Shown here one piece after another: positions 1 through 46,647 of a stretch of 46,647 nucleotides of DNA. This stretch comes from Anaerolineae bacterium. Lineage in GTDB: Bacteria > Chloroflexota > Anaerolineae > JAAYZQ01. How positions within the stretch are numbered: position 1 is the stretch's first letter; each line of letters opens with the position of its first letter. The stretch covers positions 1 through 46,647 of the forward strand of contig DAOTYI010000280.1 in the NCBI GenBank assembly GCA_034434895.1, given 5' to 3'. Below the pieces are notes generated by a model. That model ran no database searches. It saw nothing but the letters and a program-made list of their open reading frames with translations, and had not been told where the DNA came from. The translations under genes and the position numbers were made by a program.

Positions 1-57
1 ATGCGGCTTGAACAGAGTCAGGTAGGTGAACAACACGGCTGGCACGAGCGATTCCAT
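1..57 (-). CDS. hypothetical protein, first ~19 codons only (continues off the left edge)
   Basis: Minus-strand ATG at 57..55 preceded by AGGAGG (the + strand reads ctcctcctgg at 61..70) with a 5-nt spacer. It reads MESLVPAVLFTYLTLFKPH... to the window edge. Too short to assign. Confidence 0.25.
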   Translation of the reverse strand, partial: MESLVPAVLFTYLTLFKPH

Positions 58-123
58 CAACTCCTCCTGGCAAAGGTTTGCACCCTATTGTACGTCAGGA
101 GGCGCGAGGGCTCAAACTCAGCC

Positions 124-561
124 CTAGTGCAACCGCCCCCGCCGCAAACGCTCCAGGATCTTGGCCCGTTCAAACTCGGCAAAGACCCCTTGCATCTCCA
201 GGAGCATCTTCTCCTCAGGGGTTTGCGCCTGCCGAGGGTGATTGAGAAAGGTCACTTCCACCCCCAGGCGTTGCCACTCCTCCAGAAGCAGGGCCTGGTA
301 GAGGTAGGAGCGGGCCAGCCGGTCAGGATCGTAAACCAGAATCTGGGGACAGGCGCCACTTTGCACCAGGTCGCGCAAGGCATCCAGGGCGGGACGGTCC
401 AGGGTACTGCTTGAATACCCTTCGTCCCGAAAGACCCATTCCGGTGGCACCTCAAGACCGGCGGCCTGGGCATAGGCTCGCAAAGCAGCCAACTGGCTGG
501 CGATAGTCTCCTCCTGCTCTTGAAGAGTCGTGGAGACCCGGACATACAGAGCGGCTTTCAT
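124..561 (-). CDS. serine recombinase family protein, N-terminal resolvase catalytic domain only (probably a truncated remnant of a large serine recombinase)
   Basis: The 145-aa ORF starts MKAALYVRVSTTLQ (catalytic Ser context YxRVS) and continues ...DRLARS...E.QG.FAEFERAKILERLRRGRLH, then hits TAG where large serine recombinases continue (K-A-R-x-G...). There is no recombinase or zinc-ribbon domain downstream. Strong SD GAAGGAGG lies upstream of the ATG. Confidence 0.8.
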   Translation of the reverse strand: MKAALYVRVSTTLQEQEETIASQLAALRAYAQAAGLEVPPEWVFRDEGYSSSTLDRPALDALRDLVQSGACPQILVYDPDRLARSYLYQALLLEEWQRLGVEVTFLNHPRQAQTPEEKMLLEMQGVFAEFERAKILERLRRGRLH

Positions 562-664
562 CGGTCACCTCCTTCGATGGTTTCTTGACTGCTGAGGGCT
601 GGACCCCTCGACTCAACCCGTGTGGGTGAGTCCTGTCTCCGACGAGACGCCGGTCGGCTGAGAA

Positions 665-693
665 GAGTATACACCTTCTGCAGGCGTCGGTCA
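665..693 (-). promoter_or_regulatory. sigma-70-type promoter for the recombinase remnant (TTGACC-17 nt-TATACT on the minus strand)
   Basis: The reverse complement of 688..693 is TTGACC and of 665..670 is TATACT, with an exact 17-nt spacer. It lies about 100 nt upstream of the ATG at 561. Confidence 0.5.
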
Positions 694-1020
694 ACCTCTC
701 GGGCGGAGACCTGCTCACAGACAACTCGCAAAGCCATAGCCAACCTCCTTGGGCATCAGGGATAACCCCATTGTACCCCACAGGAGATGAGCGTTGCCTT
801 TCTTCACTCATGCTCTGTGGCCTCGCCGGCAGACCGACGCCCACGGCGTGGTGGAAGTCGTATGAAGTTGTCAAAGTGCAAGCTGTACTTTGTGTCCCCC
901 CCTTAGCGGAGAGGGGAAGGGGGTTGGGGGATGGGGTGAGGTCCACCTTTGCCACCGTTTATGTTAATTTAACATTGTCGAGATAAACTCTAATGTTCCG
1001 AACGGGAGTGGCAGGGGGTC

Positions 1021-2040
1021 ATGGCAGAGCGGATCATTTCTCCCAGGAAAAAGGTGGAGGAGATCGGGCTGGATGTCAGTTTGCGCCCGCAGAGCCTGGA
1101 GGAGTATATCGGTCAGGAGCGGGTCAAGGAAAACCTGCGCATCCTCATCCGGGCGGCGCAGGCCCGGGACGAGGCGCTGGACCATGTGCTGTTCTACGGT
1201 CCGCCCGGCCTGGGGAAAACCAGCCTGGCGCACATCGTGGCTCACGAGATGGGGGTGAACATCCGGGTCACCTCCGGACCGGCCATCGAACGGGCCGGCG
1301 ACCTGGCGGCTATCCTGACCAACCTGCACAAGGGGGATGTGCTGTTCATAGATGAGGTTCACCGCCTGGGTCGTGTGGTGGAGGAGGTCCTCTACCCGGC
1401 GATGGAAGATTTTGCCCTGGACATTGTCATTGGCAAAGGGCCGGGGGCACGCAGCATCCGCCTCAATCTGCCCCGTTTTACGGTCATCGGGGCCACCACC
1501 CGCCTGGCGCTGATGACCGCGCCGCTGCGGGCCCGCTTTGGCGCGGTCTACCGCCTGGACTTTTACGACGAGGCGGCGATGGAGGCCATTGTTCGGCGCT
1601 CGGCGCGCATTCTGGGGGTGGAGATTGACCAGGAGGGGATCTGTGAGATCGCCCGTCGGGCGCGGGGCACGCCCCGTGTGGCCAACCGCCTACTCAAGCG
1701 GGTGCGCGATTATGCCCAGGTCCGCGCTGAAGGGATCATCACCCTGGCCGTGGCCCAGGAGGCGCTCTCCCTGCTGGATGTGGACCCGCTGGGCCTGGAT
1801 GACATAGACCGCCGCGTGCTGCGCACCATCATCGAAAAGTTTGACGGTGGTCCGGTGGGCCTGGAGACGATCGCGGCTGCCCTGTCTGAGGAGTCGGACA
1901 CGATTATGGACGTGGTGGAACCCTACCTGTTGCAGCTCGGCTTCCTGGATCGAACGCCACGGGGCCGGGTGGCCACCCGCCGCGCCTACGAGCACCTGGG
2001 CATCCCATACCGGGAGCCGGCGCAACCGGCTCTGTTTTGA
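1021..2040 (+). CDS. ruvB: Holliday junction branch migration DNA helicase RuvB
   Basis: 339 aa. Walker [22 protein letters not shown] Walker B/sensor, and a C-terminal winged-helix region (DxxGLD..DRRVL..I...F.GGPVGL.T.A) typical of RuvB. Confidence 0.97.
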
Positions 2041-2094
2041 AGGGTGAACCGGCGCCCTGGCGGGTGTGAAAGCGCCCCTGTCGGAGTGAAGGCG

Positions 2095-3510
2095 ATGAGG
2101 TCTGACCGGCGCAGACCGCTGTTCCTCCTGGGCCTGGCCAGCGCCCTGGTCTATCTGCTGGCCTTTACCCTGCCCTACTGGCTGCCCCGATATGCCCTCA
2201 ACGTCCAGGACGAGATCTATCAGTACGCGGCCAGGGAGCCGTGGCGGGGGGTGCTGTTCTATGCTGCCCTGGCCCTTCTGTTCCTCTTGTACCTGATTGC
2301 CTGTCGCCATGTGGCCCGGCAGGGAGAGGGCCGGGATGATGCCTGGCTGGTAGGGGGTTGGACACTGATCTTTTGCCTGTTGCTCATCCCTGTCCAATCT
2401 ATCACCTCGTCCGATCTGTATGGGTATCTGTTCGAGGGCCGGATCGTGGCCGTGCTGGGCGAGAACCCATTTGCCCATCGCTACAGCGACTTTGCCGCCG
2501 ATCCATTCTACTTCTGTGTAACCTTTCATCACCTGCCGGCCACTACCGGCTATGGGCCGCTGTGGATTGCCCTGACCTCGGCCCTGGGTTGGCTGGCCCG
2601 CGACCGGCTGGTGCTCAATCTCTTCCTGCTCAAGGGGATGGCCGCCGGGTTTCACCTGCTTGGCGCCCTGCTGGTCTACAGGACTCTCAGGCGATCGGCT
2701 CCGGCCCACAGGGTGGCCGGGATGCTGTTCTACGCCTGGAATCCGCTGTTGCTCCACGAGCTGGTGGGCAACGGGCACAATGACGCGGCGGTTGCTGCCT
2801 TTGCTTTGCTGGGCTTTTGCCTTCTCGCCCACGGCCGGGGTCTGTGGGCCGTTCCGTGCCTGATGGCTGCGGCGCTGATCAAGCCGGTGGCCTTGCTCTG
2901 GGTGCCGCCGGTGGCCCTCTGGCTTGTGGGGCAGGGTCTCACCTGGCCGGCCCGTGTCCGCCGGGCAGTGGGGGTTGCGACCCTGACCATTCTGCCGGCG
3001 GTGCTGGCCTATGCTCCCTTCTGGGCGGGGGCGGCGACCTTTCGTGGCCTGTTGATGCAGAGCGACATCCACGGCAACTCTCTGCCCAATCTGTTGATCC
3101 AGGCCTTCTCGAACCTGTGGCCGGAGGCAGGAGAGCGGATTGTCCAGGGGGTCAAGCTTCTCACCATCCTGGCGTTTGTCCCGTTCTACCTGAATCGGCT
3201 GCGGTTGGCCCGGCGTGACCTGATGCGTGCCTGTTTCGATGTGATCCTCTTTTATCTGTTCTTCGTCGGTTTGCAGTTCATGCCCTGGTATGTCACCTGG
3301 CTGCTGGTTCCTGCGGCCCTGATCGCCGGCCCTGCCCCTGACCGCCGTCGCTCCGTGGCCCTCATCCTCTGTCTGCTGGCGCCGCTTCTCTATTTTCCCT
3401 TCGGCTGGCAGTGGGCCAGGGACCATCTGCTGGACTGGGAAGTGGCCCTGCTGGCCTGCGTGCCGGTGGTGGGGGCCGGCCTGTGGCTGATCGGGCGTGC
3501 CTCAGAGTAG
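2095..3510 (+). CDS. polytopic membrane protein, GT-C-fold glycosyltransferase-like (DUF2029/MptB-like mannosyltransferase family by motif recall)
   Basis: More than 10 hydrophobic segments. The motif WNPLLLHELVGNGHNDAAV resembles the NPLxxxxxxGGxHND loop I recall from polyprenol-phosphate-mannose-dependent GT-C enzymes. I prefer ATG 2095 (GGAG 8 nt upstream) over the GTG at 2044 given in the ORF track. Confidence 0.6.
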   Translation: MRSDRRRPLFLLGLASALVYLLAFTLPYWLPRYALNVQDEIYQYAAREPWRGVLFYAALALLFLLYLIACRHVARQGEGRDDAWLVGGWTLIFCLLLIPVQSITSSDLYGYLFEGRIVAVLGENPFAHRYSDFAADPFYFCVTFHHLPATTGYGPLWIALTSALGWLARDRLVLNLFLLKGMAAGFHLLGALLVYRTLRRSAPAHRVAGMLFYAWNPLLLHELVGNGHNDAAVAAFALLGFCLLAHGRGLWAVPCLMAAALIKPVALLWVPPVALWLVGQGLTWPARVRRAVGVATLTILPAVLAYAPFWAGAATFRGLLMQSDIHGNSLPNLLIQAFSNLWPEAGERIVQGVKLLTILAFVPFYLNRLRLARRDLMRACFDVILFYLFFVGLQFMPWYVTWLLVPAALIAGPAPDRRRSVALILCLLAPLLYFPFGWQWARDHLLDWEVALLACVPVVGAGLWLIGRASE

Positions 3511-3522
3511 GGCAACTACTGG

Positions 3523-3546
3523 AGGGCAACTGCGAGCAGTTGCCCT
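3523..3546 (+). terminator. GC-rich hairpin just after the GT-C gene (possible terminator, no U-tract)
   Basis: AGGGCAACTGC / GCAGTTGCCCT gives a 10-11 bp perfect stem, 13 nt after the TAG at 3508..3510. No T-run follows, so intrinsic-terminator status is uncertain. Confidence 0.35.
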
Positions 3547-3565
3547 ACAATAGGGCCGGTTGGAT

Positions 3566-3594
3566 TTGACCTGAAGAGAATTTAGGGTTATAAT
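3566..3594 (+). promoter_or_regulatory. consensus sigma-70-type promoter (TTGACC-17 nt-TATAAT) upstream of the GT2 gene
   Basis: TTGACC at 3566..3571, a 17-nt spacer, TATAAT at 3589..3594, in an AT-richer gap 69 nt upstream of the ATG at 3663. Confidence 0.55.
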
Positions 3595-3662
3595 CATTAA
3601 AACATGTCATCGGCCATGCCTTTTGGACTGGCCGGTGGCTCGGAAGGGTTGAATAGAATATC

Positions 3663-4766
3663 ATGACCAGAGGCTATCCTCATCAGGTCAGCACTGCCCC
3701 TCTGGTAACGGTCTTTATCCTCTCCTTCAATGGTCGAAGGTATTTGGATGCCTGCCTGCACTCAGTCCTTGATCAGGACTTTCCAGAGGAACAATTCGAG
3801 ATCTTGCTGATAGACAACGGCTCGACCGATGGGTCGGCCGATTATGTGGCGGCCAACTATCCCCAGGTACGGCTGTTGCGCCACGGGCGAAATCTGGGTG
3901 TGGATGCCGGCCTCAATCAGGCCCGGGATCATGCCCGGGGGCAATACCTGGCCTATTTGAGCCAGGATGTGGTCGTGCATCGCCATTGGCTCTCGGCCCT
4001 GGTGGAAGCCGTGCAGAGCGACCCCCTGGCGCGCCTGGTCGCCAGCAACATCTATTTCCCCTGGTGGCCCGAATTCAATCCCCACGACCGGATTGGCTGG
4101 CCGGAGCGGGCTTATATCTGCGATCTGACCGGCTACGGGGTGCTTGACTACTATTCGATGCCGCTCACGGCCCTCTCGGCCCCCATCCCGGTCCTGGCCG
4201 CCGATACTGCGGCGAGCATGATTGACCGCCGCCTGGTGGACGAATTGGGCTACATCCTGGATGACGACTTTTTTATGTACGGCGATGTGATTGACCTCTG
4301 TCTGCGCATCAACTCCATCGGCCGCAAGGTGCTGTTTGTCCCCTGTTCGGTGGCCTATAACCACAGCGACTGGCAACTCAAGCTCAACCGCCGGACGTTG
4401 CTCAAGGCGCTGCGTTCCTCGCGCAACAACCTGCTGGCCTTTTACAAAGTGAGCTACACGGGTGAGTTCGTGGCCATGCTGCCCCGTCTGCTGCGAGGAC
4501 ACCTGCATCGTGGTCAGCAACATGGCCTGTCGCGCATGCGGAACCTGCTCTACGGCCTGGCCGCCGTGCCGATGGCCCTGTTGGGCCTGGGCCTGGCTGT
4601 GGCGCGGATGCCGCGCATTCAACCCAAGCGCCGCCTGGCCCTGCAAAAGCGGACGATGGGCCGGGGCTGGCTGATAGACCGCCTGCGCCACCCGGGCTGG
4701 CAGCCCGATCCCAACGTGTGGCTGGCCCGATCGGTCCCCTCCAGGAACCAGTCTGAAAACCACTAA
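3663..4766 (+). CDS. glycosyltransferase family 2
   Basis: The N-terminus VTVFILSFNGRRYLDACLHSVLDQDFPEEQFEILLIDNGSTDGS is the classic GT2 (GT-A) signature with a later DxD-like region. The C-terminal part is hydrophobic or amphipathic. The last codons (SENH-stop) lie inside a palindromic repeat. Confidence 0.9.
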   Translation: MTRGYPHQVSTAPLVTVFILSFNGRRYLDACLHSVLDQDFPEEQFEILLIDNGSTDGSADYVAANYPQVRLLRHGRNLGVDAGLNQARDHARGQYLAYLSQDVVVHRHWLSALVEAVQSDPLARLVASNIYFPWWPEFNPHDRIGWPERAYICDLTGYGVLDYYSMPLTALSAPIPVLAADTAASMIDRRLVDELGYILDDDFFMYGDVIDLCLRINSIGRKVLFVPCSVAYNHSDWQLKLNRRTLLKALRSSRNNLLAFYKVSYTGEFVAMLPRLLRGHLHRGQQHGLSRMRNLLYGLAAVPMALLGLGLAVARMPRIQPKRRLALQKRTMGRGWLIDRLRHPGWQPDPNVWLARSVPSRNQSENH

Positions 4767-4858
4767 GGACACGAAGGATACAAAGAATTTCTGTCAATTT
4801 CATGCCATTTCTTTGTCCTGTGCGCCTCCGTGGTAGACTTTTCAGCCAGGCTCTGAGT
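4745..4858. repeat. palindromic intergenic element, copy A of the 'CTGAAAACCAC..GGACAC.AAGGA' family
   Basis: The left arm GTCTGAAAACCACTAAGGACACGAAGGATACAAAGAA (4751..4787) pairs imperfectly with TTCTTTGTCCTGTGCGCCTCCGTGGTAGACTTTTCAG (about 4809..4845). The ends are shared with copy C at 12.1 kb. Confidence 0.7.
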
Positions 4859-4871
4859 AGAGTCTACTCAC

Positions 4872-4960
4872 AATAAGAAATTCCACCACAAAGGCCCAAA
4901 GACACCAAGAAATTTCCCTAAATCTTTGAGTCTTGGTGTCTTGGTGGTTAAAATTTTTGA
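4872..4960. repeat. palindromic intergenic element, copy B (diverged member of the same family)
   Basis: CCACCACAAAGGCCCAAAGACACCAAGA (4883..4910) pairs with TCTTGGTGTCTTGGTGGTTAAAA (4931..4953). It has the same CCACCA / CAAAGG / ACACCAAG word content as copies A and C. Confidence 0.6.
4926..4954 (+). promoter_or_regulatory. candidate promoter (TTGAGT-17 nt-TAAAAT) inside repeat copy B, facing the aminotransferase/FAS operon
   Basis: TTGAGT at 4926..4931, a 17-nt spacer, TAAAAT at 4949..4954, 168 nt upstream of the ATG at 5122. This is a weaker match than the other promoters. Confidence 0.3.
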
Positions 4961-5121
4961 CGAGGCAATTGGCTTATGTGCATGAACTCTAGCGACAGGG
5001 GTTACACAGTCAAGTTCAGAAGGATACGGATGGCGCGGAAAAACGCGGAGCTCCACCGATGAACTCCAGGAATCGGTATTCGTCTGCGTTGGTCTGTGCC
5101 CAAAACAGAAAGTGAGAGTGA

Positions 5122-6258
5122 ATGAACATTCAACTCTTCAAGCCTTTTATGGGTGAAGAGGAAATTCAGGCTGTAGCGGAGGTGCTCCGCTCCGGCTGGA
5201 TCGGCCTGGGGCCCAAGACCGCCGACTTTGAGCGGGCGTTTGCCGCTTTCCTGGGGGCGCCCTACGCCGTGGGCCTCAGCTCGGCGACGGCGGCACTGGA
5301 CCTGGCGGTGCGGTTGTTGCACATCAACCATGGCGACGAAGTGATCGTACCGGCCATGACCTTCGTATCCACTGCCCATGCCGTGGCCTACAATCTGGCC
5401 ACCCCCATCTTTGCCGATGTGGACCCCGATACCCTGCTGATTGACATCGAGGATGTGGCGCGCAAAATCACGCCCCGCACCCGGGCCATCATCCCGGTGC
5501 ACTATGGCGGGCGGCCGGTGGATATGGATCGCCTGCGCCAGGTGGCGGGCAAGATCCCCCTCATCGAGGATGCCGCCCATGCCTGCGGCGCCGAATACAA
5601 GGGCCGCAAGGCCGGCACGTTGGGGGACCTGGCCTGCTTTAGCTTTCACGCTGTCAAAAACCTGGCCACCGGCGATGGCGGCGCGTTGGTCACCTGCGAT
5701 CAGGCGTTGATGGAACGGGCCAAACGGCTGCGCTGGCTGGGCATTGACCGGGGCACCTGGGATCGCACCGGCGCCGATCGCTCCTACTGGTGGCAATATT
5801 TCGTGGACGAGATCGGACTCAAATGCCACATGAACGACATCGCGGCGGCCATCGGCCTGGTACAACTGCGCCGGCTGCCGGCCACCAACGCCCGTCGCCG
5901 ACAGATCGCCGAGATGTACACCGCCGGCCTGAGCGATCTCCCCTGGCTCCAGACGCCGCGTATGGACACCCCCGATTCGATCTCGTCGTGGCACATCTAC
6001 TGCATCCAGGTGGAAGGCCGGGACGATCTGAACGTTTATCTGCAGGAGAAAGGGATCGGCACCGGCGTCCATTATAAACCGATCCACCTCTACACCTGTT
6101 ATGGCAACCGGCCTCATCTGCCCCAGGCTGAGGCCGCCTTTGAACGGATCCTCTCCCTGCCCATGCATCCGGGGTTGAGCGACGAGGAGGTGGAGTATGT
6201 CATCGAGTCTATCCGCTCTTTTCAACCCCCGGCCCACCGTCGGGGAGGGACGGCGTGA
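5122..6258 (+). CDS. DegT/DnrJ/EryC1/StrS-family PLP-dependent sugar aminotransferase
   Basis: 378 aa. It has the family-typical GxKxxxFE..FA.FLG, SATAAL, VIVPAMTFVSTA, DAAHA.G and SFHAVKN (PLP lysine context) motifs. Confidence 0.92.
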   Translation: MNIQLFKPFMGEEEIQAVAEVLRSGWIGLGPKTADFERAFAAFLGAPYAVGLSSATAALDLAVRLLHINHGDEVIVPAMTFVSTAHAVAYNLATPIFADVDPDTLLIDIEDVARKITPRTRAIIPVHYGGRPVDMDRLRQVAGKIPLIEDAAHACGAEYKGRKAGTLGDLACFSFHAVKNLATGDGGALVTCDQALMERAKRLRWLGIDRGTWDRTGADRSYWWQYFVDEIGLKCHMNDIAAAIGLVQLRRLPATNARRRQIAEMYTAGLSDLPWLQTPRMDTPDSISSWHIYCIQVEGRDDLNVYLQEKGIGTGVHYKPIHLYTCYGNRPHLPQAEAAFERILSLPMHPGLSDEEVEYVIESIRSFQPPAHRRGGTA

Positions 6259-7022
6259 CCAACCCTCTGGATACTGCTCCTGAGCTGAAGGGCAAAGTCC
6301 TTCTCGTCACCGGCGGCTCGCGGGGGATCGGCGCCGAGATCGTGCGCCAGGCGGTGAGGCGGGGCGCAGCGGTTGCTTTCTGTGCCCGAACCCCCGGCCC
6401 GACGGTCCAGGAAGAAGCAGCGCAGGCAGGAGGGCGTCTGCTCGCTGTGCAGGCCGATGTCTCCCGTGAGGAAGAGGTCGAAGCCCTGTTCGACATCACC
6501 CGCCGCACCTTTGGCCGGGTGGATGTAGTGGTCAACAATGCGGGCATCAGCCGCGAGGCCCTGCTGGTCTCTCTTCCCCTCTCAACCTGGGACGAGGTCA
6601 TCGCCACCAACCTCACCGGGCCGTTCCTGGTCTCGCGCCGGGCGGTCCGGGAGTTCCTGGCGCAGGGCACAGGAGGGCGGATCCTCTCCATCGGCTCGGT
6701 GATGCAGGAGGGAGCGCCCTCCAATGCCAGCTATGCAGTCAGCAAGGGAGGGCTGATCGGCTTGACACAGGCCATCGCCCGGCAGTATGGCAGGCATGGC
6801 ATTTCTGCCTGTCTGATCGTCGTGGGGGCGGTTGAAACGGAGCTGACACGGCAGGTGCCGGAAGGGCTGAAACGGGCCGTCATCGAAGCCTGTCCCCAGA
6901 AACGGCAGGCAACGGCCGGTGAAGTGGCCTCTGTGGTCCTGTTCCTGGCTTCATCGCGGGCAGCTCTGGCCAACGGCCAGGCGATCTATGTCGGTGGGGG
7001 ATTGCGGGAGGTGATGCTCTGA
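6255..7022 (+). CDS. 3-oxoacyl-[ACP] reductase-like short-chain dehydrogenase (FabG-like)
   Basis: TGGSRGIG Rossmann motif, NNAGI, and Ser...YAVSKGG (YxxxK) catalytic motifs. The GTG start overlaps the upstream stop (GTGA). Confidence 0.85.
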   Translation: MTNPLDTAPELKGKVLLVTGGSRGIGAEIVRQAVRRGAAVAFCARTPGPTVQEEAAQAGGRLLAVQADVSREEEVEALFDITRRTFGRVDVVVNNAGISREALLVSLPLSTWDEVIATNLTGPFLVSRRAVREFLAQGTGGRILSIGSVMQEGAPSNASYAVSKGGLIGLTQAIARQYGRHGISACLIVVGAVETELTRQVPEGLKRAVIEACPQKRQATAGEVASVVLFLASSRAALANGQAIYVGGGLREVML

Positions 7023-7846
7023 TGGCGGAGGGGTTGCAGGGCGCAGTGGTCCTCATCACCGGCGGAACGCGGGGGCTGGGCAAGGCGATCGGGATCGAGT
7101 TCGCCCGCGCCGGCGCCCGGGTCTATCTCACCCATCGCTGGGGGAGCGTGGATGAAGAGGAGCTGGCCGCCGAGTTTCGGACCCTGGGCCTGCCTGTGCC
7201 ACGCATCGTCGAGGCGGACGCCGGCGACCCGGAGGCGACGCGGGAGCTGATGGCCCTGCTCCAGGCGGAGGTCGGCCGGCTGGATGTCGTGATCAGCAAC
7301 GTCGCCTTTGCCAAAGTGGTGCGCGATCTGGAAGATCTGAAAAGAAACGCCTTTGAACTGTCGCTCAGATATTCAGCCTGGCCGGTGGTGGACCTGGTTC
7401 AGGCGGCGCATCAGGCTTTCGGGCGTTATCCGCGGTATGTCATCGGCATCTCCAGCGGCGGTGGGGAGGTCTGCTTTGACGGCTATGACCTGGCCGGCGC
7501 TGCCAAGGCGGTGCTGGAAACGCTGTGCCGCTACCTGGCCTTTCGCCTCAAACGATACGGCGTGCGGGTCAACGTCGTCCGCCCCGGCCTGCTGGACACT
7601 GCCAGCGCCCGGGCAACATTTGGTGACGAGACGGTGGAAGCCATCCAGAGCCGGTTAGGAACCTGGCTGCTTGACCCGCGCCAGGTGGCCCGGGTGTGCG
7701 TGGCCCTCTGCTCCGGCTGGATGGATGCTGTGACCGGCCAGGTGATCGTCGTGGATGAAGGCTGGTCGCTGGTCAGCCCGATTGCGTACCTGACCGGCCG
7801 TGGCCTGCCGGGCGGGTTCCCGGAAGAGGAGGGACCGGCCTCATGA
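7022..7846 (+). CDS. enoyl-[ACP] reductase-like SDR (FabL/FabI type, Y-x6-K)
   Basis: TGGTRGLGKA Rossmann motif. ISSGGGEVCFDGYDLAGAAKAVLETLCRYLAFRL aligns by eye with B. subtilis FabL [34 protein letters not shown], which has the Tyr-x6-Lys spacing of enoyl reductases rather than YxxxK. The start overlaps the upstream stop by 1 nt. Confidence 0.72.
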   Translation: MAEGLQGAVVLITGGTRGLGKAIGIEFARAGARVYLTHRWGSVDEEELAAEFRTLGLPVPRIVEADAGDPEATRELMALLQAEVGRLDVVISNVAFAKVVRDLEDLKRNAFELSLRYSAWPVVDLVQAAHQAFGRYPRYVIGISSGGGEVCFDGYDLAGAAKAVLETLCRYLAFRLKRYGVRVNVVRPGLLDTASARATFGDETVEAIQSRLGTWLLDPRQVARVCVALCSGWMDAVTGQVIVVDEGWSLVSPIAYLTGRGLPGGFPEEEGPAS

Positions 7847-8355
7847 CCTGGGATCTGTCCGCCGAGGGGGTAGAACTCTTGCGCCGGGCAGCGAAGGAGC
7901 TGCTCCTGCCGCCGGTTGAGCGGGAAAAGGGGCCGTTTCTCGACCGGGCAGCCGTCGAAGCGCTGCTGCCGCACCGCGATCCGTTCCTGCTGGTGGACCG
8001 GGTTACCCGGCTTGACCTGGAGCGGGGCATCGTGGTCGCCCGCTATGATCTGAACCGGGCCGGGGCAGTCCTGGCCGGGCATTTTCCGGGCCGGCCGGTG
8101 TGGCCTGGCGTCTTGCAGGTGGAGGCCATTGCCCAGGCGGGCGGCCTGCTCCACCTGGCCCGGACCGGCCTTTCCGGGGCGGAAGGTGCTGCGCTGACGC
8201 ACATTTTCGCCGCCCGTTTCCTCCGGCCGGTCACGCCCGGCGGCGAGCTGGAGATCATAGCCCATCTTTGGGAAGAGGGGTTGTTGCTCACCGTCATCGG
8301 GCAATGTTTGCACCACAACAAGATCTGTTCAGTGGCTGCCGTAGCCATCCTTTGA
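7843..8355 (+). CDS. fabZ: 3-hydroxyacyl-[ACP] dehydratase (FabZ/FabA hot-dog fold)
   Basis: LLPHRDPFLLVDRV...GHFPGRPVWPGVLQVEAIAQ matches the FabZ signature LPHRYPFLLVDR...GHFP..PVMPGVL..EA.AQ, including the catalytic His and Glu. ATGA overlap with the upstream gene. Confidence 0.88.
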   Translation: MTWDLSAEGVELLRRAAKELLLPPVEREKGPFLDRAAVEALLPHRDPFLLVDRVTRLDLERGIVVARYDLNRAGAVLAGHFPGRPVWPGVLQVEAIAQAGGLLHLARTGLSGAEGAALTHIFAARFLRPVTPGGELEIIAHLWEEGLLLTVIGQCLHHNKICSVAAVAIL

Positions 8356-8392
8356 AGGAGACAGGTTCAGAATGACTCGTGAGGAAATTTTT
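8354..8392 (+). repeat. direct repeat copy 1: duplicated SD + ATG + first 7 codons of the ACP gene
   Basis: GAAGGAGACAGGTTCAGAATGACTCGTGAGGAAATTTTT is identical over 39 nt to 8506..8544. Confidence 0.95.
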
Positions 8393-8497
8393 CAGCCTAC
8401 CCTCCCGCAGGCTTGGAATCTGGTTGAAATCGTTCGTTGCGTCCGACTATTCAACGAATTTCTGCCTGAAACTGCTGCCAAGCCTGCGGGAGGGTGA
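8372..8497 (+). CDS. 41-codon ORF created by the duplicated ACP start (possible leader or decoy peptide; may not be functional)
   Basis: ATG 8372 sits behind the duplicated GAAGGAG SD. It reads MTREEIFQPTLPQAWNLVEIVRCVRLFNEFLPETAAKPAGG and stops at TGA 8495..8497, 8 nt before the second SD. Confidence 0.2.
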   Translation: MTREEIFQPTLPQAWNLVEIVRCVRLFNEFLPETAAKPAGG

Positions 8498-8505
8498 GCA
8501 GTTAC
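8393..8505. mobile_element. 113-nt palindromic (MITE-like) insertion between the two 39-nt direct repeats
   Basis: Perfect 18-bp inverted repeat ACCCTCCCGCAGGCTTGG (8399..8416) / CCAAGCCTGCGGGAGGGT (8478..8495) around a 61-nt AT-richer loop. No coding capacity. Confidence 0.55.
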
Positions 8506-8544
8506 GAAGGAGACAGGTTCAGAATGACTCGTGAGGAAATTTTT
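8506..8544 (+). repeat. direct repeat copy 2 (functional SD and start of the ACP gene)
   Basis: Identical 39 nt to 8354..8392, continuing into the intact ACP reading frame. Confidence 0.95.
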
Positions 8545-8775
8545 GCCGTGATCAAGGCCAACATTCAGGAGATCATCCCCGGCGCCAGGGGGAAAGAGAT
8601 CCTGGAATCGAATAGCATGCGCGATTTTGGCGCCGACTCTTTAGAGGTCGTCGAGGTGGTCTCGCGTTCGATGAAGCAGTTGCGCATCAAAGTGCCGCGC
8701 AGCGAGTTGTTGGAAGTGCGGGATCTGAAGGGCCTGCTGGATGTCTTTGAAAAAGCCGCGGCCCAAACCCGGTGA
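8524..8775 (+). CDS. acyl carrier protein (dedicated)
   Basis: 83 aa from ATG 8524 (SD GAAGGAG at 8506..8512). DFGADSLEVVEVV carries the DSL phosphopantetheine-attachment serine. The ORF-track start at 8494 (GTG) is less likely. Confidence 0.88.
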   Translation: MTREEIFAVIKANIQEIIPGARGKEILESNSMRDFGADSLEVVEVVSRSMKQLRIKVPRSELLEVRDLKGLLDVFEKAAAQTR

Positions 8776-9481
8776 GGGCCGGTTGCGGCTGGTCCTCCTG
8801 GCCGACCAGGGTCAGCCGCCTGACCTGCTCCTGATGAGGTTGTCGCCGGCCGAGCGCGAACAGGCCGAACAGCGCTGGCCGGCCGGGTGCCGTCGCCGCC
8901 AGTTCCTGTTGGGCCGGCTGGCTGCGCATCGGGCTGTGCAGCGGCTGCTGGCCGGCCGGGTGCCCCCCCCTTCGATCCAGGTGCTCAGCGGGCCGGCCGG
9001 CGAGCCGCGGGCGCGCGTGGACGGGGTTGAGGGCCTCGTCTCGGTCTCGTTGGCCCATTCAGGGCGGCTGGCGCTGGCCTGCGCCTGGCCGGGCGCCAGG
9101 TGCCACACCGGCGTGGACCTGGAACGGGTCCGCCCGACCGACGTGGCGCACAGCCGCTATGCCTTTTCGCGCCGGGAGCGTGCCCTGTTGGCCCGCGCCC
9201 CGGAGGGGCTGGCGCTGGCCGGACTCGCCGCCTGGACGGCCAAAGAGGCGGCCTGGAAGGCGTTGTGGCCCCATCAGCCGGTCAGCCCGGCCGGGGTCGA
9301 GATCCGGGCGCTGGACCTGGAACGGGGGTGCGCTGTGGTCCAGGCCCCGCCCGGCCGTTCGCAGTTTGAGGTGCGGCTCGGCCTCATCGCCGGCCCAGAC
9401 GGTCCCTATCTCCTGTCCATCGCCCAACTCACGCAATATGCAGCACAGAACCCATATGCGGGAGACGTCAACCATGAGTAA
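8741..9481 (+). CDS. 4'-phosphopantetheinyl transferase (Sfp-type)
   Basis: About 246 aa. GVDLERV and WTAKEAAWKAL match the PPTase motifs (G-x-D-x-E, W/F-x-x-K-E-A-x-x-K). The start is uncertain: ATG 8741 overlaps the ACP by 35 nt, and TTG 8783 is an alternative. Confidence 0.8.
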   Translation: MSLKKPRPKPGEGRLRLVLLADQGQPPDLLLMRLSPAEREQAEQRWPAGCRRRQFLLGRLAAHRAVQRLLAGRVPPPSIQVLSGPAGEPRARVDGVEGLVSVSLAHSGRLALACAWPGARCHTGVDLERVRPTDVAHSRYAFSRRERALLARAPEGLALAGLAAWTAKEAAWKALWPHQPVSPAGVEIRALDLERGCAVVQAPPGRSQFEVRLGLIAGPDGPYLLSIAQLTQYAAQNPYAGDVNHE

Positions 9482-10766
9482 CCAGAGCCACGCCGATGAG
9501 CACCGGGTCGTCGTCACCGGCCTGGGCATCATCACCCCCATCGGCGAGACCCCCGCCGGGTTCCGTGACTCCTTGCGGGCCGGCCGTTCCGGCATCACCC
9601 GCTGGAAGCGGATGGATGAACGCTGCCTGTCCAAGATCGGCGGTGACCTGAGCGATTTTGACCTGGCTGCCCATCTGGAGCGGGTTGGGGCGGGCTATCC
9701 GCCGCATCTGGTCGAGCGCGCTCACACCGTCCTGCGCGCCACGCCGCTCACAGGACGGCTGGCTGCGGCTGCTGCCCTGCAGGCCTTCGTGGATGCCGGG
9801 TTGCCTAATGCCGGGCTGGAGCCGGAGCGGGTGGCACACCTGTTCGGCGGCAACAACCTGAACATGAACTATTTCGTCCAGAACGTGCTGGAATTCAACG
9901 AGGATCCAGATTACATAGACCCTCTCCTGGGCGTGGTCCTGTGGGACACCGACATCCTGGGCAAGATCGGCGAGCTGTTGACGGTCAAAGGCCCCAACTA
10001 TATGATCGGCAATGCCTGTGCCAGTGGCAATGTGGCCCTGCTCAACGGCCTGGACCTGCTGCGCTCCGGGCGGGTGGACGCGGTGGTCGTTTCGGCAGCG
10101 ACCCAGGAGCTGGACCCCGTGGCGCTCCAGGGGTGGGCGCTGGTGGACGCGCTGGTGTGGCGGAATTTCGCCGACGAGCCGCAGCGGGCCAGCCGTCCCT
10201 GGGACGTGCGGCGCGAAGGCTTTGTGCCGGGCGAGGGGGCCGGGGCGGTCATCCTGGAGACGCTGGCCGGGGCGCGGCGGCGGGGTGCCCGTGTCTATGC
10301 CGAACTGCTGGGCGGCGCGGTCACGTGCGATGCCACCCGCCTGCCCCGACCTGTGGTCGAGGGGCAGGTGCGCGTCATGCGCCAGGCCTTGCAGGCTGCT
10401 GGTATCGCCCCGGAGCAGGTGAACTATATCAACGCCCATGCCACCTCGACCCTTGTGGGCGATGCCGTCGAGGTGGCAGCCATCAAGGAGGTATTTGGCG
10501 AGTATGCCCGCCGCATCCCGGTCAACGCCACCAAATCGCTGATCGGCCATTGCCTGACGGCTGCCGCCCTGGTCGAGTTCGTGGCCCTCCTGGTGCAGAT
10601 GGAGTATGGCTTTTTGCACCCGACTCTCAACCTGGAGCAACCGGATGAGGGCTTTGACCTGGATTTTGTGCCCAATGTGACACGCCCCTATCAAATTGAG
10701 GTGGGTATGTCCAACTCGTTCGGTTTTGGCGGGCTGAACGCCTGCGTGATAGTGGCCCGGGTGTAG
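9474..10766 (+). CDS. beta-ketoacyl-[ACP] synthase (KAS I/II-like), tandem copy 1
   Basis: 430 aa from ATG 9474 (overlaps the PPTase stop, ATGAGTAA). Complete Cys-His-His triad: GNACASGNVAL, NAHATSTLVGDAVE, TKSLIGHCL, and C-terminal SNSFGFGGLN. The ORF-track N-terminal extension from 9027 is an in-frame artefact across the PPTase gene. Confidence 0.92.
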   Translation: MSNQSHADEHRVVVTGLGIITPIGETPAGFRDSLRAGRSGITRWKRMDERCLSKIGGDLSDFDLAAHLERVGAGYPPHLVERAHTVLRATPLTGRLAAAAALQAFVDAGLPNAGLEPERVAHLFGGNNLNMNYFVQNVLEFNEDPDYIDPLLGVVLWDTDILGKIGELLTVKGPNYMIGNACASGNVALLNGLDLLRSGRVDAVVVSAATQELDPVALQGWALVDALVWRNFADEPQRASRPWDVRREGFVPGEGAGAVILETLAGARRRGARVYAELLGGAVTCDATRLPRPVVEGQVRVMRQALQAAGIAPEQVNYINAHATSTLVGDAVEVAAIKEVFGEYARRIPVNATKSLIGHCLTAAALVEFVALLVQMEYGFLHPTLNLEQPDEGFDLDFVPNVTRPYQIEVGMSNSFGFGGLNACVIVARV

Positions 10767-10819
10767 GACAGGGAAAACCGGACCCGGGCATCGGTGGGCT
10801 TTTGTTGAGGGAGTTGAGC

Positions 10820-12121
10820 ATGGCCGCAAACAGGCGAGAGGATGAGCGCCGGGTGGTGGTGACCGGCATGGGCGTCGTCACCGCCATCGGCGAAACCCTG
10901 ACCGAATATCGGGACTCGCTTCAGGCCGGGCGTTCGGGCATCACCCGCTGGAAGCAGATGGACGGGCGCATCTATTCCAGGATCGGCGGCGACCTGAGCG
11001 ATTTCGACCTGAAGGCCCACCTGGCCCACGTCGGGGCGGACTATCCGCCTGACCTGGTGGAGCAGGCGCTGCGGCTGCTGCGCGCCACCCCGCTCCCCGG
11101 CCGGCTGACGGCCGCAGCCGACCTGCAGGCCTTTCTCGACGCCGGCCTGGAGGGGGCGCCCTATGACCCGGAGCGGTTCGGGCATGTGCTGGCCGGGCAT
11201 AACCTGAGCACCCGCTATATCTACGACAACGTGTTGACATTGCAGGAGGAGCCGGAGTTCATTGACCCGCTCTACGCCCTGATGTTCCTGGACACCGATG
11301 TGCTGTCGGTTGGCTCGGAGCTGCTGGGCTTGAAAGGCCCCAGTTTTTCCGTCGGCGGGGCGTGCGCCAGCGGCAATGTGGCGCTGCTGATGGCGCTGGA
11401 CCTGCTCCGTGCTGGCCGGGCCGAGGCGGTGTTGGTCAGCGGCGGCTCGGTGGACCTGGACCCGGTGGTGCTCCAGAGTTGGGCCATCATGGATGCCATC
11501 TCGGTGCGCTCCTTCAACGACGAACCGTGGCGGGCCAGCCGCCCCTTCGATGTCCGGCGCGAAGGCTTTGTCCCGGCGGAAGGGGCCGGGGCGGTGGTGC
11601 TGGAGACGCTGGCCGGGGCGCGGCGGCGCGGTGCCCGCATCCATGCCGAACTGTTGGGCGGGGCATCGGCCTCCGACGCCTCGCGGCTGCCCAAACCCAA
11701 CGCCGAGGGGCAGGCGCGGGCCATGCGCCTGGCCCTCCAGGATGCGCAGGTCGCCCCGGAACAGGTCAACTATATCAACGCCCATGCCACTTCTACGGTG
11801 CTGGGCGACCTTGTCGAGGTGCAGGCCATCAAAGAGCTGTTTGGCGCGCACGCCCGCCGCATCCCGGTCAACGCCACCAAGTCTCTTCTCGGCCACTGCC
11901 TGACTTCGGCCGGCATCGTCGAGCTGATCGCTACGGTGTTGCAGATGGAGTATGGCTTTCTGCACCCGACCCTCAACCTGGAGGAACCGGAACCGGGCCT
12001 GGACCTGGATTTTGTGCCCCATCAGGCGCGACCCTATCAGATCGAGGTGGCCCTGTCCAACGCCTTTGGCTTTGGTGGGCTGAACACCTGCATCGTCGTC
12101 GGCAGGGCGGACTGGCTCTAA
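10820..12121 (+). CDS. beta-ketoacyl-[ACP] synthase (KAS I/II-like), tandem copy 2
   Basis: ATG 10820 with GAGGGAG upstream. GGACASGNVAL, NAHATSTVLGDLVE, TKSLLGHCL and SNAFGFGGLN, so the active-site Cys is retained and this is not a chain-length-factor type. Roughly two-thirds identical to copy 1 by eye. Confidence 0.92.
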   Translation: MAANRREDERRVVVTGMGVVTAIGETLTEYRDSLQAGRSGITRWKQMDGRIYSRIGGDLSDFDLKAHLAHVGADYPPDLVEQALRLLRATPLPGRLTAAADLQAFLDAGLEGAPYDPERFGHVLAGHNLSTRYIYDNVLTLQEEPEFIDPLYALMFLDTDVLSVGSELLGLKGPSFSVGGACASGNVALLMALDLLRAGRAEAVLVSGGSVDLDPVVLQSWAIMDAISVRSFNDEPWRASRPFDVRREGFVPAEGAGAVVLETLAGARRRGARIHAELLGGASASDASRLPKPNAEGQARAMRLALQDAQVAPEQVNYINAHATSTVLGDLVEVQAIKELFGAHARRIPVNATKSLLGHCLTSAGIVELIATVLQMEYGFLHPTLNLEEPEPGLDLDFVPHQARPYQIEVALSNAFGFGGLNTCIVVGRADWL

Positions 12122-12122
12122 A

Positions 12123-12225
12123 AGTTTGTCTGAAAACCACCAGGACACAAAGGACACCAAAGGCACCATGCGCTTTTTATTCGTTTCCTTCGTGTTCCTT
12201 TGTGGCCTTTGTGGTAAGCTTTTCA
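12123..12225. mobile_element. palindromic element copy C, flanked by a 13-nt direct repeat GACTGGCTCTAAA (12110..12122 and 12226..12238)
   Basis: The arms GTCTGAAAACCACCAGGACACAAAGGACACCAAAGGCAC (12128..12166) and CGTGTTCCTTTGTGGCCTTTGTGGTAAGCTTTTCAGAC (12191..12228) are near-perfect reverse complements. The first direct-repeat copy contains the KS2 stop codon. Confidence 0.65.
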
Positions 12226-12248
12226 GACTGGCTCTAAAGGAAACGGGA

Positions 12249-13163
12249 ATGGGTATCGCTTTTCTCTTTGCCGGACAGGGCAGCCAGGTCGTGGGCATGG
12301 GCAGCGACCTGGCCGCCTCGTGCGAAAAGTGCCGGCGGCTGTTTGCGGCTGCCGACGCGACCCTGGGCTTTTCTCTGTCCCGGATCATGGCCGAAGGACC
12401 GGCGGGAGAGCTGCGGCGCACGGCGATCACCCAGCCGGCCGTGTTGACCCTCAGCGTCGCCCAGGCGCGCCACCTGATGTCGCTGGGGGTCGTCCCGGAT
12501 ATGCTGGCCGGGCATAGTCTGGGCCAGAGCTCGGCCCTGGTGATCGCCGGTGTGCTGGACTTTGAGGCGGCAGTATGGCTTGTGGCTGAACGGGGCCGGC
12601 TGATGCAAGAGACGGTGCCGGAGGGGGAAGGGGCGATGATGGCCATTGTCGGGCTGGAAGGGGAGAGGGTTGAGGCCGCCTGCCGGGCGGCGCAGTCCCT
12701 GGGGGCGGTGTCGGTCGCCGGTTACAATGCCCCCCGCCAGACGGTGATCTCAGGGGCGCGCGCGGCGGTCGAGGCGGCAGCCGGGTTTTGCGAGGAGGAG
12801 GGCGCGGCGGCGGTGCCCCTGGCCGTAAGCGCGCCGTTTCACTGTGACCTGCTGCGGCCGATGGTGCCGGCCTTTGCCGCGCTGGCGGCCTGTGTGCCTT
12901 TTGCCGATCCGCGCCTGCCGGTGATTGACAATGTCACGGCGCGCCCCCTGGCCGATGCAGCCGCCGCCCGACAATCGTTGATCGAGCAGATTACGGCCCC
13001 GGTCCGCTTTGAGGAGAGCCTGCGCTATTTGATGGATGTCGGGATAGATTGCTTTGTGCAGTGTGGTCCGGGGGATAGCCTGCTGGCTTTTGCCCGACGG
13101 GTCAGCCGCAAGGCAAAACTCCTGACCTTCGAGGAGGCGGTCCAGGATGCCTGTGCGGTTTGA
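12249..13163 (+). CDS. fabD: malonyl CoA-[ACP] transacylase
   Basis: From ATG 12249: IAFLFAGQGSQ, the GHSLGQSSAL nucleophile elbow, and the SAPFHCDLL histidine motif. The ORF-track start at 12126 reads through the palindromic element and is rejected. Confidence 0.93.
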   Translation: MGIAFLFAGQGSQVVGMGSDLAASCEKCRRLFAAADATLGFSLSRIMAEGPAGELRRTAITQPAVLTLSVAQARHLMSLGVVPDMLAGHSLGQSSALVIAGVLDFEAAVWLVAERGRLMQETVPEGEGAMMAIVGLEGERVEAACRAAQSLGAVSVAGYNAPRQTVISGARAAVEAAAGFCEEEGAAAVPLAVSAPFHCDLLRPMVPAFAALAACVPFADPRLPVIDNVTARPLADAAAARQSLIEQITAPVRFEESLRYLMDVGIDCFVQCGPGDSLLAFARRVSRKAKLLTFEEAVQDACAV

Positions 13164-13824
13164 TGGCCAGGGCTGGGTGGTGGTCGGCGGCGCCGAGGGG
13201 ATCGGGCAGGAGGTGGCCCTGCTGGCGGCCCGGCGCGGCGCAACGGTCCTCTGTAGCGGACGGCCGGGGAGCGAAGCGGCGGCGGCCGACCTCCTGGCGG
13301 CTGCCCGCCAGGCGGGGGTGGCGGAGCGGCTCCTGTTCGTCGTCGCCGATCCGGCGTCGCCGGAGGAGGTGGAACGGCTGTTCGACCAGGCCGGGGAGCA
13401 GTTCTTCACCCTGCATGTGCTGGTGTTCAACGGCGCAGACGGACCGGTCCTGGCCGACGGACCTCTGGCCGAGACCTCGCTGGCGGAGTGGAATCAAAAC
13501 CTGGCCGTCCACCTGCGCGGGCCGTTCCTGGTCGTGCAGCGGGTGTTGCAGGAGTTCCTGGCCGGCGGCGAGGGAGGGCGGATTGTGTGCCTCATCCCGG
13601 CCGGGACTGAGGGCCTGGGCCAGGCCGTGGCCGGGTCGGCGCTGCGTTCCCTGGTGCGCAGCGTGGCCAAGGAGTATGGACGGCGGGGGATCGCCTGCAA
13701 CGCCGTACTCGTGCCGGATGAGCCGGCCCAGGCCGTCGCCGAGACGGTGCTGTTTCTGGCCTCGGCAGAAGCTTCATTTGTGAACGGCGAGGTGCTGAAT
13801 CTGGAGAGGAGGAGGGATGATTAA
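13147..13824 (+). CDS. SDR-fold protein lacking the catalytic Tyr/Lys pair (probable non-catalytic or divergent partner)
   Basis: Rossmann GGAEGIG and an NGAD (NNAG-like) motif are present. The expected S...YxxxK segment reads IPAGTEGLGQAVAGSALRSLVRSVAKE, with no Tyr or Lys in register. Confidence 0.6.
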   Translation: MPVRFDGQGWVVVGGAEGIGQEVALLAARRGATVLCSGRPGSEAAAADLLAAARQAGVAERLLFVVADPASPEEVERLFDQAGEQFFTLHVLVFNGADGPVLADGPLAETSLAEWNQNLAVHLRGPFLVVQRVLQEFLAGGEGGRIVCLIPAGTEGLGQAVAGSALRSLVRSVAKEYGRRGIACNAVLVPDEPAQAVAETVLFLASAEASFVNGEVLNLERRRDD

Positions 13825-14353
13825 AGGCAAACGGGTGATTCTCAGGCCGGTGGAGGAGCGTGACCTGCCGCTGCTGGCCCGCTGGCGCAACGATCCGGAA
13901 AACCGGCGTTTCTTTTTCTCCCCGTTCCTCATCAACCCGGGGGGGCAGAAAAAGTGGTACGAGGAACTGCTGGCCGACCGCAACCGCATCATCCTGATGA
14001 TTGAGACCGTGGAGGGCAAGACGGTGGGCATGATCGGCCTGGACAAGATTGACTGGCGCAATCAAGAGGCGGAGAACGGCATCTTTTTGCTCGACCCGGA
14101 GGAGCGGGGCCACGGCTATGCCGAGGAGGCGGGCCTGTTGATGATCGAGTATGCCTTCAACGAGCTGAACCTGCACCGCCTGTACGCCGTCATTTACGAT
14201 TTCAATCACGGCGTGATTGAGATGAGCAGGCTGTTTGGCTTCAAGCAAGAGGGGGTACTGCGCCAGGCGGCCTTTACCGGCGGTCGGTTTCACGACAAAG
14301 TGATCATGGGTCTGCTGCGGGAGGAGTGGCAGGCCGACCAGGTGGGAGAGTAG
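13817..14353 (+). CDS. GNAT-family N-acyltransferase (RimJ/RimL-like, Acetyltransf_3-like)
   Basis: 178 aa. RVILRPVEERDLPLLARWRNDPE... and ...GHGYAEEA...YAF.ELNLHRLYA.I..FN are typical of this GNAT subgroup. Confidence 0.8.
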   Translation: MIKGKRVILRPVEERDLPLLARWRNDPENRRFFFSPFLINPGGQKKWYEELLADRNRIILMIETVEGKTVGMIGLDKIDWRNQEAENGIFLLDPEERGHGYAEEAGLLMIEYAFNELNLHRLYAVIYDFNHGVIEMSRLFGFKQEGVLRQAAFTGGRFHDKVIMGLLREEWQADQVGE

Positions 14354-14356
14354 CCG

Positions 14357-15610
14357 TTGACGCTGGGAACTGACCTGCCGGCTGCCCCGGCGGTGCGTGT
14401 GCACGCCCTGGGGGCTTTCCGGCACAGCAACTATCGCCTCTATCTTCTGAGCACCGTGGTGTCGCAGATCGGCACCTGGATGCAATACCTGGCCGAAGGG
14501 TTGCTCATCTACCGCCTGACCCAGGCCCCTCTGGCGCTGGGGTTGCTGGGCTTTTTGCCGCTGCTGCCTCTGGTGCCCCTCATGTTCCTCGGCGGTGCCC
14601 TGGCCGACCGGTTGCCCCGGCAGAAATATCTGATCTGGGTGCAGATGGCCGCCGTGTTGCCGCCCTTGTGGCTGGCCGCCCTCACCTGGACCGGCCGGGT
14701 GCAGGTGTGGCACGTGATCCTGGTCGAGATACTGATCCAGAGCCTGGCCACCCTGGACAAACCGGCCCGCCAGGCGCTGATCGTGGACACGGTGGAGATG
14801 CAGGACCTGGATGCAGGTGTGGCGCTCAGCGCCTCGGTGTTCAACCTGTCGCGGGTGATCGGCCCGGCTCTGGGTGGGTTGCTGGTCGCCTGGGCCGGCG
14901 AAGGGGTCTGTTTTGCCCTGAACGCGGTCAGTTTTCTGGCTTCGGGGATCGCCTTGCGGTTGCTGCGTTTGCCCTCCTCGGAGGCAGCGGCCCGTAGCCG
15001 GTCGCCGGAGGGCGGGATGCTGGGCGGGGTGCGCTATCTGGCGCGTGAACGGTTCCTGGCTGCCGCTCTGGGGTTGTCGCTGCTGGTCAGCCTGTTCGTC
15101 ATGCCCTATCAGCGGTTTCTACCGGTCTTTGCTCTGGACATCCTGGACGTGGGAGAGGTGGGGTTGGGGGTGCTGAACGCCCTGGCCGGGTTGGGGGCGG
15201 TGTTGGGCGCCGTTGCCCTGGCCGGCGTGGTGAGCCGCTGGCCGGGTCGGCGTGGCAAACTGGCTTGGGGGTTGGCGTTGCTGGTCGGGCCGCTGCTGGC
15301 CCTGTTTGCCCTTGCCCGCTCTGCCTGGCTGTCGGGCCTGATGGTCATGCTGGTCGGCGCGGGGGTGGTGGCCGTGCGCAGCCTGGCCTTTACCCTGGTC
15401 CAGGTCTATGTGCCGGACGAGTTGCGGGGGCGGACACTCAGCATTGTGATTCTGCTATCGGTCGGCGCCGTGCGGGTGGGCGAGCTGGCCGTCGGTTTCC
15501 TGGCTTCTCACGCCGGCGTGACCCCGCCCCTGCTGTTGGCAGCAGGGGCCTGCCTGCTCGGCACCGCTGCCCTGGGGCTGCTGGTGCCCCGGCTGCGCCA
15601 CGCTCCCTGA
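14357..15610 (+). CDS. MFS transporter (MFS_3/EntS-like architecture)
   Basis: 417 aa, about 12 hydrophobic helices. The N-terminal [23 protein letters not shown] is typical of this MFS subgroup. TTG start 4 nt after the GNAT stop. Confidence 0.8.
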
Positions 15611-15649
15611 GCCGTGGAAAGCGTTTGTTGCCTGAAGAGGAGACATATT

Positions 15650-16107
15650 TGTTTACCGCTGAGAACGCAGAGGGCGCTGGGATGAAAGAACGGGAAAATC
15701 TAGATCAGATCACGGCGAGCAGTATCGGTGCAGCTATTGAAGTGCACCGCGCCTTGGGGCCTGGCCTCCTGGAGTCGGCGTATGAAACTTGTCTGACTTT
15801 TGAATTGGCCCAACGCGGCCTGAAGGTGGAACAACAGAAACCCCTGCCCGTGGTCTATCGGGAGGTCAAGCTGGATTGTGGCTACCGCCTGGATCTTCTC
15901 GTCGAAGAAGCAGTCATTGTCGAGGTTAAGGCCGTTGATCGCCTGATGCCGATTCATCAGGCTCAGTTGCTTTCCTACCTGAAGCTTTCTGGTTGCAAGG
16001 TGGGCTTGCTGATCAACTTCAATGTCAGGGTCCTGAAGGATGGCATTCGCCGCGTGGTGAATGATTTTCCAGATTCTCTGCGTCCTCCGCGGGCTCTGCG
16101 GTAAACA
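15650..16107. mobile_element. hairpin-bracketed cassette carrying the GxxExxY gene
   Basis: The left arm TGTTTACCGCTGAGAACGCAGAGGGCGC (15650..15677) is an imperfect reverse complement of TTCTCTGCGTCCTCCGCGGGCTCTGCGGTAAACA (16074..16107), with the first 10 nt (TGTTTACCGC) perfect. The interior is visibly less GC-rich than its flanks. Confidence 0.45.
15682..16104 (+). CDS. GxxExxY protein (PD-(D/E)xK nuclease-like superfamily)
   Basis: 140 aa from ATG 15682. [24 protein letters not shown] (GxxExxY), then [18 protein letters not shown] (D..E.K) and [18 protein letters not shown], the hallmark layout of this family. Confidence 0.85.
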
Positions 16108-16122
16108 GATACGGAGAGGCAT

Positions 16123-17574
16123 ATGGGTACGCAGGATCGGGTGGTGATCATCGGCGCCGGGCCAGCCGGGTTGACCGCCGCCTACGAGTTGACCCGACAC
16201 GGCCGGACGGCAACCATCCTGGAGGCCGATCCGACCTACGTCGGCGGCATCTCGCGGACGGTGGAATACAAGGGCTATCGCTTTGACATTGGCGGCCATC
16301 GCTTCTTCACCAAGAGCCAGGAGGTGAGGGACCTGTGGTACGAGGTGCTCGGCGATGACTTTATCACCCGCCCCCGCCTGTCCCGCTGGCTGTACAAGGG
16401 CAAATTCTTTGACTATCCGATCCGTCCCCTTGAGATCTTGAGGGTGTTTGGACCCTGGCAATCGTTGCGGATGCTTGGTTCCTATCTGCGCAGCCGCCTG
16501 TTTCCGATCCGGCCGGAGGTTACCCTGGCCGACTATTACATCAATCGCTTCGGGCGCTTTTTAGCCCGGCCCTTTTTCATCGAGTACAATGACAAGCTGT
16601 GGGGCATGTCCTGCCGGCAACTCAGCCCCGATTTTGCCCGCCAACGGGTGATGGGCCTCTCCTTCACCAATGCTCTCCTGGTCCCCATCCGACAAAAATT
16701 TGGATTGAAGGGCAGAGATGCCGTCAAAAGTTTTGTCTCCGAATTCCAGTATCCCCGCTATGGGCCGGGGATGATGTGGGAGGCCTTCCGGGACCGGGTG
16801 GTGGCCGCCGGCTGTGCGCTGCACATGGACCGGCGGGTGGTGCAGGTGCGTCACGACGGGCAGCGCATCCTTTCCCTGGTGGCCGAGAGTGGATCGGGGG
16901 AGCGGTTCGAGTACCAGGGTGAGTATCTTCTTTCCACCATGCCCCTGCGCCAGTTGATCCTGTCCCTGGACCCGCCGCCCGACACAGAGGTGTTGATGGC
17001 TGCCCGTGGCCTGCGATTGCGCGATTTCATCACTGTGGCGCTCATCGTCGCCCGACGCAACCTGTTCCCCGACCAGTGGATCTATCTGCACGATCCCGGT
17101 ATGAAACCGATCCGGATGCAGAATTTCAACAACTGGAGTCCCTACCTGGTGCCCGACCCGGAGACCACCTGTCTGGGCTTTGAGTACGTCTGCACCCGGG
17201 GCGACGAGCTATGGCAGATGAGCGATGCCCAGTTGATCGAACAGGCTACGTTGGACCTGGTGCATACCGGCTTTGCCCGGCGGGAGGAGGTGATAGACGG
17301 TGCGGTGGTCCGTTCCCTGGACGTGTACCCGGTCTACACCCTGGACTACAAAGAGCGGGTGATGACCCTCCGCAACTACCTGGCCCGCTTCAACAATCTG
17401 TTACCGTACCACCTCCAGGCTGTGGGCCGGGCCGGGATGCATCACTATAACAATTCGGATCACTCGATGATGACCGCGTTGCTGGCGGTGCGCAACCTGC
17501 TGGGCCAGGGGCCGTTCGATCCCTGGCTGGTCAACGTTGATGGGGAGTACCACGAGGAGGATGCAGGCCGATGA
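16123..17574 (+). CDS. NAD(P)/FAD-dependent oxidoreductase (amine-oxidase/UDP-galactopyranose-mutase-like flavoprotein)
   Basis: VVIIGAGPAGLTAAYEL dinucleotide-binding motif, then EADPTYVGGISRT..YKGYRFDIGGHRFF. Substrate unknown. Confidence 0.72.
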   Translation: MGTQDRVVIIGAGPAGLTAAYELTRHGRTATILEADPTYVGGISRTVEYKGYRFDIGGHRFFTKSQEVRDLWYEVLGDDFITRPRLSRWLYKGKFFDYPIRPLEILRVFGPWQSLRMLGSYLRSRLFPIRPEVTLADYYINRFGRFLARPFFIEYNDKLWGMSCRQLSPDFARQRVMGLSFTNALLVPIRQKFGLKGRDAVKSFVSEFQYPRYGPGMMWEAFRDRVVAAGCALHMDRRVVQVRHDGQRILSLVAESGSGERFEYQGEYLLSTMPLRQLILSLDPPPDTEVLMAARGLRLRDFITVALIVARRNLFPDQWIYLHDPGMKPIRMQNFNNWSPYLVPDPETTCLGFEYVCTRGDELWQMSDAQLIEQATLDLVHTGFARREEVIDGAVVRSLDVYPVYTLDYKERVMTLRNYLARFNNLLPYHLQAVGRAGMHHYNNSDHSMMTALLAVRNLLGQGPFDPWLVNVDGEYHEEDAGR

Positions 17575-19040
17575 GATGGAACAGGTTGCCCACAGCCGGT
17601 CTGCGACCCGCGGCCGGCGGCGGTCACAGACCGCCGGGGAGCACAAACCTCCATCTGCTGCTGCTGGGTGGTTGGTTGGTGATGGCGATGATGGTTGCGG
17701 CCTGTGAGCCGCAGCCCGGCACGCCCACTGTTCCAACAGGCCCGACGGCCCTTCCGCCAGGTCCGACGCCGACCCAACCGCCTCCCTCACCCACACCCCG
17801 TCCGACCGAGACGCCTGTGGCCCCGATAGAGGGGGGAGTGATCGGCGCCCAGGTGGGGCCGGAGCAGGTGGAGATGGTGTGTGCCGGGTTGCAACGGAAC
17901 GGAGTGGCTGCAACGGCCCTGTGGTTGCGTTGGGGCGATGTGGACCCGGGCAACGGGCGCTACGCCTGGGACGAGCTGGACCGCCAGGTGGAGGGGTTGC
18001 GTGCCTGTGGCCTGGAAGTGGCGCTTCACGTCCAGGCCCGCCGCCAGGGTGAACTCTCGGCCCTGCCGCCAGACCTGGAGGAGTATGCCCGTTTCCTTAC
18101 CGCCCTGGCCACCCACCTGAAGGGACGGGTGCGCCGCTATTCCGTCGAAAACGAGGCCGTGTCGCCGGCGTCCTGGGGCGATTCGGCGGACGACTATTTC
18201 CGGCTTCTGGACGCTGCCTACCCGGCCATCAAAGCCGCCGACCCGGAGGCCATTGTGCTCAACAGCGGCCTGTCGAGCGCGGCCCTGGGCATTGCCCGGG
18301 CGCATGACCTGTATCAGGCAGGACAGCGCCCCCAGGCCCTCCATCTGGTGCAGCAGACTCTGGCCGAGTCGGCCGGGGGGCTGGCCTGGCGCATTCCGCA
18401 GAGCGAAGAGGACCTGGACCTCCTCTTTCAGGACCCGGTGGCGGCGCGGGCCGTTGCCTGGCTGCCCCTGCTGATCCAGCACCAGGGCAGCTACGATGCC
18501 TTGCAGTTCCACTACTACGGGCCGGCGTCGCAGTTGCCCGATCTGCTGCGCTGGCTGCGCCAGCAGGGCCTCAACAAACCCCTGGAGGCGTGGGAGTTAG
18601 GCCGGCGCTACCAGGGCCAGGTCGCTTTTGACGAGGCCGCACACGCTCAGGAGACCGCCCGGCTGCTGGTGGCGGCCGCCGGTGAGGGGTCGCGCTTCAG
18701 CCTCTTTGTCCGCTTCCTGGAATGGCCGCAGAAGGGGCTGCCCGGCCTGGCAACCCGGCAGGGGCCACGCCCGGCTGCCGTGGCCTTCCGCGTCGTCGCC
18801 CAAAGCCTGAACGGCTTCCTGGCAGTGGAACGGCTGGACCTGGGTGCAGGGGTGTGGGCTTACCGCTTCACCCGACCCCAGGGCGACCTGTATGTGTTGT
18901 GGACCGATGGCGGCCAGGCGAGCGTGAGCCTGCCCCTGACAGAGGGGGCAGTGAATGTCACCGACATCGAAGGGCAGACGGCGACGGCTGACCCCTCGCA
19001 GTTGGAGATCGGCCCCAGCCCGGTGTTTGTCAGCCCATGA
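17571..19040 (+). CDS. putative secreted lipoprotein, glycoside-hydrolase-like (clan GH-A TIM-barrel suspected)
   Basis: The N-terminal hydrophobic segment ends in a lipobox-like MVAAC, followed by a Pro/Thr-rich linker. VRRYSVENEA resembles the Asn-Glu acid/base strand of clan GH-A enzymes. The functional call is weak. Confidence 0.4.
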   Translation: MRWNRLPTAGLRPAAGGGHRPPGSTNLHLLLLGGWLVMAMMVAACEPQPGTPTVPTGPTALPPGPTPTQPPPSPTPRPTETPVAPIEGGVIGAQVGPEQVEMVCAGLQRNGVAATALWLRWGDVDPGNGRYAWDELDRQVEGLRACGLEVALHVQARRQGELSALPPDLEEYARFLTALATHLKGRVRRYSVENEAVSPASWGDSADDYFRLLDAAYPAIKAADPEAIVLNSGLSSAALGIARAHDLYQAGQRPQALHLVQQTLAESAGGLAWRIPQSEEDLDLLFQDPVAARAVAWLPLLIQHQGSYDALQFHYYGPASQLPDLLRWLRQQGLNKPLEAWELGRRYQGQVAFDEAAHAQETARLLVAAAGEGSRFSLFVRFLEWPQKGLPGLATRQGPRPAAVAFRVVAQSLNGFLAVERLDLGAGVWAYRFTRPQGDLYVLWTDGGQASVSLPLTEGAVNVTDIEGQTATADPSQLEIGPSPVFVSP

Positions 19041-20713
19041 CCTCTCCTGTTTTCCCCTCTGCGCCACGGCGGGTGATGATCATCGGCCTGGATGGCGCCA
19101 CCTGGCAACTGGCCCGCCCCTGGGCCGAAGCCGGTCACCTGCCCACCTTCCGCCGTCTGATGGCCGAAGGGGCCTGGGGGACGCTGCAAAGCGTCCTGCC
19201 CCCGGTGACCCCTGCCGCCTGGAGCAGCTTTGCCACCGGCCTGAACCCCGGCAAACATGGCCTGTTCGACTTTGTGGGGCGGCGGGATGGCTCCTACGAG
19301 ACCTATGTGGCCAATGCTGGCTACCGGGATGGGGTGCCGCTCTGGCAACTGGCCGGCCGGGCCGGCCGGCGCGTCACCGTGTTCAACGTGCCGGCCACCT
19401 ACCCGCCCGATCGGGTGAACGGGCTGATGGTCAGCGGCTTCCTGACGCCGGCCCACGCCACCGACGCCGCCTGGCCTCCTGAGCTTCAGGCTGAACTGGC
19501 CCGGGCCGTGCCGCAATTTACCTTCTATCCGCCCAACATCTACTCCCCCGGCCATGAGGCCGAATTCATCCAGGCCATCTCCGACCTCAACCGGGCCACC
19601 CTGGAGGCGGTGCGCTACCTGCTGCGCCGCCAGCCGTGGGACCTGTTTGTCGCCGTCTTTATGGGTACCGACGTGATCCAGCATTTCCTGTGGGGCCCTA
19701 TGGCACAGGGGGAGGGGGAGCTGGCCGGGGCGATCCTGGACTGCTACCGGCAGATGGACACGGCCCTGGAGGAGCTGGTTGCCGGCCTGGGGCCGGACGA
19801 TTATCTGGTCGTGATGTCGGACCATGGTTTCGGGCCGTTGAGCCACTATGTCCATGTCAACGCCTGGCTGGCCGGGCACGGCTACCTCAAATTCAGGCGC
19901 AATCCGCTGTCGGCGCTCAAAGCGGTGGCCTACCGCCTGGGCTTTACACCGCTGGGGGTGTATGAGAGGCTGCGGGCGCTGGGCCTGGGCGGTCGGATGC
20001 AGGAGACGGCCAGCCGACGGAACGAGTGGCTGAAGGCGATGGTGCAAAAGCTGTTCCTCTCCCTGCCCGATGTGGACTGGAGCCGCACGCGGGCCTATTC
20101 CCTGGGCTTTGGCGGGCCGATCTTTGTCAACCTGCAGGGCCGCGAACCGCAGGGGATCGTCGCTCCGGGCGCCGGGTACGAGGCGTTGCTGGCGCAGATC
20201 GAGGCTGACCTGCGGCAGACGGTGGACCCGGTGACCGGCCGGCCTTTCGTGGGGCAGGTCTATCGCCGCCAGGAGCTATACACCGGCCCGCACGCCGACC
20301 ACGCCCCCGATCTGATCTTTGTGCCCGCCGATTGGGCCTGCCAGCCCTTTGGCACCCACGAGTTTGCCTCCCACCGCTGGCTGGAACCATGCCGTGACCG
20401 CAGCGGTACCCACCGCCTGGACGGCCTGCTGCTGCTGTGGGGACCGGGCGTCCGGCGCGGCGTCCAGGTCGAAAGGGCGGCCATTGTGGATGTGGCGCCT
20501 ACCGTGTTGGCCCTGCTGGGCGTGCCGATCCCAACAGGGATGGATGGTCGGGTGCTGTCTGCCGCCCTGGAGGACAGTTTGCTGACAGCTCTCGACATAA
20601 GATATGACCAGGCAGAAGAGGGAATCTCTGTCCATCGCCCGCTGCCGGACATGAGCCAGGAGGATGAAGAGCTGCTGCGGCACCACCTGCGCGGCCTGGG
20701 GTATGTGGCATGA
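19037..20713 (+). CDS. alkaline-phosphatase-superfamily protein, type I phosphodiesterase/nucleotide pyrophosphatase family (paralog 1)
   Basis: IIGLDGATW (metal Asp), PPVTPAAWSSFATG (Thr nucleophile context) and VMSDHGFGP (metal His) match the NPP/PF01663-type core. C-terminal tail EDEELLRHHLRGLGYVA. Confidence 0.8.
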   Translation: MTSPVFPSAPRRVMIIGLDGATWQLARPWAEAGHLPTFRRLMAEGAWGTLQSVLPPVTPAAWSSFATGLNPGKHGLFDFVGRRDGSYETYVANAGYRDGVPLWQLAGRAGRRVTVFNVPATYPPDRVNGLMVSGFLTPAHATDAAWPPELQAELARAVPQFTFYPPNIYSPGHEAEFIQAISDLNRATLEAVRYLLRRQPWDLFVAVFMGTDVIQHFLWGPMAQGEGELAGAILDCYRQMDTALEELVAGLGPDDYLVVMSDHGFGPLSHYVHVNAWLAGHGYLKFRRNPLSALKAVAYRLGFTPLGVYERLRALGLGGRMQETASRRNEWLKAMVQKLFLSLPDVDWSRTRAYSLGFGGPIFVNLQGREPQGIVAPGAGYEALLAQIEADLRQTVDPVTGRPFVGQVYRRQELYTGPHADHAPDLIFVPADWACQPFGTHEFASHRWLEPCRDRSGTHRLDGLLLLWGPGVRRGVQVERAAIVDVAPTVLALLGVPIPTGMDGRVLSAALEDSLLTALDIRYDQAEEGISVHRPLPDMSQEDEELLRHHLRGLGYVA

Positions 20714-20747
20714 GGCAGGAGGGAAGAGGGAAGAGGCAGGAGGCAAG
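20714..20747 (+). promoter_or_regulatory. 34-nt polypurine spacer with stacked SD-like motifs (repeated at 22461..22494)
   Basis: GGCAGGAGGGAAGAGGGAAGAGGCAGGAGGCAAG lies between the TGA and the ATG. It contains only G, A and a few C, with two or three GGAGG cores. Confidence 0.5.
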
Positions 20748-22460
20748 ATGCAGGATACGCAATATGCAATCCGCAATCGAGTGATGGTGTTGGGGGTGGA
20801 TGGGGCGACGCTGGACCTGATCCTTCCCTGGGCTGAGGCCGGCCTGCTGCCCACCTTTGCCCGCCTGATGCGCCAGGGCAGTTGGGGGGTGCTGCGCAGT
20901 GTCGTGCCGCCGGTCAGCCCCACCGCCTGGAGCTCCTTTCTGACCGGCATGAATCCCGGCCGGCATGGCGTGTACGACTTTATCGGCCGCCGCCCGCGCA
21001 CCTACGAAAATCAACTGGCCAACGCCAGTTATCGCAGCGGTGCCTCGCTGTGGGGGCTGCTGAGCCGGGCTGGCCGACGGGTGACGGTCTTTAACGTGCC
21101 CCTGACCTACCCGGTCGAGCCGGTGAATGGGCTGTTCGTCAGCGGGCTGATGACCCCGGCCGATGCGGCCGACGCCACCTGGCCGCCGGAGTTGCTGGAC
21201 GACATCCGCCGTGCCGTGCCGGCCTTTAACTTTTCGCCGCCCAGCCTGATGCTGCCCGGCCAGGAGGCCGGGTTTGTGCAGGCCGTTGCCGACCTGAACG
21301 AGACGACACGGCGGGTAGCCCGCTATCTGTTGACGCGCCAGCCGTGGGATTTTTTCATGGCCGTCTTTATGGGCGCTGATATAATCTGCCATTTTCTGTG
21401 GAAGCAGATGGCCGAGGCCCGGCCGGACCACCTGGCCGATGCTGTCCAGAACTGCTATCGTCAGATTGACGCCGCCCTGGGCGAGCTGATCGAGATCGCC
21501 GGTCCAGAGACGCACCTGATCGTCATGTCGGATCACGGCTTCGGCCCGTTGGAACGGCAGATACATCTTAACTCCTGGCTGCTGGAGCGGGGCTATCTGG
21601 CCCTCAAGTCGGAACCGGCAACCCGGCTCCGTTCCCTCCTCTACCGCCTGGGCATCACCCGCATGGCCCTGTCGGAGCTGTTGCGCCGCCTGGGGCTGGG
21701 GGAGCGGCTGCGTCGCGCCGGGCGGTATGAGGAGCTGCGCCGCGCCGGGTTGGGGGTGCGGCAGCAAAGGACCGGCCCGCTCCGAGAGCTGGTCAGGCGG
21801 GTCTTTCTGACCATGTCCGACGTGGACTGGTCGCGCACCCGGCTCTTTTCCATCGGCTTTGCCGGGCCACTCTATGTCAACCTGAAAGGGCGCGACCCGC
21901 ACGGCATCGTCGCGCCGGGGGCCGAATACGAGGCGTTGCTGGCGCAGGTAACCGCCGACCTGAGGGCGCTGCGTGACCCACAAAGCGGCGAGCCGCTCAT
22001 CGGCCCCATCTACCGCCGCCAGGAGTTGTACCACGGGCCGCGCGCCGACGAGGCTCCCGACCTGATCTTGATGCCGCGTGACGAAAAAAATGCGCTGACC
22101 GGCATGCTGGAATTTGCCTCGCGCCGCTGGCTGACGCCGGTGCCGGAGCGGACCGGCACCCACCGCATGGACGGCATCCTGTTCCTGGCCGGGCCGGGCA
22201 TCCGCCCCGGCGTCCACCTCGACGACTCATCCATCATGGATGTCGCTCCCACCATCCTGGCGCTGCTGGGCCAGCCGATTCCCACGACGATGGACGGCCA
22301 CGTCCTGGAAAAGGCCATGACCGACGAACTGCGCGCCTCCCTGGAGATCACCCGCACAGCGGTGGAGGAATCCTGGGTTCCCGGCCGATCTGTCGCTTTC
22401 GATGATGAGGAAGAAGCCCTGTTGCGCGAACGGCTGCGCGGTCTGGGGTATGTGGCATGA
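20748..22460 (+). CDS. alkaline-phosphatase-superfamily protein, type I phosphodiesterase/NPP family (paralog 2)
   Basis: From ATG 20748 (MQDTQYAIRNRVMVLGVDGATLD). PPVSPTAWSSFLTG (Ser at the nucleophile position) and VMSDHGFGP. Tail DEEEALLRERLRGLGYVA. The ORF-track start at 20664 overlaps paralog 1 and is rejected. Confidence 0.8.
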   Translation: MQDTQYAIRNRVMVLGVDGATLDLILPWAEAGLLPTFARLMRQGSWGVLRSVVPPVSPTAWSSFLTGMNPGRHGVYDFIGRRPRTYENQLANASYRSGASLWGLLSRAGRRVTVFNVPLTYPVEPVNGLFVSGLMTPADAADATWPPELLDDIRRAVPAFNFSPPSLMLPGQEAGFVQAVADLNETTRRVARYLLTRQPWDFFMAVFMGADIICHFLWKQMAEARPDHLADAVQNCYRQIDAALGELIEIAGPETHLIVMSDHGFGPLERQIHLNSWLLERGYLALKSEPATRLRSLLYRLGITRMALSELLRRLGLGERLRRAGRYEELRRAGLGVRQQRTGPLRELVRRVFLTMSDVDWSRTRLFSIGFAGPLYVNLKGRDPHGIVAPGAEYEALLAQVTADLRALRDPQSGEPLIGPIYRRQELYHGPRADEAPDLILMPRDEKNALTGMLEFASRRWLTPVPERTGTHRMDGILFLAGPGIRPGVHLDDSSIMDVAPTILALLGQPIPTTMDGHVLEKAMTDELRASLEITRTAVEESWVPGRSVAFDDEEEALLRERLRGLGYVA

Positions 22461-22494
22461 GGCAGGAGGGAAGAGGCAGGAGGCAGGAGGCAAG

Positions 22495-24171
22495 ATGCAG
22501 GATACGCAATATGCAATCCGCAATAAAGTGATGGTGTTGGGGGTGGATGGGGCGACGCTGGACCTGATCCTCCCCTGGGCCGAGGCCGGCCTGCTGCCCA
22601 CCTTTGCCCGCCTGATGCGCCAGGGCAGTTGGGGGGTGCTGCGCAGTGTCGTGCCGCCGGTCACCCCCACCGCCTGGAGCTCCTTTCTCACCGGCAGCAA
22701 CCCCGGTCGGCACGGCCTGTACGACTTTGTCGGGCGGCGGCGGGGTAGTTACGACAACTGGCTGGCCAACGCCACCTATCGCAGTGGTGCCTCGCTGTGG
22801 GGGCTGCTGAGCCGGGCCGGCCGGCGGGTGACGGTCTTTAACGTGCCGCTGACCTACCCTGTCGAGCCGGTGAACGGGCTGCTTGTCAGCGGGCTGATGA
22901 CCCCCGCCGACGCCAGTGACGCCACCTGGCCGCCGGAGCTACTGGACGACATCCGTCGTGCCGTGCCGGAGTTTAACTTTTCCCCGCCCGGTGCCTTTTC
23001 GCCGGGTGAAGAGGCCAGGTTCGTGCAGGCCATCGCCGACCTGAACGAGACCACCCGGCAGGTAGCCCGCTATCTGTTGTCGCGCCAGCCGTGGGATTTC
23101 TATATGGCCGTGTTCATGGGCACCGACATTGCCGGGCATTTCTCGTGGAAGGCGATGGCCGATGGCCAGCCGCCGGAGTTGGCCGGCGCCATCCAGGATT
23201 GTTACCGGCAGGTGGATGCGGCCCTGGCCGGGTTGATCGAGGCTGCCGGGCCGGATGTGTACCTGATCGTCATGTCTGACCATGGCTTTGGTTCGCTGGA
23301 CCGTTACCTGCACATCAACGCCTGGCTGCGGGAGCGGGGCTATCTGAAACTGAAGCGGACCCCTGTCACCTGGCTCAAGCGAGCCTTCTACCGGCTGGGC
23401 CTTACCCCGCTGGCCGTCTACCGGGCGCTGCGCCGCCTGGGATTGGGGGAGCAGATACGCCGGGCCGGCCGGCAACGTTCCACGCTGGTCCAGAAGCTGC
23501 TCAAGCGCAGCTTCCTGTCGTTTGCCGATGTGGACTGGTCGCGCACCCGGCTCTTTTCCATCGGCTTTGCCGGGCCGCTCTATGTCAACCTGAAGGGCCG
23601 CGAGCCACACGGAATCGTTGCGCCGGGGGGCGAGTATGAAGCGTTGCTGGCGCAGGTGACTGCCGACCTGCGGGCGTTGCGCGACCCGGCAAGTGGTGAG
23701 CCGCTCATCGGTCCCATCTACCGCCGCCAGGAGCTGTACCAGGGCGAACGTGCCGACGAGGCCCCCGACCTGGTATTCCTGCCCCGCGATATGAGGGACG
23801 GCACCTTTGGCCTGATGGCCTTTGGCTCCAACCGCTGGCTGACGCCAGCCGCCGACCGGACCGGTACCCACCGCATGGAAGGGGTCCTGTTCCTGGCCGG
23901 GCCGGGCATCCGCCAGGGGGTGCATCTGGACGAGTCATCCATCCTGGACATTGCTCCCACCGTCCTGGCGCTGCTGGGCGTGCCCATCCCGGCGACGATG
24001 GATGGTCAGGTCCTGGGAAAGGCCATGACCGATGAACTGCGCGCATCTCTCGACATAACGTATCTGGCTCCGGCTGAGGAGCCTCTGCCGGTCGGCCTGC
24101 CCACCGACTTTGAGAGGGTGGAAGAGGAGCGGCTGCGTGAACACCTGCGCGGCCTGGGCTATGTGGCTTGA
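22495..24171 (+). CDS. alkaline-phosphatase-superfamily protein, type I phosphodiesterase/NPP family (paralog 3)
   Basis: From ATG 22495. The first ~200 nt differ from paralog 2 at only about 6 positions in my manual alignment. PPVTPTAWSSFLTG and VMSDHGFGS. Tail VEEERLREHLRGLGYVA. Confidence 0.8.
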   Translation: MQDTQYAIRNKVMVLGVDGATLDLILPWAEAGLLPTFARLMRQGSWGVLRSVVPPVTPTAWSSFLTGSNPGRHGLYDFVGRRRGSYDNWLANATYRSGASLWGLLSRAGRRVTVFNVPLTYPVEPVNGLLVSGLMTPADASDATWPPELLDDIRRAVPEFNFSPPGAFSPGEEARFVQAIADLNETTRQVARYLLSRQPWDFYMAVFMGTDIAGHFSWKAMADGQPPELAGAIQDCYRQVDAALAGLIEAAGPDVYLIVMSDHGFGSLDRYLHINAWLRERGYLKLKRTPVTWLKRAFYRLGLTPLAVYRALRRLGLGEQIRRAGRQRSTLVQKLLKRSFLSFADVDWSRTRLFSIGFAGPLYVNLKGREPHGIVAPGGEYEALLAQVTADLRALRDPASGEPLIGPIYRRQELYQGERADEAPDLVFLPRDMRDGTFGLMAFGSNRWLTPAADRTGTHRMEGVLFLAGPGIRQGVHLDESSILDIAPTVLALLGVPIPATMDGQVLGKAMTDELRASLDITYLAPAEEPLPVGLPTDFERVEEERLREHLRGLGYVA

Positions 24172-24189
24172 ATGGTAACTACCTGCCCG

Positions 24190-24225
24190 CTACCCTGCCG
24201 CAGGTTTTAACCTGCTGGAGGGTAG
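24190..24225 (+). terminator. hairpin after paralog 3 (terminator-like), with the same core sequence as the palindromic insert at the ACP start
   Basis: CTACCCTGCCGCAGG (24190..24204), loop TTTTAA, CCTGCTGGAGGGTAG (24211..24225). This is a 15-bp stem with 2 mismatches. Compare CTACCCTCCCGCAGG at 8397..8411. Confidence 0.4.
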
Positions 24226-24245
24226 GCGGTTACTTTGAATGACGA

Positions 24246-27200
24246 ATGAAGGGTGACAAGAAGGCGACGCTTCTGGCGTCATGGCGCACCTGGCCGGAGT
24301 GGTGGCTGCTCCTTCTGGGCCAGGCGATCTTTTGGGCGGTGCGTCCCTGGCTGATGGGGAGGGAATGGCATTGGGTGGTGGCCTGGGGAGCACTGGGCCT
24401 GTTCCTGTTGCCCGGCACTTCTTTGCTGGTGCTGCTGGGCGACAGTGGCAACTGGTGGGAGCGGCTGAGCCTGGCCTTTGTCGGCAGCCTGTCGCTGCCC
24501 AGCCTGCTAGCCCAGGCGGCCATGCTGCTCCACACCAACATCCAGACCTGCACCTGGGGCTTCCTGGCCCTGACCGGGGTTCTGCTGCTGGCTGCCCTGC
24601 TGCGCCAGATCTTGGGCCCTCCGGCCGGGGAGGCGATCCGCCCTGATGAAGGGCGTACCCCTTTCTGGCTGGTTCTTTTTCTGGCCGCGCTGCTGGCTGG
24701 TCTGGCGGTTTACTGGGCCAACGCCCCCATGGATTCCGACCAGTGGAACGCCCTGGCCTGGGTGCAAAACCTGCGCCATGATGCCCGGATGATGGCCGAG
24801 GAACCGCTCTATGGTCTGGGCATCCCCATCTCGCCGCGCTACATGTTTGTGCCGTGGCTGACCCATCAGGCCATGCTCTCCCTGCTGACCGGGCTGGACC
24901 CGGTGGACCTGCTCATCCCGCTGCGGCTGCCCCTGATCTTCCTGTCCATCGGCGCCGTCTACCGCCTGGCCCGCGCCATCACCCGGCAGCGCAAAGCCGC
25001 TGGCCTGGCGACGCTGGCCTGGGGCTTTTATCTGCTGGTCTGGAACCAGGGCTCCTATCCCGGCTACGACCTGGTGGTCCGCTCCGACCTGGACAAGATT
25101 CTGGCCAGTTTCACCCTGCTGCCGGTCATCCTGGACCTGGCCCTGGCTGCCCTGCAACGCGGCACCTGGCGCGAGTGGGCCTGGCTGGCGCTGGGTTCAG
25201 TGGCGGCTGCCCTGATGCACCCGTTGGCTGTGGGGCTGGTCGGCCTGTCGCTGCTGGGGCTGGCGGGCATCGAGGTGTTGCACCTGATCCTGCCCCCCTG
25301 GAAAACGATGACCCTGGCCGACCGGCGACGGCTGCTCCTCCGCCTGGCCCTGACGGCCTTGATCCTCGGCCTGGCGTTGATCCCGTCGCTTGTCGGGCTA
25401 CAGGCCGGCGCGGCCACGCCCACCGGCACTGTGGTCTCCAGCGGCCTGCAGGATACGCGCGACCCCAGCCTGGCTCGCAACCTGGGCTATGCCCTGGCCC
25501 AAAAGCGGCTCTGGATCCTGGACAGCGGCCGCTATATCGTCCATCCGCAGATGTTGCTCCAGCCGATCCATCTGGTGGCCCTGGTGGCCCTGCTCGTCCT
25601 CCTGCCTCTGCTGCGCCGCGAGCGGGGCGTCCGCCTGCTGCTGGGCATGGCCATCACCATCCCGATCTTGACCCTCAACCCGCTCACCGCCGGGCTGCTG
25701 GGGCGGTTCACCACCCCCTGGCTGCTGTACCGGCTGGCCTGGCCGGTGACCCTGGCGGCAGCGGTGGCTATCGGCTGGGGCCTGTATCTGCTGTTTCAGC
25801 GGCGGGTGTGGCGGCGGCTCAGCACCGTGGCGCTGATCGCCCTGTTGCTGGCCGTGGCCCTGGCGGCCATCCCGGCCTATCAGGCATCTGTCACCTGGCT
25901 GCGCGAACGCCGCGACACCTTTAGCGCCAACACCTGCTTCCAGGCCGGCCCGATCCTGCGACCTTTCCAGGAGCTGGTGCCCGGCGCGGAACCGCCGCCT
26001 GAGCTGCCCCCGCCCGACCCGCAAACCCAGGCAGGCCGGTGGCGGAGCGGCGTGACCGTCCTGGCCGACGATGACATGAACGGCTGCCTGACCTCCTACG
26101 CACCCTATGCCAACGTCATGGAGTTCCGCACTACCAACCTGATCCGCTACTATCCACCTGACAAAGAGGAGGTGGCCTGGCAACGGCTGTTCGATGCCCT
26201 GTACTACAGCAACGCCGAGTTTGTGGACCGGCGCTTCCTCGACCTCCTGGACCGATGGGCTATCGGCTATCTGATTGTGCGCCAGAGTTCGCCGTTAGAG
26301 CCGCAGTTGCGCCACCTGCCCGGCCTGTTCCAACCGGTCGCTTCGGCGGTGGGGCGCACCATCTACCGGGTGGAACGTCCCCTGTCGCCGTCAGCGGTGG
26401 TGGAGGCCAACACCCTCCTGGCTGAAGGCCGGTTCGAGCAGGGCATCGCGGCCTATCAGAGGCTCCTGAACACAGGGGATGACGACGCCCGTTTCCTGGC
26501 GCTGCTGGGCCTGGGGCGGGCCTATCTGCACACCGGGCAGGTGGAGCAGGCCATTACTGCCTGGCAGCAAGCCACCGCCTGGCCGGAGGAGGCCCTGCCC
26601 TGGGCCTGGCTGGCCGAGGCCTACCTGCTCCAGGGCCGTTCCGACCAGGCCCTGGCCGCCTATCGGCAGGCTGTGGCCCGCCAGCCGGGTAATGTGGCCT
26701 TTCAGACCCGGCTGGGCGACCTGTGCGCCGCCGCCGGCGACCTTGCCTGCGCCCAGGCGGCCTACAACGCCTCGCTGGCCGGCATCCCGCCGGAGAGCAG
26801 CACCGCTTACAACCGGTTGGGGCAGTTGTGGCAGAACGCCAATGCCAACGAGCAGGCCATCGCCGCCTATGAGAAGTCGCAGCAGATCTACGAAGGGTAC
26901 CTGACCTGGGGGGCATTGGGCGCCGTCTATCTGAAGCTGAGGCAGTGGGAGCGGGCCGAAGCGGCCTTCCGGCGTATCCTGGAGCTGGACCCGTGGGAGG
27001 AAAGTGCGCACCAATATCTGGGCCAGCTCTATGCCGCACAGAACCGGATGCAACAGGCAGAGGAGGAGTACCGGCTGGCCCTCCGCCTGAACCCCCTGGC
27101 CAGCGGCGGCTATGCTGCCCTGACGTCGCTGTGGGTCAGCCAGCAGGGGACCCCTGCTGCCATAGAGCGGCTCCGGGAGATGGTCGGCTTTCGGCTGGGC

Positions 27201-30200
27201 CTGGCCGACGCTCTGGCAGCGATGGCCGACCTGCAAAACCGGGCCGGCCGGCCCGACCAGGCGGTGGGGACTCAGCAGCGGGCGATTGACTGGTGGCCCC
27301 TGGCCGGCAGTGCCTACGACTCGCTGGGCACCTATCAGGCGGCTGTGGGCCGGACTGACGAAGCCGGAGCCAGTTTCCGCCGGGCGTTGGACCTGTCCAG
27401 CAGCGATGCGATGGCCTGGCTGGGCCTGGCCGGCCTGGCCCGTCAGGGCGGCGACCTGGCTTCGGCCCTGGGGTACAGCCTGCGTGCCGTCCAGGCAGCC
27501 CCCTATCAGGCCTATCCCCACCAGGCTCTGGCCGGCCTGTACGAGGCCCTGGATCAGGACGACCTGGCCCTGATCCACTATCAACTGGCTGTGTCGGTCG
27601 AACCGAACTCCGGCTCGCCGTTGCTGGCTTTGGGGGGCTACTACCAGCGCCAGGGAGACCTGGCCCGCGCCCAGGACCTGTATCAGCATGCTGAGGCGGT
27701 GCAGCCCAATGCCAGCCTCTACTTCAACCAGGGCCGGCTGGCTCAGCTCCAGGGGCAGTTGGACCTGGCCATTGAGCAGTTGCGCCGGGCGGTCGAGCTG
27801 GCACCCGGCTACGGCTACCTGCGCGTCGGTCTGGGGCAGGTCCAGACTCAGGCTGGCGACCGGCAGAGCGCCCTGGAGCAATACCAGGCCAGCATCCGTC
27901 TGGACCCCGGCTTTGTCAGCGGTTATCTGTCGCTGGGCAGCAGTTACGAAACTCTGGGGCAGTGGGACCTGGCCCAGGCCGCCTACCTGACCGCCACGCA
28001 GACGGTGCCGGGTGACCCGCAGGCCTATGTCAGCCTGGCCCGCCTGGCGGCCAGGAGGGGCGATCCTGAACGGTCGCTGGCCTGGTACCGGCAGGCCATG
28101 GAGGTCGCTCCCCGGTCGGCTCTGGCCTGGCGGGCTATGGGAGATTACTGGAAGGGGCGTGGCGACGTCCAGGCTGCCGTGGCTGCCTATCGGCAGGCCA
28201 TAGCCCTGGCCCCGGCCGACGTCGCCGGTTATGCAGCCCTGGGCAACTTGTACATCCAGACCAGTGATCTACAGGCTGCCGAGGCGCAGTACCGGGCCGG
28301 CCTGGAGTTCAATCCCGGCTCTGGCCAGTTGCACAGCCTGCTGGGCGACCTGTACGCCCGGCAGGGGCAGGCCGTGCCGGCCGAAGCGGCCTACCGGCGT
28401 GCCCTCCAGGCCGAGCCGATCTACCTGGGCGCCTATACCTCCCTGGCCAATCTGTACCGCCGCCAGGGGAGATTCGATGCCGCTCTGGCTACCTATCGTC
28501 AGGCAGAGTCAAAGCTGCCCGGCTCGGCTGACCTGCAGATCGCCCTGGCCGGCTATCTGCGCAGCCGGGACCAGCGCGACGAGGCGCTGGCCGCCTACCG
28601 CCGGGCCATCAACCTGTCGCCGGGGCTGGCCGGCCCCTGGGATAACCTGGGCGACGCCTGCCGCGCCTGGGGCCAGTTCGACCAGGCCGAGGCCGCCTAC
28701 CAGCAGGCGCGAACCCTGGAGCCGGGCAACCCGCAACCTCACCTGGGCCTGGGGCTGGTCTATCAGAGCCTGGGGCGCTTTGACCGGGCAGAAGCCGGGT
28801 TCCTGGCTGCTGCCGCCCTGGATGCCACCTCCGGCGAACCGTGGCAACGGCTGGGGGCGCTCTATCTGCTCCGGGGTCGCGCCGGCCAGGCGATCGCTGC
28901 CTGGCAGAAAGCGGTGGCCCTCAACCCGCTTGACCCCTATGCAGCCGTGGCGTTGGGCCAGGCCTATCAGCAGCTTGGCGACGCGGACAAAGCCCTGGCC
29001 GCGTTGCGCGCCGCCGTCCAGAGCTCCCCTCTGTCCGGCTACGCCCGCGATGCCCTGGCCCGGCTGCTGATGGCCCTGGGCCGGACCGACCAGGCGCAGG
29101 CCGAGTGGCTGGCCGCCACTCAAAACGATCCCACCTTTGTCCAGGGCTTTCTGGGCCTGGCCGACCTGTATGCCCGTCAGGGGCGATTTGAGCAGGCCGA
29201 GGCGACCTGTCGCGCCGCCCTGGATGCCGACCGTTCGGCCCCTGGCGGCTATGTCCGGCTGGGGCAGTTCTTGCAGGACCGGGGACGTTTTGACGAGGCA
29301 TTGGCCTGGTTCCAGGCCGGGGCTCAGGCCGCGCCCGCTTCCGGCTATGCCCACCTGGCCCTCGGTTCGGCCTATGTCCGGCGTGGACAGGTGGCCCGGG
29401 CGGAGGCCAGCTACCGCCGGGCCATGGCCGCCGATCCGACCTTTATCCAGTCCTCTCTGGCGCTGGCCGGCCTGTTGCGCAGCCAGGCCCGGCCCGGTGA
29501 AGCTGGGGCTGTGCTTCAGGAGGCCATCGCCGCCAACCCGGCCGACCCCAACGGTCCCATCGCCCTCGGTCAGCTCTATGCGGCGCAGAATCAGCCGGAG
29601 AAGGCGCTGGTCCAGTTCCAGGCGGCGGCGGCTCTGGCACCTGGCGCCGCCGCTCCCTCCCTGGCGGTGGGCGATTTCTACCGCAGCCGTGCCCGCTGGG
29701 ACGAGGCCCTGGCTGCTTATCGGAAGGCGACGGAATTGGAACCGGCAGCGGTGGGCGGCTATGTGCGCCTGGGCGACACCTATCATTCCCTGGGGCGTTT
29801 CACGGAGGCCGAACAGGCCCTGCAGCAGGCCATCCGGGCCGATGCCGGCAGCCCCGATCCCTGGCTGAGCCTGGCCCGCCTGTATCAGACCTGGGGCCGT
29901 TTTGACCAGGCAGCGGCGGCCAGCCAGACCGCCATTCAACTTGCCCGGCACCTGGCCGGCGGTTATCTGCGTCTGGGTGAGGCGTACCAGGCTCAAGGCC
30001 AGATTCAGGCGGCCCTTGAGGCCTACCGCCAGGCCACGGAGATGGCCGCTGGGGACCCACAAGCCCACGCTACAGTGGCCGGCCTGTACCGCGATCTGGG
30101 CCAGGTGGACCAGGCGGAAACCGCTTACCGCTCTTCCATTGCCTGCGACCGGAGCAACCCGGCCGGCTACGTGAGGCTGGCTGCCCTCTATCAGGCGCAG

Positions 30201-33200
30201 GGCCGTTTCGACGAGGCAGCGAGCACCTATCGGGAGGCTCTCCAGGCCAGCCCCGCTTCCGGCTGGCTGCGCGTCAGCCAGGCCGGTCTCTACAGCCTGC
30301 AGGGCCGGTATGACCAGGCCCTGGCCGCGCTCCAGGCCGCCCTGGAGGTCGAACCGACCTTTGCCCCGGCTTATTCCAGCCTGGCGAACCTCCATTTATT
30401 GCAGGCCGACGCCTCTGCTGCCGAGGCGGTTTTGCAGGCCGGTCAGGCTGCTGCCCCTGCCGACCCGGCCGCTTTCATCAACCTGGGGGCTTTTTACCAG
30501 AACCGTGCTCGCTTTGACCAGGCCGAGGCCCAATACCAGGCCGCTCAGGAAGCGGCGCCCGGTTCCGGTTGGGCGGCCTATGCCCTGGGTGGGTTTTATC
30601 AACAGCAGGGGGACCTGGCCCAGGCGACGGCTGCTTACAGCCATGCCCTGGAGCTGGAACCGACCTATCAGGCGCCCTACCTGGCGCTGGCCGGCATCCG
30701 CTGGGCCGACGGCGACCGGACCGGGGCCGAAGCCACCGCCCGCCGTGCGGTTGAAGTCGAGCCGGGTGATGTGAACGGGACGCTGCTGCTGGGCCAATTC
30801 CTGCTGGCCCGGGTCCGTTTTGACGAGGCGGTGGCCACCTGCCGGTCCGCTGTGGAAGAGTTCCCCGGCCTGTCCGGCTCCCGCATCGCGCTGTGCAACG
30901 CCTATCGCGCCCAGGGAAACCTCCAGGCAGCCCTGTCCGCCTGTCAGGAGGCTATCGCGGCCGAACCGGGATATGCTGCCGGCTATGCCGCGTTAGGGGA
31001 TGTCTACCGCACCCTTGACCGTCCGGTCGAGGCCGTGGCTGCCTACCGCCGGGCGCTGGCCCTGGACGCCACCAACGCCAATGCCAGCCTGGGATTGGCC
31101 CAGGTGTACCGGCTGGAGCAAAAGTGGACGCAGGCCGAGGCGGTGTACCAGGAGGTGCTGGCGCAGGCGCCGGGGGCTGGCTGGGCGCGGCTCGCGCTGG
31201 GCGACCTGTACCGTGCCTGGCGGCAGTGGGACCGGGCACTCGCTGCCTATCAGACGGCTCAGGCCTGGGAACCGGGCAACCCCCAGGCCCAGATCGGCCT
31301 GGGATTGACCTGGTGGGACCTGGGGCGGGTGGCGCAGGCTCAGGCTGCCTTTGAGGAGGCGATCCGCCTGGCGCCGGCCAACCCGGCCGGCCTGATCAAC
31401 CTGGCCCAACTTCTGCAAAACCAGGGGCATCCCCACGAGGCGTTGCAGCGGCTCAAACAGGCCGTGGCCGCCGCCCCGGCCTCCGGCTGGGCCTATACCT
31501 CGCTGGGCAACGCCTACCTGTTGCGTGCCGATCAACCCTCCGCCCTGGCCGATTACCGCCAGGCTATCACGGTCGAGCCGGCCTTTTTGTCCTCCTACAT
31601 GGCGCTGGCCAATCTCTACCTGCTCCAGGGGCAGCCCAGCGTGGCCCTGTCGCAGTACGAACAGGCCAGCCGCGTGGCCCCCAACTCGGCCTGGCCTTTC
31701 CTGCAGATCGGCAATCTGCGCCAGGCCCAGAACCGACTGGATGAGGCCCTGGCCGGCTACGCTGCTGCCCTGGCCCTTGAACCGCTCAGCAGCGACGCCT
31801 GGGTGGGGCGCGGCGATGTCTATCGGCGGCAGGGCCGTCCGGCCGAGGCCCTCAACGCCTACCGCCAGGCCACGGCGCTCAACCCGACCTCAGGGGCGGC
31901 CTGGGCCAGCCTGGGAAGCCAGTACCAGCGCCGGGCCAATCTGCAGGAGGCGGTAGAGGTGTTGCTGCGCGGCATCCGTTCCGCGCCCGATAGCTACTCC
32001 CTGTACAGCACCCTGCGGCTGGCCCTGGCCCAGGCCGACCGGCTGGATGAGATGCCGGCCCTGGCCCGGCAGGCTATCGCCGACAATCCGGGCAAGGCGT
32101 GGCCCTATCTGCTGCTGGGGGATGTCTACAAAGCGCAGTTCCACCCCGACCAGGGGCTGGATGCCTATCGGCGGGCGGTCCAGCTCGAACCGGGCAATGT
32201 AACGGCCCGGCTGGCCCTGGGTTGGGCCTACCAGGTGCTGGGCGATCTGGACAACGCGGCAGCCCAACACCGGGCGGCCTACAACCTGGAGCCGGGCAAC
32301 GCCGAAGTGGTAAAGGCCCTGGCCAGTGGCGACCGGGCGCAGGGCCAACGTCAGGCCTCCATTGACCACTACCTGGCTGCCGCCGACCTGAACCGCAGCT
32401 CGGCGGGCGCCCTGATCACCCTGGCCCTGCTCTACCGGCTGGAAGGAAACCTCCAGGCCAGCCAGGATACCTATGAGCTGGCCTTGCAGCGCGAGCCGTC
32501 GAACCTGTGGGCTCACCTGGGCCTGGCCCAAACTCTGACCGACCTGGAGGAGTATGATGCGGCCATCGAGCGTTACCTTCAGGCCGCCGGGGTGGACCGC
32601 AGTTCCGCCTGGCCATACCTGTTCCTGGGCAGCCTGTACCTGGGGCTGAACGACCCGGCTTCGGCCGAGGCCGCCTACCGCGAGGCGCTGGCCCGCGAGC
32701 CGGGCAACGTCTACGGCTACGCCTGGTTGGGCAACCTGCTGGCCCGCCAGGAAAAGGTTGAGGAGGCCAGGGCGCAGTTCCAGAAGGCAGTGGAACTGTT
32801 CCCCGGTTCAGCGGTGGCCTGGGACCGGATGGGCTACGGCTACCGGCTGCTGAACAAGATGGACGAGGCCATCGAGAGCTATCAACAGGCCCTGCGGCTG
32901 GACCCGGCCCGGACCGCGACCTACGACGCCATCCTGTCGATCTATGCCGGGTGGGGTCGGCTGGATTCCTACCTGCCGCTGTTTCAGGGCTGGCGCAGGG
33001 CCTATCCGGGCGAACCCTGGCCCACCGGCCTGCTGGCCCGCACCTACGAAAAGCTGGACCGGGTGGATGATGCCATCCGCGAGTATGAGGCCATCCTGGC
33101 CCGCGTGCCCGAATACGCCGATGCTCACTACTCGCTGGCGCTGCTCTATGAGCGGGCCAGCCGCCGCGACGACGCCCTGAAACAGTGGAATATCTACCTG

Positions 33201-33557
33201 ACGCTGGCCTCCTCCAACCCGCAGCAGTTCGAGGCGGAAGAGCGGCTGCAACGCCTGAGCCAGATCGTCATCACCTCGCCCCAGGCTGAAGCGGTAGTCA
33301 GGGGCCGGGTGGAGGTGCGGGGCACAGCCAATCTGGCCAGCGGGTTTGTCTATTACAAACTGGAGTACCGCGCCCCTGGCGGCGAGTGGCAACTGATCGG
33401 CGACCTGCACGACCGGCCGGTGGTGGACGGGCTGCTGGGGGTGTGGGATGTATCAGGGCTGGCACCGGGGCGCTACCAGCTCCGGCTGGTGATTGTGGAC
33501 AACACCGGCAACTTTTTGCCGCCCTTTGAACTATGGGTGAACGTGGCCAGACCATGA
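24246..33557 (+). CDS. giant (3103 aa) membrane protein: N-terminal polytopic GT-C-like domain + ~65-70 tetratricopeptide repeats + C-terminal Ig-like beta-sandwich domain
   Basis: One uninterrupted ORF. The first ~545 aa have more than 12 hydrophobic helices. A ~160-aa soluble segment follows (...FLDLLDRWAIGYLIV), then about 2300 aa of 34-residue A..Y..AL.L.P....A...LG..Y periodicity. The last ~95 aa (ITSPQAEAVVRGRVEVRGTA...YYKLEYRAPGGEWQLIG...GRYQLRLVIVDNTGN) look like an Ig/FN3-like module. Confidence 0.8.
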   Translation: MKGDKKATLLASWRTWPEWWLLLLGQAIFWAVRPWLMGREWHWVVAWGALGLFLLPGTSLLVLLGDSGNWWERLSLAFVGSLSLPSLLAQAAMLLHTNIQTCTWGFLALTGVLLLAALLRQILGPPAGEAIRPDEGRTPFWLVLFLAALLAGLAVYWANAPMDSDQWNALAWVQNLRHDARMMAEEPLYGLGIPISPRYMFVPWLTHQAMLSLLTGLDPVDLLIPLRLPLIFLSIGAVYRLARAITRQRKAAGLATLAWGFYLLVWNQGSYPGYDLVVRSDLDKILASFTLLPVILDLALAALQRGTWREWAWLALGSVAAALMHPLAVGLVGLSLLGLAGIEVLHLILPPWKTMTLADRRRLLLRLALTALILGLALIPSLVGLQAGAATPTGTVVSSGLQDTRDPSLARNLGYALAQKRLWILDSGRYIVHPQMLLQPIHLVALVALLVLLPLLRRERGVRLLLGMAITIPILTLNPLTAGLLGRFTTPWLLYRLAWPVTLAAAVAIGWGLYLLFQRRVWRRLSTVALIALLLAVALAAIPAYQASVTWLRERRDTFSANTCFQAGPILRPFQELVPGAEPPPELPPPDPQTQAGRWRSGVTVLADDDMNGCLTSYAPYANVMEFRTTNLIRYYPPDKEEVAWQRLFDALYYSNAEFVDRRFLDLLDRWAIGYLIVRQSSPLEPQLRHLPGLFQPVASAVGRTIYRVERPLSPSAVVEANTLLAEGRFEQGIAAYQRLLNTGDDDARFLALLGLGRAYLHTGQVEQAITAWQQATAWPEEALPWAWLAEAYLLQGRSDQALAAYRQAVARQPGNVAFQTRLGDLCAAAGDLACAQAAYNASLAGIPPESSTAYNRLGQLWQNANANEQAIAAYEKSQQIYEGYLTWGALGAVYLKLRQWERAEAAFRRILELDPWEESAHQYLGQLYAAQNRMQQAEEEYRLALRLNPLASGGYAALTSLWVSQQGTPAAIERLREMVGFRLGLADALAAMADLQNRAGRPDQAVGTQQRAIDWWPLAGSAYDSLGTYQAAVGRTDEAGASFRRALDLSSSDAMAWLGLAGLARQGGDLASALGYSLRAVQAAPYQAYPHQALAGLYEALDQDDLALIHYQLAVSVEPNSGSPLLALGGYYQRQGDLARAQDLYQHAEAVQPNASLYFNQGRLAQLQGQLDLAIEQLRRAVELAPGYGYLRVGLGQVQTQAGDRQSALEQYQASIRLDPGFVSGYLSLGSSYETLGQWDLAQAAYLTATQTVPGDPQAYVSLARLAARRGDPERSLAWYRQAMEVAPRSALAWRAMGDYWKGRGDVQAAVAAYRQAIALAPADVAGYAALGNLYIQTSDLQAAEAQYRAGLEFNPGSGQLHSLLGDLYARQGQAVPAEAAYRRALQAEPIYLGAYTSLANLYRRQGRFDAALATYRQAESKLPGSADLQIALAGYLRSRDQRDEALAAYRRAINLSPGLAGPWDNLGDACRAWGQFDQAEAAYQQARTLEPGNPQPHLGLGLVYQSLGRFDRAEAGFLAAAALDATSGEPWQRLGALYLLRGRAGQAIAAWQKAVALNPLDPYAAVALGQAYQQLGDADKALAALRAAVQSSPLSGYARDALARLLMALGRTDQAQAEWLAATQNDPTFVQGFLGLADLYARQGRFEQAEATCRAALDADRSAPGGYVRLGQFLQDRGRFDEALAWFQAGAQAAPASGYAHLALGSAYVRRGQVARAEASYRRAMAADPTFIQSSLALAGLLRSQARPGEAGAVLQEAIAANPADPNGPIALGQLYAAQNQPEKALVQFQAAAALAPGAAAPSLAVGDFYRSRARWDEALAAYRKATELEPAAVGGYVRLGDTYHSLGRFTEAEQALQQAIRADAGSPDPWLSLARLYQTWGRFDQAAAASQTAIQLARHLAGGYLRLGEAYQAQGQIQAALEAYRQATEMAAGDPQAHATVAGLYRDLGQVDQAETAYRSSIACDRSNPAGYVRLAALYQAQGRFDEAASTYREALQASPASGWLRVSQAGLYSLQGRYDQALAALQAALEVEPTFAPAYSSLANLHLLQADASAAEAVLQAGQAAAPADPAAFINLGAFYQNRARFDQAEAQYQAAQEAAPGSGWAAYALGGFYQQQGDLAQATAAYSHALELEPTYQAPYLALAGIRWADGDRTGAEATARRAVEVEPGDVNGTLLLGQFLLARVRFDEAVATCRSAVEEFPGLSGSRIALCNAYRAQGNLQAALSACQEAIAAEPGYAAGYAALGDVYRTLDRPVEAVAAYRRALALDATNANASLGLAQVYRLEQKWTQAEAVYQEVLAQAPGAGWARLALGDLYRAWRQWDRALAAYQTAQAWEPGNPQAQIGLGLTWWDLGRVAQAQAAFEEAIRLAPANPAGLINLAQLLQNQGHPHEALQRLKQAVAAAPASGWAYTSLGNAYLLRADQPSALADYRQAITVEPAFLSSYMALANLYLLQGQPSVALSQYEQASRVAPNSAWPFLQIGNLRQAQNRLDEALAGYAAALALEPLSSDAWVGRGDVYRRQGRPAEALNAYRQATALNPTSGAAWASLGSQYQRRANLQEAVEVLLRGIRSAPDSYSLYSTLRLALAQADRLDEMPALARQAIADNPGKAWPYLLLGDVYKAQFHPDQGLDAYRRAVQLEPGNVTARLALGWAYQVLGDLDNAAAQHRAAYNLEPGNAEVVKALASGDRAQGQRQASIDHYLAAADLNRSSAGALITLALLYRLEGNLQASQDTYELALQREPSNLWAHLGLAQTLTDLEEYDAAIERYLQAAGVDRSSAWPYLFLGSLYLGLNDPASAEAAYREALAREPGNVYGYAWLGNLLARQEKVEEARAQFQKAVELFPGSAVAWDRMGYGYRLLNKMDEAIESYQQALRLDPARTATYDAILSIYAGWGRLDSYLPLFQGWRRAYPGEPWPTGLLARTYEKLDRVDDAIREYEAILARVPEYADAHYSLALLYERASRRDDALKQWNIYLTLASSNPQQFEAEERLQRLSQIVITSPQAEAVVRGRVEVRGTANLASGFVYYKLEYRAPGGEWQLIGDLHDRPVVDGLLGVWDVSGLAPGRYQLRLVIVDNTGNFLPPFELWVNVARP
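26400..33230 (+). repeat. TPR array (protein-level 34-aa repeats, ~102-nt period) within the giant ORF
   Basis: Recurrent A-x-x-x-Y-x-x-A-L-x-x-x-P / LG-x-x-Y-x-x-x-G-x-x-x-x-A pattern throughout. Boundaries are approximate. Confidence 0.8.
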
Positions 33558-33606
33558 TGGCAGGGTCATAACCTTGTCCCCAACTCGGCCTGGGTCTACA
33601 GCAGGG

Positions 33607-35151
33607 ATGGAAGAAGAAGGGCTGGGGCGATTCCTGCGCCGCTCGACGACGGTGACGCTGTTCACTGCGCTGGGCGTGGTTGCCGGCTTTGTGGTAGACC
33701 TGTTGATCGTCGCCCGCTTTGGCGTGGGGATCGCGACCGATGCCTTTTTCGCCGCCTATACCCTGCCCTTTATCCTGGTCACCACCCTGGCGGCCATCCA
33801 GCCGGTGCTGGTCACCGTCCTGAGCGGATGCCGGGGCGACGACACAGCTTTCGGCGCTCTATTGAACCTGGTCGGGTTGGCAGCCCTGATGGTGACGGTG
33901 GGGGGGATGGTGGCTGCCCGGCCGCTCATCGCCGTCACGGCGCCTGGCTTTGGCCCGGACCAGGCTTCCCTGGCAGCGCATCTGGCGCGTATCCTCTTCC
34001 TGCGGGTGCTGCTGGCTGCGGTGAGCGAGGTGTGCCGGGCCGGGTTCTACGCCCGGCAGCGGTTTGCCCTGGCGGCGTTCAGCAGTGCCCTGCCCGGTCT
34101 GGTGGCCGCTCTCCTGTTGGCCGTTGTCCGGCGGGCCGGGGACGAGGGGGTCGGGGTGGTTGCCTGGAGCCTGGTGATCGGGTCGTTGCTCCAGGCGGTG
34201 CTTCTGGTTGGGGTGCTGTTTGCCCGGCTGCGGGTGCCCTACCGCCCTGGGCCGGGTTGCTCCAGGCTGGTATTGCACCAGGTGGCGGTGCTGGTCCCGG
34301 CGCCGCTGGCCGGCCTGCTGCTGCGCCAGGGGGTGGTCCTGGCCGAGCGGCTCCTCGGTTCCTACCTGCCGGCGGGCAGCCTGACGGCGTTGAGCTATGC
34401 CAACCGCCTGACCATGATCGCCGCCGGCATCCTGTTCGACGGCCCGACCACGGTGGCGTTGCCCTCGCTGGCGGCCCTGTGGAGCGAGGGGCGGGGGGAG
34501 GCCGCCCGCGCCGGGTTGAGCCGGCTCCTCAGGCTGATAGCGACCGTGGCTCTGCCGGCCGGGCTGGGCCTGGCTGCCCTGAGCACCCCCCTGGTCCGCC
34601 TTTTTTTTGAACGCGGCCAGGTGGATCACCAGGCAGCCCTGCTGCTGGGCACAGTGCTGGGAGTCTATGCCCTGAGCCTGCCTTTCATCGGGCCGTATCG
34701 TGCCGTCCAGACCTTCTCCTATGCCATCCAGCGGCCCTGGCCGGTGGTGTTTCTTCACGGCGGGCTATCGGCCCTGGCGGTGGCGCTGGACCTGGCCCTG
34801 GTCGGGCCGCTGGGGGTGACCGGTCTGGCATGGGGGTTTGTGCTGGGCAGCAGCCTGATCGCAATGGTTGGGCTGGTGTGGATGATCCGCCGGGCAGGAG
34901 ATGTCGGCTGGCGGGCGTTGAGCACCTGGACGTGGCGGCTGGGGCTGGCTTCTGCGGCGATGGCGGCGGTGATGTGGGGTGTGAGCCGCTGGCTGGGAGC
35001 GGCGGACGCGGGAACCGGCTTGTGGAGGCTGCTGTTCATCCTGGCGGTGAGTGGGCTGGCCGGCCTTCTTTCCTTTCTTGGGCTGGGAGCGATCTTGCGC
35101 CTGGAGGTGATCTCGATGATGTGGAACCGCCTCAAGGTGGCCAGGAGTTAA
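33607..35151 (+). CDS. MurJ/MviN-family (MOP superfamily) lipid-linked oligosaccharide flippase
   Basis: About 514 aa, about 14 helices. The N-terminus LGVVAGFVVDLLIVARFGVGIATDAFFAAYTLPFIL parallels the MurJ signature (LGFxRdxxxAxxFGxxxxtDAFxxAfxlP). ATG 33607 is preferred; TTG 33574 is possible. Confidence 0.8.
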   Translation: MEEEGLGRFLRRSTTVTLFTALGVVAGFVVDLLIVARFGVGIATDAFFAAYTLPFILVTTLAAIQPVLVTVLSGCRGDDTAFGALLNLVGLAALMVTVGGMVAARPLIAVTAPGFGPDQASLAAHLARILFLRVLLAAVSEVCRAGFYARQRFALAAFSSALPGLVAALLLAVVRRAGDEGVGVVAWSLVIGSLLQAVLLVGVLFARLRVPYRPGPGCSRLVLHQVAVLVPAPLAGLLLRQGVVLAERLLGSYLPAGSLTALSYANRLTMIAAGILFDGPTTVALPSLAALWSEGRGEAARAGLSRLLRLIATVALPAGLGLAALSTPLVRLFFERGQVDHQAALLLGTVLGVYALSLPFIGPYRAVQTFSYAIQRPWPVVFLHGGLSALAVALDLALVGPLGVTGLAWGFVLGSSLIAMVGLVWMIRRAGDVGWRALSTWTWRLGLASAAMAAVMWGVSRWLGAADAGTGLWRLLFILAVSGLAGLLSFLGLGAILRLEVISMMWNRLKVARS

Positions 35152-35174
35152 TTGTCCCCAGATCGAGGGCCTGA

Positions 35175-36809
35175 ATGGGAGCCAATAGGACCACTACCCA
35201 ATCTCCAATACCCCATGCCCGCCTCTTGATCCTTGGCCTGGACGGGTTGTGCTGGCCGCTTCTGGAGCCGTTGCTGGCAGCGGGGATCATGCCCTGTCTG
35301 GCGCGCCTGCGGGATGAGGGGGCGTGGGGGCCGTTGACCTCGGTGGTGCCCACTCACTCGGCTGCGGCGTGGGCCTCGTTCCTCACCGGACAGAATCCGG
35401 CCCGCCACGGCATCACCGATTTTATGGTCCGCCAGCCGGACGGCACCTACCGCCACGCCAGGCCCCACCCGGCGACAACCCTGTGGCACCATCTGGGGCG
35501 TGGCGGTCTGCGGGTCGGCGCTTTCAACTTTCCGGTCAGCTATCCGCCCGAACCGGTGAACGGCTTTCTGGTGTCGGGCATGCTCACACCCAGGGGACGG
35601 ACCTTCACCTATCCGCCGGAGCTGGGAGAGGAACTGCTGAGCCGCTTCGCTGACTACCGTTTCGACCTGGAATGGCAGCTCTACTGTGGCCGGGAGAGGG
35701 CACTGCTGCGCGATCTGACGGCCATGACCGGGCAGCGGGCCGAGGTCGCCTGCTTTCTGCGCGATCGCTACGCGCCCGATTGCCTGGCCGTGGCCTTTAT
35801 CGGGCCGGATCGGCTGCAACATGCGCTGTGGCACCATCTGGACCCAACCCATCCCCGCCACGACCCGGTCCAGGCGGCAGCGTTGCGCGACGCTATCTAT
35901 GGCTTTTACACGGCGCTGGACCAGGCAGTGGGCCGTCTGGTAGCGGACGCCGGCCCTGAGACGACAGTCCTGGTCCTGTCGGACCACGGTTTTCAGGCAG
36001 CAGCCCGACAGTTCCGCGCCGACGAGTGGCTGGCCGGGCATGGCTGGCTGGCCTTTCAAGCAAGTCGCTCCCGCCTGGAACAGTGGGTGCGCCGGCTGGA
36101 TAGGCCCTGGGTGCAGCATCTGCGGCGGCGACTGGTGAAAGACGTTTCACGTCATTTCAAGTCATTTCAGCCTGGTGGTACCCTCGACTGGTCGCGGACC
36201 GTCGCCTTTTGCCCGTGGAATGCCCAGCAGGGCATCCGCCTCAACCTGCGTGGCCGGGAACCACAGGGCATTGTCGCGCCGGGTGCCGGCTATGACCGGC
36301 TGCGGGAAGAGATCCGCCAGGCCTTGCTGGAGACGACGGAGCCACAGACCGGCCTGCGGGTGATAGACCGAGTGTGGCGGCGGGAGGAGCTGTACAGCGG
36401 GCCGTTCCTGGGGGAGATGCCCGATCTGGTCTTTACCCTGCGCCCTCCCTTTTCAGCCAGCCCGGTGCAACAGCGGCTATGGGCCGATACCGGCTGGGCG
36501 TCGGGCGACCACAGCCTGGAGGGGATGTTCATCGCCTGGGGGCGGGGGGTGGTTCCGGGCCGGGTGGAAAACGCGGCGCTGGTGGACGTGGCCCCTACGG
36601 CCCTGTATCTGATGGGCCGGCCGGTGCCTGCGGCGATGGATGGGCGGGTGTTGACCGCGATGCTGGACCCTGCGTTCCTGGGGGCCAATCCGCCGTGCCG
36701 GGAGGAGGGAGCGCAACCTGTGTCAGGGGCGATCTCCGCCGGTCAGGTGCTGACGCCGGAAGAGGAAGTTGAGCTTCAGGCGCGGTTGCGGGGGTTGGGG
36801 TATCTATGA
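35175..36809 (+). CDS. alkaline-phosphatase-superfamily protein, type I phosphodiesterase/NPP family (paralog 4, dispersed)
   Basis: LILGLDGLCW, VVPTHSAAAWASFLTG (Ser at the nucleophile position) and VLSDHGFQ. Tail PEEEVELQARLRGLGYL. Confidence 0.78.
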   Translation: MGANRTTTQSPIPHARLLILGLDGLCWPLLEPLLAAGIMPCLARLRDEGAWGPLTSVVPTHSAAAWASFLTGQNPARHGITDFMVRQPDGTYRHARPHPATTLWHHLGRGGLRVGAFNFPVSYPPEPVNGFLVSGMLTPRGRTFTYPPELGEELLSRFADYRFDLEWQLYCGRERALLRDLTAMTGQRAEVACFLRDRYAPDCLAVAFIGPDRLQHALWHHLDPTHPRHDPVQAAALRDAIYGFYTALDQAVGRLVADAGPETTVLVLSDHGFQAAARQFRADEWLAGHGWLAFQASRSRLEQWVRRLDRPWVQHLRRRLVKDVSRHFKSFQPGGTLDWSRTVAFCPWNAQQGIRLNLRGREPQGIVAPGAGYDRLREEIRQALLETTEPQTGLRVIDRVWRREELYSGPFLGEMPDLVFTLRPPFSASPVQQRLWADTGWASGDHSLEGMFIAWGRGVVPGRVENAALVDVAPTALYLMGRPVPAAMDGRVLTAMLDPAFLGANPPCREEGAQPVSGAISAGQVLTPEEEVELQARLRGLGYL

Positions 36810-38176
36810 GGAACCCGGTGCGGTTGGGCTGTGTGCGCTGGCCAGGTGTGTGGCCGTGGGTTCTGTTGGCCCTTGTGCTTTTTGTCGGCATGGGGGTTGC
36901 TGCTTTCCTGCTGCCCCCTATGCTGTTCGTGGCGCTCCTGGCTGGCGGGGGGGTCGTCCTGGCCTGGCTGCTGCTGCCTGAACTGGTCATCATGGCGCTG
37001 CTGCTGCTGCGCAGCAGTGTGGATGGCTTGATGGATCTGTTCACCCTCTTTGCCGGGTCGCCGTTGAGCATGAACCTGGCCGGCGCGGTCAATAGTCTGG
37101 CCGTGGGGTTGGGGTTGCTGGCCCTGGTGCGGCGGTTGGTGCGGCGGCAGCCCCCCCTGGTGGCGGGGCCGGGCTGGACCTACGCCCTCTTTTTACTGGT
37201 ATGCCTGGCCTCCATCCCCGGCGCGGTGGACCCGGCCGTCAGTGTCAAGGAATGGGCACGGCTGGCGAGCGCCCTGGCCATCTATTTGATGGTTGCCGAT
37301 GTGGTCCATGACGAGCGGGGAGCCCGGCGCTTTCTGGTCATCCTCTTTGCCTCGTCGTTCGTTCCGTTGCTGACGGCCTGGCTGCAATGGCTGACCGGCA
37401 GCGGCTACTTTTTTCTGGGGGCGGTCGGCACCCCGTTTGCCTACCGGCCGCAGGGGACCTTTGGCCATCCGGCGGCGCTGGGTTCCTACCTGGTTATCCT
37501 GCTGACCTTGGCGACGGCCGTCTATTTTTCCACAGGGGCGGTCCGGTTGCGGGCGGCGTTGCTGGCCTGGGCCGGGGTAGCCGGGGGGGCTTTGGTGTTG
37601 ACCCTGGCCCGCACCCAGTGGCTGGGGATGATGGTGGCCACGCTGGGGATCGGGCTGGTGAAACGGCGGCGGCTGGCACTGCTGACCCTGGCCCTGGCCC
37701 TGTTGCTGCTGGCGGCAGTGCCCCTGCTGCGCGAGCGGCTGACATCCTCCGAGTCGCTGGACTGGCGGCGCGATCTGTGGCAGGTCTCGGCCGGCCTGGC
37801 CTGGCCGCCGACGCCGCTGGGCCGCGGGCTGGGTACCTCCCCCTTTTACATCAACCTGTTTTTGCCCCATGTGGATGCCCCCCCCCATAATGATTACTTG
37901 AGGGTGGGCGTCGAACTGGGCTGGCTGGGCTGGCTGACCTACAGCGCCTGGCTGCTGGCCCTGATGCGCCATGCCTGGCGGGCCTATCGTCGTGCTCAGG
38001 AGCCGGCCCTTGCCTGGCGGGCGTTGGGATTGTCGGCTATTGTCATGGCCGGCGCCGTGATGAGCCTGTCCGACAACTATCTGGGCTATACAGCCGTGCA
38101 GTGGTACTTGTGGGCACTGATAGCGCTGGTACCAGCCGCAGGTGAGTGGAGACCTGACATTCCAAGAGATATCTGA
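36806..38176 (+). CDS. O-antigen ligase/polymerase family membrane protein (Wzy_C-like)
   Basis: 456 aa, polytopic. LARTQWLGMMVA followed by a PHNDYLRVGVELGWLGWL loop (H-N-x-Y-L...E-x-G motif of the Wzy_C/O-antigen ligase family). ATGA overlap with paralog 4. Confidence 0.8.
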   Translation: MRNPVRLGCVRWPGVWPWVLLALVLFVGMGVAAFLLPPMLFVALLAGGGVVLAWLLLPELVIMALLLLRSSVDGLMDLFTLFAGSPLSMNLAGAVNSLAVGLGLLALVRRLVRRQPPLVAGPGWTYALFLLVCLASIPGAVDPAVSVKEWARLASALAIYLMVADVVHDERGARRFLVILFASSFVPLLTAWLQWLTGSGYFFLGAVGTPFAYRPQGTFGHPAALGSYLVILLTLATAVYFSTGAVRLRAALLAWAGVAGGALVLTLARTQWLGMMVATLGIGLVKRRRLALLTLALALLLLAAVPLLRERLTSSESLDWRRDLWQVSAGLAWPPTPLGRGLGTSPFYINLFLPHVDAPPHNDYLRVGVELGWLGWLTYSAWLLALMRHAWRAYRRAQEPALAWRALGLSAIVMAGAVMSLSDNYLGYTAVQWYLWALIALVPAAGEWRPDIPRDI

Positions 38177-38222
38177 TGGAAAACGGCTCTCTCGCCAGAA
38201 TTGACGTGGGAACAAAGTACCA

Positions 38223-38251
38223 TTGACTGGTCTTTGAGCTGCCTCTATAAT
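38223..38251 (+). promoter_or_regulatory. consensus sigma-70-type promoter (TTGACT-17 nt-TATAAT) upstream of the beta-helix gene
   Basis: TTGACT at 38223..38228, a 17-nt spacer, TATAAT at 38246..38251. AAGGAGG SD before the ATG at 38311. Confidence 0.55.
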
Positions 38252-38310
38252 ACCTGGTAGAGGATGTCCCTGTCTGATGGCAGGGGATAACCGGGTATCA
38301 AGGAGGCAAT

Positions 38311-41300
38311 ATGGCGAGAGATCGACACAGCTTGTTAGCTCCCGCCGCCTGTGTCGTCGGTTTTATTCTCATTGTGACGGGAGCTTTCTCCATCCGCGCT
38401 GCGGCCGAGGGGCCGGGCCGGGTCGTTTCTACGGTGGATGGCACGCCGATCTGCGGGAGTACCGGCACACATTGGACCCTGGATGGCAGCCCCTACCTTG
38501 TCAACTGCAATGCCGAGATAGATGCAGGTACAGAATTGACCATTGACCCAGGGGTGGTTGTTCGTTTCGCCACCGGCACCCAGTTGATCGTCTATGGGGG
38601 CCTGCAGGCAGTGGGCACGGCCGGGCAGCCGATTCTGTTCACTTCTGCCCAGCCTGTCCCGGCTCCCGGCGATTGGGTGCGGGTGTGGTTCCCTGCCGGC
38701 CACGGCCCCTCACGTTTGCAGGATGTTGTGGTCGAGTATGCGGGTGGCTCCAATTGTCCCGCCATCCAGGTGGACGATGGACCGTTGCCTGTCCTGCTTG
38801 ACAACACCTTTAAGAACAACCGGGGACCGGCCGTCCAGGCGTTTCTGGAGCATGGCCTGGGGCAACCGGGCCAGATTGCCGGCAACCGGGGATCGGGCAA
38901 TGGGATCAACGGCATCCGCCTCCTGGGGACGGTGGACAGCGACCTCAGCCTGGGGGCCAATGAGGGACTGGCCTACTATACTACCGATTCTACCCTGACC
39001 GTCACGGCCGGGCACAGGCTGACGCTGGCTCCCGGTGCCGTCTACAAATTGAGCAACGGCCTTCTTGAAATCCGGGGCGGAGTATTGGAGGCGTCAGGAA
39101 CGGCCGGGAATCCGATCGTGTTCACCTCGTTAAAGGATGACACCTGGGGGGGCGATACCAATGCCGATGGCAACGCCACTCAGCCGGTGCCGGGCGATTG
39201 GTGGCGTATCTATCTGGCCGAGGGGGGAAGCGCCGATCTGGAGCAGGTGCTGATCTACTACGGCGGACGCAGTACCGTGAATGCCATAGATGCCGAAGAT
39301 TCGGCCCTGACGGTCAGGGACAGCCAGGTGCGGCACAGCGCTAACGCCGGCATCGGCAGTCGCAATACAGCCCTCACCGTCACCGGCTCCCAGATCGGCA
39401 ACAACGGGGGCGATGGGCTGCACTTTTACACAGAGATCGCCGGCCAGTCCCCCGTCGTGCAGAACAACACGCTGACCGGCAATGGCGGCAATGCCCTGTA
39501 CTTCCGCTCGACCGGGTCCGCGGTTATTGACCTGGTGGTGGAAGGCAACACCGGGAGTGGCAACGGCCTCAACGGCATTCTGCTGGATGTGGTGCTGGGC
39601 AACGCCACGCTGAAGGACAACCCTGGGCTGCCCTATGTGGTTTATTCCCTGGATACGGTTGCCGGGACGACGCTGACCGTCGAAGCCGGGGTGATCTTCA
39701 AGGCCGATCTGGAGCATTCGGCCCCGGGCAGCAAGATCATGGTTTACGGCAATCTGTGGATCAAGGGACAGGAGGACAACCCGGTGGTGTTCACCTCGTT
39801 GAAGGACGATAGCTACGGCGGCGATACCAACGCCGATGGCAAGGCCACTCAACCGGCGCCAGGCGACTGGCGGGGGATCAGCCTGGTCGCTTCACCTCAA
39901 CGCCCGCCGGCTGCCTATACCGTCTACCTGCCCGTTGTGGTCAGGCAGGGATCGGCCGGCAGCATGGCCCTCCCCGGCCTGGTGCAACCTGTTGTTGCCG
40001 GGCGTGTCGGCCCTGCAGCTTTGACCGCCTCGATGGACTATGTAGTTGTGCGCTATGCGGGCTACGATGTGGCCAACCTGGAGCTATTTGGTGGGCAGGT
40101 TGAGATTCGCCATGCAACGATCGGCCACAGTATGAAGCGCGGGATCAATGCCGAAGATGTGCAACTGCGCCTGGAGGATTCGACGATTCACAACAATGGG
40201 ACGATCGGCCTGTGGCTCTATGGCAACAAGACGCCCATCGCCCCGGTTCTGGTGGGCAATGGCTTCAACCGTAATGGTACATACGCCGTCTATCTGATTT
40301 TCAACGGCGATGGCTGTCATTCCGGCACCGAGATACACGGCAACAGGGCGTCGGATAACGGCCAGGTGAACGGCATCTATGTGGAGGGCAGTGTGCACAC
40401 CCCTTTGGGCTGTCACCTGGAGCCCAACCCGCAGACGCCCTATGTGGTGTGGACGATCGGCGTCTATGAAAATGGCCGGCTGGTGTTTGCCCCTGGCACC
40501 GAGGTCAAGTTCGTGGCCCCCACCTTCCAGCGGGGGACCGGGACGCTGATCATCACCGGTACCCTGGAGGCGCGGGGCACGGCCGAGACACCGATCGCCT
40601 TTACCTCTTTCTGGGATGACAGCCTCGGCGGCGACACCAATGGGGATGGGAGTGCTTCGCAACCTCTCCCTGGCGATTGGATCGGCCTGGTGGCGCGGCA
40701 GGGTTCGCAATTGATCCTGGACCATGCCATCATCCGCTATGCCGGCTCAGGCGGAGCGGGCCTGTCAACGACCGACTCTTCTCTGCAGATGACAAATAGC
40801 GAGATCTCGTCCAGTGCGGGCAGGGGCCTGGGCATCCTGATGAAAGGCTCCCCTGTGTGGCCCGTCGTCCGTGACAACACCTTCCACCACAACGGGAATT
40901 ATGCAGTGACACTGCGGTCCGACGGGGCAGCGCAGGCGCGCTTTGAGTTTGAGGGCAACACCGGTTCGGGCAACGGTGTCAACGGCATTCTGCTCGATGC
41001 GACGCTGGACACGATGACGGTGAGCCCCAACCCTATGTTGCCCTACGTCATCCAAATGGTGAGGGTGGCCCGGGGCAAGACTGTGACGGTGGAAGGGGGT
41101 GTGGTGTTCAAAGGGTCTCAGGACTATTCGGGTGGAGGCAGCCTTTTCGCGGTGGATGGCATCTTGCGGATTCAGGGCAGCGCCGACAACCTGGTGCACC
41201 TGACATCGCTCTATCATGATGCGGTTGGCGGCGACACCCTGGGCGACGGGGGGGCCACGCAGCCGGCGCCAGGCGATTGGCGGGGCATCAATGTCAACGC

Positions 41301-41730
41301 TGGTGGACAGGCCCTTCTGTCTTACGTGACGTTGCGCTACGCCGGCTCCGACGACGTGGGCCTGCTCAACAGCGGGGGCCAGGTGACGCTAGAGCACTGC
41401 TACGTCGGCTACAACGCGGGCAACGGCATCGGCAACCTGCCTGGCGGGGTGCTCACCGTGAGCGACTGCGTGCTTGTCCACAACACCGGCCATGGCCTGG
41501 GCAATGGCGGGCAGGCCAGTGTTTCCTATTGTGACATTGCCGACAATGGACAGTATGGGGTTTATTCCTACGCCGAGGGGTTTATGCCTGCTGAGAACAA
41601 CTACTGGGGCTCATCTGCAGGGCCAGCCTGGGACCAGAACTATTGTCCTGACCCACCTTCTGGCAACGGGGACCTGGTCTCGTGCCACAGCGTGGACTAT
41701 AAGCCGTTTGCGACAAAGCCGTATCACTGA
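38311..41730 (+). CDS. secreted or anchored right-handed parallel beta-helix repeat protein, internally 4-5-fold modular
   Basis: N-terminal hydrophobic anchor or signal (LLAPAACVVGFILIVTGAFSIRAAA). Recurrent beta-helix turns (N.G.G...., GN.GSGNG.NGI.L). Five module ends of the form PI.FTS..DD..GGDTN.DG.AT.P.PGDW at 38638..38676 (short form), 39121..39201, 39790..39870, 40600..40680 and 41200..41280. Confidence 0.7.
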   Translation: MARDRHSLLAPAACVVGFILIVTGAFSIRAAAEGPGRVVSTVDGTPICGSTGTHWTLDGSPYLVNCNAEIDAGTELTIDPGVVVRFATGTQLIVYGGLQAVGTAGQPILFTSAQPVPAPGDWVRVWFPAGHGPSRLQDVVVEYAGGSNCPAIQVDDGPLPVLLDNTFKNNRGPAVQAFLEHGLGQPGQIAGNRGSGNGINGIRLLGTVDSDLSLGANEGLAYYTTDSTLTVTAGHRLTLAPGAVYKLSNGLLEIRGGVLEASGTAGNPIVFTSLKDDTWGGDTNADGNATQPVPGDWWRIYLAEGGSADLEQVLIYYGGRSTVNAIDAEDSALTVRDSQVRHSANAGIGSRNTALTVTGSQIGNNGGDGLHFYTEIAGQSPVVQNNTLTGNGGNALYFRSTGSAVIDLVVEGNTGSGNGLNGILLDVVLGNATLKDNPGLPYVVYSLDTVAGTTLTVEAGVIFKADLEHSAPGSKIMVYGNLWIKGQEDNPVVFTSLKDDSYGGDTNADGKATQPAPGDWRGISLVASPQRPPAAYTVYLPVVVRQGSAGSMALPGLVQPVVAGRVGPAALTASMDYVVVRYAGYDVANLELFGGQVEIRHATIGHSMKRGINAEDVQLRLEDSTIHNNGTIGLWLYGNKTPIAPVLVGNGFNRNGTYAVYLIFNGDGCHSGTEIHGNRASDNGQVNGIYVEGSVHTPLGCHLEPNPQTPYVVWTIGVYENGRLVFAPGTEVKFVAPTFQRGTGTLIITGTLEARGTAETPIAFTSFWDDSLGGDTNGDGSASQPLPGDWIGLVARQGSQLILDHAIIRYAGSGGAGLSTTDSSLQMTNSEISSSAGRGLGILMKGSPVWPVVRDNTFHHNGNYAVTLRSDGAAQARFEFEGNTGSGNGVNGILLDATLDTMTVSPNPMLPYVIQMVRVARGKTVTVEGGVVFKGSQDYSGGGSLFAVDGILRIQGSADNLVHLTSLYHDAVGGDTLGDGGATQPAPGDWRGINVNAGGQALLSYVTLRYAGSDDVGLLNSGGQVTLEHCYVGYNAGNGIGNLPGGVLTVSDCVLVHNTGHGLGNGGQASVSYCDIADNGQYGVYSYAEGFMPAENNYWGSSAGPAWDQNYCPDPPSGNGDLVSCHSVDYKPFATKPYH

Positions 41731-41798
41731 ACCTGGCCTCTATTCTGCTTCGGAAGAGAGCTTGAAAAGCGAGGCCGGCCCATCAACCCTCAAGGCCT

Positions 41799-42959
41799 AT
41801 GCGTGTAGTCATCGCCGGAGATTATCCGCAGAACCCTCCCAATCTGGTTGGGGGGATTCAGGCGGTCATCTATCACACGCTCCAACGCCTGGCCGACTCT
41901 GAGGACCTGGAGTTGCACGTGGTGAGCTGTGAAAAGCTGCATGCCCCTGTCCGGCTGGTCCAACGGGGCCGCTGGACGGTGCATTATCTGCCTTCATCGC
42001 CGCGCCTGCCCCATAGCCTGACGATGCTGACGGTGGACCGCCGGGCGGTGCGGAGGCAGATCGAGGCGCTGGCCCCGGACCTGGTCCACGCCCACGGCCA
42101 GGTTGCGGCCTACCCCTTTGCCGCGTTCGACACCGGGCGGCCCACAGTGGTGACCGTCCATGGCATCAATACCCTGGAAGCCCGGTTGGAGCTACGGGGA
42201 GGGGCGCTGAAGGGCCGGCTGCGGGTGGCGCTGTGGAGCTATGTCGAGCGGGCCTGCCTGCGCCGTGCTCGCCACATCATCGTCATCAGCCCGTTCGTGC
42301 AGCAGGTGATCGCTCCCCACACGCGGGCGCACCTGCACGTCGTCGAAAACCCGGTGGACGAAGCTCTCTTCCGGCTGGAGCCGGAGCCGAAGCCGGGCAA
42401 GGTACTGCTGGTCGGCTCGGTGCAGAAGCGCAAGGGCACGCTGGAGGCCGTCCAGGCCATGGCCCTGGTCCGCCAGCGGGTGCCGGAGGCCGAGCTGTAC
42501 GTGGCAGGTGCTTTTCTGCCGGCTTTCCGGGCCTACGGCGAGGAGGTGCGGCGCTACGTGGCCGGGATCGGCGCGGAAGGCTATGTGCACTTTCTGGGGT
42601 CACTGGACCACGACGCTCTGCTGGAGGCCTATCGCACCAGTCAGGTCTTTCTGTTCCCCTCCTACCTGGAGTCTTCACCGGTGGCCCTGGCCGAAGCGAT
42701 GGCGGCCGGGTTGCCCTCGGTGGTCAGCGACATCGGCGGCACGGCCCATCTGGTGGAAGAGGGGATGACCGGCTACCGGGTGCCAGCCGGCGATGTTGAG
42801 GCGTTGGCCGAACGCACCATCTCTCTGCTCCGGGATCGAGTTCTCTGTCGGCATTTGGGCCAGCGCGCCCGGCAATTTGCCCGGGAGCACTGCTCCGCTG
42901 AGGTGGCAGCGCGCAAAACCTGTGACCTGTACCGGCAGGTAGCCGCCTCGTCGCCATGA
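41799..42959 (+). CDS. glycosyltransferase family 4 (GT-B, group 1)
   Basis: FLFPSYLESSPVALAEAMAAGLPSVVSDIGGTAHLVEEGMTGYRV is the E-x7-E region of the GT4 family. Confidence 0.9.
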   Translation: MRVVIAGDYPQNPPNLVGGIQAVIYHTLQRLADSEDLELHVVSCEKLHAPVRLVQRGRWTVHYLPSSPRLPHSLTMLTVDRRAVRRQIEALAPDLVHAHGQVAAYPFAAFDTGRPTVVTVHGINTLEARLELRGGALKGRLRVALWSYVERACLRRARHIIVISPFVQQVIAPHTRAHLHVVENPVDEALFRLEPEPKPGKVLLVGSVQKRKGTLEAVQAMALVRQRVPEAELYVAGAFLPAFRAYGEEVRRYVAGIGAEGYVHFLGSLDHDALLEAYRTSQVFLFPSYLESSPVALAEAMAAGLPSVVSDIGGTAHLVEEGMTGYRVPAGDVEALAERTISLLRDRVLCRHLGQRARQFAREHCSAEVAARKTCDLYRQVAASSP

Positions 42960-44152
42960 ACCTGCTGTATACAGTTACGGCTTATCCCCCCTCCGTCGGC
43001 GGCGCCCAGACCTGGTTTCATCAGTTGGCCTGTCGGTTGGCCAGGCGCCATCGCCTCCAGGTGGCGGCTCACTGGGACAGGTCCCGCACCGATTGGCTCC
43101 TGGGCACCACTCTGCGCGCCCCACGCCGCCCGGCGACCTATCTGCTCGATGGCGTTCCGGTGCACCTGCTGTCGTTGACCAGGGGCCAGCGGCTTCGGAT
43201 CGCCCCGTGGGTGCTGAGTTACTATCTGGCCAGGGGGCCGGCCATTGAGGCCATCTCGGACCAGATTCTGGACCACCTGGAGCCGTTGGCCCGCGACGCC
43301 GACCTGATCCACAACGGCCGGGTGGGCCGGGAGGGGCTGAGCTTTGCCTCTCTCAAGCTGGCCCGCCGGTTGGGCGTGCCGTTTGTGCTGACCCCCTTTC
43401 ACCATCCGCGCTGGGTGGGCTGGAATTACCGGCACTACCTCTGGCTTTACCGCGAGGCGGATGGGGTGATCGCCCTGACCCAGGCGGAGAAAGAGACCCT
43501 GATCAACCTGGGGGTGGAGCCGGACCGGATCTTTGTCACCGGCATGGGGCCGGTGCTGGCCGATTCAGCCGATGCCGATGCCTTTCGCCAACGCTATGGC
43601 CTGGATGGGCCGGTTGTCCTGTTTGTGGGGCAAAAGTATCGCTACAAGGGTTGTGCGGCCCTGCTCAGGGCGGCGCCGGCGGTATGGGCCAGGTTCCCCG
43701 ACACCCATTTCGTCTTCATCGGGCCGCGCACCCGCTATTCCCGCTTCCTGTTCAGCCGCCATCGGCAGCCGCGTGTTCTGGAGCTGGGGATCGTTGACCT
43801 GCAGGCCAAGACCGATGCCCTGGCTGCCTGTGACCTGCTGTGTGTGCCCTCCACCCAGGAAAGCTTCGGAGGAGTGTTCCTGGAAGCGTGGATGCTGGGC
43901 AAACCGGTGATCGGCGGCAACGCCCCGGCGGCGCGGGAAGTGATCGCCGACGGGGTGGATGGCTATGTGGTGGAACAGGACCCAACGGCCATTGCCGGGC
44001 AGATCGTCCACCTGCTGGATCATCCCTCGCTGCGTGACGAGATGGGACAGCGGGGGCGGGAAAAAGCCCTGTCGCGCTTTACCTGGGAGCGGCTGGCCCA
44101 ATTGACTGAAGCAAGTTACTGTGCAGTTCTGGGTCAGAGCCGGAAGGTGTGA
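42956..44152 (+). CDS. glycosyltransferase family 4 (GT-B, group 1)
   Basis: LCVPSTQESFGGVFLEAWMLGKPVIGGNAPAAREVIADGVDGYVV (E-x7-E region). ATGA overlap with the upstream GT4. Confidence 0.9.
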   Translation: MNLLYTVTAYPPSVGGAQTWFHQLACRLARRHRLQVAAHWDRSRTDWLLGTTLRAPRRPATYLLDGVPVHLLSLTRGQRLRIAPWVLSYYLARGPAIEAISDQILDHLEPLARDADLIHNGRVGREGLSFASLKLARRLGVPFVLTPFHHPRWVGWNYRHYLWLYREADGVIALTQAEKETLINLGVEPDRIFVTGMGPVLADSADADAFRQRYGLDGPVVLFVGQKYRYKGCAALLRAAPAVWARFPDTHFVFIGPRTRYSRFLFSRHRQPRVLELGIVDLQAKTDALAACDLLCVPSTQESFGGVFLEAWMLGKPVIGGNAPAAREVIADGVDGYVVEQDPTAIAGQIVHLLDHPSLRDEMGQRGREKALSRFTWERLAQLTEASYCAVLGQSRKV

Positions 44153-44167
44153 GGTGCCGGCCTGCCG

Positions 44168-44250
44168 GGCCATATGCGTCAAGTTAAGCGACTCAGGTCG
44201 CACCTCAGGGGCCTGCGGCCAGGCGCTCACCGGCGTGGACGCATATGGCC
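44168..44250. repeat. 13-bp perfect inverted repeat with a 57-nt loop between operons
   Basis: GGCCATATGCGTC (44168..44180) pairs with GACGCATATGGCC (44238..44250). An inner hairpin GCGACTCAGGTCGC sits in the loop. Both arms are flanked by GGCCTGCCGGG as a direct repeat. Confidence 0.6.
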
Positions 44251-44342
44251 TGCCGGGTTGTGGTCCGGCGGGCACAGGTGCGGGCTTGCCGACAGGCTGA
44301 AGGCCTGTCCTGCGACCTGCTTTGTTAGAAAGCTCTGACGGA

Positions 44343-44371
44343 TTGACAGCCCGACCTTCCTGGAATATAAT
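44343..44371 (+). promoter_or_regulatory. consensus sigma-70-type promoter (TTGACA-17 nt-TATAAT) upstream of the epimerase gene
   Basis: TTGACA at 44343..44348, a 17-nt spacer, TATAAT at 44366..44371, 41 nt upstream of the ATG at 44412. Confidence 0.6.
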
Positions 44372-44411
44372 GGATATCATTAGCCGACGGAGAAAGGTGT
44401 TGTGACATTTT

Positions 44412-45470
44412 ATGGAACCGATGCATGAAGGGGCGGGGGATCCCGGCAGCTTTTCGTTCTGGCAGGATCGGCCTGTTCTCGTCACAGGTGGAGCCTCCTT
44501 TATCGGCTCCCATCTGACCGACGCCCTGGTGGAGCGCGGGGCCAGAGTCCGGGTCGTGGATGATCTCTCCAGCGGCAGGCTTGACAACATCCGGCAACAT
44601 CTGGCCGACGGGCGGATCGAATTCCTCCAGGCCGATCTGCGCGAGCCAGGGGTGACCAGGCTGGCGGTGCAGGGCATGGATACCGTTTTTCACCTGGCTG
44701 CAGATCATGGCGGCCGGGGCTATGTGGAGCTACACCAGGCCGGGCCGGCGTCCGATCTTTTCCTGGGAGGGCTGGTGGTGTGGGAGGCACAGCGAGCCGG
44801 GGTGCGGAAGATAGTCTTTGCCTCGTCAGGCTGTGTCTATCCCGGCTTTGTGCAGGGCAATACGGACGAGGAACTGTACCTCACTGAAGACCTGATCAGG
44901 CCGCCCTATGATGCCGACAATCTCTATGGCTGGGCCAAGCTGATGACCGAGCTGACGCTGAAGGCGTATTATCAGGAATATGGACTCAAAGCGGCGATTT
45001 GCCGCTATTTTACCGTGTATGGCCCTCGTGGGAAGGAGAACCATGCGATCATCGCCCTGATCGCCCGGGCCTTTATCGGCCAGAACCCCTTTGAGGTGTG
45101 GGGCGATGGCACCCAGGTGCGTAACTGGACCTATGTTGACGATATTGTGCGTGGCACCCTCCTGGCCGCCGAGCGGATTGACGACGCCACCGCCGTCAAT
45201 CTGGGCACGATGGAGCGCATCCGGGTCCTCGATGCAGCCAGGATGGTGCTGGAGTATACTGGCCACCAGGCCGAGATCCGCTTTCGCCCCGATATGCCCA
45301 CCGGCCCGTTAAATCGGGTGGCGGATAATTCCCTGGCCAGGAAGCTCCTGGGCTGGGAGCCACAGGTGCCTTTTCGGGAGGGGCTCAGGCGTACCATTGA
45401 CTGGTACTTTGCCACCAGGGACCGGGAGCAGGTGCGAAGGGATCTGGAACGGATGCTCACGGAGCGGTAG
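44412..45470 (+). CDS. NAD-dependent nucleotide-sugar epimerase/dehydratase (extended SDR)
   Basis: VLVTGGASFIGSHLTDAL (GxxGxxG), SSGCVY and YGWAKLMTE (YxxxK). Its length and motifs fit UDP-sugar 4-epimerase/decarboxylase/4,6-dehydratase relatives, but the exact reaction cannot be assigned. Confidence 0.88.
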   Translation: MEPMHEGAGDPGSFSFWQDRPVLVTGGASFIGSHLTDALVERGARVRVVDDLSSGRLDNIRQHLADGRIEFLQADLREPGVTRLAVQGMDTVFHLAADHGGRGYVELHQAGPASDLFLGGLVVWEAQRAGVRKIVFASSGCVYPGFVQGNTDEELYLTEDLIRPPYDADNLYGWAKLMTELTLKAYYQEYGLKAAICRYFTVYGPRGKENHAIIALIARAFIGQNPFEVWGDGTQVRNWTYVDDIVRGTLLAAERIDDATAVNLGTMERIRVLDAARMVLEYTGHQAEIRFRPDMPTGPLNRVADNSLARKLLGWEPQVPFREGLRRTIDWYFATRDREQVRRDLERMLTER

Positions 45471-46247
45471 ATGCCACAGCCGCCACGGACCAATATCCTG
45501 GGGGTGGGCGTCAGCGCGATCAACATGACGATGGCGCTGGAGATCATGGACGGCTGGATCGCCCGGCGCGAGGCCCATTATGTGTGCGTCACCAGCGTCC
45601 ACGGGGTGATGGAGAGCCAGCGCGATGAGAGGTTGCGGCATATCCACAATTCCGCTGGCCTGGTGACGCCCGACGGGATGCCCCTGGTGTGGCTGAGCCG
45701 CCTTCGGGGGTTCCGCCATGTGGAGCGGGTGTATGGCCCCGACCTGATGCTGGCCCTGTGCCGGTGGTCGGTGCCCAGAGGCTACCGCCATTTCCTCTAC
45801 GGCGGGGAGGTTGGTGTTCCTGAGCAACTGGCCGCTGCTCTGCAGCGGCGGTTCCCCGGCCTGCGGGTCGTTGGCACCTGGTCGCCCCCTTTCCAACCGC
45901 TGACGGTTGAGCAGGACGAACAGATCGTGGCCGCGATCAACGCTGCCGGGCCGGACATTGTCTGGGTCGGCCTCAGCACGCCCAGGCAGGAGCGGTGGAT
46001 GGCCGCTCACGTGGGACGGGTGGCGGCCCCGCTGCTCATCGGCGTGGGGGCCGCCTTTGACTTTTTGGCCGGGCGCAAAAAGCAGGCACCATCCTGGATG
46101 CAGCGCAGCGGCCTGGAATGGCTTTTCCGCCTGGCGAGCGAACCCCGCCGCCTGTGGCGACGATACCTGACGAGCGTTCCGGCATTTCTGTTCCTGAGTG
46201 CGTTGCAGGCCTCTGGATTGCGCCGGTATGAATTGACGGAGGGATAG
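45471..46247 (+). CDS. WecB/TagA/CpsF-family glycosyltransferase (GT26)
   Basis: ILGVGVSAINMTMALEIMDGWI..., then VTPDGMPLVWLSR, FLYGG, VGLSTPRQERWM, GVGAAFDF.AG and EWLFRL..EPRRLW.RY, the canonical motif series of the family. Confidence 0.88.
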   Translation: MPQPPRTNILGVGVSAINMTMALEIMDGWIARREAHYVCVTSVHGVMESQRDERLRHIHNSAGLVTPDGMPLVWLSRLRGFRHVERVYGPDLMLALCRWSVPRGYRHFLYGGEVGVPEQLAAALQRRFPGLRVVGTWSPPFQPLTVEQDEQIVAAINAAGPDIVWVGLSTPRQERWMAAHVGRVAAPLLIGVGAAFDFLAGRKKQAPSWMQRSGLEWLFRLASEPRRLWRRYLTSVPAFLFLSALQASGLRRYELTEG

Positions 46248-46255
46248 GGAACCCC

Positions 46256-46647
46256 ATGACCTTCCAGGAAATCATCCTGACCCTGCGCCGGCGGTTCTGG
46301 CTGCCGGTGGCCGGCGCCCTGATGGCCGGCGCGGTGGCTTTGATCCTCAGCCTGGTCTGGCCGCCGGTTTACGAAGCCGAGGCTTTGCTGCTCATCACCA
46401 GGCTGCGCCCGGCAGTGACCCTTGATCCCCGCTTCCAGACGGTGGCCGAGGAGAATGTTGTGAACCTGTCGGTCCAGGAAGAACAGGTACGCCGTCAGAC
46501 CCTGGTGGGCCTGGCCGGGAGTCATGACCTGTGGATCAAGGTTCTGGAGCGCCTGGGTGACAGCCTGCCGCCCGACGAACGCTCGGTGGACTTTATGCAG
46601 GGTGCGACCGACATCCGCACCGAGGGGAACCTGATCGCCTTCCAGGC
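46256..46647 (+). CDS. Wzz/chain-length-determinant-like protein, N-terminal part (runs off the right edge)
   Basis: My own translation from ATG 46256: MTFQEIILTLRRRFWLPVAGALMAGAVALILSLVWPPVYEAEALLLI... This is the short cytoplasmic N-terminus, one TM helix, then P-x-Y-x-A layout typical of Wzz/GumC-type proteins. Open to the end of the window. Confidence 0.62.
   Translation, partial: MTFQEIILTLRRRFWLPVAGALMAGAVALILSLVWPPVYEAEALLLITRLRPAVTLDPRFQTVAEENVVNLSVQEEQVRRQTLVGLAGSHDLWIKVLERLGDSLPPDERSVDFMQGATDIRTEGNLIAFQ

What the first reader, a model, noticed from the sequence alone, without database searches (positions are those of the whole stretch)
5122..15610. Complete dedicated reducing type II FAS-like module embedded in a glycan locus
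Eleven genes with overlapping or near-abutting stop/start codons (GTGA at 6255, TGATG at 7022, ATGA at 7843, ATGAGTAA at 9474, and others) encode a sugar aminotransferase followed by KR (FabG-like), ER (FabL-like, Y-x6-K), DH (FabZ-like), ACP, Sfp-type PPTase, two active KS, FabD, a degenerate SDR, a GNAT and an MFS. Every activity for fully reducing C2 elongation is present with its own carrier protein and its own PPTase. There is no KAS III (FabH) initiator and no thioesterase. That profile fits an elongation module that extends a pre-made acyl primer, as in the rhizobial acpXL-fabZXL-fabF2XL-fabF1XL cluster that builds the very-long-chain fatty acid of lipid A. It does not fit housekeeping FAS or a type II PKS (an ER is present and both KS keep the Cys). 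The flanking DegT aminotransferase and GNAT suggest that the product is N-linked to an amino sugar, giving a lipoglycan anchor or glycolipid. I know of no described system with this exact gene order joined to the downstream TPR/AP-superfamily block.
Basis: partly seen in the sequence, partly recalled or inferred. Interest (0 to 1): 0.72.

Follow-up and report, generated by a model that had tools for sequence, protein, structure and literature searches.

The report
Sugar-acylating fatty-acid module in glycan locus
An uncultured Anaerolineae (Chloroflexota) bacterium carries, inside a cell-surface polysaccharide locus, a private fatty-acid/polyketide-type acyl-chain factory fused to a sugar aminotransferase and an N-acyltransferase, most likely to hang an unusual acyl group on an amino sugar; this is a new variant of a known strategy, not a new kind of system.

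Summary
Twelve co-directional, mostly overlapping genes at 5122-15610 encode a DegT aminotransferase, KR, FabL-like ER, FabZ/ApeI-like DH, ACP, Sfp-type PPTase, two Cys-His-His KS, FabD, a catalytically dead SDR, a GNAT and an MFS transporter. They sit in a Wzx/Wzy glycan locus.

- The module is accessory, not housekeeping. Both KS fall outside FabF-type KS (100/100 bootstrap) and inside the clade of KS from HMG-synthase beta-branching cassettes. The ACP best matches the acpK-type model.
- Eight related loci keep DegT, ACP, KS1, KS2, GNAT and MFS with GT2 and AP-superfamily genes.
- DegT and GNAT resemble the PseC/PseH pair, which fits N-acylation of a nucleotide amino sugar.
- "Complete reducing FAS" is not a family trait. 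The ER occurs only in this window's lineage, four loci lack it, and one lacks KR, DH, ER, AT and PPTase.
- The "no initiator, so it extends a pre-made primer, acpXL-like" argument is weak. This KS clade can plausibly self-prime by decarboxylating malonyl-ACP.

Chain length is unresolved. Known parallels are the Pseudomonas viosamine island, NodFE and tunicamycin TunC/TunK. I rate it a new variant of a known kind, of moderate interest.

The parts
3663..4766 (+). GT2 glycosyltransferase (GT-A fold plus one C-terminal TM helix). It is a conserved partner of the module.
   Evidence: Pfam Glycos_transf_2. Present in L084, L089, L172, L173 and L174 next to or inside the module. AF2 model pLDDT 93, with best PDB folds being GT-A ppGalNAc-transferases. 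A distant homologue is named WbbL-like. One TM at residues 295-313.
5122..6258 (+). DegT/ArnB/PseC-like PLP sugar aminotransferase
   Evidence: PF01041 E=1e-119. NCBIfam ArnB 332 bits and PseC 320 bits, both below cut-off. PDB best hits are TlmJ and ArnB. 78-88% identical in all related loci.
6255..7022 (+). 3-ketoacyl-ACP reductase (active SDR, YAVSK motif)
   Evidence: FabG models score 192 bits against a cut-off of 298.
7022..7846 (+). FabL-like enoyl-ACP reductase (Y-x6-K). This is a lineage-specific addition.
   Evidence: NCBIfam best hit is FabL, 125 bits against a cut-off of 328. PDB best hit is 3OIC FabL. Present only in the window, L084 and L174; absent in L173, L136, L001, L172 and L089. 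63-67% identical to the ER of HMGS-cassette clusters.
7843..8355 (+). FabZ/ApeI-like 3-hydroxyacyl-ACP dehydratase
   Evidence: PF07977. Precomputed PF22818 ApeI-like hits on orthologues. PDB best hits are FabZ. Catalytic His and Glu are visible in the sequence.
8524..8775 (+). Dedicated acyl carrier protein (DSL motif), AcpK-like
   Evidence: PF00550. Best NCBIfam hit is NF005502, 62 bits against a cut-off of 79; AcpP TIGR00517 scores only 21 bits. 63-85% identical in relatives.
8741..9481 (+). Sfp-type phosphopantetheinyl transferase (start codon uncertain)
   Evidence: PF01648 plus PF17837. GVDLE and WTAKEAAWK motifs. Absent in L001, L172 and L089.
9474..10766 (+). KS1, a ketosynthase with the Cys-His-His triad; a derived paralogue in the PksF-type clade
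   Evidence: The KS1 clade has 100/100 bootstrap support. 36% identical to FabF-type KS.
10820..12121 (+). KS2, a ketosynthase with the Cys-His-His triad; the paralogue closest to HMGS-cassette KS (64-66%)
   Evidence: Present in three copies in L172 and L001.
12246..13163 (+). Malonyl-CoA:ACP transacylase (FabD)
   Evidence: TIGR00128 scores 292.8 against a cut-off of 260.9. GHSLG motif.
13147..13824 (+). Conserved pseudo-SDR: no catalytic Ser/Tyr/Lys, degenerate NAD motif, lid deleted. Probably a non-catalytic partner of the KR.
   Evidence: Alignment with five orthologues, the KR and FabG.
13817..14353 (+). GNAT N-acyltransferase (PseH/SpeG-like), the proposed off-loading enzyme
   Evidence: PF13302. 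PseH TIGR03585 scores 70 bits against a cut-off of 93. PDB hits are SpeG family. It follows KS2 directly in L089, and there are two copies in L084.
14357..15610 (+). MFS_3 transporter (EntS/LplT-related). It always follows the GNAT, with GT2 in between in L172.
   Evidence: PF05977 E=8e-49. NCBIfam TIGR00900, EntS, and a weak LplT-domain hit. Roughly 12 hydrophobic segments.
16123..19040 (+). PRK07208-family FAD oxidoreductase (16123-17574) and a 489-aa exported protein of unknown family (17571-19040). These are conserved downstream neighbours.
   Evidence: NF005548 scores 573 bits against a cut-off of 389. Orthologues are present in L084, L173 and L089.
19037..24171 (+). Three tandem AP-superfamily (PF01663) proteins. 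At least one paralogue accompanies the module in every related locus long enough to show it.
   Evidence: L084 has a 317-aa PF01663 gene between AT and the dead SDR. L089 has one between DegT and GT2.

Best explanation
The block is an accessory type II FAS/PKS-like acyl-ACP factory. It has been recruited into a Wzx/Wzy-type surface-glycan locus of an Anaerolineae bacterium to make an N-acylated amino sugar.

Proposed steps (all inferred from family membership and gene linkage unless marked as shown):
1. DegT aminates an NDP-4-keto sugar.
2. The PPTase activates the private ACP, and FabD loads malonate onto it.
3. One PksF-type KS, most likely KS2, decarboxylates malonyl-ACP to acetyl-ACP. This supplies the primer, which is why no FabH is needed.
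4. KS1, and KS2 if it is iterative, condense the primer with malonyl-ACP.
5. The KR (probably paired with the dead SDR), the DH and, in this lineage only, the FabL-like ER set the oxidation state of the chain.
6. The GNAT transfers the acyl group from the ACP to the sugar amine. This is why no thioesterase is needed.
7. The GT2 installs the N-acyl sugar on the growing glycan or its lipid carrier.

The MFS and the AP-superfamily proteins act later, in export/flipping or nucleotide/phosphodiester processing. Their exact roles are unknown.

Shown by tool results: gene content, active-site residues, KS phylogeny and conserved linkage.

Not determined: chain length. Gain and loss of KR, DH, ER and extra KS copies among orthologous loci suggests that lineages differ in the length and saturation of this acyl decoration. 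In this window the chain would be saturated.
For: - Domain and motif assignments.
- The locus is conserved in eight independent contigs with a constant core of DegT, GT2, ACP, KS1, KS2, GNAT, MFS and PF01663 genes: window, L174, L084, L173, L136, L001, L172 and L089.
- DegT and GNAT occur only in this context. They are absent from the other contexts of related KS, namely the HMGS cassettes and the L088 type.
- DegT's nearest curated families and structures are nucleotide-sugar 4-aminotransferases: ArnB, PseC and TlmJ. The GNAT model nearest to its cut-off is PseH, the enzyme that acylates the PseC product.
- KS1 and KS2 lie within the HCS-cassette KS clade, 100/100 against FabF-type KS, with 58-66% identity to cassette KS against 36-37% to FabF. 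One such relative, P0108, sits in a canonical HMGS-ECH-ECH-ACP-KS cassette within a PKS/NRPS cluster.
- The ACP best matches the AcpK-type model. In the bacillaene cassette, AcpK and PksF provide the acetyl nucleophile (PMC7501309).
- GNAT overlaps or abuts the last FAS-type gene: ATGATTAA with the dead SDR here, and it overlaps KS2 in L089.
- Precedents exist for the logic. The P. syringae viosamine island (vioA aminotransferase, vioS KS, vioR KR, acp, vioB acyltransferase) gives N-(3-hydroxybutanoyl)-viosamine (PMC3927599). In tunicamycin biosynthesis the N-acyltransferase TunC is essential and tunK/tunL are proposed to support acylation from the fatty acid pool (PMC6105854).
- Codon GC3 of all module genes matches the flanks, so the module is resident and not a recent island.
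Against: - There is no biochemical evidence. The organism is uncultured.
- The GNAT family normally uses acyl-CoA, and its best PDB relatives are polyamine acetyltransferases. Use of acyl-ACP is inferred only from the lack of any other off-loading enzyme.
- DegT, GNAT, KS and ACP all score below the curated cut-offs of the families they resemble.
- All cassette-type KS here keep the active-site Cys, so "decarboxylase only" cannot be read from the sequence.
- No 4,6-dehydratase is part of the conserved core. The only candidate lies 29 kb downstream (44412-45470).
- The EntS-like MFS is more typical of small-molecule export.
- The roles of the AP-superfamily proteins are unexplained.
Confidence: 0.55

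Rival explanations
1. The two KS extend a pre-made housekeeping acyl-ACP, as NodFE or acpXL-fabF1XL/2XL do, to give a long or very long chain. That chain is N-linked to an amino sugar, producing a membrane-anchoring glycolipid or lipoglycan anchor.
For: - There is no FabH in the cluster.
- A full KR/DH/ER set with its own ACP, PPTase and AT is present in this window.
- The minimal relative L089 keeps only ACP+KS+KS, like NodF/NodE, which rely on housekeeping enzymes (PMC9048898).
- ER-less relatives would give alpha,beta-unsaturated chains, as NodFE do.
- The MFS has weak similarity to the LplT lysolipid-flippase domain.
Against: - The KS are not FabF-like. They belong to the cassette/PksF-type clade.
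- The ACP is AcpK-like and not AcpP-like.
- No LpxXL-type or NodA-type acyltransferase is present.
- FabF residue Ile108, which lines the acyl pocket, is Asn in both KS and in the whole clade. This does not suggest a long hydrophobic channel, although that reading is weak.
- Nothing indicates chain length.
Confidence: 0.2
2. The core genes (DegT, ACP, KS, GNAT, MFS) form a small-molecule biosynthetic cluster. It would make an aminated polyketide or lipoamine, N-acetylated by the GNAT and exported by the EntS-like MFS, and it merely travels with glycan genes.
For: - The MFS_3/EntS-like transporter and the SpeG-like GNAT are typical of secondary-metabolite export and self-protection.
- The KS clade is otherwise found in PKS/NRPS and other specialised clusters.
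- A Sfp-type PPTase is present.
Against: - GT2 is translationally coupled to DegT (L084) or lies inside the module (L089, L172). PF01663 genes are interleaved with it.
- In every locus the module is embedded in the same Wzx/Wzy, TPR and AP-superfamily context.
- The characterised relatives of DegT are almost all sugar or cyclitol aminotransferases.
Confidence: 0.12
3. This is functional juxtaposition only. DegT and GNAT make an ordinary N-acetyl amino sugar using acetyl-CoA. The FAS-like genes make a separate lipid, for example an O-acyl substituent or a lipid primer attached by an unidentified enzyme.
For: - The nearest GNAT families, PseH and SpeG, use acetyl-CoA.
- L084 has two GNATs.
- No direct evidence links the GNAT to the ACP.
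Against: - No other acyltransferase, thioesterase or acyl-CoA ligase occurs in any of the eight loci to off-load the ACP.
- The GNAT is always the gene after the last FAS-type gene, and overlaps it in the window (SDRx/GNAT) and in L089 (KS2/GNAT).
Confidence: 0.1
4. It is the organism's housekeeping fatty acid synthase.
For: FabD passes its equivalog cut-off, and all elongation activities are present in this window.
Against: - KS, ACP, KR, DH and ER all fall far below the Fab equivalog cut-offs.
- The KS are outside FabF-type clades, 100/100.
- Other Chloroflexota carry ordinary FabF (36-38% identical) in fab contexts. This includes the annotated fabF of Thermomicrobium roseum.
- Orthologous loci lack ER, or lack KR, DH, ER and AT.
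- The operon is coupled to DegT, GNAT and GT2.
Confidence: 0.02

Closest known systems
Pseudomonas syringae viosamine island (vioA, vioS, vioR, acp, vioB, vioT) and the P. aeruginosa PAK flagellin glycosylation island
   Same: A DegT-family sugar aminotransferase, a private ACP, a KS, a KR, an N-acyltransferase and a glycosyltransferase are clustered to make an N-acyl (3-hydroxybutanoyl) amino sugar for a surface glycan (PMC3927599).
   Different: - The KS there is KAS III type; here it is a pair of PksF-clade KS.
- Its acyltransferase (VioB) is not the PseH/SpeG-like GNAT seen here. The fold difference is from my own knowledge and was not tested.
- It has no AT, PPTase, DH, ER, dead SDR, MFS or AP-superfamily genes.
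- Its target is flagellin glycan, not a Wzx/Wzy polymer.
HMG-CoA-synthase (HCS) beta-branching cassette of PKS pathways (AcpK, PksC, PksF, PksG, PksH, PksI)
   Same: The ACP, the AT and both KS are the sequence relatives of the cassette's donor ACP, AT and KS. The ER-DH-ACP-KS gene order of stand-alone cassette clusters (L086, L087, L009) is kept here.
   Different: There is no HMG synthase and no ECH1/ECH2. The KS is duplicated. The module is coupled to sugar aminotransferase, GNAT and GT2 genes instead of a PKS assembly line.
Rhizobial NodF/NodE/NodA (Nod-factor N-acylation)
   Same: A private ACP and KS make a special, often alpha,beta-unsaturated, acyl chain that is N-linked to an amino sugar (PMC9048898). 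The minimal relative L089 (ACP+KS+KS+N-acyltransferase) has the same logic.
   Different: NodE is a FabF/B-like KS that extends housekeeping intermediates. NodA is a different acyltransferase family. The amine there comes from deacetylation by NodB, not from transamination.
Rhizobial acpXL-fabZXL-fabF2XL-fabF1XL-adhA2XL-lpxXL cluster
   Same: A private ACP, a dehydratase and two tandem KS dedicated to an envelope glycolipid (PMC11901934).
   Different: - The product there is ester-linked to lipid A by LpxXL. No such acyltransferase is present here.
- That cluster has no aminotransferase, GNAT, AT, ER or PPTase.
- The KS here are of the PksF type.
- The host here is an Anaerolineae bacterium, and no lipid A genes are in view.
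Tunicamycin TunC/TunK/TunH
   Same: An N-acyltransferase (TunC) puts a fatty acyl chain on an amino-sugar nucleoside. TunK supports acylation from the fatty acid pool, and a UDP-sugar pyrophosphatase (TunH) is essential (PMC6105854). This parallels the GNAT, ACP and PF01663 genes here.
   Different: Tunicamycin is a nucleoside antibiotic pathway with a radical-SAM C-C coupling step. It has no KS, KR, DH or ER and no glycan polymerisation genes. The family assignments of TunC (GNAT) and TunH (PF01663) are from my own knowledge and were not tested here.
Aryl-polyene and other reducing type II PKS
   Same: Discrete KS, KR, an ApeI-like DH and an ACP. The ER-less relatives with four KS (L172, L001) resemble polyene-forming systems (PMC8358021, title and abstract as listed).
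   Different: There is no KS-CLF pair, since every KS keeps its Cys. There is no aryl starter machinery. An ER is present in this window.

Membership tests
Housekeeping type II FAS (fab operon) | The elongating KS is a FabF/FabB equivalog. | tested here: not met
   TIGR03150 scores 338 and 341 bits against a cut-off of 494. Both KS fall outside FabF-type KS with 100/100 bootstrap support. They are 34-38% identical to E. coli and Chloroflexota FabF.
Housekeeping type II FAS (fab operon) | AcpP-type ACP, with FabG, FabZ and FabI/L equivalogs. | tested here: not met
   AcpP TIGR00517 scores 21 against 70. FabG TIGR01830 scores 192 against 298. FabZ NF000582 scores 88 against 113. FabL NF005975 scores 125 against 328.
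Housekeeping type II FAS (fab operon) | FabD malonyl transacylase. | tested here: met
   TIGR00128 scores 292.8 against 260.9.
Housekeeping type II FAS (fab operon) | It is the only fab gene set in the genome. | not testable with these tools
Indirect evidence: orthologous loci lacking ER, or lacking KR, DH, ER and AT, cannot be housekeeping.
Rhizobial acpXL VLCFA cluster | An LpxXL-type lipid A acyltransferase and the adhA2XL dehydrogenase lie in the cluster. | tested here: not met
   No such Pfam or NCBIfam hit appears on any plus-strand gene of the window. Cluster composition is taken from PMC11901934.
Rhizobial acpXL VLCFA cluster | The KS are orthologous to FabF1XL/FabF2XL. | not tested
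   No reference sequences were reachable, because those genes are chromosomal in rhizobia. The best plasmid-borne KS of any genus is 37.8% identical.
HCS beta-branching cassette | A donor ACP, an AT and a PksF-type KS. | tested here: inconclusive
   The best NCBIfam hits are NF005490 (399 and 411 bits against 445) and NF005502 (62 against 79), all below cut-off. The tree places both KS inside the cassette-associated clade at 99-100/100.
HCS beta-branching cassette | An HMG-ACP synthase and the ECH1/ECH2 pair. | tested here: not met
   There are no PF01154, PF08540 or PF00378 hits in the window. tblastn with the HMGS and ECH of L087 finds nothing in the glycan-type loci.
Aromatic type II PKS (KS-CLF) | The second KS is a chain-length factor that lacks the active-site Cys, and cyclases/aromatases are present. 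| tested here: not met
   Both KS have the Cys-His-His triad. There are no cyclase hits.
Pseudaminic acid pathway (PseB, C, H, G, I, F) | PseC and PseH equivalogs. | tested here: not met
   PseC scores 320 against 423.5, and PseH scores 70 against 93. The resemblance is in how the pair works, not in membership.
Pseudaminic acid pathway (PseB, C, H, G, I, F) | A NeuB-type synthase (PseI) and a CMP-transferase (PseF). | tested here: not met
   No such hit appears on any scanned gene of the window.
Arn (Ara4N) pathway | An ArnB equivalog together with ArnA, ArnC and ArnT. | tested here: not met
   ArnB scores 332 against 631. GT2 has no ArnC hit, and its fold search gives no GtrB or DPMS-type match in the top 50.
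Dedicated N-acyl-amino-sugar modules (viosamine-island type; a functional class) | A sugar aminotransferase, a private ACP, a KS, a KR and an N-acyltransferase are clustered with a GT. | tested here: met
   All are present and co-conserved. The KS and the acyltransferase belong to different protein families than in the Pseudomonas example.
Dedicated N-acyl-amino-sugar modules (viosamine-island type; a functional class) | The product is an N-acylated amino sugar in a glycan. | not testable with these tools
   This needs chemistry or enzymology.

The most novel reading that the evidence does not exclude
The module makes a single-chain N-acyl amino-sugar (phospho)glycolipid. This would be a lipid-X/lipid-A-like anchor in a Chloroflexota lineage that lacks LPS. 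An AP-superfamily pyrophosphatase would cleave the nucleotide, by analogy with LpxH or TunH. The MFS would flip the lipid, by analogy with LtaA or LplT. The Wzy-type polymer would then be built on it or tethered to it by the membrane+TPR giant protein. This would be a previously unknown way of anchoring surface polysaccharide, with chain length and saturation tuned by plug-in KS, KR, DH and ER genes.
Probability: 0.12. Interest if true: 0.8.

Novelty: new variant of a known kind. Interest (0 to 1): 0.48.

Why it matters
If the reading is right, it has three consequences.
- A ketosynthase/ACP pair normally used to feed polyketide beta-branching has been re-used to decorate cell-surface sugars in Anaerolineae, an abundant, mostly uncultured group whose envelope chemistry is almost unknown.
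- The family forms a natural series: no reductive genes; KR+DH; KR+DH+ER; and one or three copies of the second KS. This could be used to learn how chain length and saturation are programmed in discrete KS systems.
- It predicts N-acyl amino sugars or glycolipids that could serve as lipid or glycan biomarkers.

It does not open a long-standing question, and the general strategy already has precedents.

Tried and rejected
1. Und-P-sugar synthase, flippase and GT-C three-component model for GT2, MFS and the membrane proteins. The AF2 model of GT2 is good (pLDDT 93). Its best PDB folds are generic GT-A ppGalNAc-transferases, with no GtrB or DPMS-type hit in the top 50. The model is not supported, although it is not excluded.
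2. Structure of the AP-superfamily protein PD1 from a 4-sequence alignment of window paralogues. The model was unusable (pLDDT 45), so no fold search was run. PDB sequence searches for PD1 and the MFS found nothing.
3. Reading chain length from KS pocket residues. The whole clade has Asn at the FabF Ile108 position and differs from FabF throughout the pocket. KS1 and KS2 cannot be assigned to short or long substrates from sequence.
4. Looking up the window's own FabD in the assembly index. The exact protein is not on record.
5. Rfam scan of the window. There were no hits, so the spacers hold no riboswitch or other known RNA.
6. Promoter and terminator scan. Promoter-like sites lie before GT2 (3566-3594, 11/12 match) and before DegT (4926-4954). 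There is no convincing terminator inside the module. These are consensus matches only.
7. Recent horizontal acquisition of the ER or of the module. GC3 of all module genes is 0.73-0.85, like the flanks. Only the GxxExxY insert deviates, at 0.60.
8. Searching metagenomes for KS1 orthologues to enlarge the locus set. Most 73-79% hits belong to a different cluster type (L088 type), so they do not inform this system.
9. Literature search for a described Chloroflexi N-acyl amino-sugar or FAS cluster. Nothing was found.

Full report
OBSERVATION. The window is GC-rich (0.59-0.71), and every convincing gene lies on the plus strand.
- a DegT/DnrJ/EryC1 aminotransferase (E=1e-119);
- an active SDR ketoreductase (YAVSK);
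- a FabL-like SDR with Y-x6-K (best NCBIfam hit FabL; best PDB hit 3OIC);
- a FabZ-type hot-dog dehydratase with His and Glu (PDB FabZ), whose orthologues carry precomputed ApeI-like hits;
- an ACP with the DSL motif;
- an Sfp-type PPTase;
- two ketosynthases, each with Cys-His-His;
- a FabD that passes its equivalog cut-off;
- a truncated SDR without catalytic residues;
- a GNAT;
- an MFS_3 transporter.

The quoted overlapping junctions are all present. Some details need correction. There are twelve genes, not eleven. The ACP starts at 8524, KS2 at 10820 and FabD at 12246. The rest of the window is a Wzx/Wzy-type glycan locus. It holds a 10-TM protein, GT2, a PRK07208-family FAD oxidoreductase, an exported 489-aa protein, three tandem AP-superfamily (PF01663) genes and a fourth further on, and a 3103-aa protein with about 12 TM segments (DUF6077) followed by TPR arrays. 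It also holds MurJ/Wzx, Wzy_C, a beta-helix protein, two GT4, an NDP-sugar epimerase/dehydratase and WecG/TagA. RuvB at 1021-2040 is 85-86% identical to proteins that NCBI names as Anaerolineae.

IS IT HOUSEKEEPING FAS? It almost certainly is not.
- Apart from FabD, every component scores far below the curated Fab equivalog cut-offs: FabF 338 and 341 against 494, AcpP 21 against 70, FabG 192 against 298, FabZ 88 against 113, FabL 125 against 328.
- The best KS model is NF005490 (399 and 411 bits against 445) and the best ACP model is NF005502. From my own knowledge these are the B. subtilis PksF and AcpK models.
- I built a neighbour-joining tree of 120 KS taken from the loci and protein hits, and a 56-sequence bootstrap set. 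Both window KS fall in a clade made of KS that sit next to HMG-synthase cassettes. This clade separates from E. coli FabF and from FabF-type KS in fab contexts in 100 of 100 replicates.
- Mean identity is 36-37% to FabF-type KS and 58-64% to the Chloroflexota cassette KS. KS2 is the paralogue closer to the cassette KS (64-66%). KS1 forms its own 100/100 clade.
- One cassette relative, P0108, lies in a textbook HMGS-ECH-ECH-ACP-KS cassette inside a PKS/NRPS cluster of a Caldilineaceae MAG.
- No plasmid-borne KS of any genus exceeds 37.8% identity. The annotated fabF of the Chloroflexota species Thermomicrobium roseum is 37.6% identical.

I could not scan the source genome for a second fab set. 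The orthologous loci described next cannot be housekeeping FAS, which argues by orthology that this one is not either.

COMPARATIVE ANATOMY. Neighbourhood look-ups and a metagenome scan gave eight independent loci of this type.
- L174 is in NCBI assembly GCA_034435455.1 and its RuvB is 90% identical. It has the locus at the same chromosomal place: ruvB, GT2, DegT, KR, ER, DH, ACP, PPTase, KS, KS, AT, dead SDR.
- L084 (KS1 87%) has the same order. It adds a 317-aa PF01663 gene between AT and the dead SDR, and a second GNAT. MFS, the PRK07208 oxidoreductase, the unknown protein and PF01663 genes follow with spacers of about 10 nt.
- L173 and the fragment L136 lack the ER.
- L001/L005 (a Chloroflexia MAG) and L172 lack both the ER and the PPTase. 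They carry KS1 plus three KS2-like genes, all intact in L172. L172 also places GT2 between GNAT and MFS, and has GHMP-kinase, SIS and methyltransferase genes upstream.
- L089 has only DegT, PF01663, GT2, ACP, KS1, KS2, GNAT and MFS. These are followed by the same unknown protein, a PF01663 gene and a 3116-aa giant protein, with Wzy, PF01663 and MurJ upstream. Only 20 kb of its 34-kb contig was readable.

The conserved core is therefore DegT, GT2, ACP, KS1, KS2, GNAT, MFS and at least one PF01663 protein. KR, DH, AT and the dead SDR are usual. The ER is confined to the window's own lineage. The ER (63-67%), DH (54-58%), ACP (67-71%) and KS are all related to the ER-DH-ACP-KS quartet of stand-alone HMGS-cassette clusters: L086, L087, and L009 of Kibdelosporangium. 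The module probably derives from such a cluster by loss of HMGS/ECH and duplication of the KS. This is inference.

DegT and GNAT are absent from all other contexts of related KS. The dead SDR has lost the catalytic Ser, Tyr and Lys and its substrate lid in all five orthologues. The syntenic SDR of L009 is intact. It is a conserved pseudo-enzyme, plausibly a structural partner of the KR; that too is inference.

WHAT IT MOST LIKELY DOES. DegT's nearest curated families and solved structures are nucleotide-sugar 4-aminotransferases: ArnB, PseC and TlmJ. It has the HxxK lysine. Relative to the cut-offs, the GNAT is nearest to PseH, the enzyme that N-acylates the PseC product. By PDB sequence it resembles SpeG-type amine acetyltransferases. 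No thioesterase, acyl-CoA ligase or other acyltransferase occurs in any of the eight loci. The GNAT is always the gene after the last FAS-type gene; it overlaps the dead SDR here and KS2 in L089.

The simplest reading is as follows. The GNAT off-loads the ACP-bound acyl chain onto the amine that DegT creates on an NDP-sugar. The GT2 then installs that sugar. GT2 is a GT-A fold with one C-terminal TM helix and distant WbbL-like relatives. Because the KS and ACP are of the PksF/AcpK type, the missing FabH is not evidence for a pre-made primer. In the cassette, the KS and the donor ACP generate the acetyl unit (PMC7501309). The step of malonyl-ACP decarboxylation is from established knowledge of these cassettes. 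KS2 may therefore prime and KS1 condense.

Chain length cannot be read from the sequences. The whole clade has Asn where FabF has Ile108 and differs throughout the pocket. The pattern among loci suggests that lineages vary the length and saturation of one acyl decoration: no reductive genes; KR+DH; KR+DH+ER; and one or three KS2 copies. This window would make a saturated chain. The MFS and the PF01663 proteins are constant partners whose roles remain open. The MFS could export or flip. The PF01663 proteins could process nucleotides or phosphodiesters. A model of PD1 failed.

RIVALS. Four alternatives remain.
Support comes from the NodFE-like minimal locus, the full reducing set here and the weak LplT similarity of the MFS. 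The KS and ACP lineage, and the absence of LpxXL- or NodA-type transferases, count against an acpXL-like membership.
- A secreted aminated polyketide (about 0.12) fits the EntS-like MFS and the SpeG-like GNAT. It does not fit the interleaved GT2 and PF01663 genes or the invariant glycan context.
- Mere juxtaposition (about 0.1) leaves the ACP without an off-loading enzyme.
- Housekeeping FAS is very unlikely (0.02).

COMPARISON WITH KNOWN SYSTEMS. In function, the closest precedent is the Pseudomonas viosamine island. There an aminotransferase, KAS III, KR, ACP, N-acyltransferase and GT make N-(3-hydroxybutanoyl)-viosamine on flagellin (PMC3927599). NodF/NodE/NodA (PMC9048898) and tunicamycin TunC/TunK/TunH (PMC6105854) are further examples of private acyl supply for N-acylation of amino sugars. 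In sequence, the parts descend from polyketide beta-branching cassettes and resemble reducing type II PKS (ApeI-like DH). The system is not a member of the Fab, acpXL, Pse, Arn, HCS-cassette or KS-CLF families, because defining features were tested and not met (see the membership table). I found no paper that describes this architecture.

VERDICT. The system is a new variant of a known kind (dedicated acyl-ACP supply for N-acyl amino sugars), built from an unexpected enzyme lineage and showing informative modular variation. Interest is moderate (0.48). It is attractive for enzymology and for Chloroflexota envelope biology. However, the central chemistry (chain length, acyl-ACP use by the GNAT, the sugar substrate) is entirely inferred.

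Noticed in passing
window 8355-8544: A 112-nt element (8394-8505) with 21-nt terminal inverted repeats (8396-8416 and 8478-8498) is inserted exactly at the start of the ACP gene. It is flanked by a 39-nt direct duplication of the ribosome-binding site plus the first 7 codons (8355-8393 = 8506-8544). The upstream copy opens a 41-codon decoy ORF (ATG 8373 to TGA 8498). Orthologous loci have only 15-28 nt between the DH and the ACP. A similar palindrome lies at 24172-24245.
   Followed up: partly
window 12122-12245 and 4767-5121: These are low-GC (0.45-0.46) spacers. They contain palindromic motifs of the CCACCAAGACACCAAG / GGACACAAAGGACACC type, between KS2 and FabD and upstream of DegT. L084 has 4 nt between KS2 and FabD, so they look like small inserted repeat elements.
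   Followed up: partly
window 15685-16104: A 139-aa GxxExxY protein gene (TIGR04256, 156 bits) with a deviant GC3 of 0.60 is inserted between the MFS and the PRK07208 oxidoreductase. It is flanked by GAGAACGCAGAG and CTCTGCGTCCTC inverted motifs. L084 has a 10-nt spacer at this position.
   Followed up: partly
window 19037-24171 and 35175-36809: There are four large cytoplasmic AP-superfamily (PF01663) paralogues. PD2 and PD3 are recent tandem duplicates (93% over the first 300 nt) with a repeated purine-rich junction (GGCAGGAGGGAAGAGG...). Their real starts are probably at ATG 20748 and ATG 22495. No PDB sequence relative was found and their function is unknown. One paralogue is interleaved with the acyl module in L084 and in L089.
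   Followed up: partly
window 24246-33557: A 3103-aa protein has about 12 N-terminal TM segments (DUF6077) followed by about 2500 residues of TPR repeats. An orthologue of 3116 aa follows the same genes in L089. It may be a GT-C-like extracytoplasmic transferase or a scaffold.
   Followed up: no
L088, L093-L135, L139 (metagenome contigs): Most KS that are 73-79% identical to KS1 sit in a different, widespread soil cluster. That cluster has a FAAL-ACP-aminotransferase(class I/II) fusion, an NAD-epimerase-like gene, the KS, an ABC-2 transporter, two SDR, an ACP, a double hot-dog DH and a second KS pair only 26-34% identical to the window's KS (possibly a KS/CLF pair; active sites not examined). 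Such high identity across unrelated contexts suggests that KS1-type enzymes do one fixed job, perhaps priming.
   Followed up: partly
L086, L087, L009, L016, L006: These are stand-alone HMG-synthase cassettes with ER-DH-ACP-KS plus KR, ECH and AT but no PKS megasynthase nearby (L086, L087). In Kibdelosporangium and Actinokineospora they are combined with PUFA-synthase-like genes and a class I/II aminotransferase. The products are unknown.
   Followed up: no
window 2044-3510: A 488-aa protein with about 10 TM segments has no Pfam or NCBIfam hit. It lies between ruvB and GT2. In L174 it is replaced by a 162-aa ORF. It may be a GT-C-type glycosyltransferase.
   Followed up: no

Follow-up and report, generated by a model that had tools for sequence, protein, structure and literature searches.

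Intergenic hairpins of the REP/BIME, ERIC and Correia types alter the stability or the translation of operon mRNA. REP elements lack target duplications and are tied to RAYT (HUH) transposases, and Correia elements duplicate TA. Leaders of the erm, tna and secM type exert translational control by means of a leader peptide or an upstream ORF. DDE transposases need the terminal nucleotides of an element for cleavage and strand transfer. The 5'-truncated LINE-1 insertions of eukaryotes are target-primed, proceed through an RNA intermediate and reverse transcription, and have target duplications of variable length. Bacterial IS66 elements have inverted repeats of 20-30 bp that start with GTAA, and direct repeats of 8 bp (PMC11946415). 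ISDge4 of Deinococcus geothermalis, which belongs to the ISBst12 group of the IS66 family, has the terminal repeat GTAACTGCTCAGCA and an 8-bp direct repeat and shows copy-and-paste behaviour (PMC12898284). The usual target duplications of insertion sequences measure 2-14 bp, whereas the direct repeats made by IS1549 and IS1634 measure 8-514 bp, and no mechanism for them is known (PMC2266710).

The locus described here lies in a 46.6-kb stretch of DNA, referred to as the window, and consists of a 113-nt hairpin-forming insert between a dehydratase gene and an acyl carrier protein (ACP) gene, flanked by two copies of a 39-nt sequence. It is proposed, with a probability of roughly 80%, that this is a recent, strain-specific insertion of a MITE in which one joint was made by a transposase and the other by the host, and which kept the ACP gene with a near-neutral effect. 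The closest described counterparts are MITEs derived from ISBst12-group elements with termini like those of ISDge4, with which the family of the insert shares inverted termini of ~25 nt that start with GTAA, 8-bp target duplications and the character of a short, non-coding, hairpin-forming, multicopy and strain-polymorphic element. It differs in its host phylum, Chloroflexota, and in that the cognate transposase was not found in ~400 kb of loci plus the window, while the window copy differs further by the absence of 9 nt of one terminus and by its flank duplication of 39 nt.

The dehydratase-ACP junction

The upstream gene (7843..8355, + strand) is present in the ORF list and encodes a dehydratase of the FabA/FabZ type (ApeI-like; Pfam FabA E = 1.2e-17; PF07977 and PF22818). 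The downstream gene (8524..8775, + strand) encodes an intact ACP of 83 aa with a DSL motif, which matches Pfam PP-binding with E = 8.2e-6 and 26.4 bits against a curated cut-off of 20.8. An identical ACP is encoded on 18 contigs, and its N-terminus, MTREEIF, is kept in outgroups. The operon that holds both genes is a dedicated one of the lipid/polyketide type and comes from an Anaerolineae (Chloroflexota) bacterium.

The window has exactly two copies of the 39-mer, GAAGGAGACAGGTTCAGAATGACTCGTGAGGAAATTTTT, and not one of 100 dinucleotide shuffles contained a match. The upstream copy (8354..8392, + strand) starts at the G of the dehydratase stop codon TGA (8353-8355), which thereby overlaps the first Shine-Dalgarno (SD) sequence, and it comprises this SD (GAAGGAG, 8354-8360), an ATG at 8372 and the codons for MTREEIF. 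The downstream copy (8506..8544, + strand) carries the functional SD and the first seven codons of the ACP gene. The MITE copy of 113 nt (8393..8505), which like its parts is assigned to neither strand, has a truncated left end and a complete right end. It contains a perfect 18-bp inverted repeat (8399-8416 / 8478-8495) that reaches 27 nt at 85% complementarity, so that the left hairpin arm together with the inner part of the terminal inverted repeat (ACCCTCCCGCAGGCTTGG...) spans 8399..8425 and the right arm (...CCAAGCCTGCGGGAGGGT) spans 8469..8495. The complete outer terminus GAGCAGTTAC (reverse complement GTAACTGCTC) follows at 8496..8505; it is the canonical family end and adjoins GAAGGAGA. 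The insert has a GC content of 0.549 against 0.656 for the whole window, and its predicted fold has an energy of -57.2 kcal/mol (z = -7.7). The duplication, the 18-bp repeat and the AT-richer insert are thus all found where the preliminary description had placed them. A scan of 7800-9200 with Rfam 15 (E up to 10) gave matches at chance level only, the best of which over the insert (18.1 and 15.8 bits, E > 1) compare with gathering scores of 98 and 61.

A family of MITEs in Chloroflexota

The family element measures 122 nt and consists of inverted termini of ~25 nt (GTAACTGCTC-ACCCTCCCGCAGGC...) and a variable hairpin-forming core. The conserved termini read GTAACTGCTC(AGCCT)ACCCTCCCGCAGGC. The 18-nt arm is matched by 38 genome loci, 33 of which lie in Chloroflexota MAGs and mostly represent elements of ~122 nt, and a further seven metagenome loci match the subfamily core and carry full-length siblings. 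The insert is multicopy elsewhere, in keeping with the preliminary description. The window copy agrees with the full-length siblings L053, L055, L057 and L051 at 111-112 of 113 positions, and nhmmer matches it to the family with E = 8.7e-34. About 18 family copies have clean 8-bp target duplications, and one MAG contains several copies per 8 kb. Family copies elsewhere sit in unrelated contexts. The window contains no further copy of the 18-mer arm or of the 39-mer; a diverged 59-nt mini relative of the element is located at 24176-24234. Nothing that matched the element meaningfully was present among viral contigs, phage records or plasmid records.

The insert is short and without coding capacity of its own, the sole ORF through it being a read-through of 41 codons. 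Terminal inverted repeats are present throughout the family, and the window copy keeps one full terminus. The element is multicopy, dispersed and polymorphic for presence and absence, as the ACP site is empty in nine contigs and filled in two or three. These are the properties of a MITE, but the window copy departs from a fixed, family-specific length of target duplication (39 nt vs 8 bp). From the sequence match and the 39-nt duplication taken together, it follows that the copy is a family member by sequence and the product of a non-canonical event.

Termini and duplication length, on which the assignment is based, have the signature of the ISBst12 group of the IS66 family, and the MITE is probably a non-autonomous derivative of this group. 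Its end reads GTAACTGCTCAGCC, and 13 of the 14 positions of the terminus GTAACTGCTCAGC match that of ISDge4; the inverted repeats start with GTAA and fall within the range of 20-30 bp, and the family has the 8-bp direct target repeats of the group. No autonomous IS66/ISBst12 element bearing such termini came to light in ~400 kb of loci plus the window, where neither pairs of termini spaced 1-3 kb apart nor, in a six-frame scan, motifs resembling IS66 TnpC were detected, and a half copy in L055 adjoins unrelated sequence with no transposase. The insert shares with REP/BIME, ERIC and Correia-type hairpins the position of a stable palindromic repeat between two co-transcribed genes, and the hairpin could likewise affect mRNA processing or coupling. 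A palindrome of the REP/BIME type was nevertheless rejected, since most family copies are flanked by clean 8-bp duplications.

Empty and filled alleles

A single 39-mer is present in nine conspecific metagenome contigs which encode an identical ACP and are 96-97.4% identical to the window, and in these the distance from the FabZ stop codon to the ACP ATG is 16 nt. Such an empty site in relatives had been named beforehand as the expected trace of an insertion. Three outgroups with FabZ identities of 74, 70 and 65% have junctions of 15, 28 and 15 nt, respectively, with the SD overlapping the stop codon. The filled allele is carried by two or three independent assemblies, the window included. In the JGI contig Ga0129299_1006880 the filled allele is identical, with a single difference from the window over 4924 positions. 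SRR5216251 yields a Logan contig that has 100% identity to the window and ends at window position 8383. The filled state of SRR5216251 is read from the position of this contig break.

It would be conceivable that the structure is an assembly artefact, as misassembly classically arises at short exact repeats that flank a palindrome, or that the insert was present ancestrally and disappeared from the relatives through recombination between the 39-mers, since direct repeats of this length are able to cause deletions. Both are scarcely credible. The independent JGI assembly, one SNP apart, repeats the structure, and the Logan contig breaks at 8383 and not at 8382, exactly at the k=31 branch point that a de Bruijn graph requires if the 39-mer has two left contexts, as a real duplication predicts. 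The junctions are short in outgroups down to 65% protein identity, and siblings of the insert, a mobile element, occur at other loci. Judged from these sequences, the insertion is derived and strain-specific, and as the two repeats are still identical the event is young. The preliminary description, which had proposed that a palindromic mobile element was inserted with duplication of the junction and left the ACP intact, is borne out in this respect.

Origin of the window copy

The two ends of the window copy differ. The right end is complete (...GAGCAGTTAC | GAAGGAGA), whereas the left end lacks the outer 9 nt, GTA(A/T)CTGCT, a truncation that takes away almost exactly the outer 10-nt strand of the stem. 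The sequence at the internal break, GGCTG, is unlike the true end, GATAC/GTTAC, and a single nucleotide (T) is common to both sides of the aberrant junction. A flank repeat of more than 12 nt was found at none of 36 other family loci, and none of ~33 other insertion sites has the aberrant form of the window copy; given the 8-bp duplications of the family elsewhere, a non-standard joining step at this locus is a fair inference, and the 39-nt duplication is indeed as atypical as had been supposed. The palindromic insert is a mobile element, but it is not whole, as the outer 9 nt of one terminus are missing. The suggestion that it landed in codon 8 of the ACP gene is not the most economical reading, because the sole canonical junction lies at the Shine-Dalgarno sequence; an insertion in codon 8 with subsequent reconstruction of the gene would need two non-canonical junctions, and was rejected as the right junction is canonical. 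Also set aside were an IS1630-type duplication of a target palindrome, since the 39-mer on inspection is not itself an inverted repeat, and CRISPR-like off-target spacer integration, the attL/attR sites of an integrative element and randomly derived filler DNA, as the insert is a near-full MITE copy that ends exactly at the family terminus.

Judged from this single product, one transposase-made joint and one joint made by host replication or repair is the most likely origin. The first 8 nt of the upstream 39-mer (GAAGGAGA) would correspond to the canonical target duplication, and the remaining 31 nt would be extra. The transposase would have made the canonical joint only, and the other joint would have arisen by host replication or repair, for which two routes are conceivable. 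A copy-and-paste event that was abortive or one-ended could have been accompanied by strand-displacement synthesis from the target nick, with end joining at 1 nt of microhomology as the final step. Alternatively, a normal insertion with the target duplication GAAGGAGA may have been followed by a template switch or a slip in gap repair across the hairpin, in which case the element would be full-length in the intermediate, flanked by GAAGGAGA as an 8-bp duplication and with the junction GAAGGAGA+GTA[AT]CTGCTCAGCC; no such intermediate was present among the contigs matched. As read from the junction, the 1-nt microhomology would strongly favour neither template switch nor end joining.

A different origin of the long duplication is that the transposase made both joints with a target stagger of 39 nt and used the truncated end as a pseudo-end. 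The long direct repeats of variable length in IS1549 and IS1634 provide a precedent (PMC2266710), and the window copy resembles these elements in a target duplication far above the usual 2-14 bp. The difference of 39 - 8 = 31 nt amounts to ~3 helical turns, a spacing at which the second attack would reach the same side of the helix, and the right joint is canonical. However, the duplications of IS1549 and IS1634 are long across copies with intact ends, whereas here there is one event among ~33 sites, and long flank duplications do not recur across the family, being confined to the ACP locus with 0 of 36 other loci exceeding 12 nt and ~18 having exactly 8 bp. The window copy, moreover, has the termini of another IS family, its truncated end is without the terminal nucleotides required by DDE transposases, and the internal break does not resemble a true end, all of which makes this origin unlikely. 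Less probable again, and indeed very unlikely, is unequal homologous recombination, between sister chromosomes or strains, of two independent full-length MITE insertions 31 nt apart. With target duplications GAAGGAGA and AAATTTTT, a crossover inside the element yields a flank duplication of exactly 39 nt (8 + 23 + 8), and the family is active in the population, with several sibling sites; yet this calls for a pair of insertions within 31 bp, with disruption of the ACP gene at codon 8 by one of them, as well as a separate deletion of the 9-nt terminus, and neither parental allele, of which the second insertion would have the junction GGAAATTTTT followed by a complete GTA(A/T)CTGCT terminus, is among the contigs matched.

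The copy might be a natural snapshot of target-primed replicative insertion of the ISBst12/IS66 type that was aborted and then finished by host repair, a suggestion that is tentative and rather doubtful. It draws on an analogy with 5'-truncated LINE-1 copies, which likewise combine an exact end with a truncated one joined through minimal microhomology, and whose target duplication is long and of non-standard length; the likeness is one of analogy only, as the window element is a bacterial DNA MITE. If true, the mechanism of insertion could be inferred by mining 'scarred' MITE copies, and such copies could be a recurrent route for duplicating ribosome-binding sites and start codons that gives rise to new upstream ORFs.

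Consequences for ACP expression

Since the duplication spans the SD, the ATG and seven codons, the initiation region of the ACP gene is preserved in full and the allele is viable. As by-products, the insertion produced a chimeric ORF and, in the mRNA of the operon, a stable stem (-57 kcal/mol). The ORF of 41 codons (8372..8497, + strand), which had been noted before, consists of seven ACP codons followed by MITE read-through and ends with a TGA (8495-8497) 8 nt before the second GAAGGAG. Its peptide belongs to no Pfam family, and called genes on record include neither the 41-aa ORF nor a 93-aa GTG-start ACP. The second SD (SD2) lies 10 nt 3' of the stem with a predicted P(unpaired) of 0.43, and the mean predicted P(unpaired) from SD to AUG+12 is 0.37 with the insert vs 0.36 for the empty allele. 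No terminator-like or promoter-like motif brought in by the element was detected.

The preliminary description had raised the idea of an accidental or domesticated leader-peptide device, in which translation of the 41-codon ORF melts the 18-bp stem and gates the ACP. The upstream copy has a full SD, the spacing, the ATG and seven codons and should be translated, the stem is very stable, and the ORF spans both arms and ends 26 nt before the second ATG, a geometry that fits termination-reinitiation. The arrangement resembles leaders of the erm, tna and secM type in that a small ORF terminates immediately upstream of the main gene's SD and, when translated, would unwind a stem. Unlike in these systems the ORF is unconserved and a by-product of a recent transposon insertion, and the locus has neither a predicted alternative SD-sequestering structure nor a known stalling motif. 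The leader ORF and its structure, and with them any conserved peptide, are absent from the orthologous junctions of the nine conspecific contigs and the three outgroups, SD2 lies outside the stem with a predicted accessibility equal to that of the empty allele, no structure is predicted to sequester the SD or AUG, the peptide is MITE read-through with no family match, and the element occurs elsewhere in unrelated contexts. The identical repeats and the one or two differences from siblings point to a young event that left no time for domestication. Control of the ACP by a leader peptide or a gating stem is therefore most improbable. Translational coupling via the upstream ORF would be physically possible, and, going by the thermodynamic prediction, the effect of the insert on ACP output is probably small and not selected for.

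Implications

What had appeared as a puzzle at the dehydratase-ACP junction is a mobile-element insertion polymorphism and not a new regulatory or recombination system. The MITE family with IS66/ISBst12-type termini occurs abundantly in Anaerolineae/Chloroflexota, and no account of it there emerged from a literature search. No wider implication is drawn as yet. The combination of one canonical joint with one of the repair type offers a clue to how a little-studied group of insertion sequences inserts. In addition, the locus provides a natural pair of alleles, in which the same operon occurs with and without a hairpin of -57 kcal/mol and a duplicated initiation region, and which is usable for measuring the effects of insertion on translational coupling.

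The dehydratase-ACP junction

The window contains exactly two copies of the 39-mer GAAGGAGACAGGTTCAGAATGACTCGTGAGGAAATTTTT, at 8354-8392 and 8506-8544 (0 matches in 100 shuffles). The first copy begins with the G of the TGA stop codon (8353-8355) of a gene encoding a 170-aa FabA/ApeI-like dehydratase, and the second reads on into the acyl carrier protein (ACP) gene (8524-8775), whose 83-aa product has a PP-binding match of 26.4 bits (cut-off 20.8) and a DSL motif. Between them lies a 113-nt insert (8393-8505) containing a perfect 18-bp inverted repeat which can be extended to 27 nt, and the predicted fold is a single long hairpin (-57.2 kcal/mol, z = -7.7). A 41-codon ORF (8372-8497) spans both hairpin arms and stops 8 nt ahead of the second GAAGGAG. 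On re-inspection the preliminary description of the 39-mer pair, insert, inverted repeat and ORF is accurate to the base, and the insert is AT-richer as noted there (GC 0.549 compared to 0.656 for the window).

The filled allele, carrying the insert and the duplicated 39-mer, is also present in JGI contig Ga0129299_1006880 (L001/L010), with 1 difference from the window in 4924 positions. The Logan contig SRR5216251_36337 (L002) is 100% identical to the window and terminates at 8383. In Logan assemblies, built as k=31 graphs, no 31-mer is repeated (PMC12424806), and the final 31-mer found only in the first 39-mer copy (T plus 30 nt of the repeat) has its end at 8383. Had the break been due to the nearby between-strain SNP at 8352, the contig would have terminated at 8382, and the coordinates would therefore fit a repeat branch point rather than a SNP break. 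An assembly artefact was rejected in view of the independent JGI contig and the position of the Logan break.

An exact-protein look-up finds the identical ACP on 18 contigs, and in nine contigs among those returned (L003-L009, L011, L012) the gap from dehydratase stop to ACP ATG is 16 nt and the 39-mer is single (...CCTCTGAAGGAGACAGGTTCAGAATGACTCGTGAGGAAATTTTTGCCGTG...); the comparison of orthologous junctions proposed in the preliminary description has thus uncovered empty sites. Being 96-97.4% identical to the window, these contigs represent sister strains of one species. Orthologous junctions beside dehydratases of 74, 70 and 65% identity measure 15, 28 and 15 nt, respectively, and have in common with the window an SD overlapping the stop codon and an MTREEIF start. 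Since junctions are short in both sister strains and outgroups, the short form is ancestral and the extra 152 nt (113 + 39) are derived.

A MITE family of Anaerolineae

When scanned against one genome per species, the 18-nt hairpin arm matches 38 loci, 33 of them in Anaerolineae/Chloroflexota/Thermoflexia MAGs (13 contigs from a single MAG); the five outside these phyla lack a second arm and their number approximates chance expectation. Laid out in register, most Chloroflexota matches are elements of 114-122 nt with the layout GTAACTGCTC-ACCCTCCCGCAGGCTTGG...core...CCAGCCTGCGGGAGGGT-AGGCT-GAGCAGTTAC, each flanked by 8-bp direct repeats (e.g. CCTTAGGG, ACGAAATA, GACGATCC, GCCAGATG, TGCGAACT, CCTGGAGG, TTTATACC, TATCTGAC). 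With the subfamily core of the window copy as query, a scan of metagenome contigs yields seven loci from the same sample set as the empty-site contigs, where sibling copies are full length (122 nt), agree with the window copy in 111-112 of its 113 nt and have 8-bp duplications (CCACATTC, GAATGACC, CACCCTCC/CACCCTAC). With 33 Chloroflexota-type genome loci and seven metagenome loci the insert is multicopy, a point on which the earlier insertion proposal had depended. In the family alignment, conserved ~25-nt termini enclose a variable core, the usual pattern of a MITE, a small non-autonomous element. Nothing similar is found in Rfam or in phage, plasmid and viral collections, and a literature search returned no description of MITEs in Anaerolineae.

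IS66-family elements have inverted repeats of 20-30 bp starting GTAA(GCG) and 8-bp direct repeats (PMC11946415). ISDge4 of Deinococcus geothermalis, a member of the family's single-ORF ISBst12 group, has the terminal repeats GTGACTACTCAGCA and GTAACTGCTCAGCA, an 8-bp direct repeat and a reported copy-and-paste movement (PMC12898284). The MITE end GTAACTGCTCAGCC agrees with the ISDge4 terminus at 13 of 14 positions and, on these features, the family is provisionally filed as an IS66/ISBst12-type MITE; a search of ~400 kb (retrieved loci and window) yielded no cognate transposase.

A full-length sibling at L053 5725-5846 (identical to L035 1008-1129, Anaerolineae bacterium H21_249) links the window's population to that MAG. 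Its flanks, GGAATATA and AAAGTCCA, form no recognisable target duplication, which suggests recombination between copies or flank decay. A half sibling at L055 4242-4318 (identical to L056 68-144) ends abruptly at the element centre and is followed by the G/C-rich palindrome CCCCTTCCCCTCTCCGCGGCGGAGAGGGGAAGGGG and AT-rich DNA; another small element may have inserted into this MITE, or a deletion may have occurred.

Related hairpins and repeats

A 59-nt mini element at 24176-24234 of the window (GTAACTACCTGCCCGCTACCCTGCCGCAGGTTTTAACCTGCTGGAGGGTAGGCGGTTAC) shares GTAAC...GTTAC termini and a stem motif with the ACP MITE. Its flanks, cTTGAATG and tTTGAATG, match at 7/8 positions of an 8-bp duplication, and it seems to be another, diverged member of the family, canonically duplicated at its flanks. 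This duplication takes in the stop codon of ORF 22402-24171, and 11 nt separate the end of the element from the ATG (24246) of a 3103-aa ORF (24246-33557) of 34-residue (102-nt) TPR-like repeats, which follows three tandem paralogous genes (19000-24171; ~1.7 kb each, segments 66-93% identical). The palindrome GGGCAACTGC-GA-GCAGTTGCCC occupies several intergenic sites in the population (window 3516-3553; L055 near 3586-3620; L053 near 3382-3400, as the variant GTAACTGCTC-GCAGTTGCC), the L053 and L055 copies being located just upstream of an ORF start, and resembles two outer MITE termini abutting each other, an operator or a short hairpin. Isolated hairpins of 31-32 nt (CCCTCCCGCAGG-loop-CCTGCGGGAGGG), which have the MITE stem sequence and no GTAAC termini, are scattered over many different Anaerolineae MAGs (L016:3667, L018:6394 and 7489, L021:3231, L026:1981/2272/2906, L028:5780, L038:4389, L045:714, L050:3926) and may represent eroded elements or hairpins of a REP-like or terminator-like kind.

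Origin of the aberrant copy

Compared to its siblings, the window copy is complete at the right end (...GGGAGGGTGAGCAGTTAC), which adjoins GAAGGAGA. The left end begins at CAGCCTACCC and lacks the outer 9 nt GTA(A/T)CTGCT, which is very nearly a whole strand of the 10-bp outer stem and stops just short of the 5-nt bulge. The left junction is the only non-canonical one, and a single T is shared there. The flank repeat measures 39 nt as opposed to 8 elsewhere in the family, an atypical length as the preliminary description had noted, and since none of 36 other element loci in a census has a flank repeat >12 nt, the long duplication is a single occurrence rather than a trait of the family.

In the simplest accounts the right joint would be the normal transposase product at GAAGGAGA, which fits the tendency of the family to adjoin ribosome-binding sites (e.g. 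the CCTGGAGG duplication in L047), and the left joint would be a product of host replication or repair. A one-ended or abortive copy-and-paste event may have left a nicked target 3' end that was extended 39 nt by strand displacement and joined to an incompletely copied or trimmed element. Alternatively, the element may first have inserted normally, duplicating 8 bp, and slippage over the hairpin may have come afterwards; the nascent strand would then have paired anew with the second GAAGGAGA, copied 31 nt and re-entered the element 9 nt inside. A transposase stagger of 39 nt, for which IS1549/IS1634 provide a precedent (PMC2266710) and whose excess of 31 nt (39 - 8) approximates three helical turns, is less likely because the missing terminus is hard to reconcile with it. 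Also less likely is unequal crossing-over between two MITE insertions close to each other, which produces the right duplication length but calls for a further 9-nt deletion and for a parental allele with a disrupted ACP. The preliminary description correctly recognised a palindromic element and a duplicated junction; its landing in codon 8, with the gene then rebuilt, is less plausible since both junctions would have to be aberrant.

Consequences for the ACP operon

The gene order (DegT-type aminotransferase, two short-chain reductases, dehydratase, ACP, phosphopantetheinyl transferase, two ketosynthases) identifies the ACP as a dedicated carrier protein. As the duplicated stretch holds the SD, spacing, ATG and seven codons, the ACP initiation region is intact, and the upstream copy would now drive the 41-codon ORF, a chimera. 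Ribosomes ending this ORF would do so 26 nt before the ACP ATG, so that translational coupling is possible. The further proposal of a regulatory role, with the hairpin gating ACP translation, finds no support. In partition-function folding of 8250-8650 the MITE forms its own stem, and the mean unpaired probability from the downstream SD to AUG+12 is 0.37 in the filled and 0.36 in the empty allele (0.43 vs 0.27 for this SD alone). No terminator-like or promoter-like motif brought in by the insert was detected, and there is no sign that ACP translation is gated. There is likewise no sign of selection: the repeats are identical, the filled allele is limited to one lineage and the 41-codon peptide has no relatives.

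The same operon has another small-repeat polymorphism in the spacer between the ketosynthase genes, which in empty-site strains contains another kind of palindromic repeat in 1-3 tandem units (GTTTCCGCTCGCCGGGGGTCTGTGAC...CCCGGAAGTTAAC; L003/L006 5245-5650, L004 5245-5448, L005 5245-5417) and in the window (10768-10835) is 67 nt long with zero units. One empty-site strain (L008 3489-3494 vs window 9012-9074) has a ~57-nt deletion in the phosphopantetheinyl transferase gene, whose 213-aa product has no Pfam match on record.

What lies at this junction is thus a scarred MITE copy from a family not described before but of a kind already known, and as such a modest mechanistic curiosity. The filled and empty alleles form a natural pair, of modest interest, for testing effects on translational coupling.

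Follow-up and report, generated by a model that had tools for sequence, protein, structure and literature searches.

The window analysed here, 46,647 nt of contig DAOTYI010000280.1 from an uncultured Anaerolineae bacterium (Chloroflexota), carries three PF01663 genes arranged head-to-tail (c1, c2 and c3) and a dispersed fourth copy, c4, all on the forward strand. The first, c1 (19037-20713), encodes a 558-aa COG3379/PF01663 enzyme of the NPP fold with Thr58 (ACC) as nucleophile; the paralog c2 (20748-22460) encodes 570 aa with Ser57 (AGC at 20916-20918), c3 (22495-24171) encodes 558 aa with Thr57 (ACC at 22663-22665), and c4 (35175-36809) encodes 544 aa with Ser62 (TCG). The preliminary description of this locus, as an array plus a fourth copy of NPP-type genes of the alkaline phosphatase (AP) superfamily, proved accurate almost to the base in its open reading frames and coordinates, and the alternation of Thr and Ser at the nucleophile position is real. 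The true ATG of c2 is the one that follows the spacer, a longer mechanical reading frame from 20664 overlapping c1; c2 also has a 13-aa insertion of its own (21726-21764).

The two junctions of the array are strikingly alike. Between c1 and c2 lie 34 nt made up of purines only (20714-20747, forward strand), built from 7-nt units (GGCAGGA/GGGAAGA) that contain GGAGG Shine-Dalgarno-like motifs, and between c2 and c3 lies a second all-purine spacer of 34 nt (22461-22494, forward strand) that matches the first at 32 of 34 positions. These spacers had been noted earlier, as had the repeat period of 1747 nt, and both hold good, with a 300-nt repeat being 93% identical. In the sister genome (L004) the two spacers are just 20 and 13 nt long, respectively.

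All four copies belong to a single co-directional run of envelope-glycan genes, separated by short gaps or joined by 4-nt overlaps. The gene ahead of the array (17571-19040, forward strand), which adjoins it in relatives too, encodes a predicted lipoprotein of 489 aa with a VAAC lipobox and a Pro/Thr linker; it has no Pfam match and a weak resemblance to GH10-type glycosidases. The start of c1 overlaps its stop by 4 nt, and the 4-nt overlaps at both ends of this upstream gene suggest translational coupling. Behind the array stands another conserved neighbour, a giant gene (24246-33557, forward strand) whose 3103-aa product has about 13 TM segments (DUF6077) followed by some 2500 aa of TPR repeats. 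Directly 5' of c4 is a MOP-family flippase gene, MurJ/Wzx-like (33574-35151, forward strand), and directly 3' of it a Wzy_C gene for an O-antigen ligase/polymerase-like membrane protein (36806-38176, forward strand), the start of which overlaps the stop of c4 by 4 nt. The only GT2 gene of the window lies 15 kb upstream of the array, and the window holds no DUF2304 gene.

Age of the array and its repeated junctions

At the amino acid level c2 and c3 are 76% identical, c1 is 56% identical to c2 and 59% to c3, and c4 shares 37-40% with the others; in a tree, c4 falls in a distant clade, while c1, c2 and c3 each group with their own orthologs. The order c1-c2-c3 is found in L004, an NCBI MAG that is 94.9% identical to the window over 14.6 kb, and the same ordered set is present in two JGI and ENA contigs (L001 and L002) of about 80% identity, where, in L001 (~80% nucleotide identity), a radical SAM gene separates c1 from c2 and the giant TPR gene follows c3. 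The orthologs of c2 have the Ser nucleophile and the 13-aa insertion in common, and dN/dS values of 0.10-0.29 per copy indicate purifying selection. The three-gene array is thus older than the split from the relative of ~80% nucleotide identity.

The near-identity of the junctions is confined to a tract of 260 nt that occurs twice on the forward strand, at 20688-20947 (c1-c2) and at 22435-22694 (c2-c3). Each version begins 26 nt before the end of the upstream gene, runs across the spacer and stops after 200 nt (about 66 codons) of the downstream gene. The two versions match at 251 of 260 positions (96.5%), as against ungapped matches of 36% just upstream and 84% just downstream; within the first 200 nt of coding sequence the earlier estimate of about six mismatches between c2 and c3 turned out to be exactly six (20778, 20779, 20825, 20834, 20917 and 20942). 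Where c2 and c3 have the same amino acid they use the same codon at 62 of 65 positions inside the tract and at 244 of 360 outside it (Fisher p = 7e-7), an excess that is not due to chance; nor does it reflect amino-acid constraint, since at these codons the excess is missing when c1 is compared with c2 or c3. Correspondingly, dS between c2 and c3 is 0.073 in the tract and 0.633 in the rest in the window, and 0.129 and 0.607 in L004, while in L001 the values of 0.93 and 0.91 reveal no tract. The homogenised segment is therefore common to the window and its sister MAG (~95% identity) and missing from the more distant relative, and its dS of 0.07-0.13 is near that of the orthologs (0.10-0.12). 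The Ser/Thr nucleophile difference persists inside it.

The pattern is best explained by gene conversion that homogenised these 260 nt between c2 and c3 roughly when the sister genome (~95%) branched off, a timing that rests on some 195 aligned nucleotides. The idea of recent homogenisation thus survives for c2 and c3 at this junction, and fails for c1, which is homogenised only in its last ~26 nt. The alternative put forward with it, that of a recent duplication, proved wrong, and we find it scarcely credible that the array arose recently by tandem duplication or was created in assembly: the near-identical 260-nt junctions and the exact 1747-nt period would suit either, but the copies differ at 24-44% of their amino acids, dS between c2 and c3 is ~0.63 outside the tract, the longest exact repeat within it is 82 nt, and three independent assemblies (L004, L001 and L002) contain the same ordered set, c1, c2 and c3 being already present in the ~80% relative. 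The repeated junction of the window is a small gene-conversion tract that gives no evidence for recent amplification, and the array itself is an old, selected gene set.

Fold, catalytic site and cellular location

All four products match PF01663, the family of type I phosphodiesterases and nucleotide pyrophosphatases (NPPs), with 130-145 bits against a cut-off of 23 (Pfam, E 1e-37 to 1e-42), and an AlphaFold (AF2) model with a pLDDT of 91.5 has an NPP-like core, its top Foldseek matches in the PDB being Xanthomonas (Xac) NPP (TM 0.73 normalised to the target), ENPP1/3/5/6/7 and PhnA; the assignment to NPP-type enzymes of the AP superfamily is thereby borne out. The motifs GxDG, PPV[T/S]P..W.SF.TG, GxDxxxH, SDHGF and G[T/D]H occur in all four copies, each of which keeps the two-metal site (Asp, Asp-x3-His, Asp-His, His) and the Thr/Ser nucleophile, so that the catalytic residues are intact throughout, as had been proposed. 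In c1 numbering these are D19, T/S58, D212, H216, D262, H263 and H459. Among 114 relatives the five ligands from D212 to H459 are invariant, D19 is aligned in 109 (the other 5 having gaps there), and 64 use T as the nucleophile against 50 with S. About 100 extra residues separate the DH motif from the last His ligand and include a four-helix insert at approximately residues 290-339.

A relative (P0003), 83% identical over 98% of c1, is called a "predicted AlkP superfamily phosphohydrolase/phosphomutase" by JGI, as are dozens more full-length matches; this name we take to denote COG3379. With 5,239 clusters at 50% identity (E <= 1e-30), this subfamily of the NPP branch is very large; it is concentrated in Chloroflexota, with further members in Planctomycetota, Eisenbacteria and Bathyarchaeia. 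Its catalytic site is fully conserved, yet NCBIfam, PDB sequence and profile searches and the literature yielded no characterised member. The equivalog models for PhnA (TIGR02335, 21-31 bits against a cut-off of 407.55) and PafA (NF042991, 19-28 bits against 650, the match covering only the C-terminal 45 residues) were not reached, and PF00884, the family of LtaS, EptA and GacH, gave 16.5-17.9 bits for c3 and c4 against a cut-off of 25 and no match for c1 and c2. A formylglycine-dependent sulfatase was considered and rejected, the nucleophile region reading PPV(T/S)PAAW, with no Arg at +4 and hence no C/S-x-P-x-R motif.

No signal peptide or TM segment is predicted in c1-c4, and for this reason the four enzymes are probably cytoplasmic. 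Their GxDG motif begins at residue 16-21. Across the family the median number of residues ahead of the first catalytic motif is 9, and the match begins at roughly residue 2-15 in 150 cluster representatives, a few longer fusion proteins excepted; signal peptides and TM domains are essentially absent from the family. Some relatives are fused to DUF2304, and in these the NPP domain comes after TM helix 3 and the loop joining TM1 to TM2 is positively charged, a topology that is predicted to place the domain on the cytoplasmic side. The assignment draws on the absent export signals together with a crude hydropathy and positive-inside analysis.

Family context and proposed role

In Chloroflexota the family frequently occurs as 2-4 linked paralogs (2-3 copies in 29 of 83 genome loci), several adjacent copies overlapping by 4 nt, and its neighbours there are GT2, flippase-like, GT-C/TPR and Wzx/Wzy genes. 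A clade of Ser-type and a clade of Thr-type proteins recur pairwise in the same loci, with matching branching orders. Among 135 immediate neighbours of family genes elsewhere there are 31 GT2, 19 LPG_synthase_TM, 15 PMT_2 and 9 PMT proteins (families tallied separately, so that one protein may count twice), as well as 7 polysaccharide deacetylases and 5 DUF2304 proteins. One operon (L091) consists of GT2, DUF2304-NPP, deacetylase and acyltransferase genes and a TM+TPR giant; another locus (L094) has the order Wzx-like, NPP, NPP-NPP fusion, GT2, Wzx-like, acetyltransferase, Wzy_C; a third (L088) combines a dTDP-aminosugar pathway, GT2, MFS_3, two NPP genes and a giant, with RmlA/B-type genes nearby. 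The preliminary statement that such enzymes are not standard in Wzx/Wzy loci is right for textbook loci, where they are unusual, and does not hold in Chloroflexota, where they recur in envelope-glycan loci. Fusions of COG3379 to DUF2304 make up about 27 protein clusters, and three proteins (P0121, P0270 and P0271) are diverged double-domain COG3379 fusions. DUF2304 is the family of GacJ, which activates the Und-P-GlcNAc synthase GacI (bioRxiv 10.1101/180810).

These contexts lead us to favour, with moderate confidence, the view that c1-c4 are long-diverged, maintained COG3379 paralogs with an accessory part in the assembly of polyprenyl-phosphate-linked glycans, cleaving phosphodiester or pyrophosphate bonds on the cytoplasmic side of the membrane. 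Since no characterised member of the subfamily was found, every statement about substrates is inferred from context; the phosphodiester or pyrophosphate bonds of lipid-linked intermediates are a plausible target. Such a bond would be attacked in the manner of NPPs, through a covalent phospho-Thr/Ser intermediate. The likeliest candidate substrate would be a sugar intermediate carried on polyprenyl (pyro)phosphate, to be edited or decorated ahead of the flipping step; next would come the NDP or PPi by-product of a reversible GT2 or nucleotidyl-transfer step, the hydrolysis of which would pull the reaction forward, and in third place de novo polyprenyl pyrophosphate. The paralogs probably work together, whether by forming hetero-pairs of a Thr-type and a Ser-type enzyme or by taking successive or different substrates. 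Against the proposal it counts that a simple by-product hydrolase would not obviously need 3-4 diverged paralogs per locus, and that a decoration enzyme needs a donor, none being evident in the locus.

Two side observations touch on this question. One family member is an ATP sulfurylase-COG3379 fusion, encoded next to an APS kinase gene; ATP sulfurylase requires the removal of PPi, and the fusion has been counted in favour of by-product removal. The missing DUF2304 gene and the distant GT2 gene of the window, for their part, count against a role in glycan assembly.

Three other functions have to be weighed. Cytoplasmic sugar-phosphate phosphomutases, similar to phosphopentomutase or iPGM and feeding nucleotide-sugar synthesis, are permitted by the COG name "phosphohydrolase or phosphomutase" and would share the location and the Ser/Thr nucleophile; the four-helix insert, with its ~100 extra residues, could serve as a cap, and there are weak NCBIfam and PDB matches to both mutases as well as the RmlA/B-type genes of L088. 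These matches, however, fall well short of the family cut-offs (17-18 bits against 254-330), the closest fold is that of NPP rather than iPGM or DeoB, 3-4 mutases per locus are hard to account for, and a role at the membrane face better fits the DUF2304 fusions and neighbours that mostly represent membrane steps rather than nucleotidyltransferases; we consider this function improbable. The analogy to LtaS and EptA drawn earlier, by which c1-c4 would be extracytoplasmic phospho-alcohol transferases (LtaS/EptA/GacH-like) moving glycerol-phosphate or phosphoethanolamine from an outer-leaflet phospholipid to a glycan, fails on topology. The superfamily and the Thr/Ser-plus-metal chemistry are in common, the neighbour set of the family closely resembles the streptococcal GAC locus, and for the presence of several paralogs in one locus EptA/B/C or PIG-N/O/G would offer a parallel. 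Transfer outside the cytoplasm is quite improbable all the same, because c1-c4 and their family have neither a signal peptide nor an N-terminal TM domain and PF00884 stays below threshold (16-18 bits against 25); the best structural matches are NPP, ENPP and PhnA, and the topology of the DUF2304 fusions points to the cytoplasmic side.

That the genes encode phosphate-scavenging phosphatases of the PafA/NPP-like kind, belonging to a Pho response and placed in a glycan locus by accident, is very improbable. PF01663 does take in scavenging enzymes of both types, according to the literature, and there is a weak local match to PafA, but its score is 28 bits against a cut-off of 650, no export signal is present, DUF2304 fusions exist, and many genomes preserve the synteny with glycan genes as well as the 4-nt overlaps with them.

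A more far-reaching version of the favoured accessory role in glycan assembly, which we offer as a speculation with the odds against it, is that COG3379 is an undescribed catalytic component of polyprenyl-phosphate-dependent envelope glycosylation, in which cytoplasmic Thr/Ser-type hetero-pairs of the NPP fold would dock on a polyprenyl-phosphate glycosyltransferase of the GacI/GacJ type and either add a phosphodiester-linked group to the lipid-linked sugar, or take one off it, before flipping, or destroy the NDP product. In some lineages the docking would be literal, by way of the GacJ/DUF2304 fusion, and destruction of NDP would make the reversible GT2 step irreversible; the multi-paralog arrays might then encode the range of decorations or specificities seen in the envelope glycans of Chloroflexota. 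In practical terms the window tells us less than the family does. The cell envelopes of the phyla that bear COG3379 are poorly understood, and its consistent links to GT2, GacJ-like, flippase-like and GT-C/TPR proteins, along with its fusions to GacJ-like proteins and to itself, offer a testable entry to a missing step in lipid-linked glycan synthesis.

Comparison with known systems

The characterised NPPs (Xanthomonas NPP, PDB 2gsn/7n1s, and ENPP1-7) share with c1-c4 the PF01663 family, the core fold (Foldseek E ~1e-16, TM 0.73 normalised to Xac NPP) and, at equivalent motifs, the six metal ligands and the Thr/Ser nucleophile. Identity is just ~15%, however, and COG3379 has about 170 extra residues, among them the four-helix insert behind the DH motif and an acidic, conserved C-terminal tail that ends in LRxLGY[VL]x. 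By a reading of the motifs, the Asn that NPPs have after 'HG' is not conserved in the family, which reads HG-x-x-D-F at this point; moreover, characterised NPPs are secreted or ecto-enzymes, whereas c1-c4 have neither signal peptide nor anchor. The phosphonoacetate hydrolase PhnA (PDB 3szy, 1ei6) is the best PDB sequence-profile match (E = 2e-8 over the N-terminal ~100 residues), and is likewise cytoplasmic with an NPP-like fold, but TIGR02335 scores 21-31 bits against 407 and no phosphonate-biosynthesis gene is annotated in the window.

GacH, LtaS and EptA are members of the same superfamily, and the company of GT2, DUF2304, flippase and GT-C genes recalls the streptococcal GAC locus, which contains a GT2 (GacI), a DUF2304 protein (GacJ), a flippase, a GT-C (GacL) and a putative AP-superfamily glycerol phosphate transferase, GacH (bioRxiv 10.1101/180810). 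These transferases are PF00884-branch enzymes in which a multi-TM N-terminal domain is combined with an extracellular catalytic domain, features that c1-c4 lack. The three-component glycosylation systems GacI/GacJ/GacK/GacL and PpgS/Rv3632/Rv3779 are comparable in context only and contain no homologs of c1-c4. As described they lack an NPP-fold component, and the putative GT-C here bears a very long TPR domain; the likeness lies in the arrangement, with COG3379 placed beside or fused to the DUF2304 partner of a short GT2 and followed by a GT-C-like membrane protein.

The four paralogs and their locus

Four genes of the window encode proteins that match PF01663 (Pfam, E = 1e-37 to 1e-42), all on the forward strand. 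Three of them, c1 (19037-20713, 558 amino acids), c2 (20748-22460, 570 amino acids) and c3 (22495-24171, 558 amino acids), lie in tandem, and c4 (35175-36809, 544 amino acids) is a dispersed fourth copy. The mechanical ORF listing starts c2 at 20664; we set its start at 20748, because the ATG there, which sits behind a GGAGG-rich spacer, fits the N-terminal ends seen in c3 and across the family. At the amino acid level c2 and c3 are 76% identical, c1 and c2 56%, and c1 and c3 59%, while c4 shares 37-40% with the others. The nucleophile is Thr, Ser, Thr and Ser in c1, c2, c3 and c4, respectively, and the metal ligands D19, D212, H216, D262, H263 and H459 (c1 numbering) are unchanged in all four.

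These genes are part of a co-directional run (16123-38176, forward strand) with overlaps or short gaps throughout. It starts at 16123 with an amine-oxidase-like FAD protein gene, which overlaps the next by 4 nt; the gene for a predicted lipoprotein of 489 aa, weakly similar to GH10 proteins (17571-19040), in turn overlaps c1 by 4 nt. Gaps of 34 nt separate c1 from c2 and c2 from c3, and 74 nt separate c3 from the gene (24246-33557) for a giant protein of 3103 aa, with about 13 TM segments (DUF6077) and then TPR repeats over about 2500 aa. A MurJ/Wzx-like flippase gene comes 16 nt later, then, after 23 nt, c4, which overlaps by 4 nt the gene for the Wzy_C protein that ends the run at 38176. Upstream of the run lie GT2, DegT aminotransferase and SDR genes, a fatty-acid/polyketide-like set and MFS_3; downstream are genes for a beta-helix protein of 1139 aa, two GT4 proteins, an epimerase and a transferase of the WecG/TagA type. 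The gene content is that of an envelope-glycan or glycolipid locus.

Several neighbors deserve mention in their own right. The N-terminus of the 489-aa protein resembles that of a lipoprotein (…LVMAMMVAAC), and its linker is rich in Pro and Thr; the protein had no Pfam or NCBIfam match and only weak PDB matches (E = 0.05-0.2) to GH10 xylanase-type TIM barrels, and its homologs stand directly upstream of the NPP array in four related loci (L001, L004, L005 and L086). The fatty-acid/polyketide-like set (7843-14353, +) comprises an ApeI/FabA-like dehydratase, ACP, PPTase, a pair of ketosynthase genes (KS/CLF-like), an acyltransferase and KR, and is closed by a RimL-like GNAT (13817-14353). Since relatives without such genes, such as L088, keep the GNAT alone, the amino sugar made by DegT may receive an unusual N-acyl chain from the set. 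An ORF that encodes a PD-(D/E)XK nuclease family domain (15265-16104, +; PDDEXK_3, E = 7e-44) sits between the MFS_3 and amine-oxidase genes and looks like a hitch-hiking insertion; it is only 82% identical in the sister genome, vs. about 95% for its neighbors, and is missing from L001. The gene directly behind ruvB (2044-3510, +) encodes a protein of 488 aa that has about 10 TM segments and matched no family, and the right-handed beta-helix protein, which has an N-terminal signal anchor, is encoded behind the Wzy_C gene (38311-41730, +). Both proteins are probably part of the envelope-glycan system.

Family, fold and cellular location

By sequence, catalytic residues and fold, c1-c4 are members of PF01663 and COG3379. 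Their close homologs are titled "predicted AlkP superfamily phosphohydrolase/phosphomutase" (JGI), the name of COG3379, or "alkaline phosphatase family protein" (NCBI). Scores for the NCBIfam equivalogs PhnA, PafA, phosphopentomutase, iPGM and arylsulfatase all fell far under the cut-offs, Pfam scans of the four copies gave no PglZ or other defence-related match, and the proteins lie outside the PhnA, PafA, sulfatase, iPGM/DeoB and LtaS/EptA families. A PDB sequence search with c1 alone found no significant similarity, and a 98-sequence profile reached PhnA at 2e-8, over the N-terminal ~100 residues only. An AF2 run on an alignment of the four paralogs only was discarded (pLDDT 45); the model used rests on 98 homologs (pLDDT 91.5, pTM 0.90), and its best PDB matches are the Xanthomonas NPP (TM 0.73 normalised to target, 15% identity), ENPP1/3/5/6/7 and PhnA. 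It is longer than the Xanthomonas enzyme by about 170 residues, mainly because of a four-helix insert (~290-339) and an extension at the C-terminus. Conserved Arg residues stand at R350, R369, R410/411 and R460.

The family holds 22,225 clusters at 50% identity with E <= 1e-3 and 5,239 with E <= 1e-30. Nearly all members are 545-580 aa long, with the match beginning at about residue 2-15 and a median of 9 residues ahead of the first catalytic motif. This short leader across the family, together with the absence of any hydrophobic N-terminal segment in c1-c4, indicates that the enzymes are most likely cytoplasmic. A conserved acidic C-terminal tail (LRxLGY[VL]x-COOH) carries G-Y/F inside the final five residues in 112 of 114 members. 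A c2-specific insertion of 13 aa (YEELRRAGLGVRQ, 21726-21764), present also in the L001 ortholog, duplicates LRRLGLG, the motif next to it in the helical insert, and its LRxLG(Y/L) motif is the same as that of the extreme C-terminus. Literature searches on COG3379, its JGI name, PF01663 with polysaccharide, the AP superfamily with undecaprenyl and GT-C, and related terms found no paper on the subfamily in the library searched, and an exact look-up of the c1 sequence in public assemblies gave no match.

The giant matches DUF6077 when the entire protein is scanned by Pfam, with no match for its initial 720 aa alone. Hydropathy and positive-inside analysis, a crude approach, predicts about 13 TM segments and puts the TPR part outside the cell. 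Its homologs, 1250-3250 aa long, flank COG3379 enzymes in 14 of 87 loci screened and occur as well in L088 and L091-L093; a possible identity is a GT-C-like transferase whose substrate-binding domain is very large. Distant TPR-NPP fusions occur (P0349), including TPR(+sulfotransferase)-PF01663 forms (P0349, P0352). Docking of the acidic C-terminal tail onto the TPR domain of the giant is unlikely, because the TPR part is predicted to be outside the cell while the enzymes look cytoplasmic, crude as the topology call is.

The repeated junction and the age of the array

The repeat finder returned a 300-nt repeat whose copies are 93% identical and lie 1747 nt apart. The two inter-paralog spacers (20714-20747 and 22461-22494) are each 34 nt long and purine throughout, with 32 of 34 positions shared, and c2 and c3 differ at 6 positions in the initial 200 nt of CDS. 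The near-identical tract, which takes in the end of the upstream gene, the spacer and the start of the downstream gene, covers 20688-20947 and 22435-22694, with 251 of 260 positions equal. The spacer, mismatch and tract figures come from direct reading of the junctions and position-by-position comparison, and the preliminary description is accurate as to genes, nucleophile alternation, spacer, mismatches and period. Each spacer consists of tandem 7-nt purine units (GGCAGGA/GGGAAGA/GGCAAG), about 5 at both junctions and each with an SD-like GGAGG, and codons 3-9 of c2 and c3 are likewise three 7-nt units (ACGCAAT ATGCAAT CCGCAAT). In L004, the 95%-identical sister genome, the spacers are 20 nt and 13 nt (11678-11697 and 13411-13423); unit number is therefore quick to change, probably via slippage.

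The preliminary description had read the junction as a sign of recent duplication or gene conversion, and of these the second is borne out. Third-codon-position identity between c2 and c3 is 0.90-1.0 across the initial ~65 codons and about 0.6 beyond, with no matching rise in c1 vs. c2 or c1 vs. c3 across the same codons. Where the two encode the same amino acid, the same codon is used in 62 of 65 cases inside the tract vs. 244 of 360 outside (Fisher p = 7e-7), and dS is 0.073 in the tract vs. 0.633 in the remainder. The sister L004 (Anaerolineae MAG H21_249; 94.9% identity over 14.6 kb) has c1, c2, c3 and the tract, with c2/c3 dS of 0.129 vs. 0.607. L001, at about 80% nucleotide identity, also has the three genes but lacks the tract (c2/c3 dS 0.93 in the tract region vs. 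0.91 in the remainder). On this pattern of substitutions the c2/c3 junction tract is an ordinary gene-conversion tract. Since its dS is close to that of window/L004 orthologs (0.10-0.12), the conversion can be dated to roughly the window/L004 split.

Recent duplication is rejected in spite of the striking junction: the ordered c1/c2/c3 set is already in L001, c2/c3 dS outside the tract is high, and sequence comparison places the origin of the three-gene array before the split from L001. Nor is the array an assembly artefact, a possibility that had been raised for checking, as the same genes occur in independent assemblies (NCBI MAG, JGI contig, ENA contig) and the copies diverge by 24-44% in amino acids. 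Nucleotide-level purifying selection on the tract, for instance as a regulatory RNA, is not favoured over conversion, because the tract is not consistently slower-diverging between genomes than the remainder of the genes (94.4% vs. 96.9% for c2, 97.4% vs. 95.9% for c3). An Rfam search of the window gave no match, promoter hits were not above chance in number, and terminator-like hits lay mostly within coding sequences. The array is real, and its most eye-catching part, the repeated junction, is ordinary.

Purifying selection acts on each of c1-c3 (dN/dS per copy 0.10-0.18 vs. L004, 0.16-0.29 vs. L001), and the Ser nucleophile and the 13-aa insertion are common to c2 orthologs. The Ser/Thr change is a single base (AGC at 20916-20918 vs. 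ACC at 22663-22665); its retention inside the converted tract, in both the window and L004, suggests that the difference matters.

Conserved company and possible function

Species-representative genomes, when scanned, yielded 564 relatives, and the top 80 come almost all from Chloroflexota (Anaerolineae, Caldilineales, Ardenticatenales, Promineifilaceae), apart from a few Planctomycetota and Eisenbacteria and one Bathyarchaeia. Counted up to 10 kb on either side of the matched gene, copies number one in 54 loci, two in 24 and three in 5. The nucleophile goes with clade in a neighbor-joining tree built from 114 copies (64 with T, 50 with S), and multi-copy loci usually mix old clades (ST 9, SS 9, TT 3, TST 2, TS 1, TTT 1, TTTT 1), the paired clades being similar in branching order; c1, c2 and c3 group in a single lineage-specific clade, which also holds copies from L001, L004, L005, L084 and L086, and c4 belongs to a distant one.

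The commonest families among 135 immediate non-paralog neighbors in other genomes, tallied separately so that proteins can overlap, are GT2 (31), LPG_synthase_TM (19) and the GT-C families PMT_2 (15) and PMT (9), followed by Polysacc_deac_1 with DUF3473 (7), DUF2304 (5), GT4 (4) and ABC-2 (4). Individual loci vary on this theme: L086 has FAS-like genes, two GNATs, GT2, MFS_3, NPP, two Pfam-less proteins, GH26 and three NPP genes; L088 a dTDP-aminosugar pathway, GNAT, GT2, MFS_3, two NPP genes and the giant; L091 a short GT2, a DUF2304-NPP fusion, a deacetylase, Acetyltransf_6 and the giant; and L094 NPP and an NPP-NPP fusion with GT2 between two Wzx-like genes, then an acetyltransferase, Wzy_C and GT4. 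L001 has two genes missing from the window, a B12-binding radical SAM gene between c1 and c2 (11711-13027) and a second, 317-aa PF01663 protein type among its FAS-like genes.

Fusions are also informative. About 27 protein clusters join DUF2304 to COG3379; the DUF2304 family includes GacJ, which has three TM helices and activates the Und-P-GlcNAc synthase GacI, as well as Rv3632, which stimulates PpgS (bioRxiv 10.1101/180810). In one such fusion, P0132, the TM1-TM2 loop carries a strong positive charge and the enzyme domain follows TM3, which would place that domain on the cytoplasmic side. P0121, P0270 and P0271, from different sources and 63-64% identical to one another, are head-to-tail fusions of two complete domains, with Thr in domain 1 and Ser in domain 2 of P0121. 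The recurring Thr/Ser pairs, the 4-nt overlaps and these natural double fusions suggest that paralogs may cooperate physically.

The four enzymes have an intact NPP-type two-metal site, a Thr or Ser nucleophile and no export signals, and the operonic and physical linkage to genes for lipid-linked glycan assembly is conserved. They would act on a phosphodiester or pyrophosphate bond, by cleavage or by transfer, on the cytoplasmic face of the membrane. The preferred candidate substrate is a polyprenyl-(pyro)phosphate-linked sugar, which would be edited or decorated ahead of flipping; next in preference comes the NDP or PPi by-product of reversible transfer, and last de novo polyprenyl pyrophosphate. 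In L095 a COG3379-type domain is fused to PUA_2 and ATP sulfurylase (8001-10466), with an APS kinase gene next, a hint that at least that branch acts on pyrophosphate or nucleotides. The fusion fits the by-product candidate, because ATP sulfurylase depends on PPi removal.

COG3379 is a sizeable family, and its steady link to GT2/GacJ/GT-C machinery merits follow-up. Editing of a polyprenyl-linked sugar, the preferred reading, would put these enzymes in a position comparable to that of ArnD, which acts on Und-P-Ara4FN. The analogy with LtaS and EptA drawn in the preliminary description, to which we add GacH, holds well for the genomic company and fails on family membership and topology. LtaS, EptA and GacH, and likewise the characterized NPPs, are not cytoplasmic, as c1-c4 most likely are.

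Follow-up and report, generated by a model that had tools for sequence, protein, structure and literature searches.

Enzymes of the GT-C superfamily build and decorate cell envelopes across all domains of life, and families continue to be added to it, such as GT136 in 2024. TPR scaffolds serve exopolysaccharide secretion in BcsC, PelB, AlgK and PgaA, whose TPRs, about 10-20 in number, are either joined to an outer-membrane barrel in one chain or act with a separate one. Eukaryotic TMTC1-4, the bacterial PMT_2-TPR proteins and TfpW of Pseudomonas aeruginosa share one design, in which TPRs on the lumenal or periplasmic side come after a GT-C membrane domain, and these TPRs are thought to bind the acceptor. 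The TMTC and PMT_2-TPR proteins carry roughly ten TPRs. The mycobacterial arabinofuranosyltransferases AftA, AftD and EmbA/B/C (PDB 8if8, 6wby and 7bvc) also combine a polytopic core with extracytoplasmic domains at the C-terminus. Their acceptors are envelope polysaccharides and their donors polyprenyl-phosphate sugars, and they commonly have additional domains for acceptor binding. In the three-component systems (GtrA/B/S, CsbB-GtcA-YfhO and GT136), a GT-C gene lies beside a MOP-superfamily flippase-like gene in a polysaccharide locus, and the association of GT-C enzymes with MOP/MATE flippases and lipid-linked donors is an established pattern (PMC11127046).

The window examined here is a stretch of 46,647 nucleotides of contig DAOTYI010000280.1 from an Anaerolineae bacterium (GenBank assembly GCA_034434895.1). 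It includes a gene that combines several of these elements, and the parts of the gene are as follows.

24246..33557, + strand: whole gene, an uninterrupted ORF for a fusion protein of 3103 aa with a DUF6077-type, predicted GT-C domain, TPRs and an FN3-like domain
24294..24614, + strand: four N-terminal membrane helices ahead of the acidic loop, aa 17-123 (AF2, pLDDT > 90)
24663..25916, + strand: membrane core of 11 helices with a predicted GT-C fold, aa 140-557 (AF2, Foldseek)
24720..24899, + strand: predicted extracytoplasmic loop, candidate catalytic, aa 159-218 (AF2, invariance, positive-inside count)
25917..26393, + strand: predicted extracytoplasmic alpha/beta domain, aa 558-716 (AF2)
26394..33233, + strand: TPR solenoid of ~66 repeats, aa 717-2996 (Pfam TPR, HMM of the protein's own repeats)
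27531..32015, + strand: 44 TPRs free of indels and in exact 34-aa register, aa 1096-2590 (own-repeat HMM)
33258..33554, + strand: predicted FN3/Ig-like seven-strand beta-sandwich with a preceding capping helix, aa ~3005-3103 (AF2, Foldseek)

An earlier note, made by a reader who saw only the sequence, had described a single uninterrupted 9.3-kb ORF, and this was borne out, as the ORF starts with ATG and runs for 3103 codons with no internal stop. The metagenome-type source, and the proneness of repeats to mis-assembly, raise the alternative that the ORF is a collapsed or expanded repeat, or two genes fused in assembly. However, direct DNA repeats within the gene are only 60-80% identical (28% in the protein), and a 102-nt array was not reported when the gene was analysed using Tandem Repeats Finder. 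An independent MAG (L002; 94.7% nucleotide identity) carries an ORF of exactly 3103 aa that differs by 490 substitutions and no indels, and a frameshift or stop splitting the ORF, which the earlier note had named as grounds for abandoning its claim, is not seen in that assembly. An orthologue of 3165 aa on a 45-kb contig (L004) is collinear with the window protein along its entire length, with a single collinear blastp HSP (window protein 19-3100 against P0004 21-3163; 32% identity). An artefact is effectively refuted by the divergent repeats, the L002 ORF and the collinear orthologue, and is considered extremely improbable. When the window is compared with L002, synonymous and nonsynonymous codon differences number 49:17 in the membrane part, 10:4 in the soluble domain, 179:161 in the TPR part and 8:2 in the tail. 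These counts indicate purifying selection in the + frame, which is strongest in the membrane domain.

The TPR part was matched by Pfam TPR_1/2/8/11/16/19 and other TPR models with E values of 1e-130 to 1e-178 (up to 564 bits). An HMM derived from the repeats themselves identified 62 units in aa 721-2894, as well as one low-scoring and spurious match at aa 297-307, and three further degenerate units extend the array to about aa 2996. The total of about 66 agrees with the 65-70 consecutive TPRs counted earlier. The repeats share a mean pairwise identity of 28% and the TPR consensus G/A-x-x-Y...G...A...A...Y...A...P, and searches for higher-order periodicity or recent amplification among them found neither. 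As published TPR superhelices rise ~0.9 nm per repeat, ~66 TPRs would form a superhelix of roughly 55-60 nm. The protein resembles BcsC, PelB, AlgK and PgaA in having a long, predicted extracytoplasmic TPR superhelix tied to polysaccharide biogenesis. However, its solenoid is fused to a cytoplasmic-membrane GT-C-like domain and is about three times longer. The tail of ~95 aa, previously described as beta-sandwich-like, was indeed modelled with seven strands at a pLDDT of 90, and the best Foldseek match was the Fn3-like module of CbhA (3pe9; TM 0.58/0.71). By sequence, it gave only sub-threshold matches to Gmad2 and Big_7. Nine other relatives end in the same tail.

More than 12 transmembrane-like helices had been proposed for the first ~545 aa of the protein, and the hydropathy scan found 13-15 hydrophobic segments in aa 18-552, while the AlphaFold2 model of aa 1-715 (pLDDT 87.2, pTM 0.90) contains 15 membrane helices. 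When this model was compared with the PDB using Foldseek, the best 21 matches were all GT-C enzymes (AftA, STT3/PglB/AglB, DPY19, AftD, Pmt4 and Emb), with E values of 4.6e-7 to 0.15 and TM-scores of 0.30-0.54. The best structural match was AftA (8if8; E 4.6e-7, TM 0.48/0.54). TM-scores for the GT-C matches are moderate (0.4-0.54) and rmsd values high. The alignments extend over 450-780 columns, and over more than 600 for all save Pmt4 and EmbA, indicating that most take in the soluble domain. Transporters appeared as noise (E > 0.2, TM < 0.1), other non-GT-C membrane proteins had TM-scores below 0.15, and no Wzy_C or transporter Pfam match was found for the domain. A transporter or Wzy-like N-terminal domain, the alternative on which the earlier note would have given up its proposal, is thereby rejected, and its suggestion of a GT-C-like domain gains support from the confident model and the GT-C-only matches in the PDB. 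The domain is polytopic, its helix count fitting the 7-13 or more of GT-C enzymes, has fold similarity to these enzymes and carries a conserved acidic residue, of the kind found in their DxD, DDx or ExD motifs, in an early, predicted outer loop, and these features support its placement in the GT-C structural superfamily, as judged from the model.

The earlier reader had been unable to locate a clear acidic motif in the first loop. The motif D163-S-D165 is, however, present in a loop (aa 159-218) that follows TM helix 140-158 and includes two juxtamembrane helices (164-178 and 203-215) in the model, and all 17 diverse relatives share D165. By helix count in the model, this loop comes after the fifth helix and not the first, whereas the catalytic loop of GT-C enzymes usually follows TM helix 1. 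The four extra N-terminal helices (17-38, 42-64, 70-94 and 99-123), in which P56-G57 is invariant and E72-R73 conserved, are an additional element relative to the usual position of the loop. Across the 17 sequences, which are 24-44% identical, D165, R198, W204, G273, D283, K284, P293, H325, P434, P479, R496 and W499 are invariant. The model predicts positions at the outer membrane face, or close to it, for G273, D283-K284, P293, H325, P434, P479, R496 and W499. Lys and Arg number 19 in the 105 residues of the short loops assigned to the inside and 7 in the 134 residues of those assigned to the outside, which would place the loop at aa 159-218 outside the cell. The N-terminus would then be cytoplasmic, and all of aa 558-3103 would lie outside.

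The unusual position of the acidic loop and the lack of a recognisable CAZy family signature are what might be expected if the domain were a pseudoenzyme, serving as a mere membrane anchor or lipid-binding module for a structural surface fibre made up of a TPR rod and an FN3 tip. However, the polar set D165, R198, D283, K284, H325 and R496 is invariant at 24-44% identity, and no other part of the protein is as constrained as the membrane domain (49:17). Relatives of ~700 aa with no TPR tail also exist (for example P0046, P0062, P0066 and P0068), which argues for an independent function of the GT-C domain, and a catalytically inert fibre is considered improbable.

Beyond the last membrane helix, the soluble domain (aa 558-716) contains ...FLDLLDRWAIGYLIV...PLEPQLRHLP and has modelled strands at 603-607, 622-624, 673-679, 695-701 and 704-709, with a proline-rich linker of low model confidence at aa 581-600. 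It is conserved across the family, as phmmer matches extend to query residues ~709-715, and both cysteines of the pair C564/C614 are found in 11 of 17 relatives, which accords with the predicted position outside the cell. This domain had been likened to that of STT3. The full-length fold does match STT3/PglB/AglB, including a C-terminal alpha/beta domain after the last membrane helix and an acidic residue in an outer loop, and a strand with the pattern ...D-x-x-Y-h-h-V resembles LDVDYVLV of STT3. However, the WWDYG (WWD-type) motif, by which oligosaccharyltransferases are defined, is absent from aa 558-716 and from the family consensus, and the window protein has neither an STT3 Pfam match nor a sequence match in the PDB. 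The likeness to STT3 therefore extends to the fold and not to the motif, and membership of the oligosaccharyltransferases (GT66) was rejected as WWDYG is absent.

By sequence, the protein is a member of a recurrent, uncharacterised family represented by Pfam DUF6077 and DUF6541. The whole protein matched DUF6077 (PF19554; cut-off 27 bits) over aa 78-339 with a score of 36.4 bits, and 11 of the 17 relatives match DUF6077 (best E 6e-18) and 4 match DUF6541 (PF20176); P0001 scored 35.4 bits with the DUF6077/DUF6541 models. Unlike the whole protein, the isolated N-terminal fragment gave no hits in Pfam or NCBIfam scans, which we attribute to the bias filter of HMMER. Pfam scans of the window protein and its relatives gave DUF6077 and DUF6541 as the only matches for the domain, with no PMT, PMT_2, DUF1736, STT3, AftA_N or Arabinose_trans. 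No significant sequence or profile match to characterised GT-C families, ArnT, YfhO and GT87 included, was found, and phmmer and profile searches of the PDB with the domain gave no match. The family profile aligned with E. coli ArnT using hhalign at a probability of 0.3%, and a local match at the DK motif is not counted as evidence.

As no similarity to PMT, PMT_2 or DUF1736 was detected, membership of the PMT/TMTC family was rejected. The parallel with TMTC and PMT_2-TPR proteins drawn in the earlier note thus stands for the architecture, which is alike, but not for the sequence family. The window protein also differs from TMTC, PMT_2-TPR proteins and TfpW in having 15 membrane helices instead of 11, a 160-aa alpha/beta domain between the membrane part and the TPRs, and an FN3-like cap. 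Compared with AftA, AftD and Emb, it has no sequence similarity and four extra N-terminal helices, its add-on is a TPR solenoid with an FN3-like domain where theirs are carbohydrate-binding modules, and its host is Chloroflexota-type and not an actinobacterium like those with the mycobacterial AftA and Emb. It looks like an independent fusion and a new variant within the familiar GT-C-plus-TPR design. No function is described for DUF6077 or DUF6541, and the family definition does not include the fusion to TPRs and FN3. Literature searches on DUF6077, PF19554, DUF6541 and giant Chloroflexi TPR proteins returned nothing relevant, and an exact look-up of the window protein found no record. The DUF6077/DUF6541 group thus gains a predicted GT-C fold and concrete candidate catalytic residues and, if the protein is active, it would define a new CAZy-type family.

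The genetic context of the gene was examined, and the following features were found near it.

17571..19040, + strand: protein of 489 aa with one N-terminal membrane helix (hydrophobic segment aa 25-47) and a proline-rich linker
19037..24171, + strand: three tandem genes of the alkaline-phosphatase superfamily (Pfam Phosphodiest, 1e-39 to 1e-42), directly upstream
33574..35151, + strand: MurJ/MOP-family gene resembling lipid-linked-sugar flippases (Pfam MurJ 3.5e-48, Polysacc_synt_3)
35175-36809: fourth Phosphodiest gene (Pfam Phosphodiest)

The MurJ-like gene begins 17 nt past the stop codon of the GT-C/TPR gene, and a promoter and terminator scan found no convincing terminator between the two. 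The same arrangement is found in L002, but the MurJ neighbour was not seen in L004. Its product scored 186 bits with the NCBIfam murJ_mviN model, which is under the cut-off. A gene of the alkaline-phosphatase family is located upstream of the GT-C/TPR gene in 6 of 7 loci examined, with Phosphodiest homologues upstream in L001, L002, L003, L004 and L005, and the copies in the window have no signal peptide. The 489-aa protein, for which no Pfam or NCBIfam match was found, is syntenic with this module, as homologues are encoded upstream in L001, L002 and L004. The co-directional locus also encodes Wzy_C, two GT4, WecG/TagA, epimerase and GT2 proteins. The sole GT2 gene (3663-4766) is 20 kb upstream of the GT-C/TPR gene and its product has no match of ArnC/GtrB type, and no GtrB/ArnC-like polyprenyl-phosphate sugar synthase is encoded adjacent to the GT-C/TPR gene. 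The adjacent GT-C-like and MOP flippase-like genes recall the three-component systems, but in having no clear synthase gene beside them the locus differs, and its conserved partners are instead Phosphodiest proteins that are predicted to be cytoplasmic. A 9-helix protein encoded at 2044-3510 showed no relation to the family profile in hhalign.

On balance, the protein is probably a membrane enzyme of the GT-C superfamily that uses a lipid-linked sugar donor and an acceptor outside the cell, likely an envelope glycopolymer, with the TPRs as a scaffold. D165, R198, D283-K284, H325, R496 and the loop at aa 159-218 would line the outer membrane face and, by analogy with solved GT-C enzymes, D165 may be the catalytic or acceptor-activating carboxylate, while the basic residues may grip the phosphate of a sugar or oligosaccharide donor linked to polyprenyl phosphate. 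The adjacent MurJ/MOP-type protein would bring the lipid-linked donor to the outer leaflet, and the sugar would be passed to an extracytoplasmic acceptor, most likely the glycopolymer of the surrounding Wzx/Wzy-type locus (WecG/TagA, GT4, GT2 and Wzy_C), in a transfer resembling three-component post-polymerisation glycosylation. The alpha/beta domain is expected to pack on the membrane core as in STT3/PglB/AftA. The solenoid may serve as a scaffold of fixed length that binds partner proteins or the acceptor and extends across the wall, where its FN3-like tip would touch an outer layer; the collinearity of the TPR arrays in orthologues is consistent with such a scaffold.

Binding of proteins is the classic role of TPRs, which speaks for a protein acceptor over a glycopolymer, and the enzyme could instead glycosylate surface or secreted proteins with the TPR array as a platform for its substrates, as in TMTC1-4, PMT and Pseudomonas TfpW. 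TfpW, a bacterial GT-C whose C-terminal TPR domain is periplasmic, glycosylates pilin, the TMTCs are GT-C enzymes with 11 TM helices and TPRs in the lumen, and STT3, PglB and AglB rank among the best fold matches. A candidate substrate encoded in the locus is a large beta-helix protein (1139 aa; 38311-41730), which is either anchored in the membrane or secreted. However, the absence of WWDYG means that the enzyme is not an oligosaccharyltransferase, there is no similarity to PMT, PMT_2 or DUF1736, the top fold match, AftA, is a polysaccharide-priming enzyme, polysaccharide-assembly genes dominate the context, and 66 TPRs far exceed the number in known protein-glycosylating GT-Cs. Protein glycosylation is therefore a possible role but not a likely one.

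The array had been called exceptional in length. It is indeed far longer than those of TMTC or TfpW, but it is not unique, as 33 of the 153 relatives obtained in the searches are at least 2000 aa long (5 of them at least 3000 aa). Many family members are 2000-3200 aa, and the DUF6077/DUF6541 group repeatedly bears some of the longest regular TPR arrays found here. Within clades the repeat number is nearly fixed, with 15-53 gap columns over 2250 aa at 36-45% identity in one comparison and 42-58 gap columns over 3200 aa at 42-44% identity in a second. The earlier idea of a ruler or scaffold agrees with this conserved repeat number and with the predicted outside topology. The same two properties would suit an export or assembly protein, as opposed to a decorating enzyme, in which the TPR superhelix guides or templates a nascent polymer through the envelope, like the TPR domains of BcsC, PelB, AlgK and PgaA, and the GT-C domain transfers or ligates a lipid-PP-linked polymer en bloc to its final anchor. 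The adjacent Wzx/MurJ-like and Wzy_C genes, the full-length likeness to the en-bloc transferases STT3 and PglB, and the resemblance of the FN3-like module to those in carbohydrate-active enzymes are also consistent with this. However, fusion to an inner-membrane GT-C is not known for any export scaffold, and a Wzy_C protein, which is ligase/polymerase-like, is already available in the locus. Members with 5-10 TPRs are also common (85 of the 153 sequences are 600-1300 aa), indicating that a long solenoid is not essential to the core function of the family. A role in export and ligation is accordingly rather doubtful.

More speculatively, the fixed-length superhelix of ~55-60 nm could be a true ruler or track on an active GT-C enzyme in the cytoplasmic membrane, with the FN3-like domain at its tip. 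It might then set the distance from the membrane to the sheath or S-layer in filamentous Chloroflexota, or hold the growing glycopolymer in its groove for modification at defined positions, while the cytoplasmic alkaline-phosphatase-family partners supply an unusual, possibly phosphodiester-linked donor. This combination is thought unlikely but, if true, would be a new principle for the control of envelope thickness or glycan pattern in monoderm bacteria. If the preferred assignment as an active GT-C enzyme is correct, the protein offers a tractable case for studying the role of very long extracytoplasmic solenoids in the little-studied envelopes of Chloroflexota. For the donor pathway, a testable lead comes from the alkaline-phosphatase-family genes with which the GT-C/TPR gene is conservedly paired.

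The extent of the family was exposed by an exhaustive phmmer search, which found at least 339 cluster representatives. A word-index homologue search with the N-terminal domain had given P0001 alone, the 17-sequence alignment added only P0151 and the soluble domain gave none. The word index seems to be either swamped by Leu/Ala-rich words or sparse for DUF6077/DUF6541 relatives. A metagenome locus scan with a closer alignment of the relatives identified 3 loci.

The 3103-aa giant protein is encoded by one ATG-initiated ORF of 3103 codons (window 24246-33557, +), which the earlier note had described as a single uninterrupted frame of 9.3 kb. An assembly artefact was considered as the source of such a frame and was rejected. 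No 102-nt array was detected in the ORF using Tandem Repeats Finder. The direct-repeat families that are present share only 60-80% identity, at spacings that are multiples of 102 nt, and the TPR repeats of the protein have a mean identity of 28%, with no higher-order period seen among them. Repeats with such low identity are old and diverged, and would not be collapsed by an assembler. A scan of one genome per species located a homologous gene in the Anaerolineae MAG H21_249 (locus L002), where the N-terminal domain is 97% identical and the ORF also encodes exactly 3103 aa. The two genes differ at 490 positions over 9312 nt and no indels were found; the frame is uninterrupted in both. A more distant orthologue, P0004 (3165 aa, encoded on the 45-kb contig L004), is collinear in one HSP (19-3100 of the window protein against 21-3163, 32% identity).

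For codon differences between the window and L002 genes, the membrane part gave a synonymous to nonsynonymous ratio of 49:17, the soluble domain 10:4, the TPRs 179:161 and the tail 8:2, which shows that the gene is under purifying selection in the + frame, most strongly in the membrane domain. The GC content of the ORF is 0.67-0.71, and the rest of the window is alike. Long antisense ORFs were also found within the gene, e.g. 28509-30395 (-), of the kind that commonly arises as a by-product in coding sequence rich in GC and Ala.

A Kyte-Doolittle scan identified 13-15 hydrophobic segments within aa 18-552. When aa 1-715 were aligned with 16 diverse relatives, trimmed and sharing 24-44% identity with the window sequence, the residues P56, G57, D165, R198, W204, G273, D283, K284, P293, H325, P434, P479, R496 and W499 proved invariant. 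The AlphaFold2 model obtained from this alignment is confident (mean pLDDT 87.2, pTM 0.90) and includes 15 membrane helices and an alpha/beta domain at aa 560-715, with two juxtamembrane helices (164-178 and 203-215) in the loop following helix 140-158. When the model was compared with the PDB using Foldseek, places 1-21 were all occupied by GT-C glycosyltransferases. These were AftA (8if8; E 4.6e-7, TM 0.48/0.54), yeast and human STT3, PglB (3rce/5ogl), AglB (3waj), the C-mannosyltransferase DPY19 (7zlh), AftD, Pmt4 and EmbA/B. Transporters appeared only at E > 0.2 and TM < 0.1, and the Pmt1-Pmt2 complex and PimE were found amid them, further down the list (E 0.3-0.6). As most of the alignments exceed 600 columns, the soluble domain takes part in them, a likeness in fold shared with STT3, PglB and AftA. 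The modelled N-terminal domain has a GT-C fold, in keeping with the GT-C-like membrane domain proposed in the earlier note. The acidic motif that had not been locatable at that stage is D163-S-D165, which opens the first juxtamembrane helix and includes the invariant D165.

The short loops on the proposed cytoplasmic side contain 19 K and R residues in 105, versus 7 in 134 on the outer side. The topology predicted from these counts has the N-terminus inside and, at the outer face, the acidic loop together with D283-K284, H325 and R496; all of the protein past aa 558 is predicted to be outside. A cysteine pair (C564/C614) is conserved in 11 of 17 relatives, consistent with an extracytoplasmic domain. 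The features of the N-terminal domain match the GT-C defining features as summarised in PMC11127046 with one deviation, namely that the acidic loop follows the fifth helix instead of the first. The four N-terminal helices, which include the invariant P56-G57, therefore represent an extra element.

No solved structure related in sequence to the N-terminal domain was found in PDB sequence and profile searches, an hhalign comparison with Escherichia coli ArnT was not significant, and no NCBIfam model matched the giant protein. An oligosaccharyltransferase in the GT66 sense was ruled out, as the soluble domain has no WWDYG motif. A parallel with TMTC and PMT_2-TPR proteins had also been drawn; it holds for the design of the protein and not for its family, as no PMT, PMT_2 or DUF1736 signal was found using Pfam. 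The Pfam family DUF6077 (PF19554) matched the whole protein at aa 78-339 (36.4 bits versus a cut-off of 27), and among the relatives only DUF6077 (11 of 17) and DUF6541 (4 of 17) were found. The DUF6077 match was missed when N-terminal fragments of 560-718 aa (24246-26400) were scanned on their own, even at E <= 10, and was seen with the whole 3103 aa. We ascribe this loss to the bias or composition filter of HMMER, and such fragment scans of similar proteins can give false negatives. A literature search found no mention of DUF6077, PF19554 or DUF6541.

The family was almost invisible to a word-index protein search. An exhaustive phmmer search of 1.84 billion cluster representatives using aa 1-715 identified 339 proteins at E <= 1e-3, of which 46 were at E <= 1e-30, with matches that span both the membrane part and the soluble domain, as far as aa ~710. 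Among the sequences of 153 relatives collected in these searches, 85 are 600-1300 aa in length, 33 are at least 2000 aa and five are at least 3000 aa. All relatives inspected share the N-terminal module, joined to a TPR array whose length varies, and the membrane module was also found without TPRs in some family members. A C-terminal domain of the type in the window was found in nine relatives, always at the extreme C-terminus, indicating that the tripartite architecture is recurrent and not restricted to the window.

Pfam TPR matches on the giant protein were very strong from ~aa 720 to 2990. With an HMM made from its own repeats, 62 units were found, 44 of which (aa 1096-2590) are in exact 34-residue register with no indels, and three degenerate units up to aa 2996 bring the total to about 66, within the 65-70 originally estimated. 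Six relatives are 2246-2253 aa in length. Five of these (P0022, P0024, P0027, P0031 and P0037; 2247-2253 aa) share 36-45% pairwise identity, with just 15-53 gap columns; against these, the sixth (P0091) shows 26-28% identity and 133-167 gap columns. Similarly, P0004 and P0005 (3165 and 3173 aa) share 42% identity with 58 gap columns, and P0102 and P0118 (3203 and 3225 aa) 44% with 42. As lengths are near-constant and gap columns few within clades, each repeat has an orthologous counterpart, and the number of TPRs is fixed within clades and under constraint.

Published TPR superhelices, namely designed consensus-TPR structures and the OGT TPR domain, rise by ~0.9 nm per repeat. By analogy, a solenoid of 66 repeats would span roughly 55-60 nm, which is long enough to cross a monoderm wall, and the unbroken block of 44 repeats would span ~40 nm. 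Conservation of the repeat number is in line with a scaffold of defined length, though a ruler function is not thereby proven. A non-canonical stretch in the proximal TPRs (aa 960-1000, nt ~27123-27245; ...QQGTPAAIERLREMVGFRLGLADAL...) was recognisably conserved in the distant and short family members whose sequences were inspected, suggesting that the enzyme domain may have had the first ~10 repeats as its ancestral partner and gained the distal TPRs as a later extension.

The last ~100 residues are not TPRs. A model built from an alignment of ten C-terminal tails (pLDDT 90) is a 7-strand FN3/Ig-like sandwich preceded by a capping helix, as expected from the terminal Ig-like domain claimed previously. 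In the PDB, the model matched best with the Fn3-like modules of CbhA from Clostridium thermocellum (TM 0.58/0.71); next came other sandwiches of the FN3/Ig type, many in carbohydrate-active or adhesion proteins. The fold is generic; the conserved terminal position suggests a tip in contact with something.

GT-C enzymes with extracytoplasmic TPRs are already known (TMTC1-4 and TfpW), and the giant protein, as a member of a recurrent family, is not categorically new. What is new is a sequence-orphan GT-C family with a predicted fold and candidate active-site residues, the extra four-helix N-terminal element, the succession of an STT3/AftA-like soluble domain, ~66 TPRs and an FN3-like cap, the clade-wise conservation of length, and a conserved partner of the alkaline-phosphatase family.

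This partner belongs to the Pfam family Phosphodiest. The genes around the giant gene are all co-directional with it and make up a polysaccharide-assembly neighbourhood, in which a MOP flippase-like gene is adjacent to the giant gene.

Genes around the giant gene and Phosphodiest genes at related loci
Further upstream: GT2, DegT-type aminotransferase, type-II FAS/PKS-like set
Upstream: MFS_3 transporter, amine-oxidase-like flavoprotein
17571-19040: 489-aa protein with one membrane helix, at the N-terminus, and a proline-rich linker
19037-24171: three tandem Phosphodiest genes
Beginning 17 nt past the stop of the giant gene: MurJ/MOP flippase-like gene
35175-36809: fourth Phosphodiest gene
Downstream of the flippase-like gene: Wzy_C protein
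38311-41730: 1139-aa right-handed beta-helix protein with an N-terminal signal or anchor segment
Further downstream: two GT4 genes, epimerase/dehydratase, WecG/TagA-family transferase
L001 (Chloroflexi MAG) 4915-8484, L003 8333-9997, L004 6058-7770, L005 1160-2899: Phosphodiest genes elsewhere

Six of seven loci (the window and L001-L005) carry Phosphodiest genes upstream of the GT-C/TPR gene; at the seventh, L006, the upstream sequence is too short to judge. The Phosphodiest genes are directly upstream except in L005, where ~2 kb intervenes. The pairing extends to L003; the relative there shares only 29% identity, and a type II secretion system is encoded in the same genome. This pairing is the most conserved feature of the context, and the two may form a conserved functional pair. 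The copies in the window have no signal peptide and are therefore probably cytoplasmic. The second and third Phosphodiest ORFs carry a near-identical Cys-rich N-terminal extension (20664-20790 and 22402-22530; CC..C..WGMWHEAGGKR.EAGGKMQDTQYAIRN) that overlaps the preceding gene, and their true starts may be an internal Met. The bodies of these two genes share ~83% nucleotide identity, which points to a recent tandem duplication.

From the predicted topology and by analogy with known GT-C enzymes, we infer that the invariant polar residues face outward and that the TPRs and the FN3-like domain lie outside the cytoplasm. The functional steps, all of which we infer, would be the movement by the GT-C domain of a sugar or oligosaccharide from a polyprenyl-phosphate carrier in the outer leaflet to an extracytoplasmic acceptor, with D165 as the catalytic or acceptor-activating carboxylate and the invariant R, K and H residues holding the phosphate. 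The acceptor would most likely be the glycopolymer of the locus itself, in a three-component-like decoration or attachment. The main rival reading is that the acceptor is a protein, as with TMTC or TfpW. The 489-aa protein, which has no Pfam or NCBIfam match and is syntenic with the module in L001, L002 and L004, could be a partner or acceptor. Another candidate, as a substrate for glycosylation, is the 1139-aa beta-helix protein, which has no NCBIfam match and may be located at the surface or act as a lyase or modifying enzyme on polysaccharide. The scale and conserved length of the giant protein are notable for glycobiologists, and its family lends itself well to the founding of a new CAZy family; no long-standing question is made directly testable by it.

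Further upstream in the window, a 488-aa protein with ~9 hydrophobic segments (2044-3510) had no Pfam or NCBIfam match and was unrelated to the GT-C family profile. The segment 15643-16122, which encodes an ORF of the PD-(D/E)XK_3 nuclease family (15265-16104), is absent from the otherwise 95%-identical L002 and is a strain-specific insertion or deletion. In the region 5122-14353, the DegT-type aminotransferase, for which the closest NCBIfam model is an ArnB-like UDP-Ara4N aminotransferase (score under the cut-off), is followed by the FAS/PKS-like set, consisting of two SDRs, FabA, a PPTase, two ketosynthases, an acyltransferase, a ketoreductase and a GNAT protein. These genes suggest an acylated amino-sugar or lipid product tied to the polysaccharide locus.
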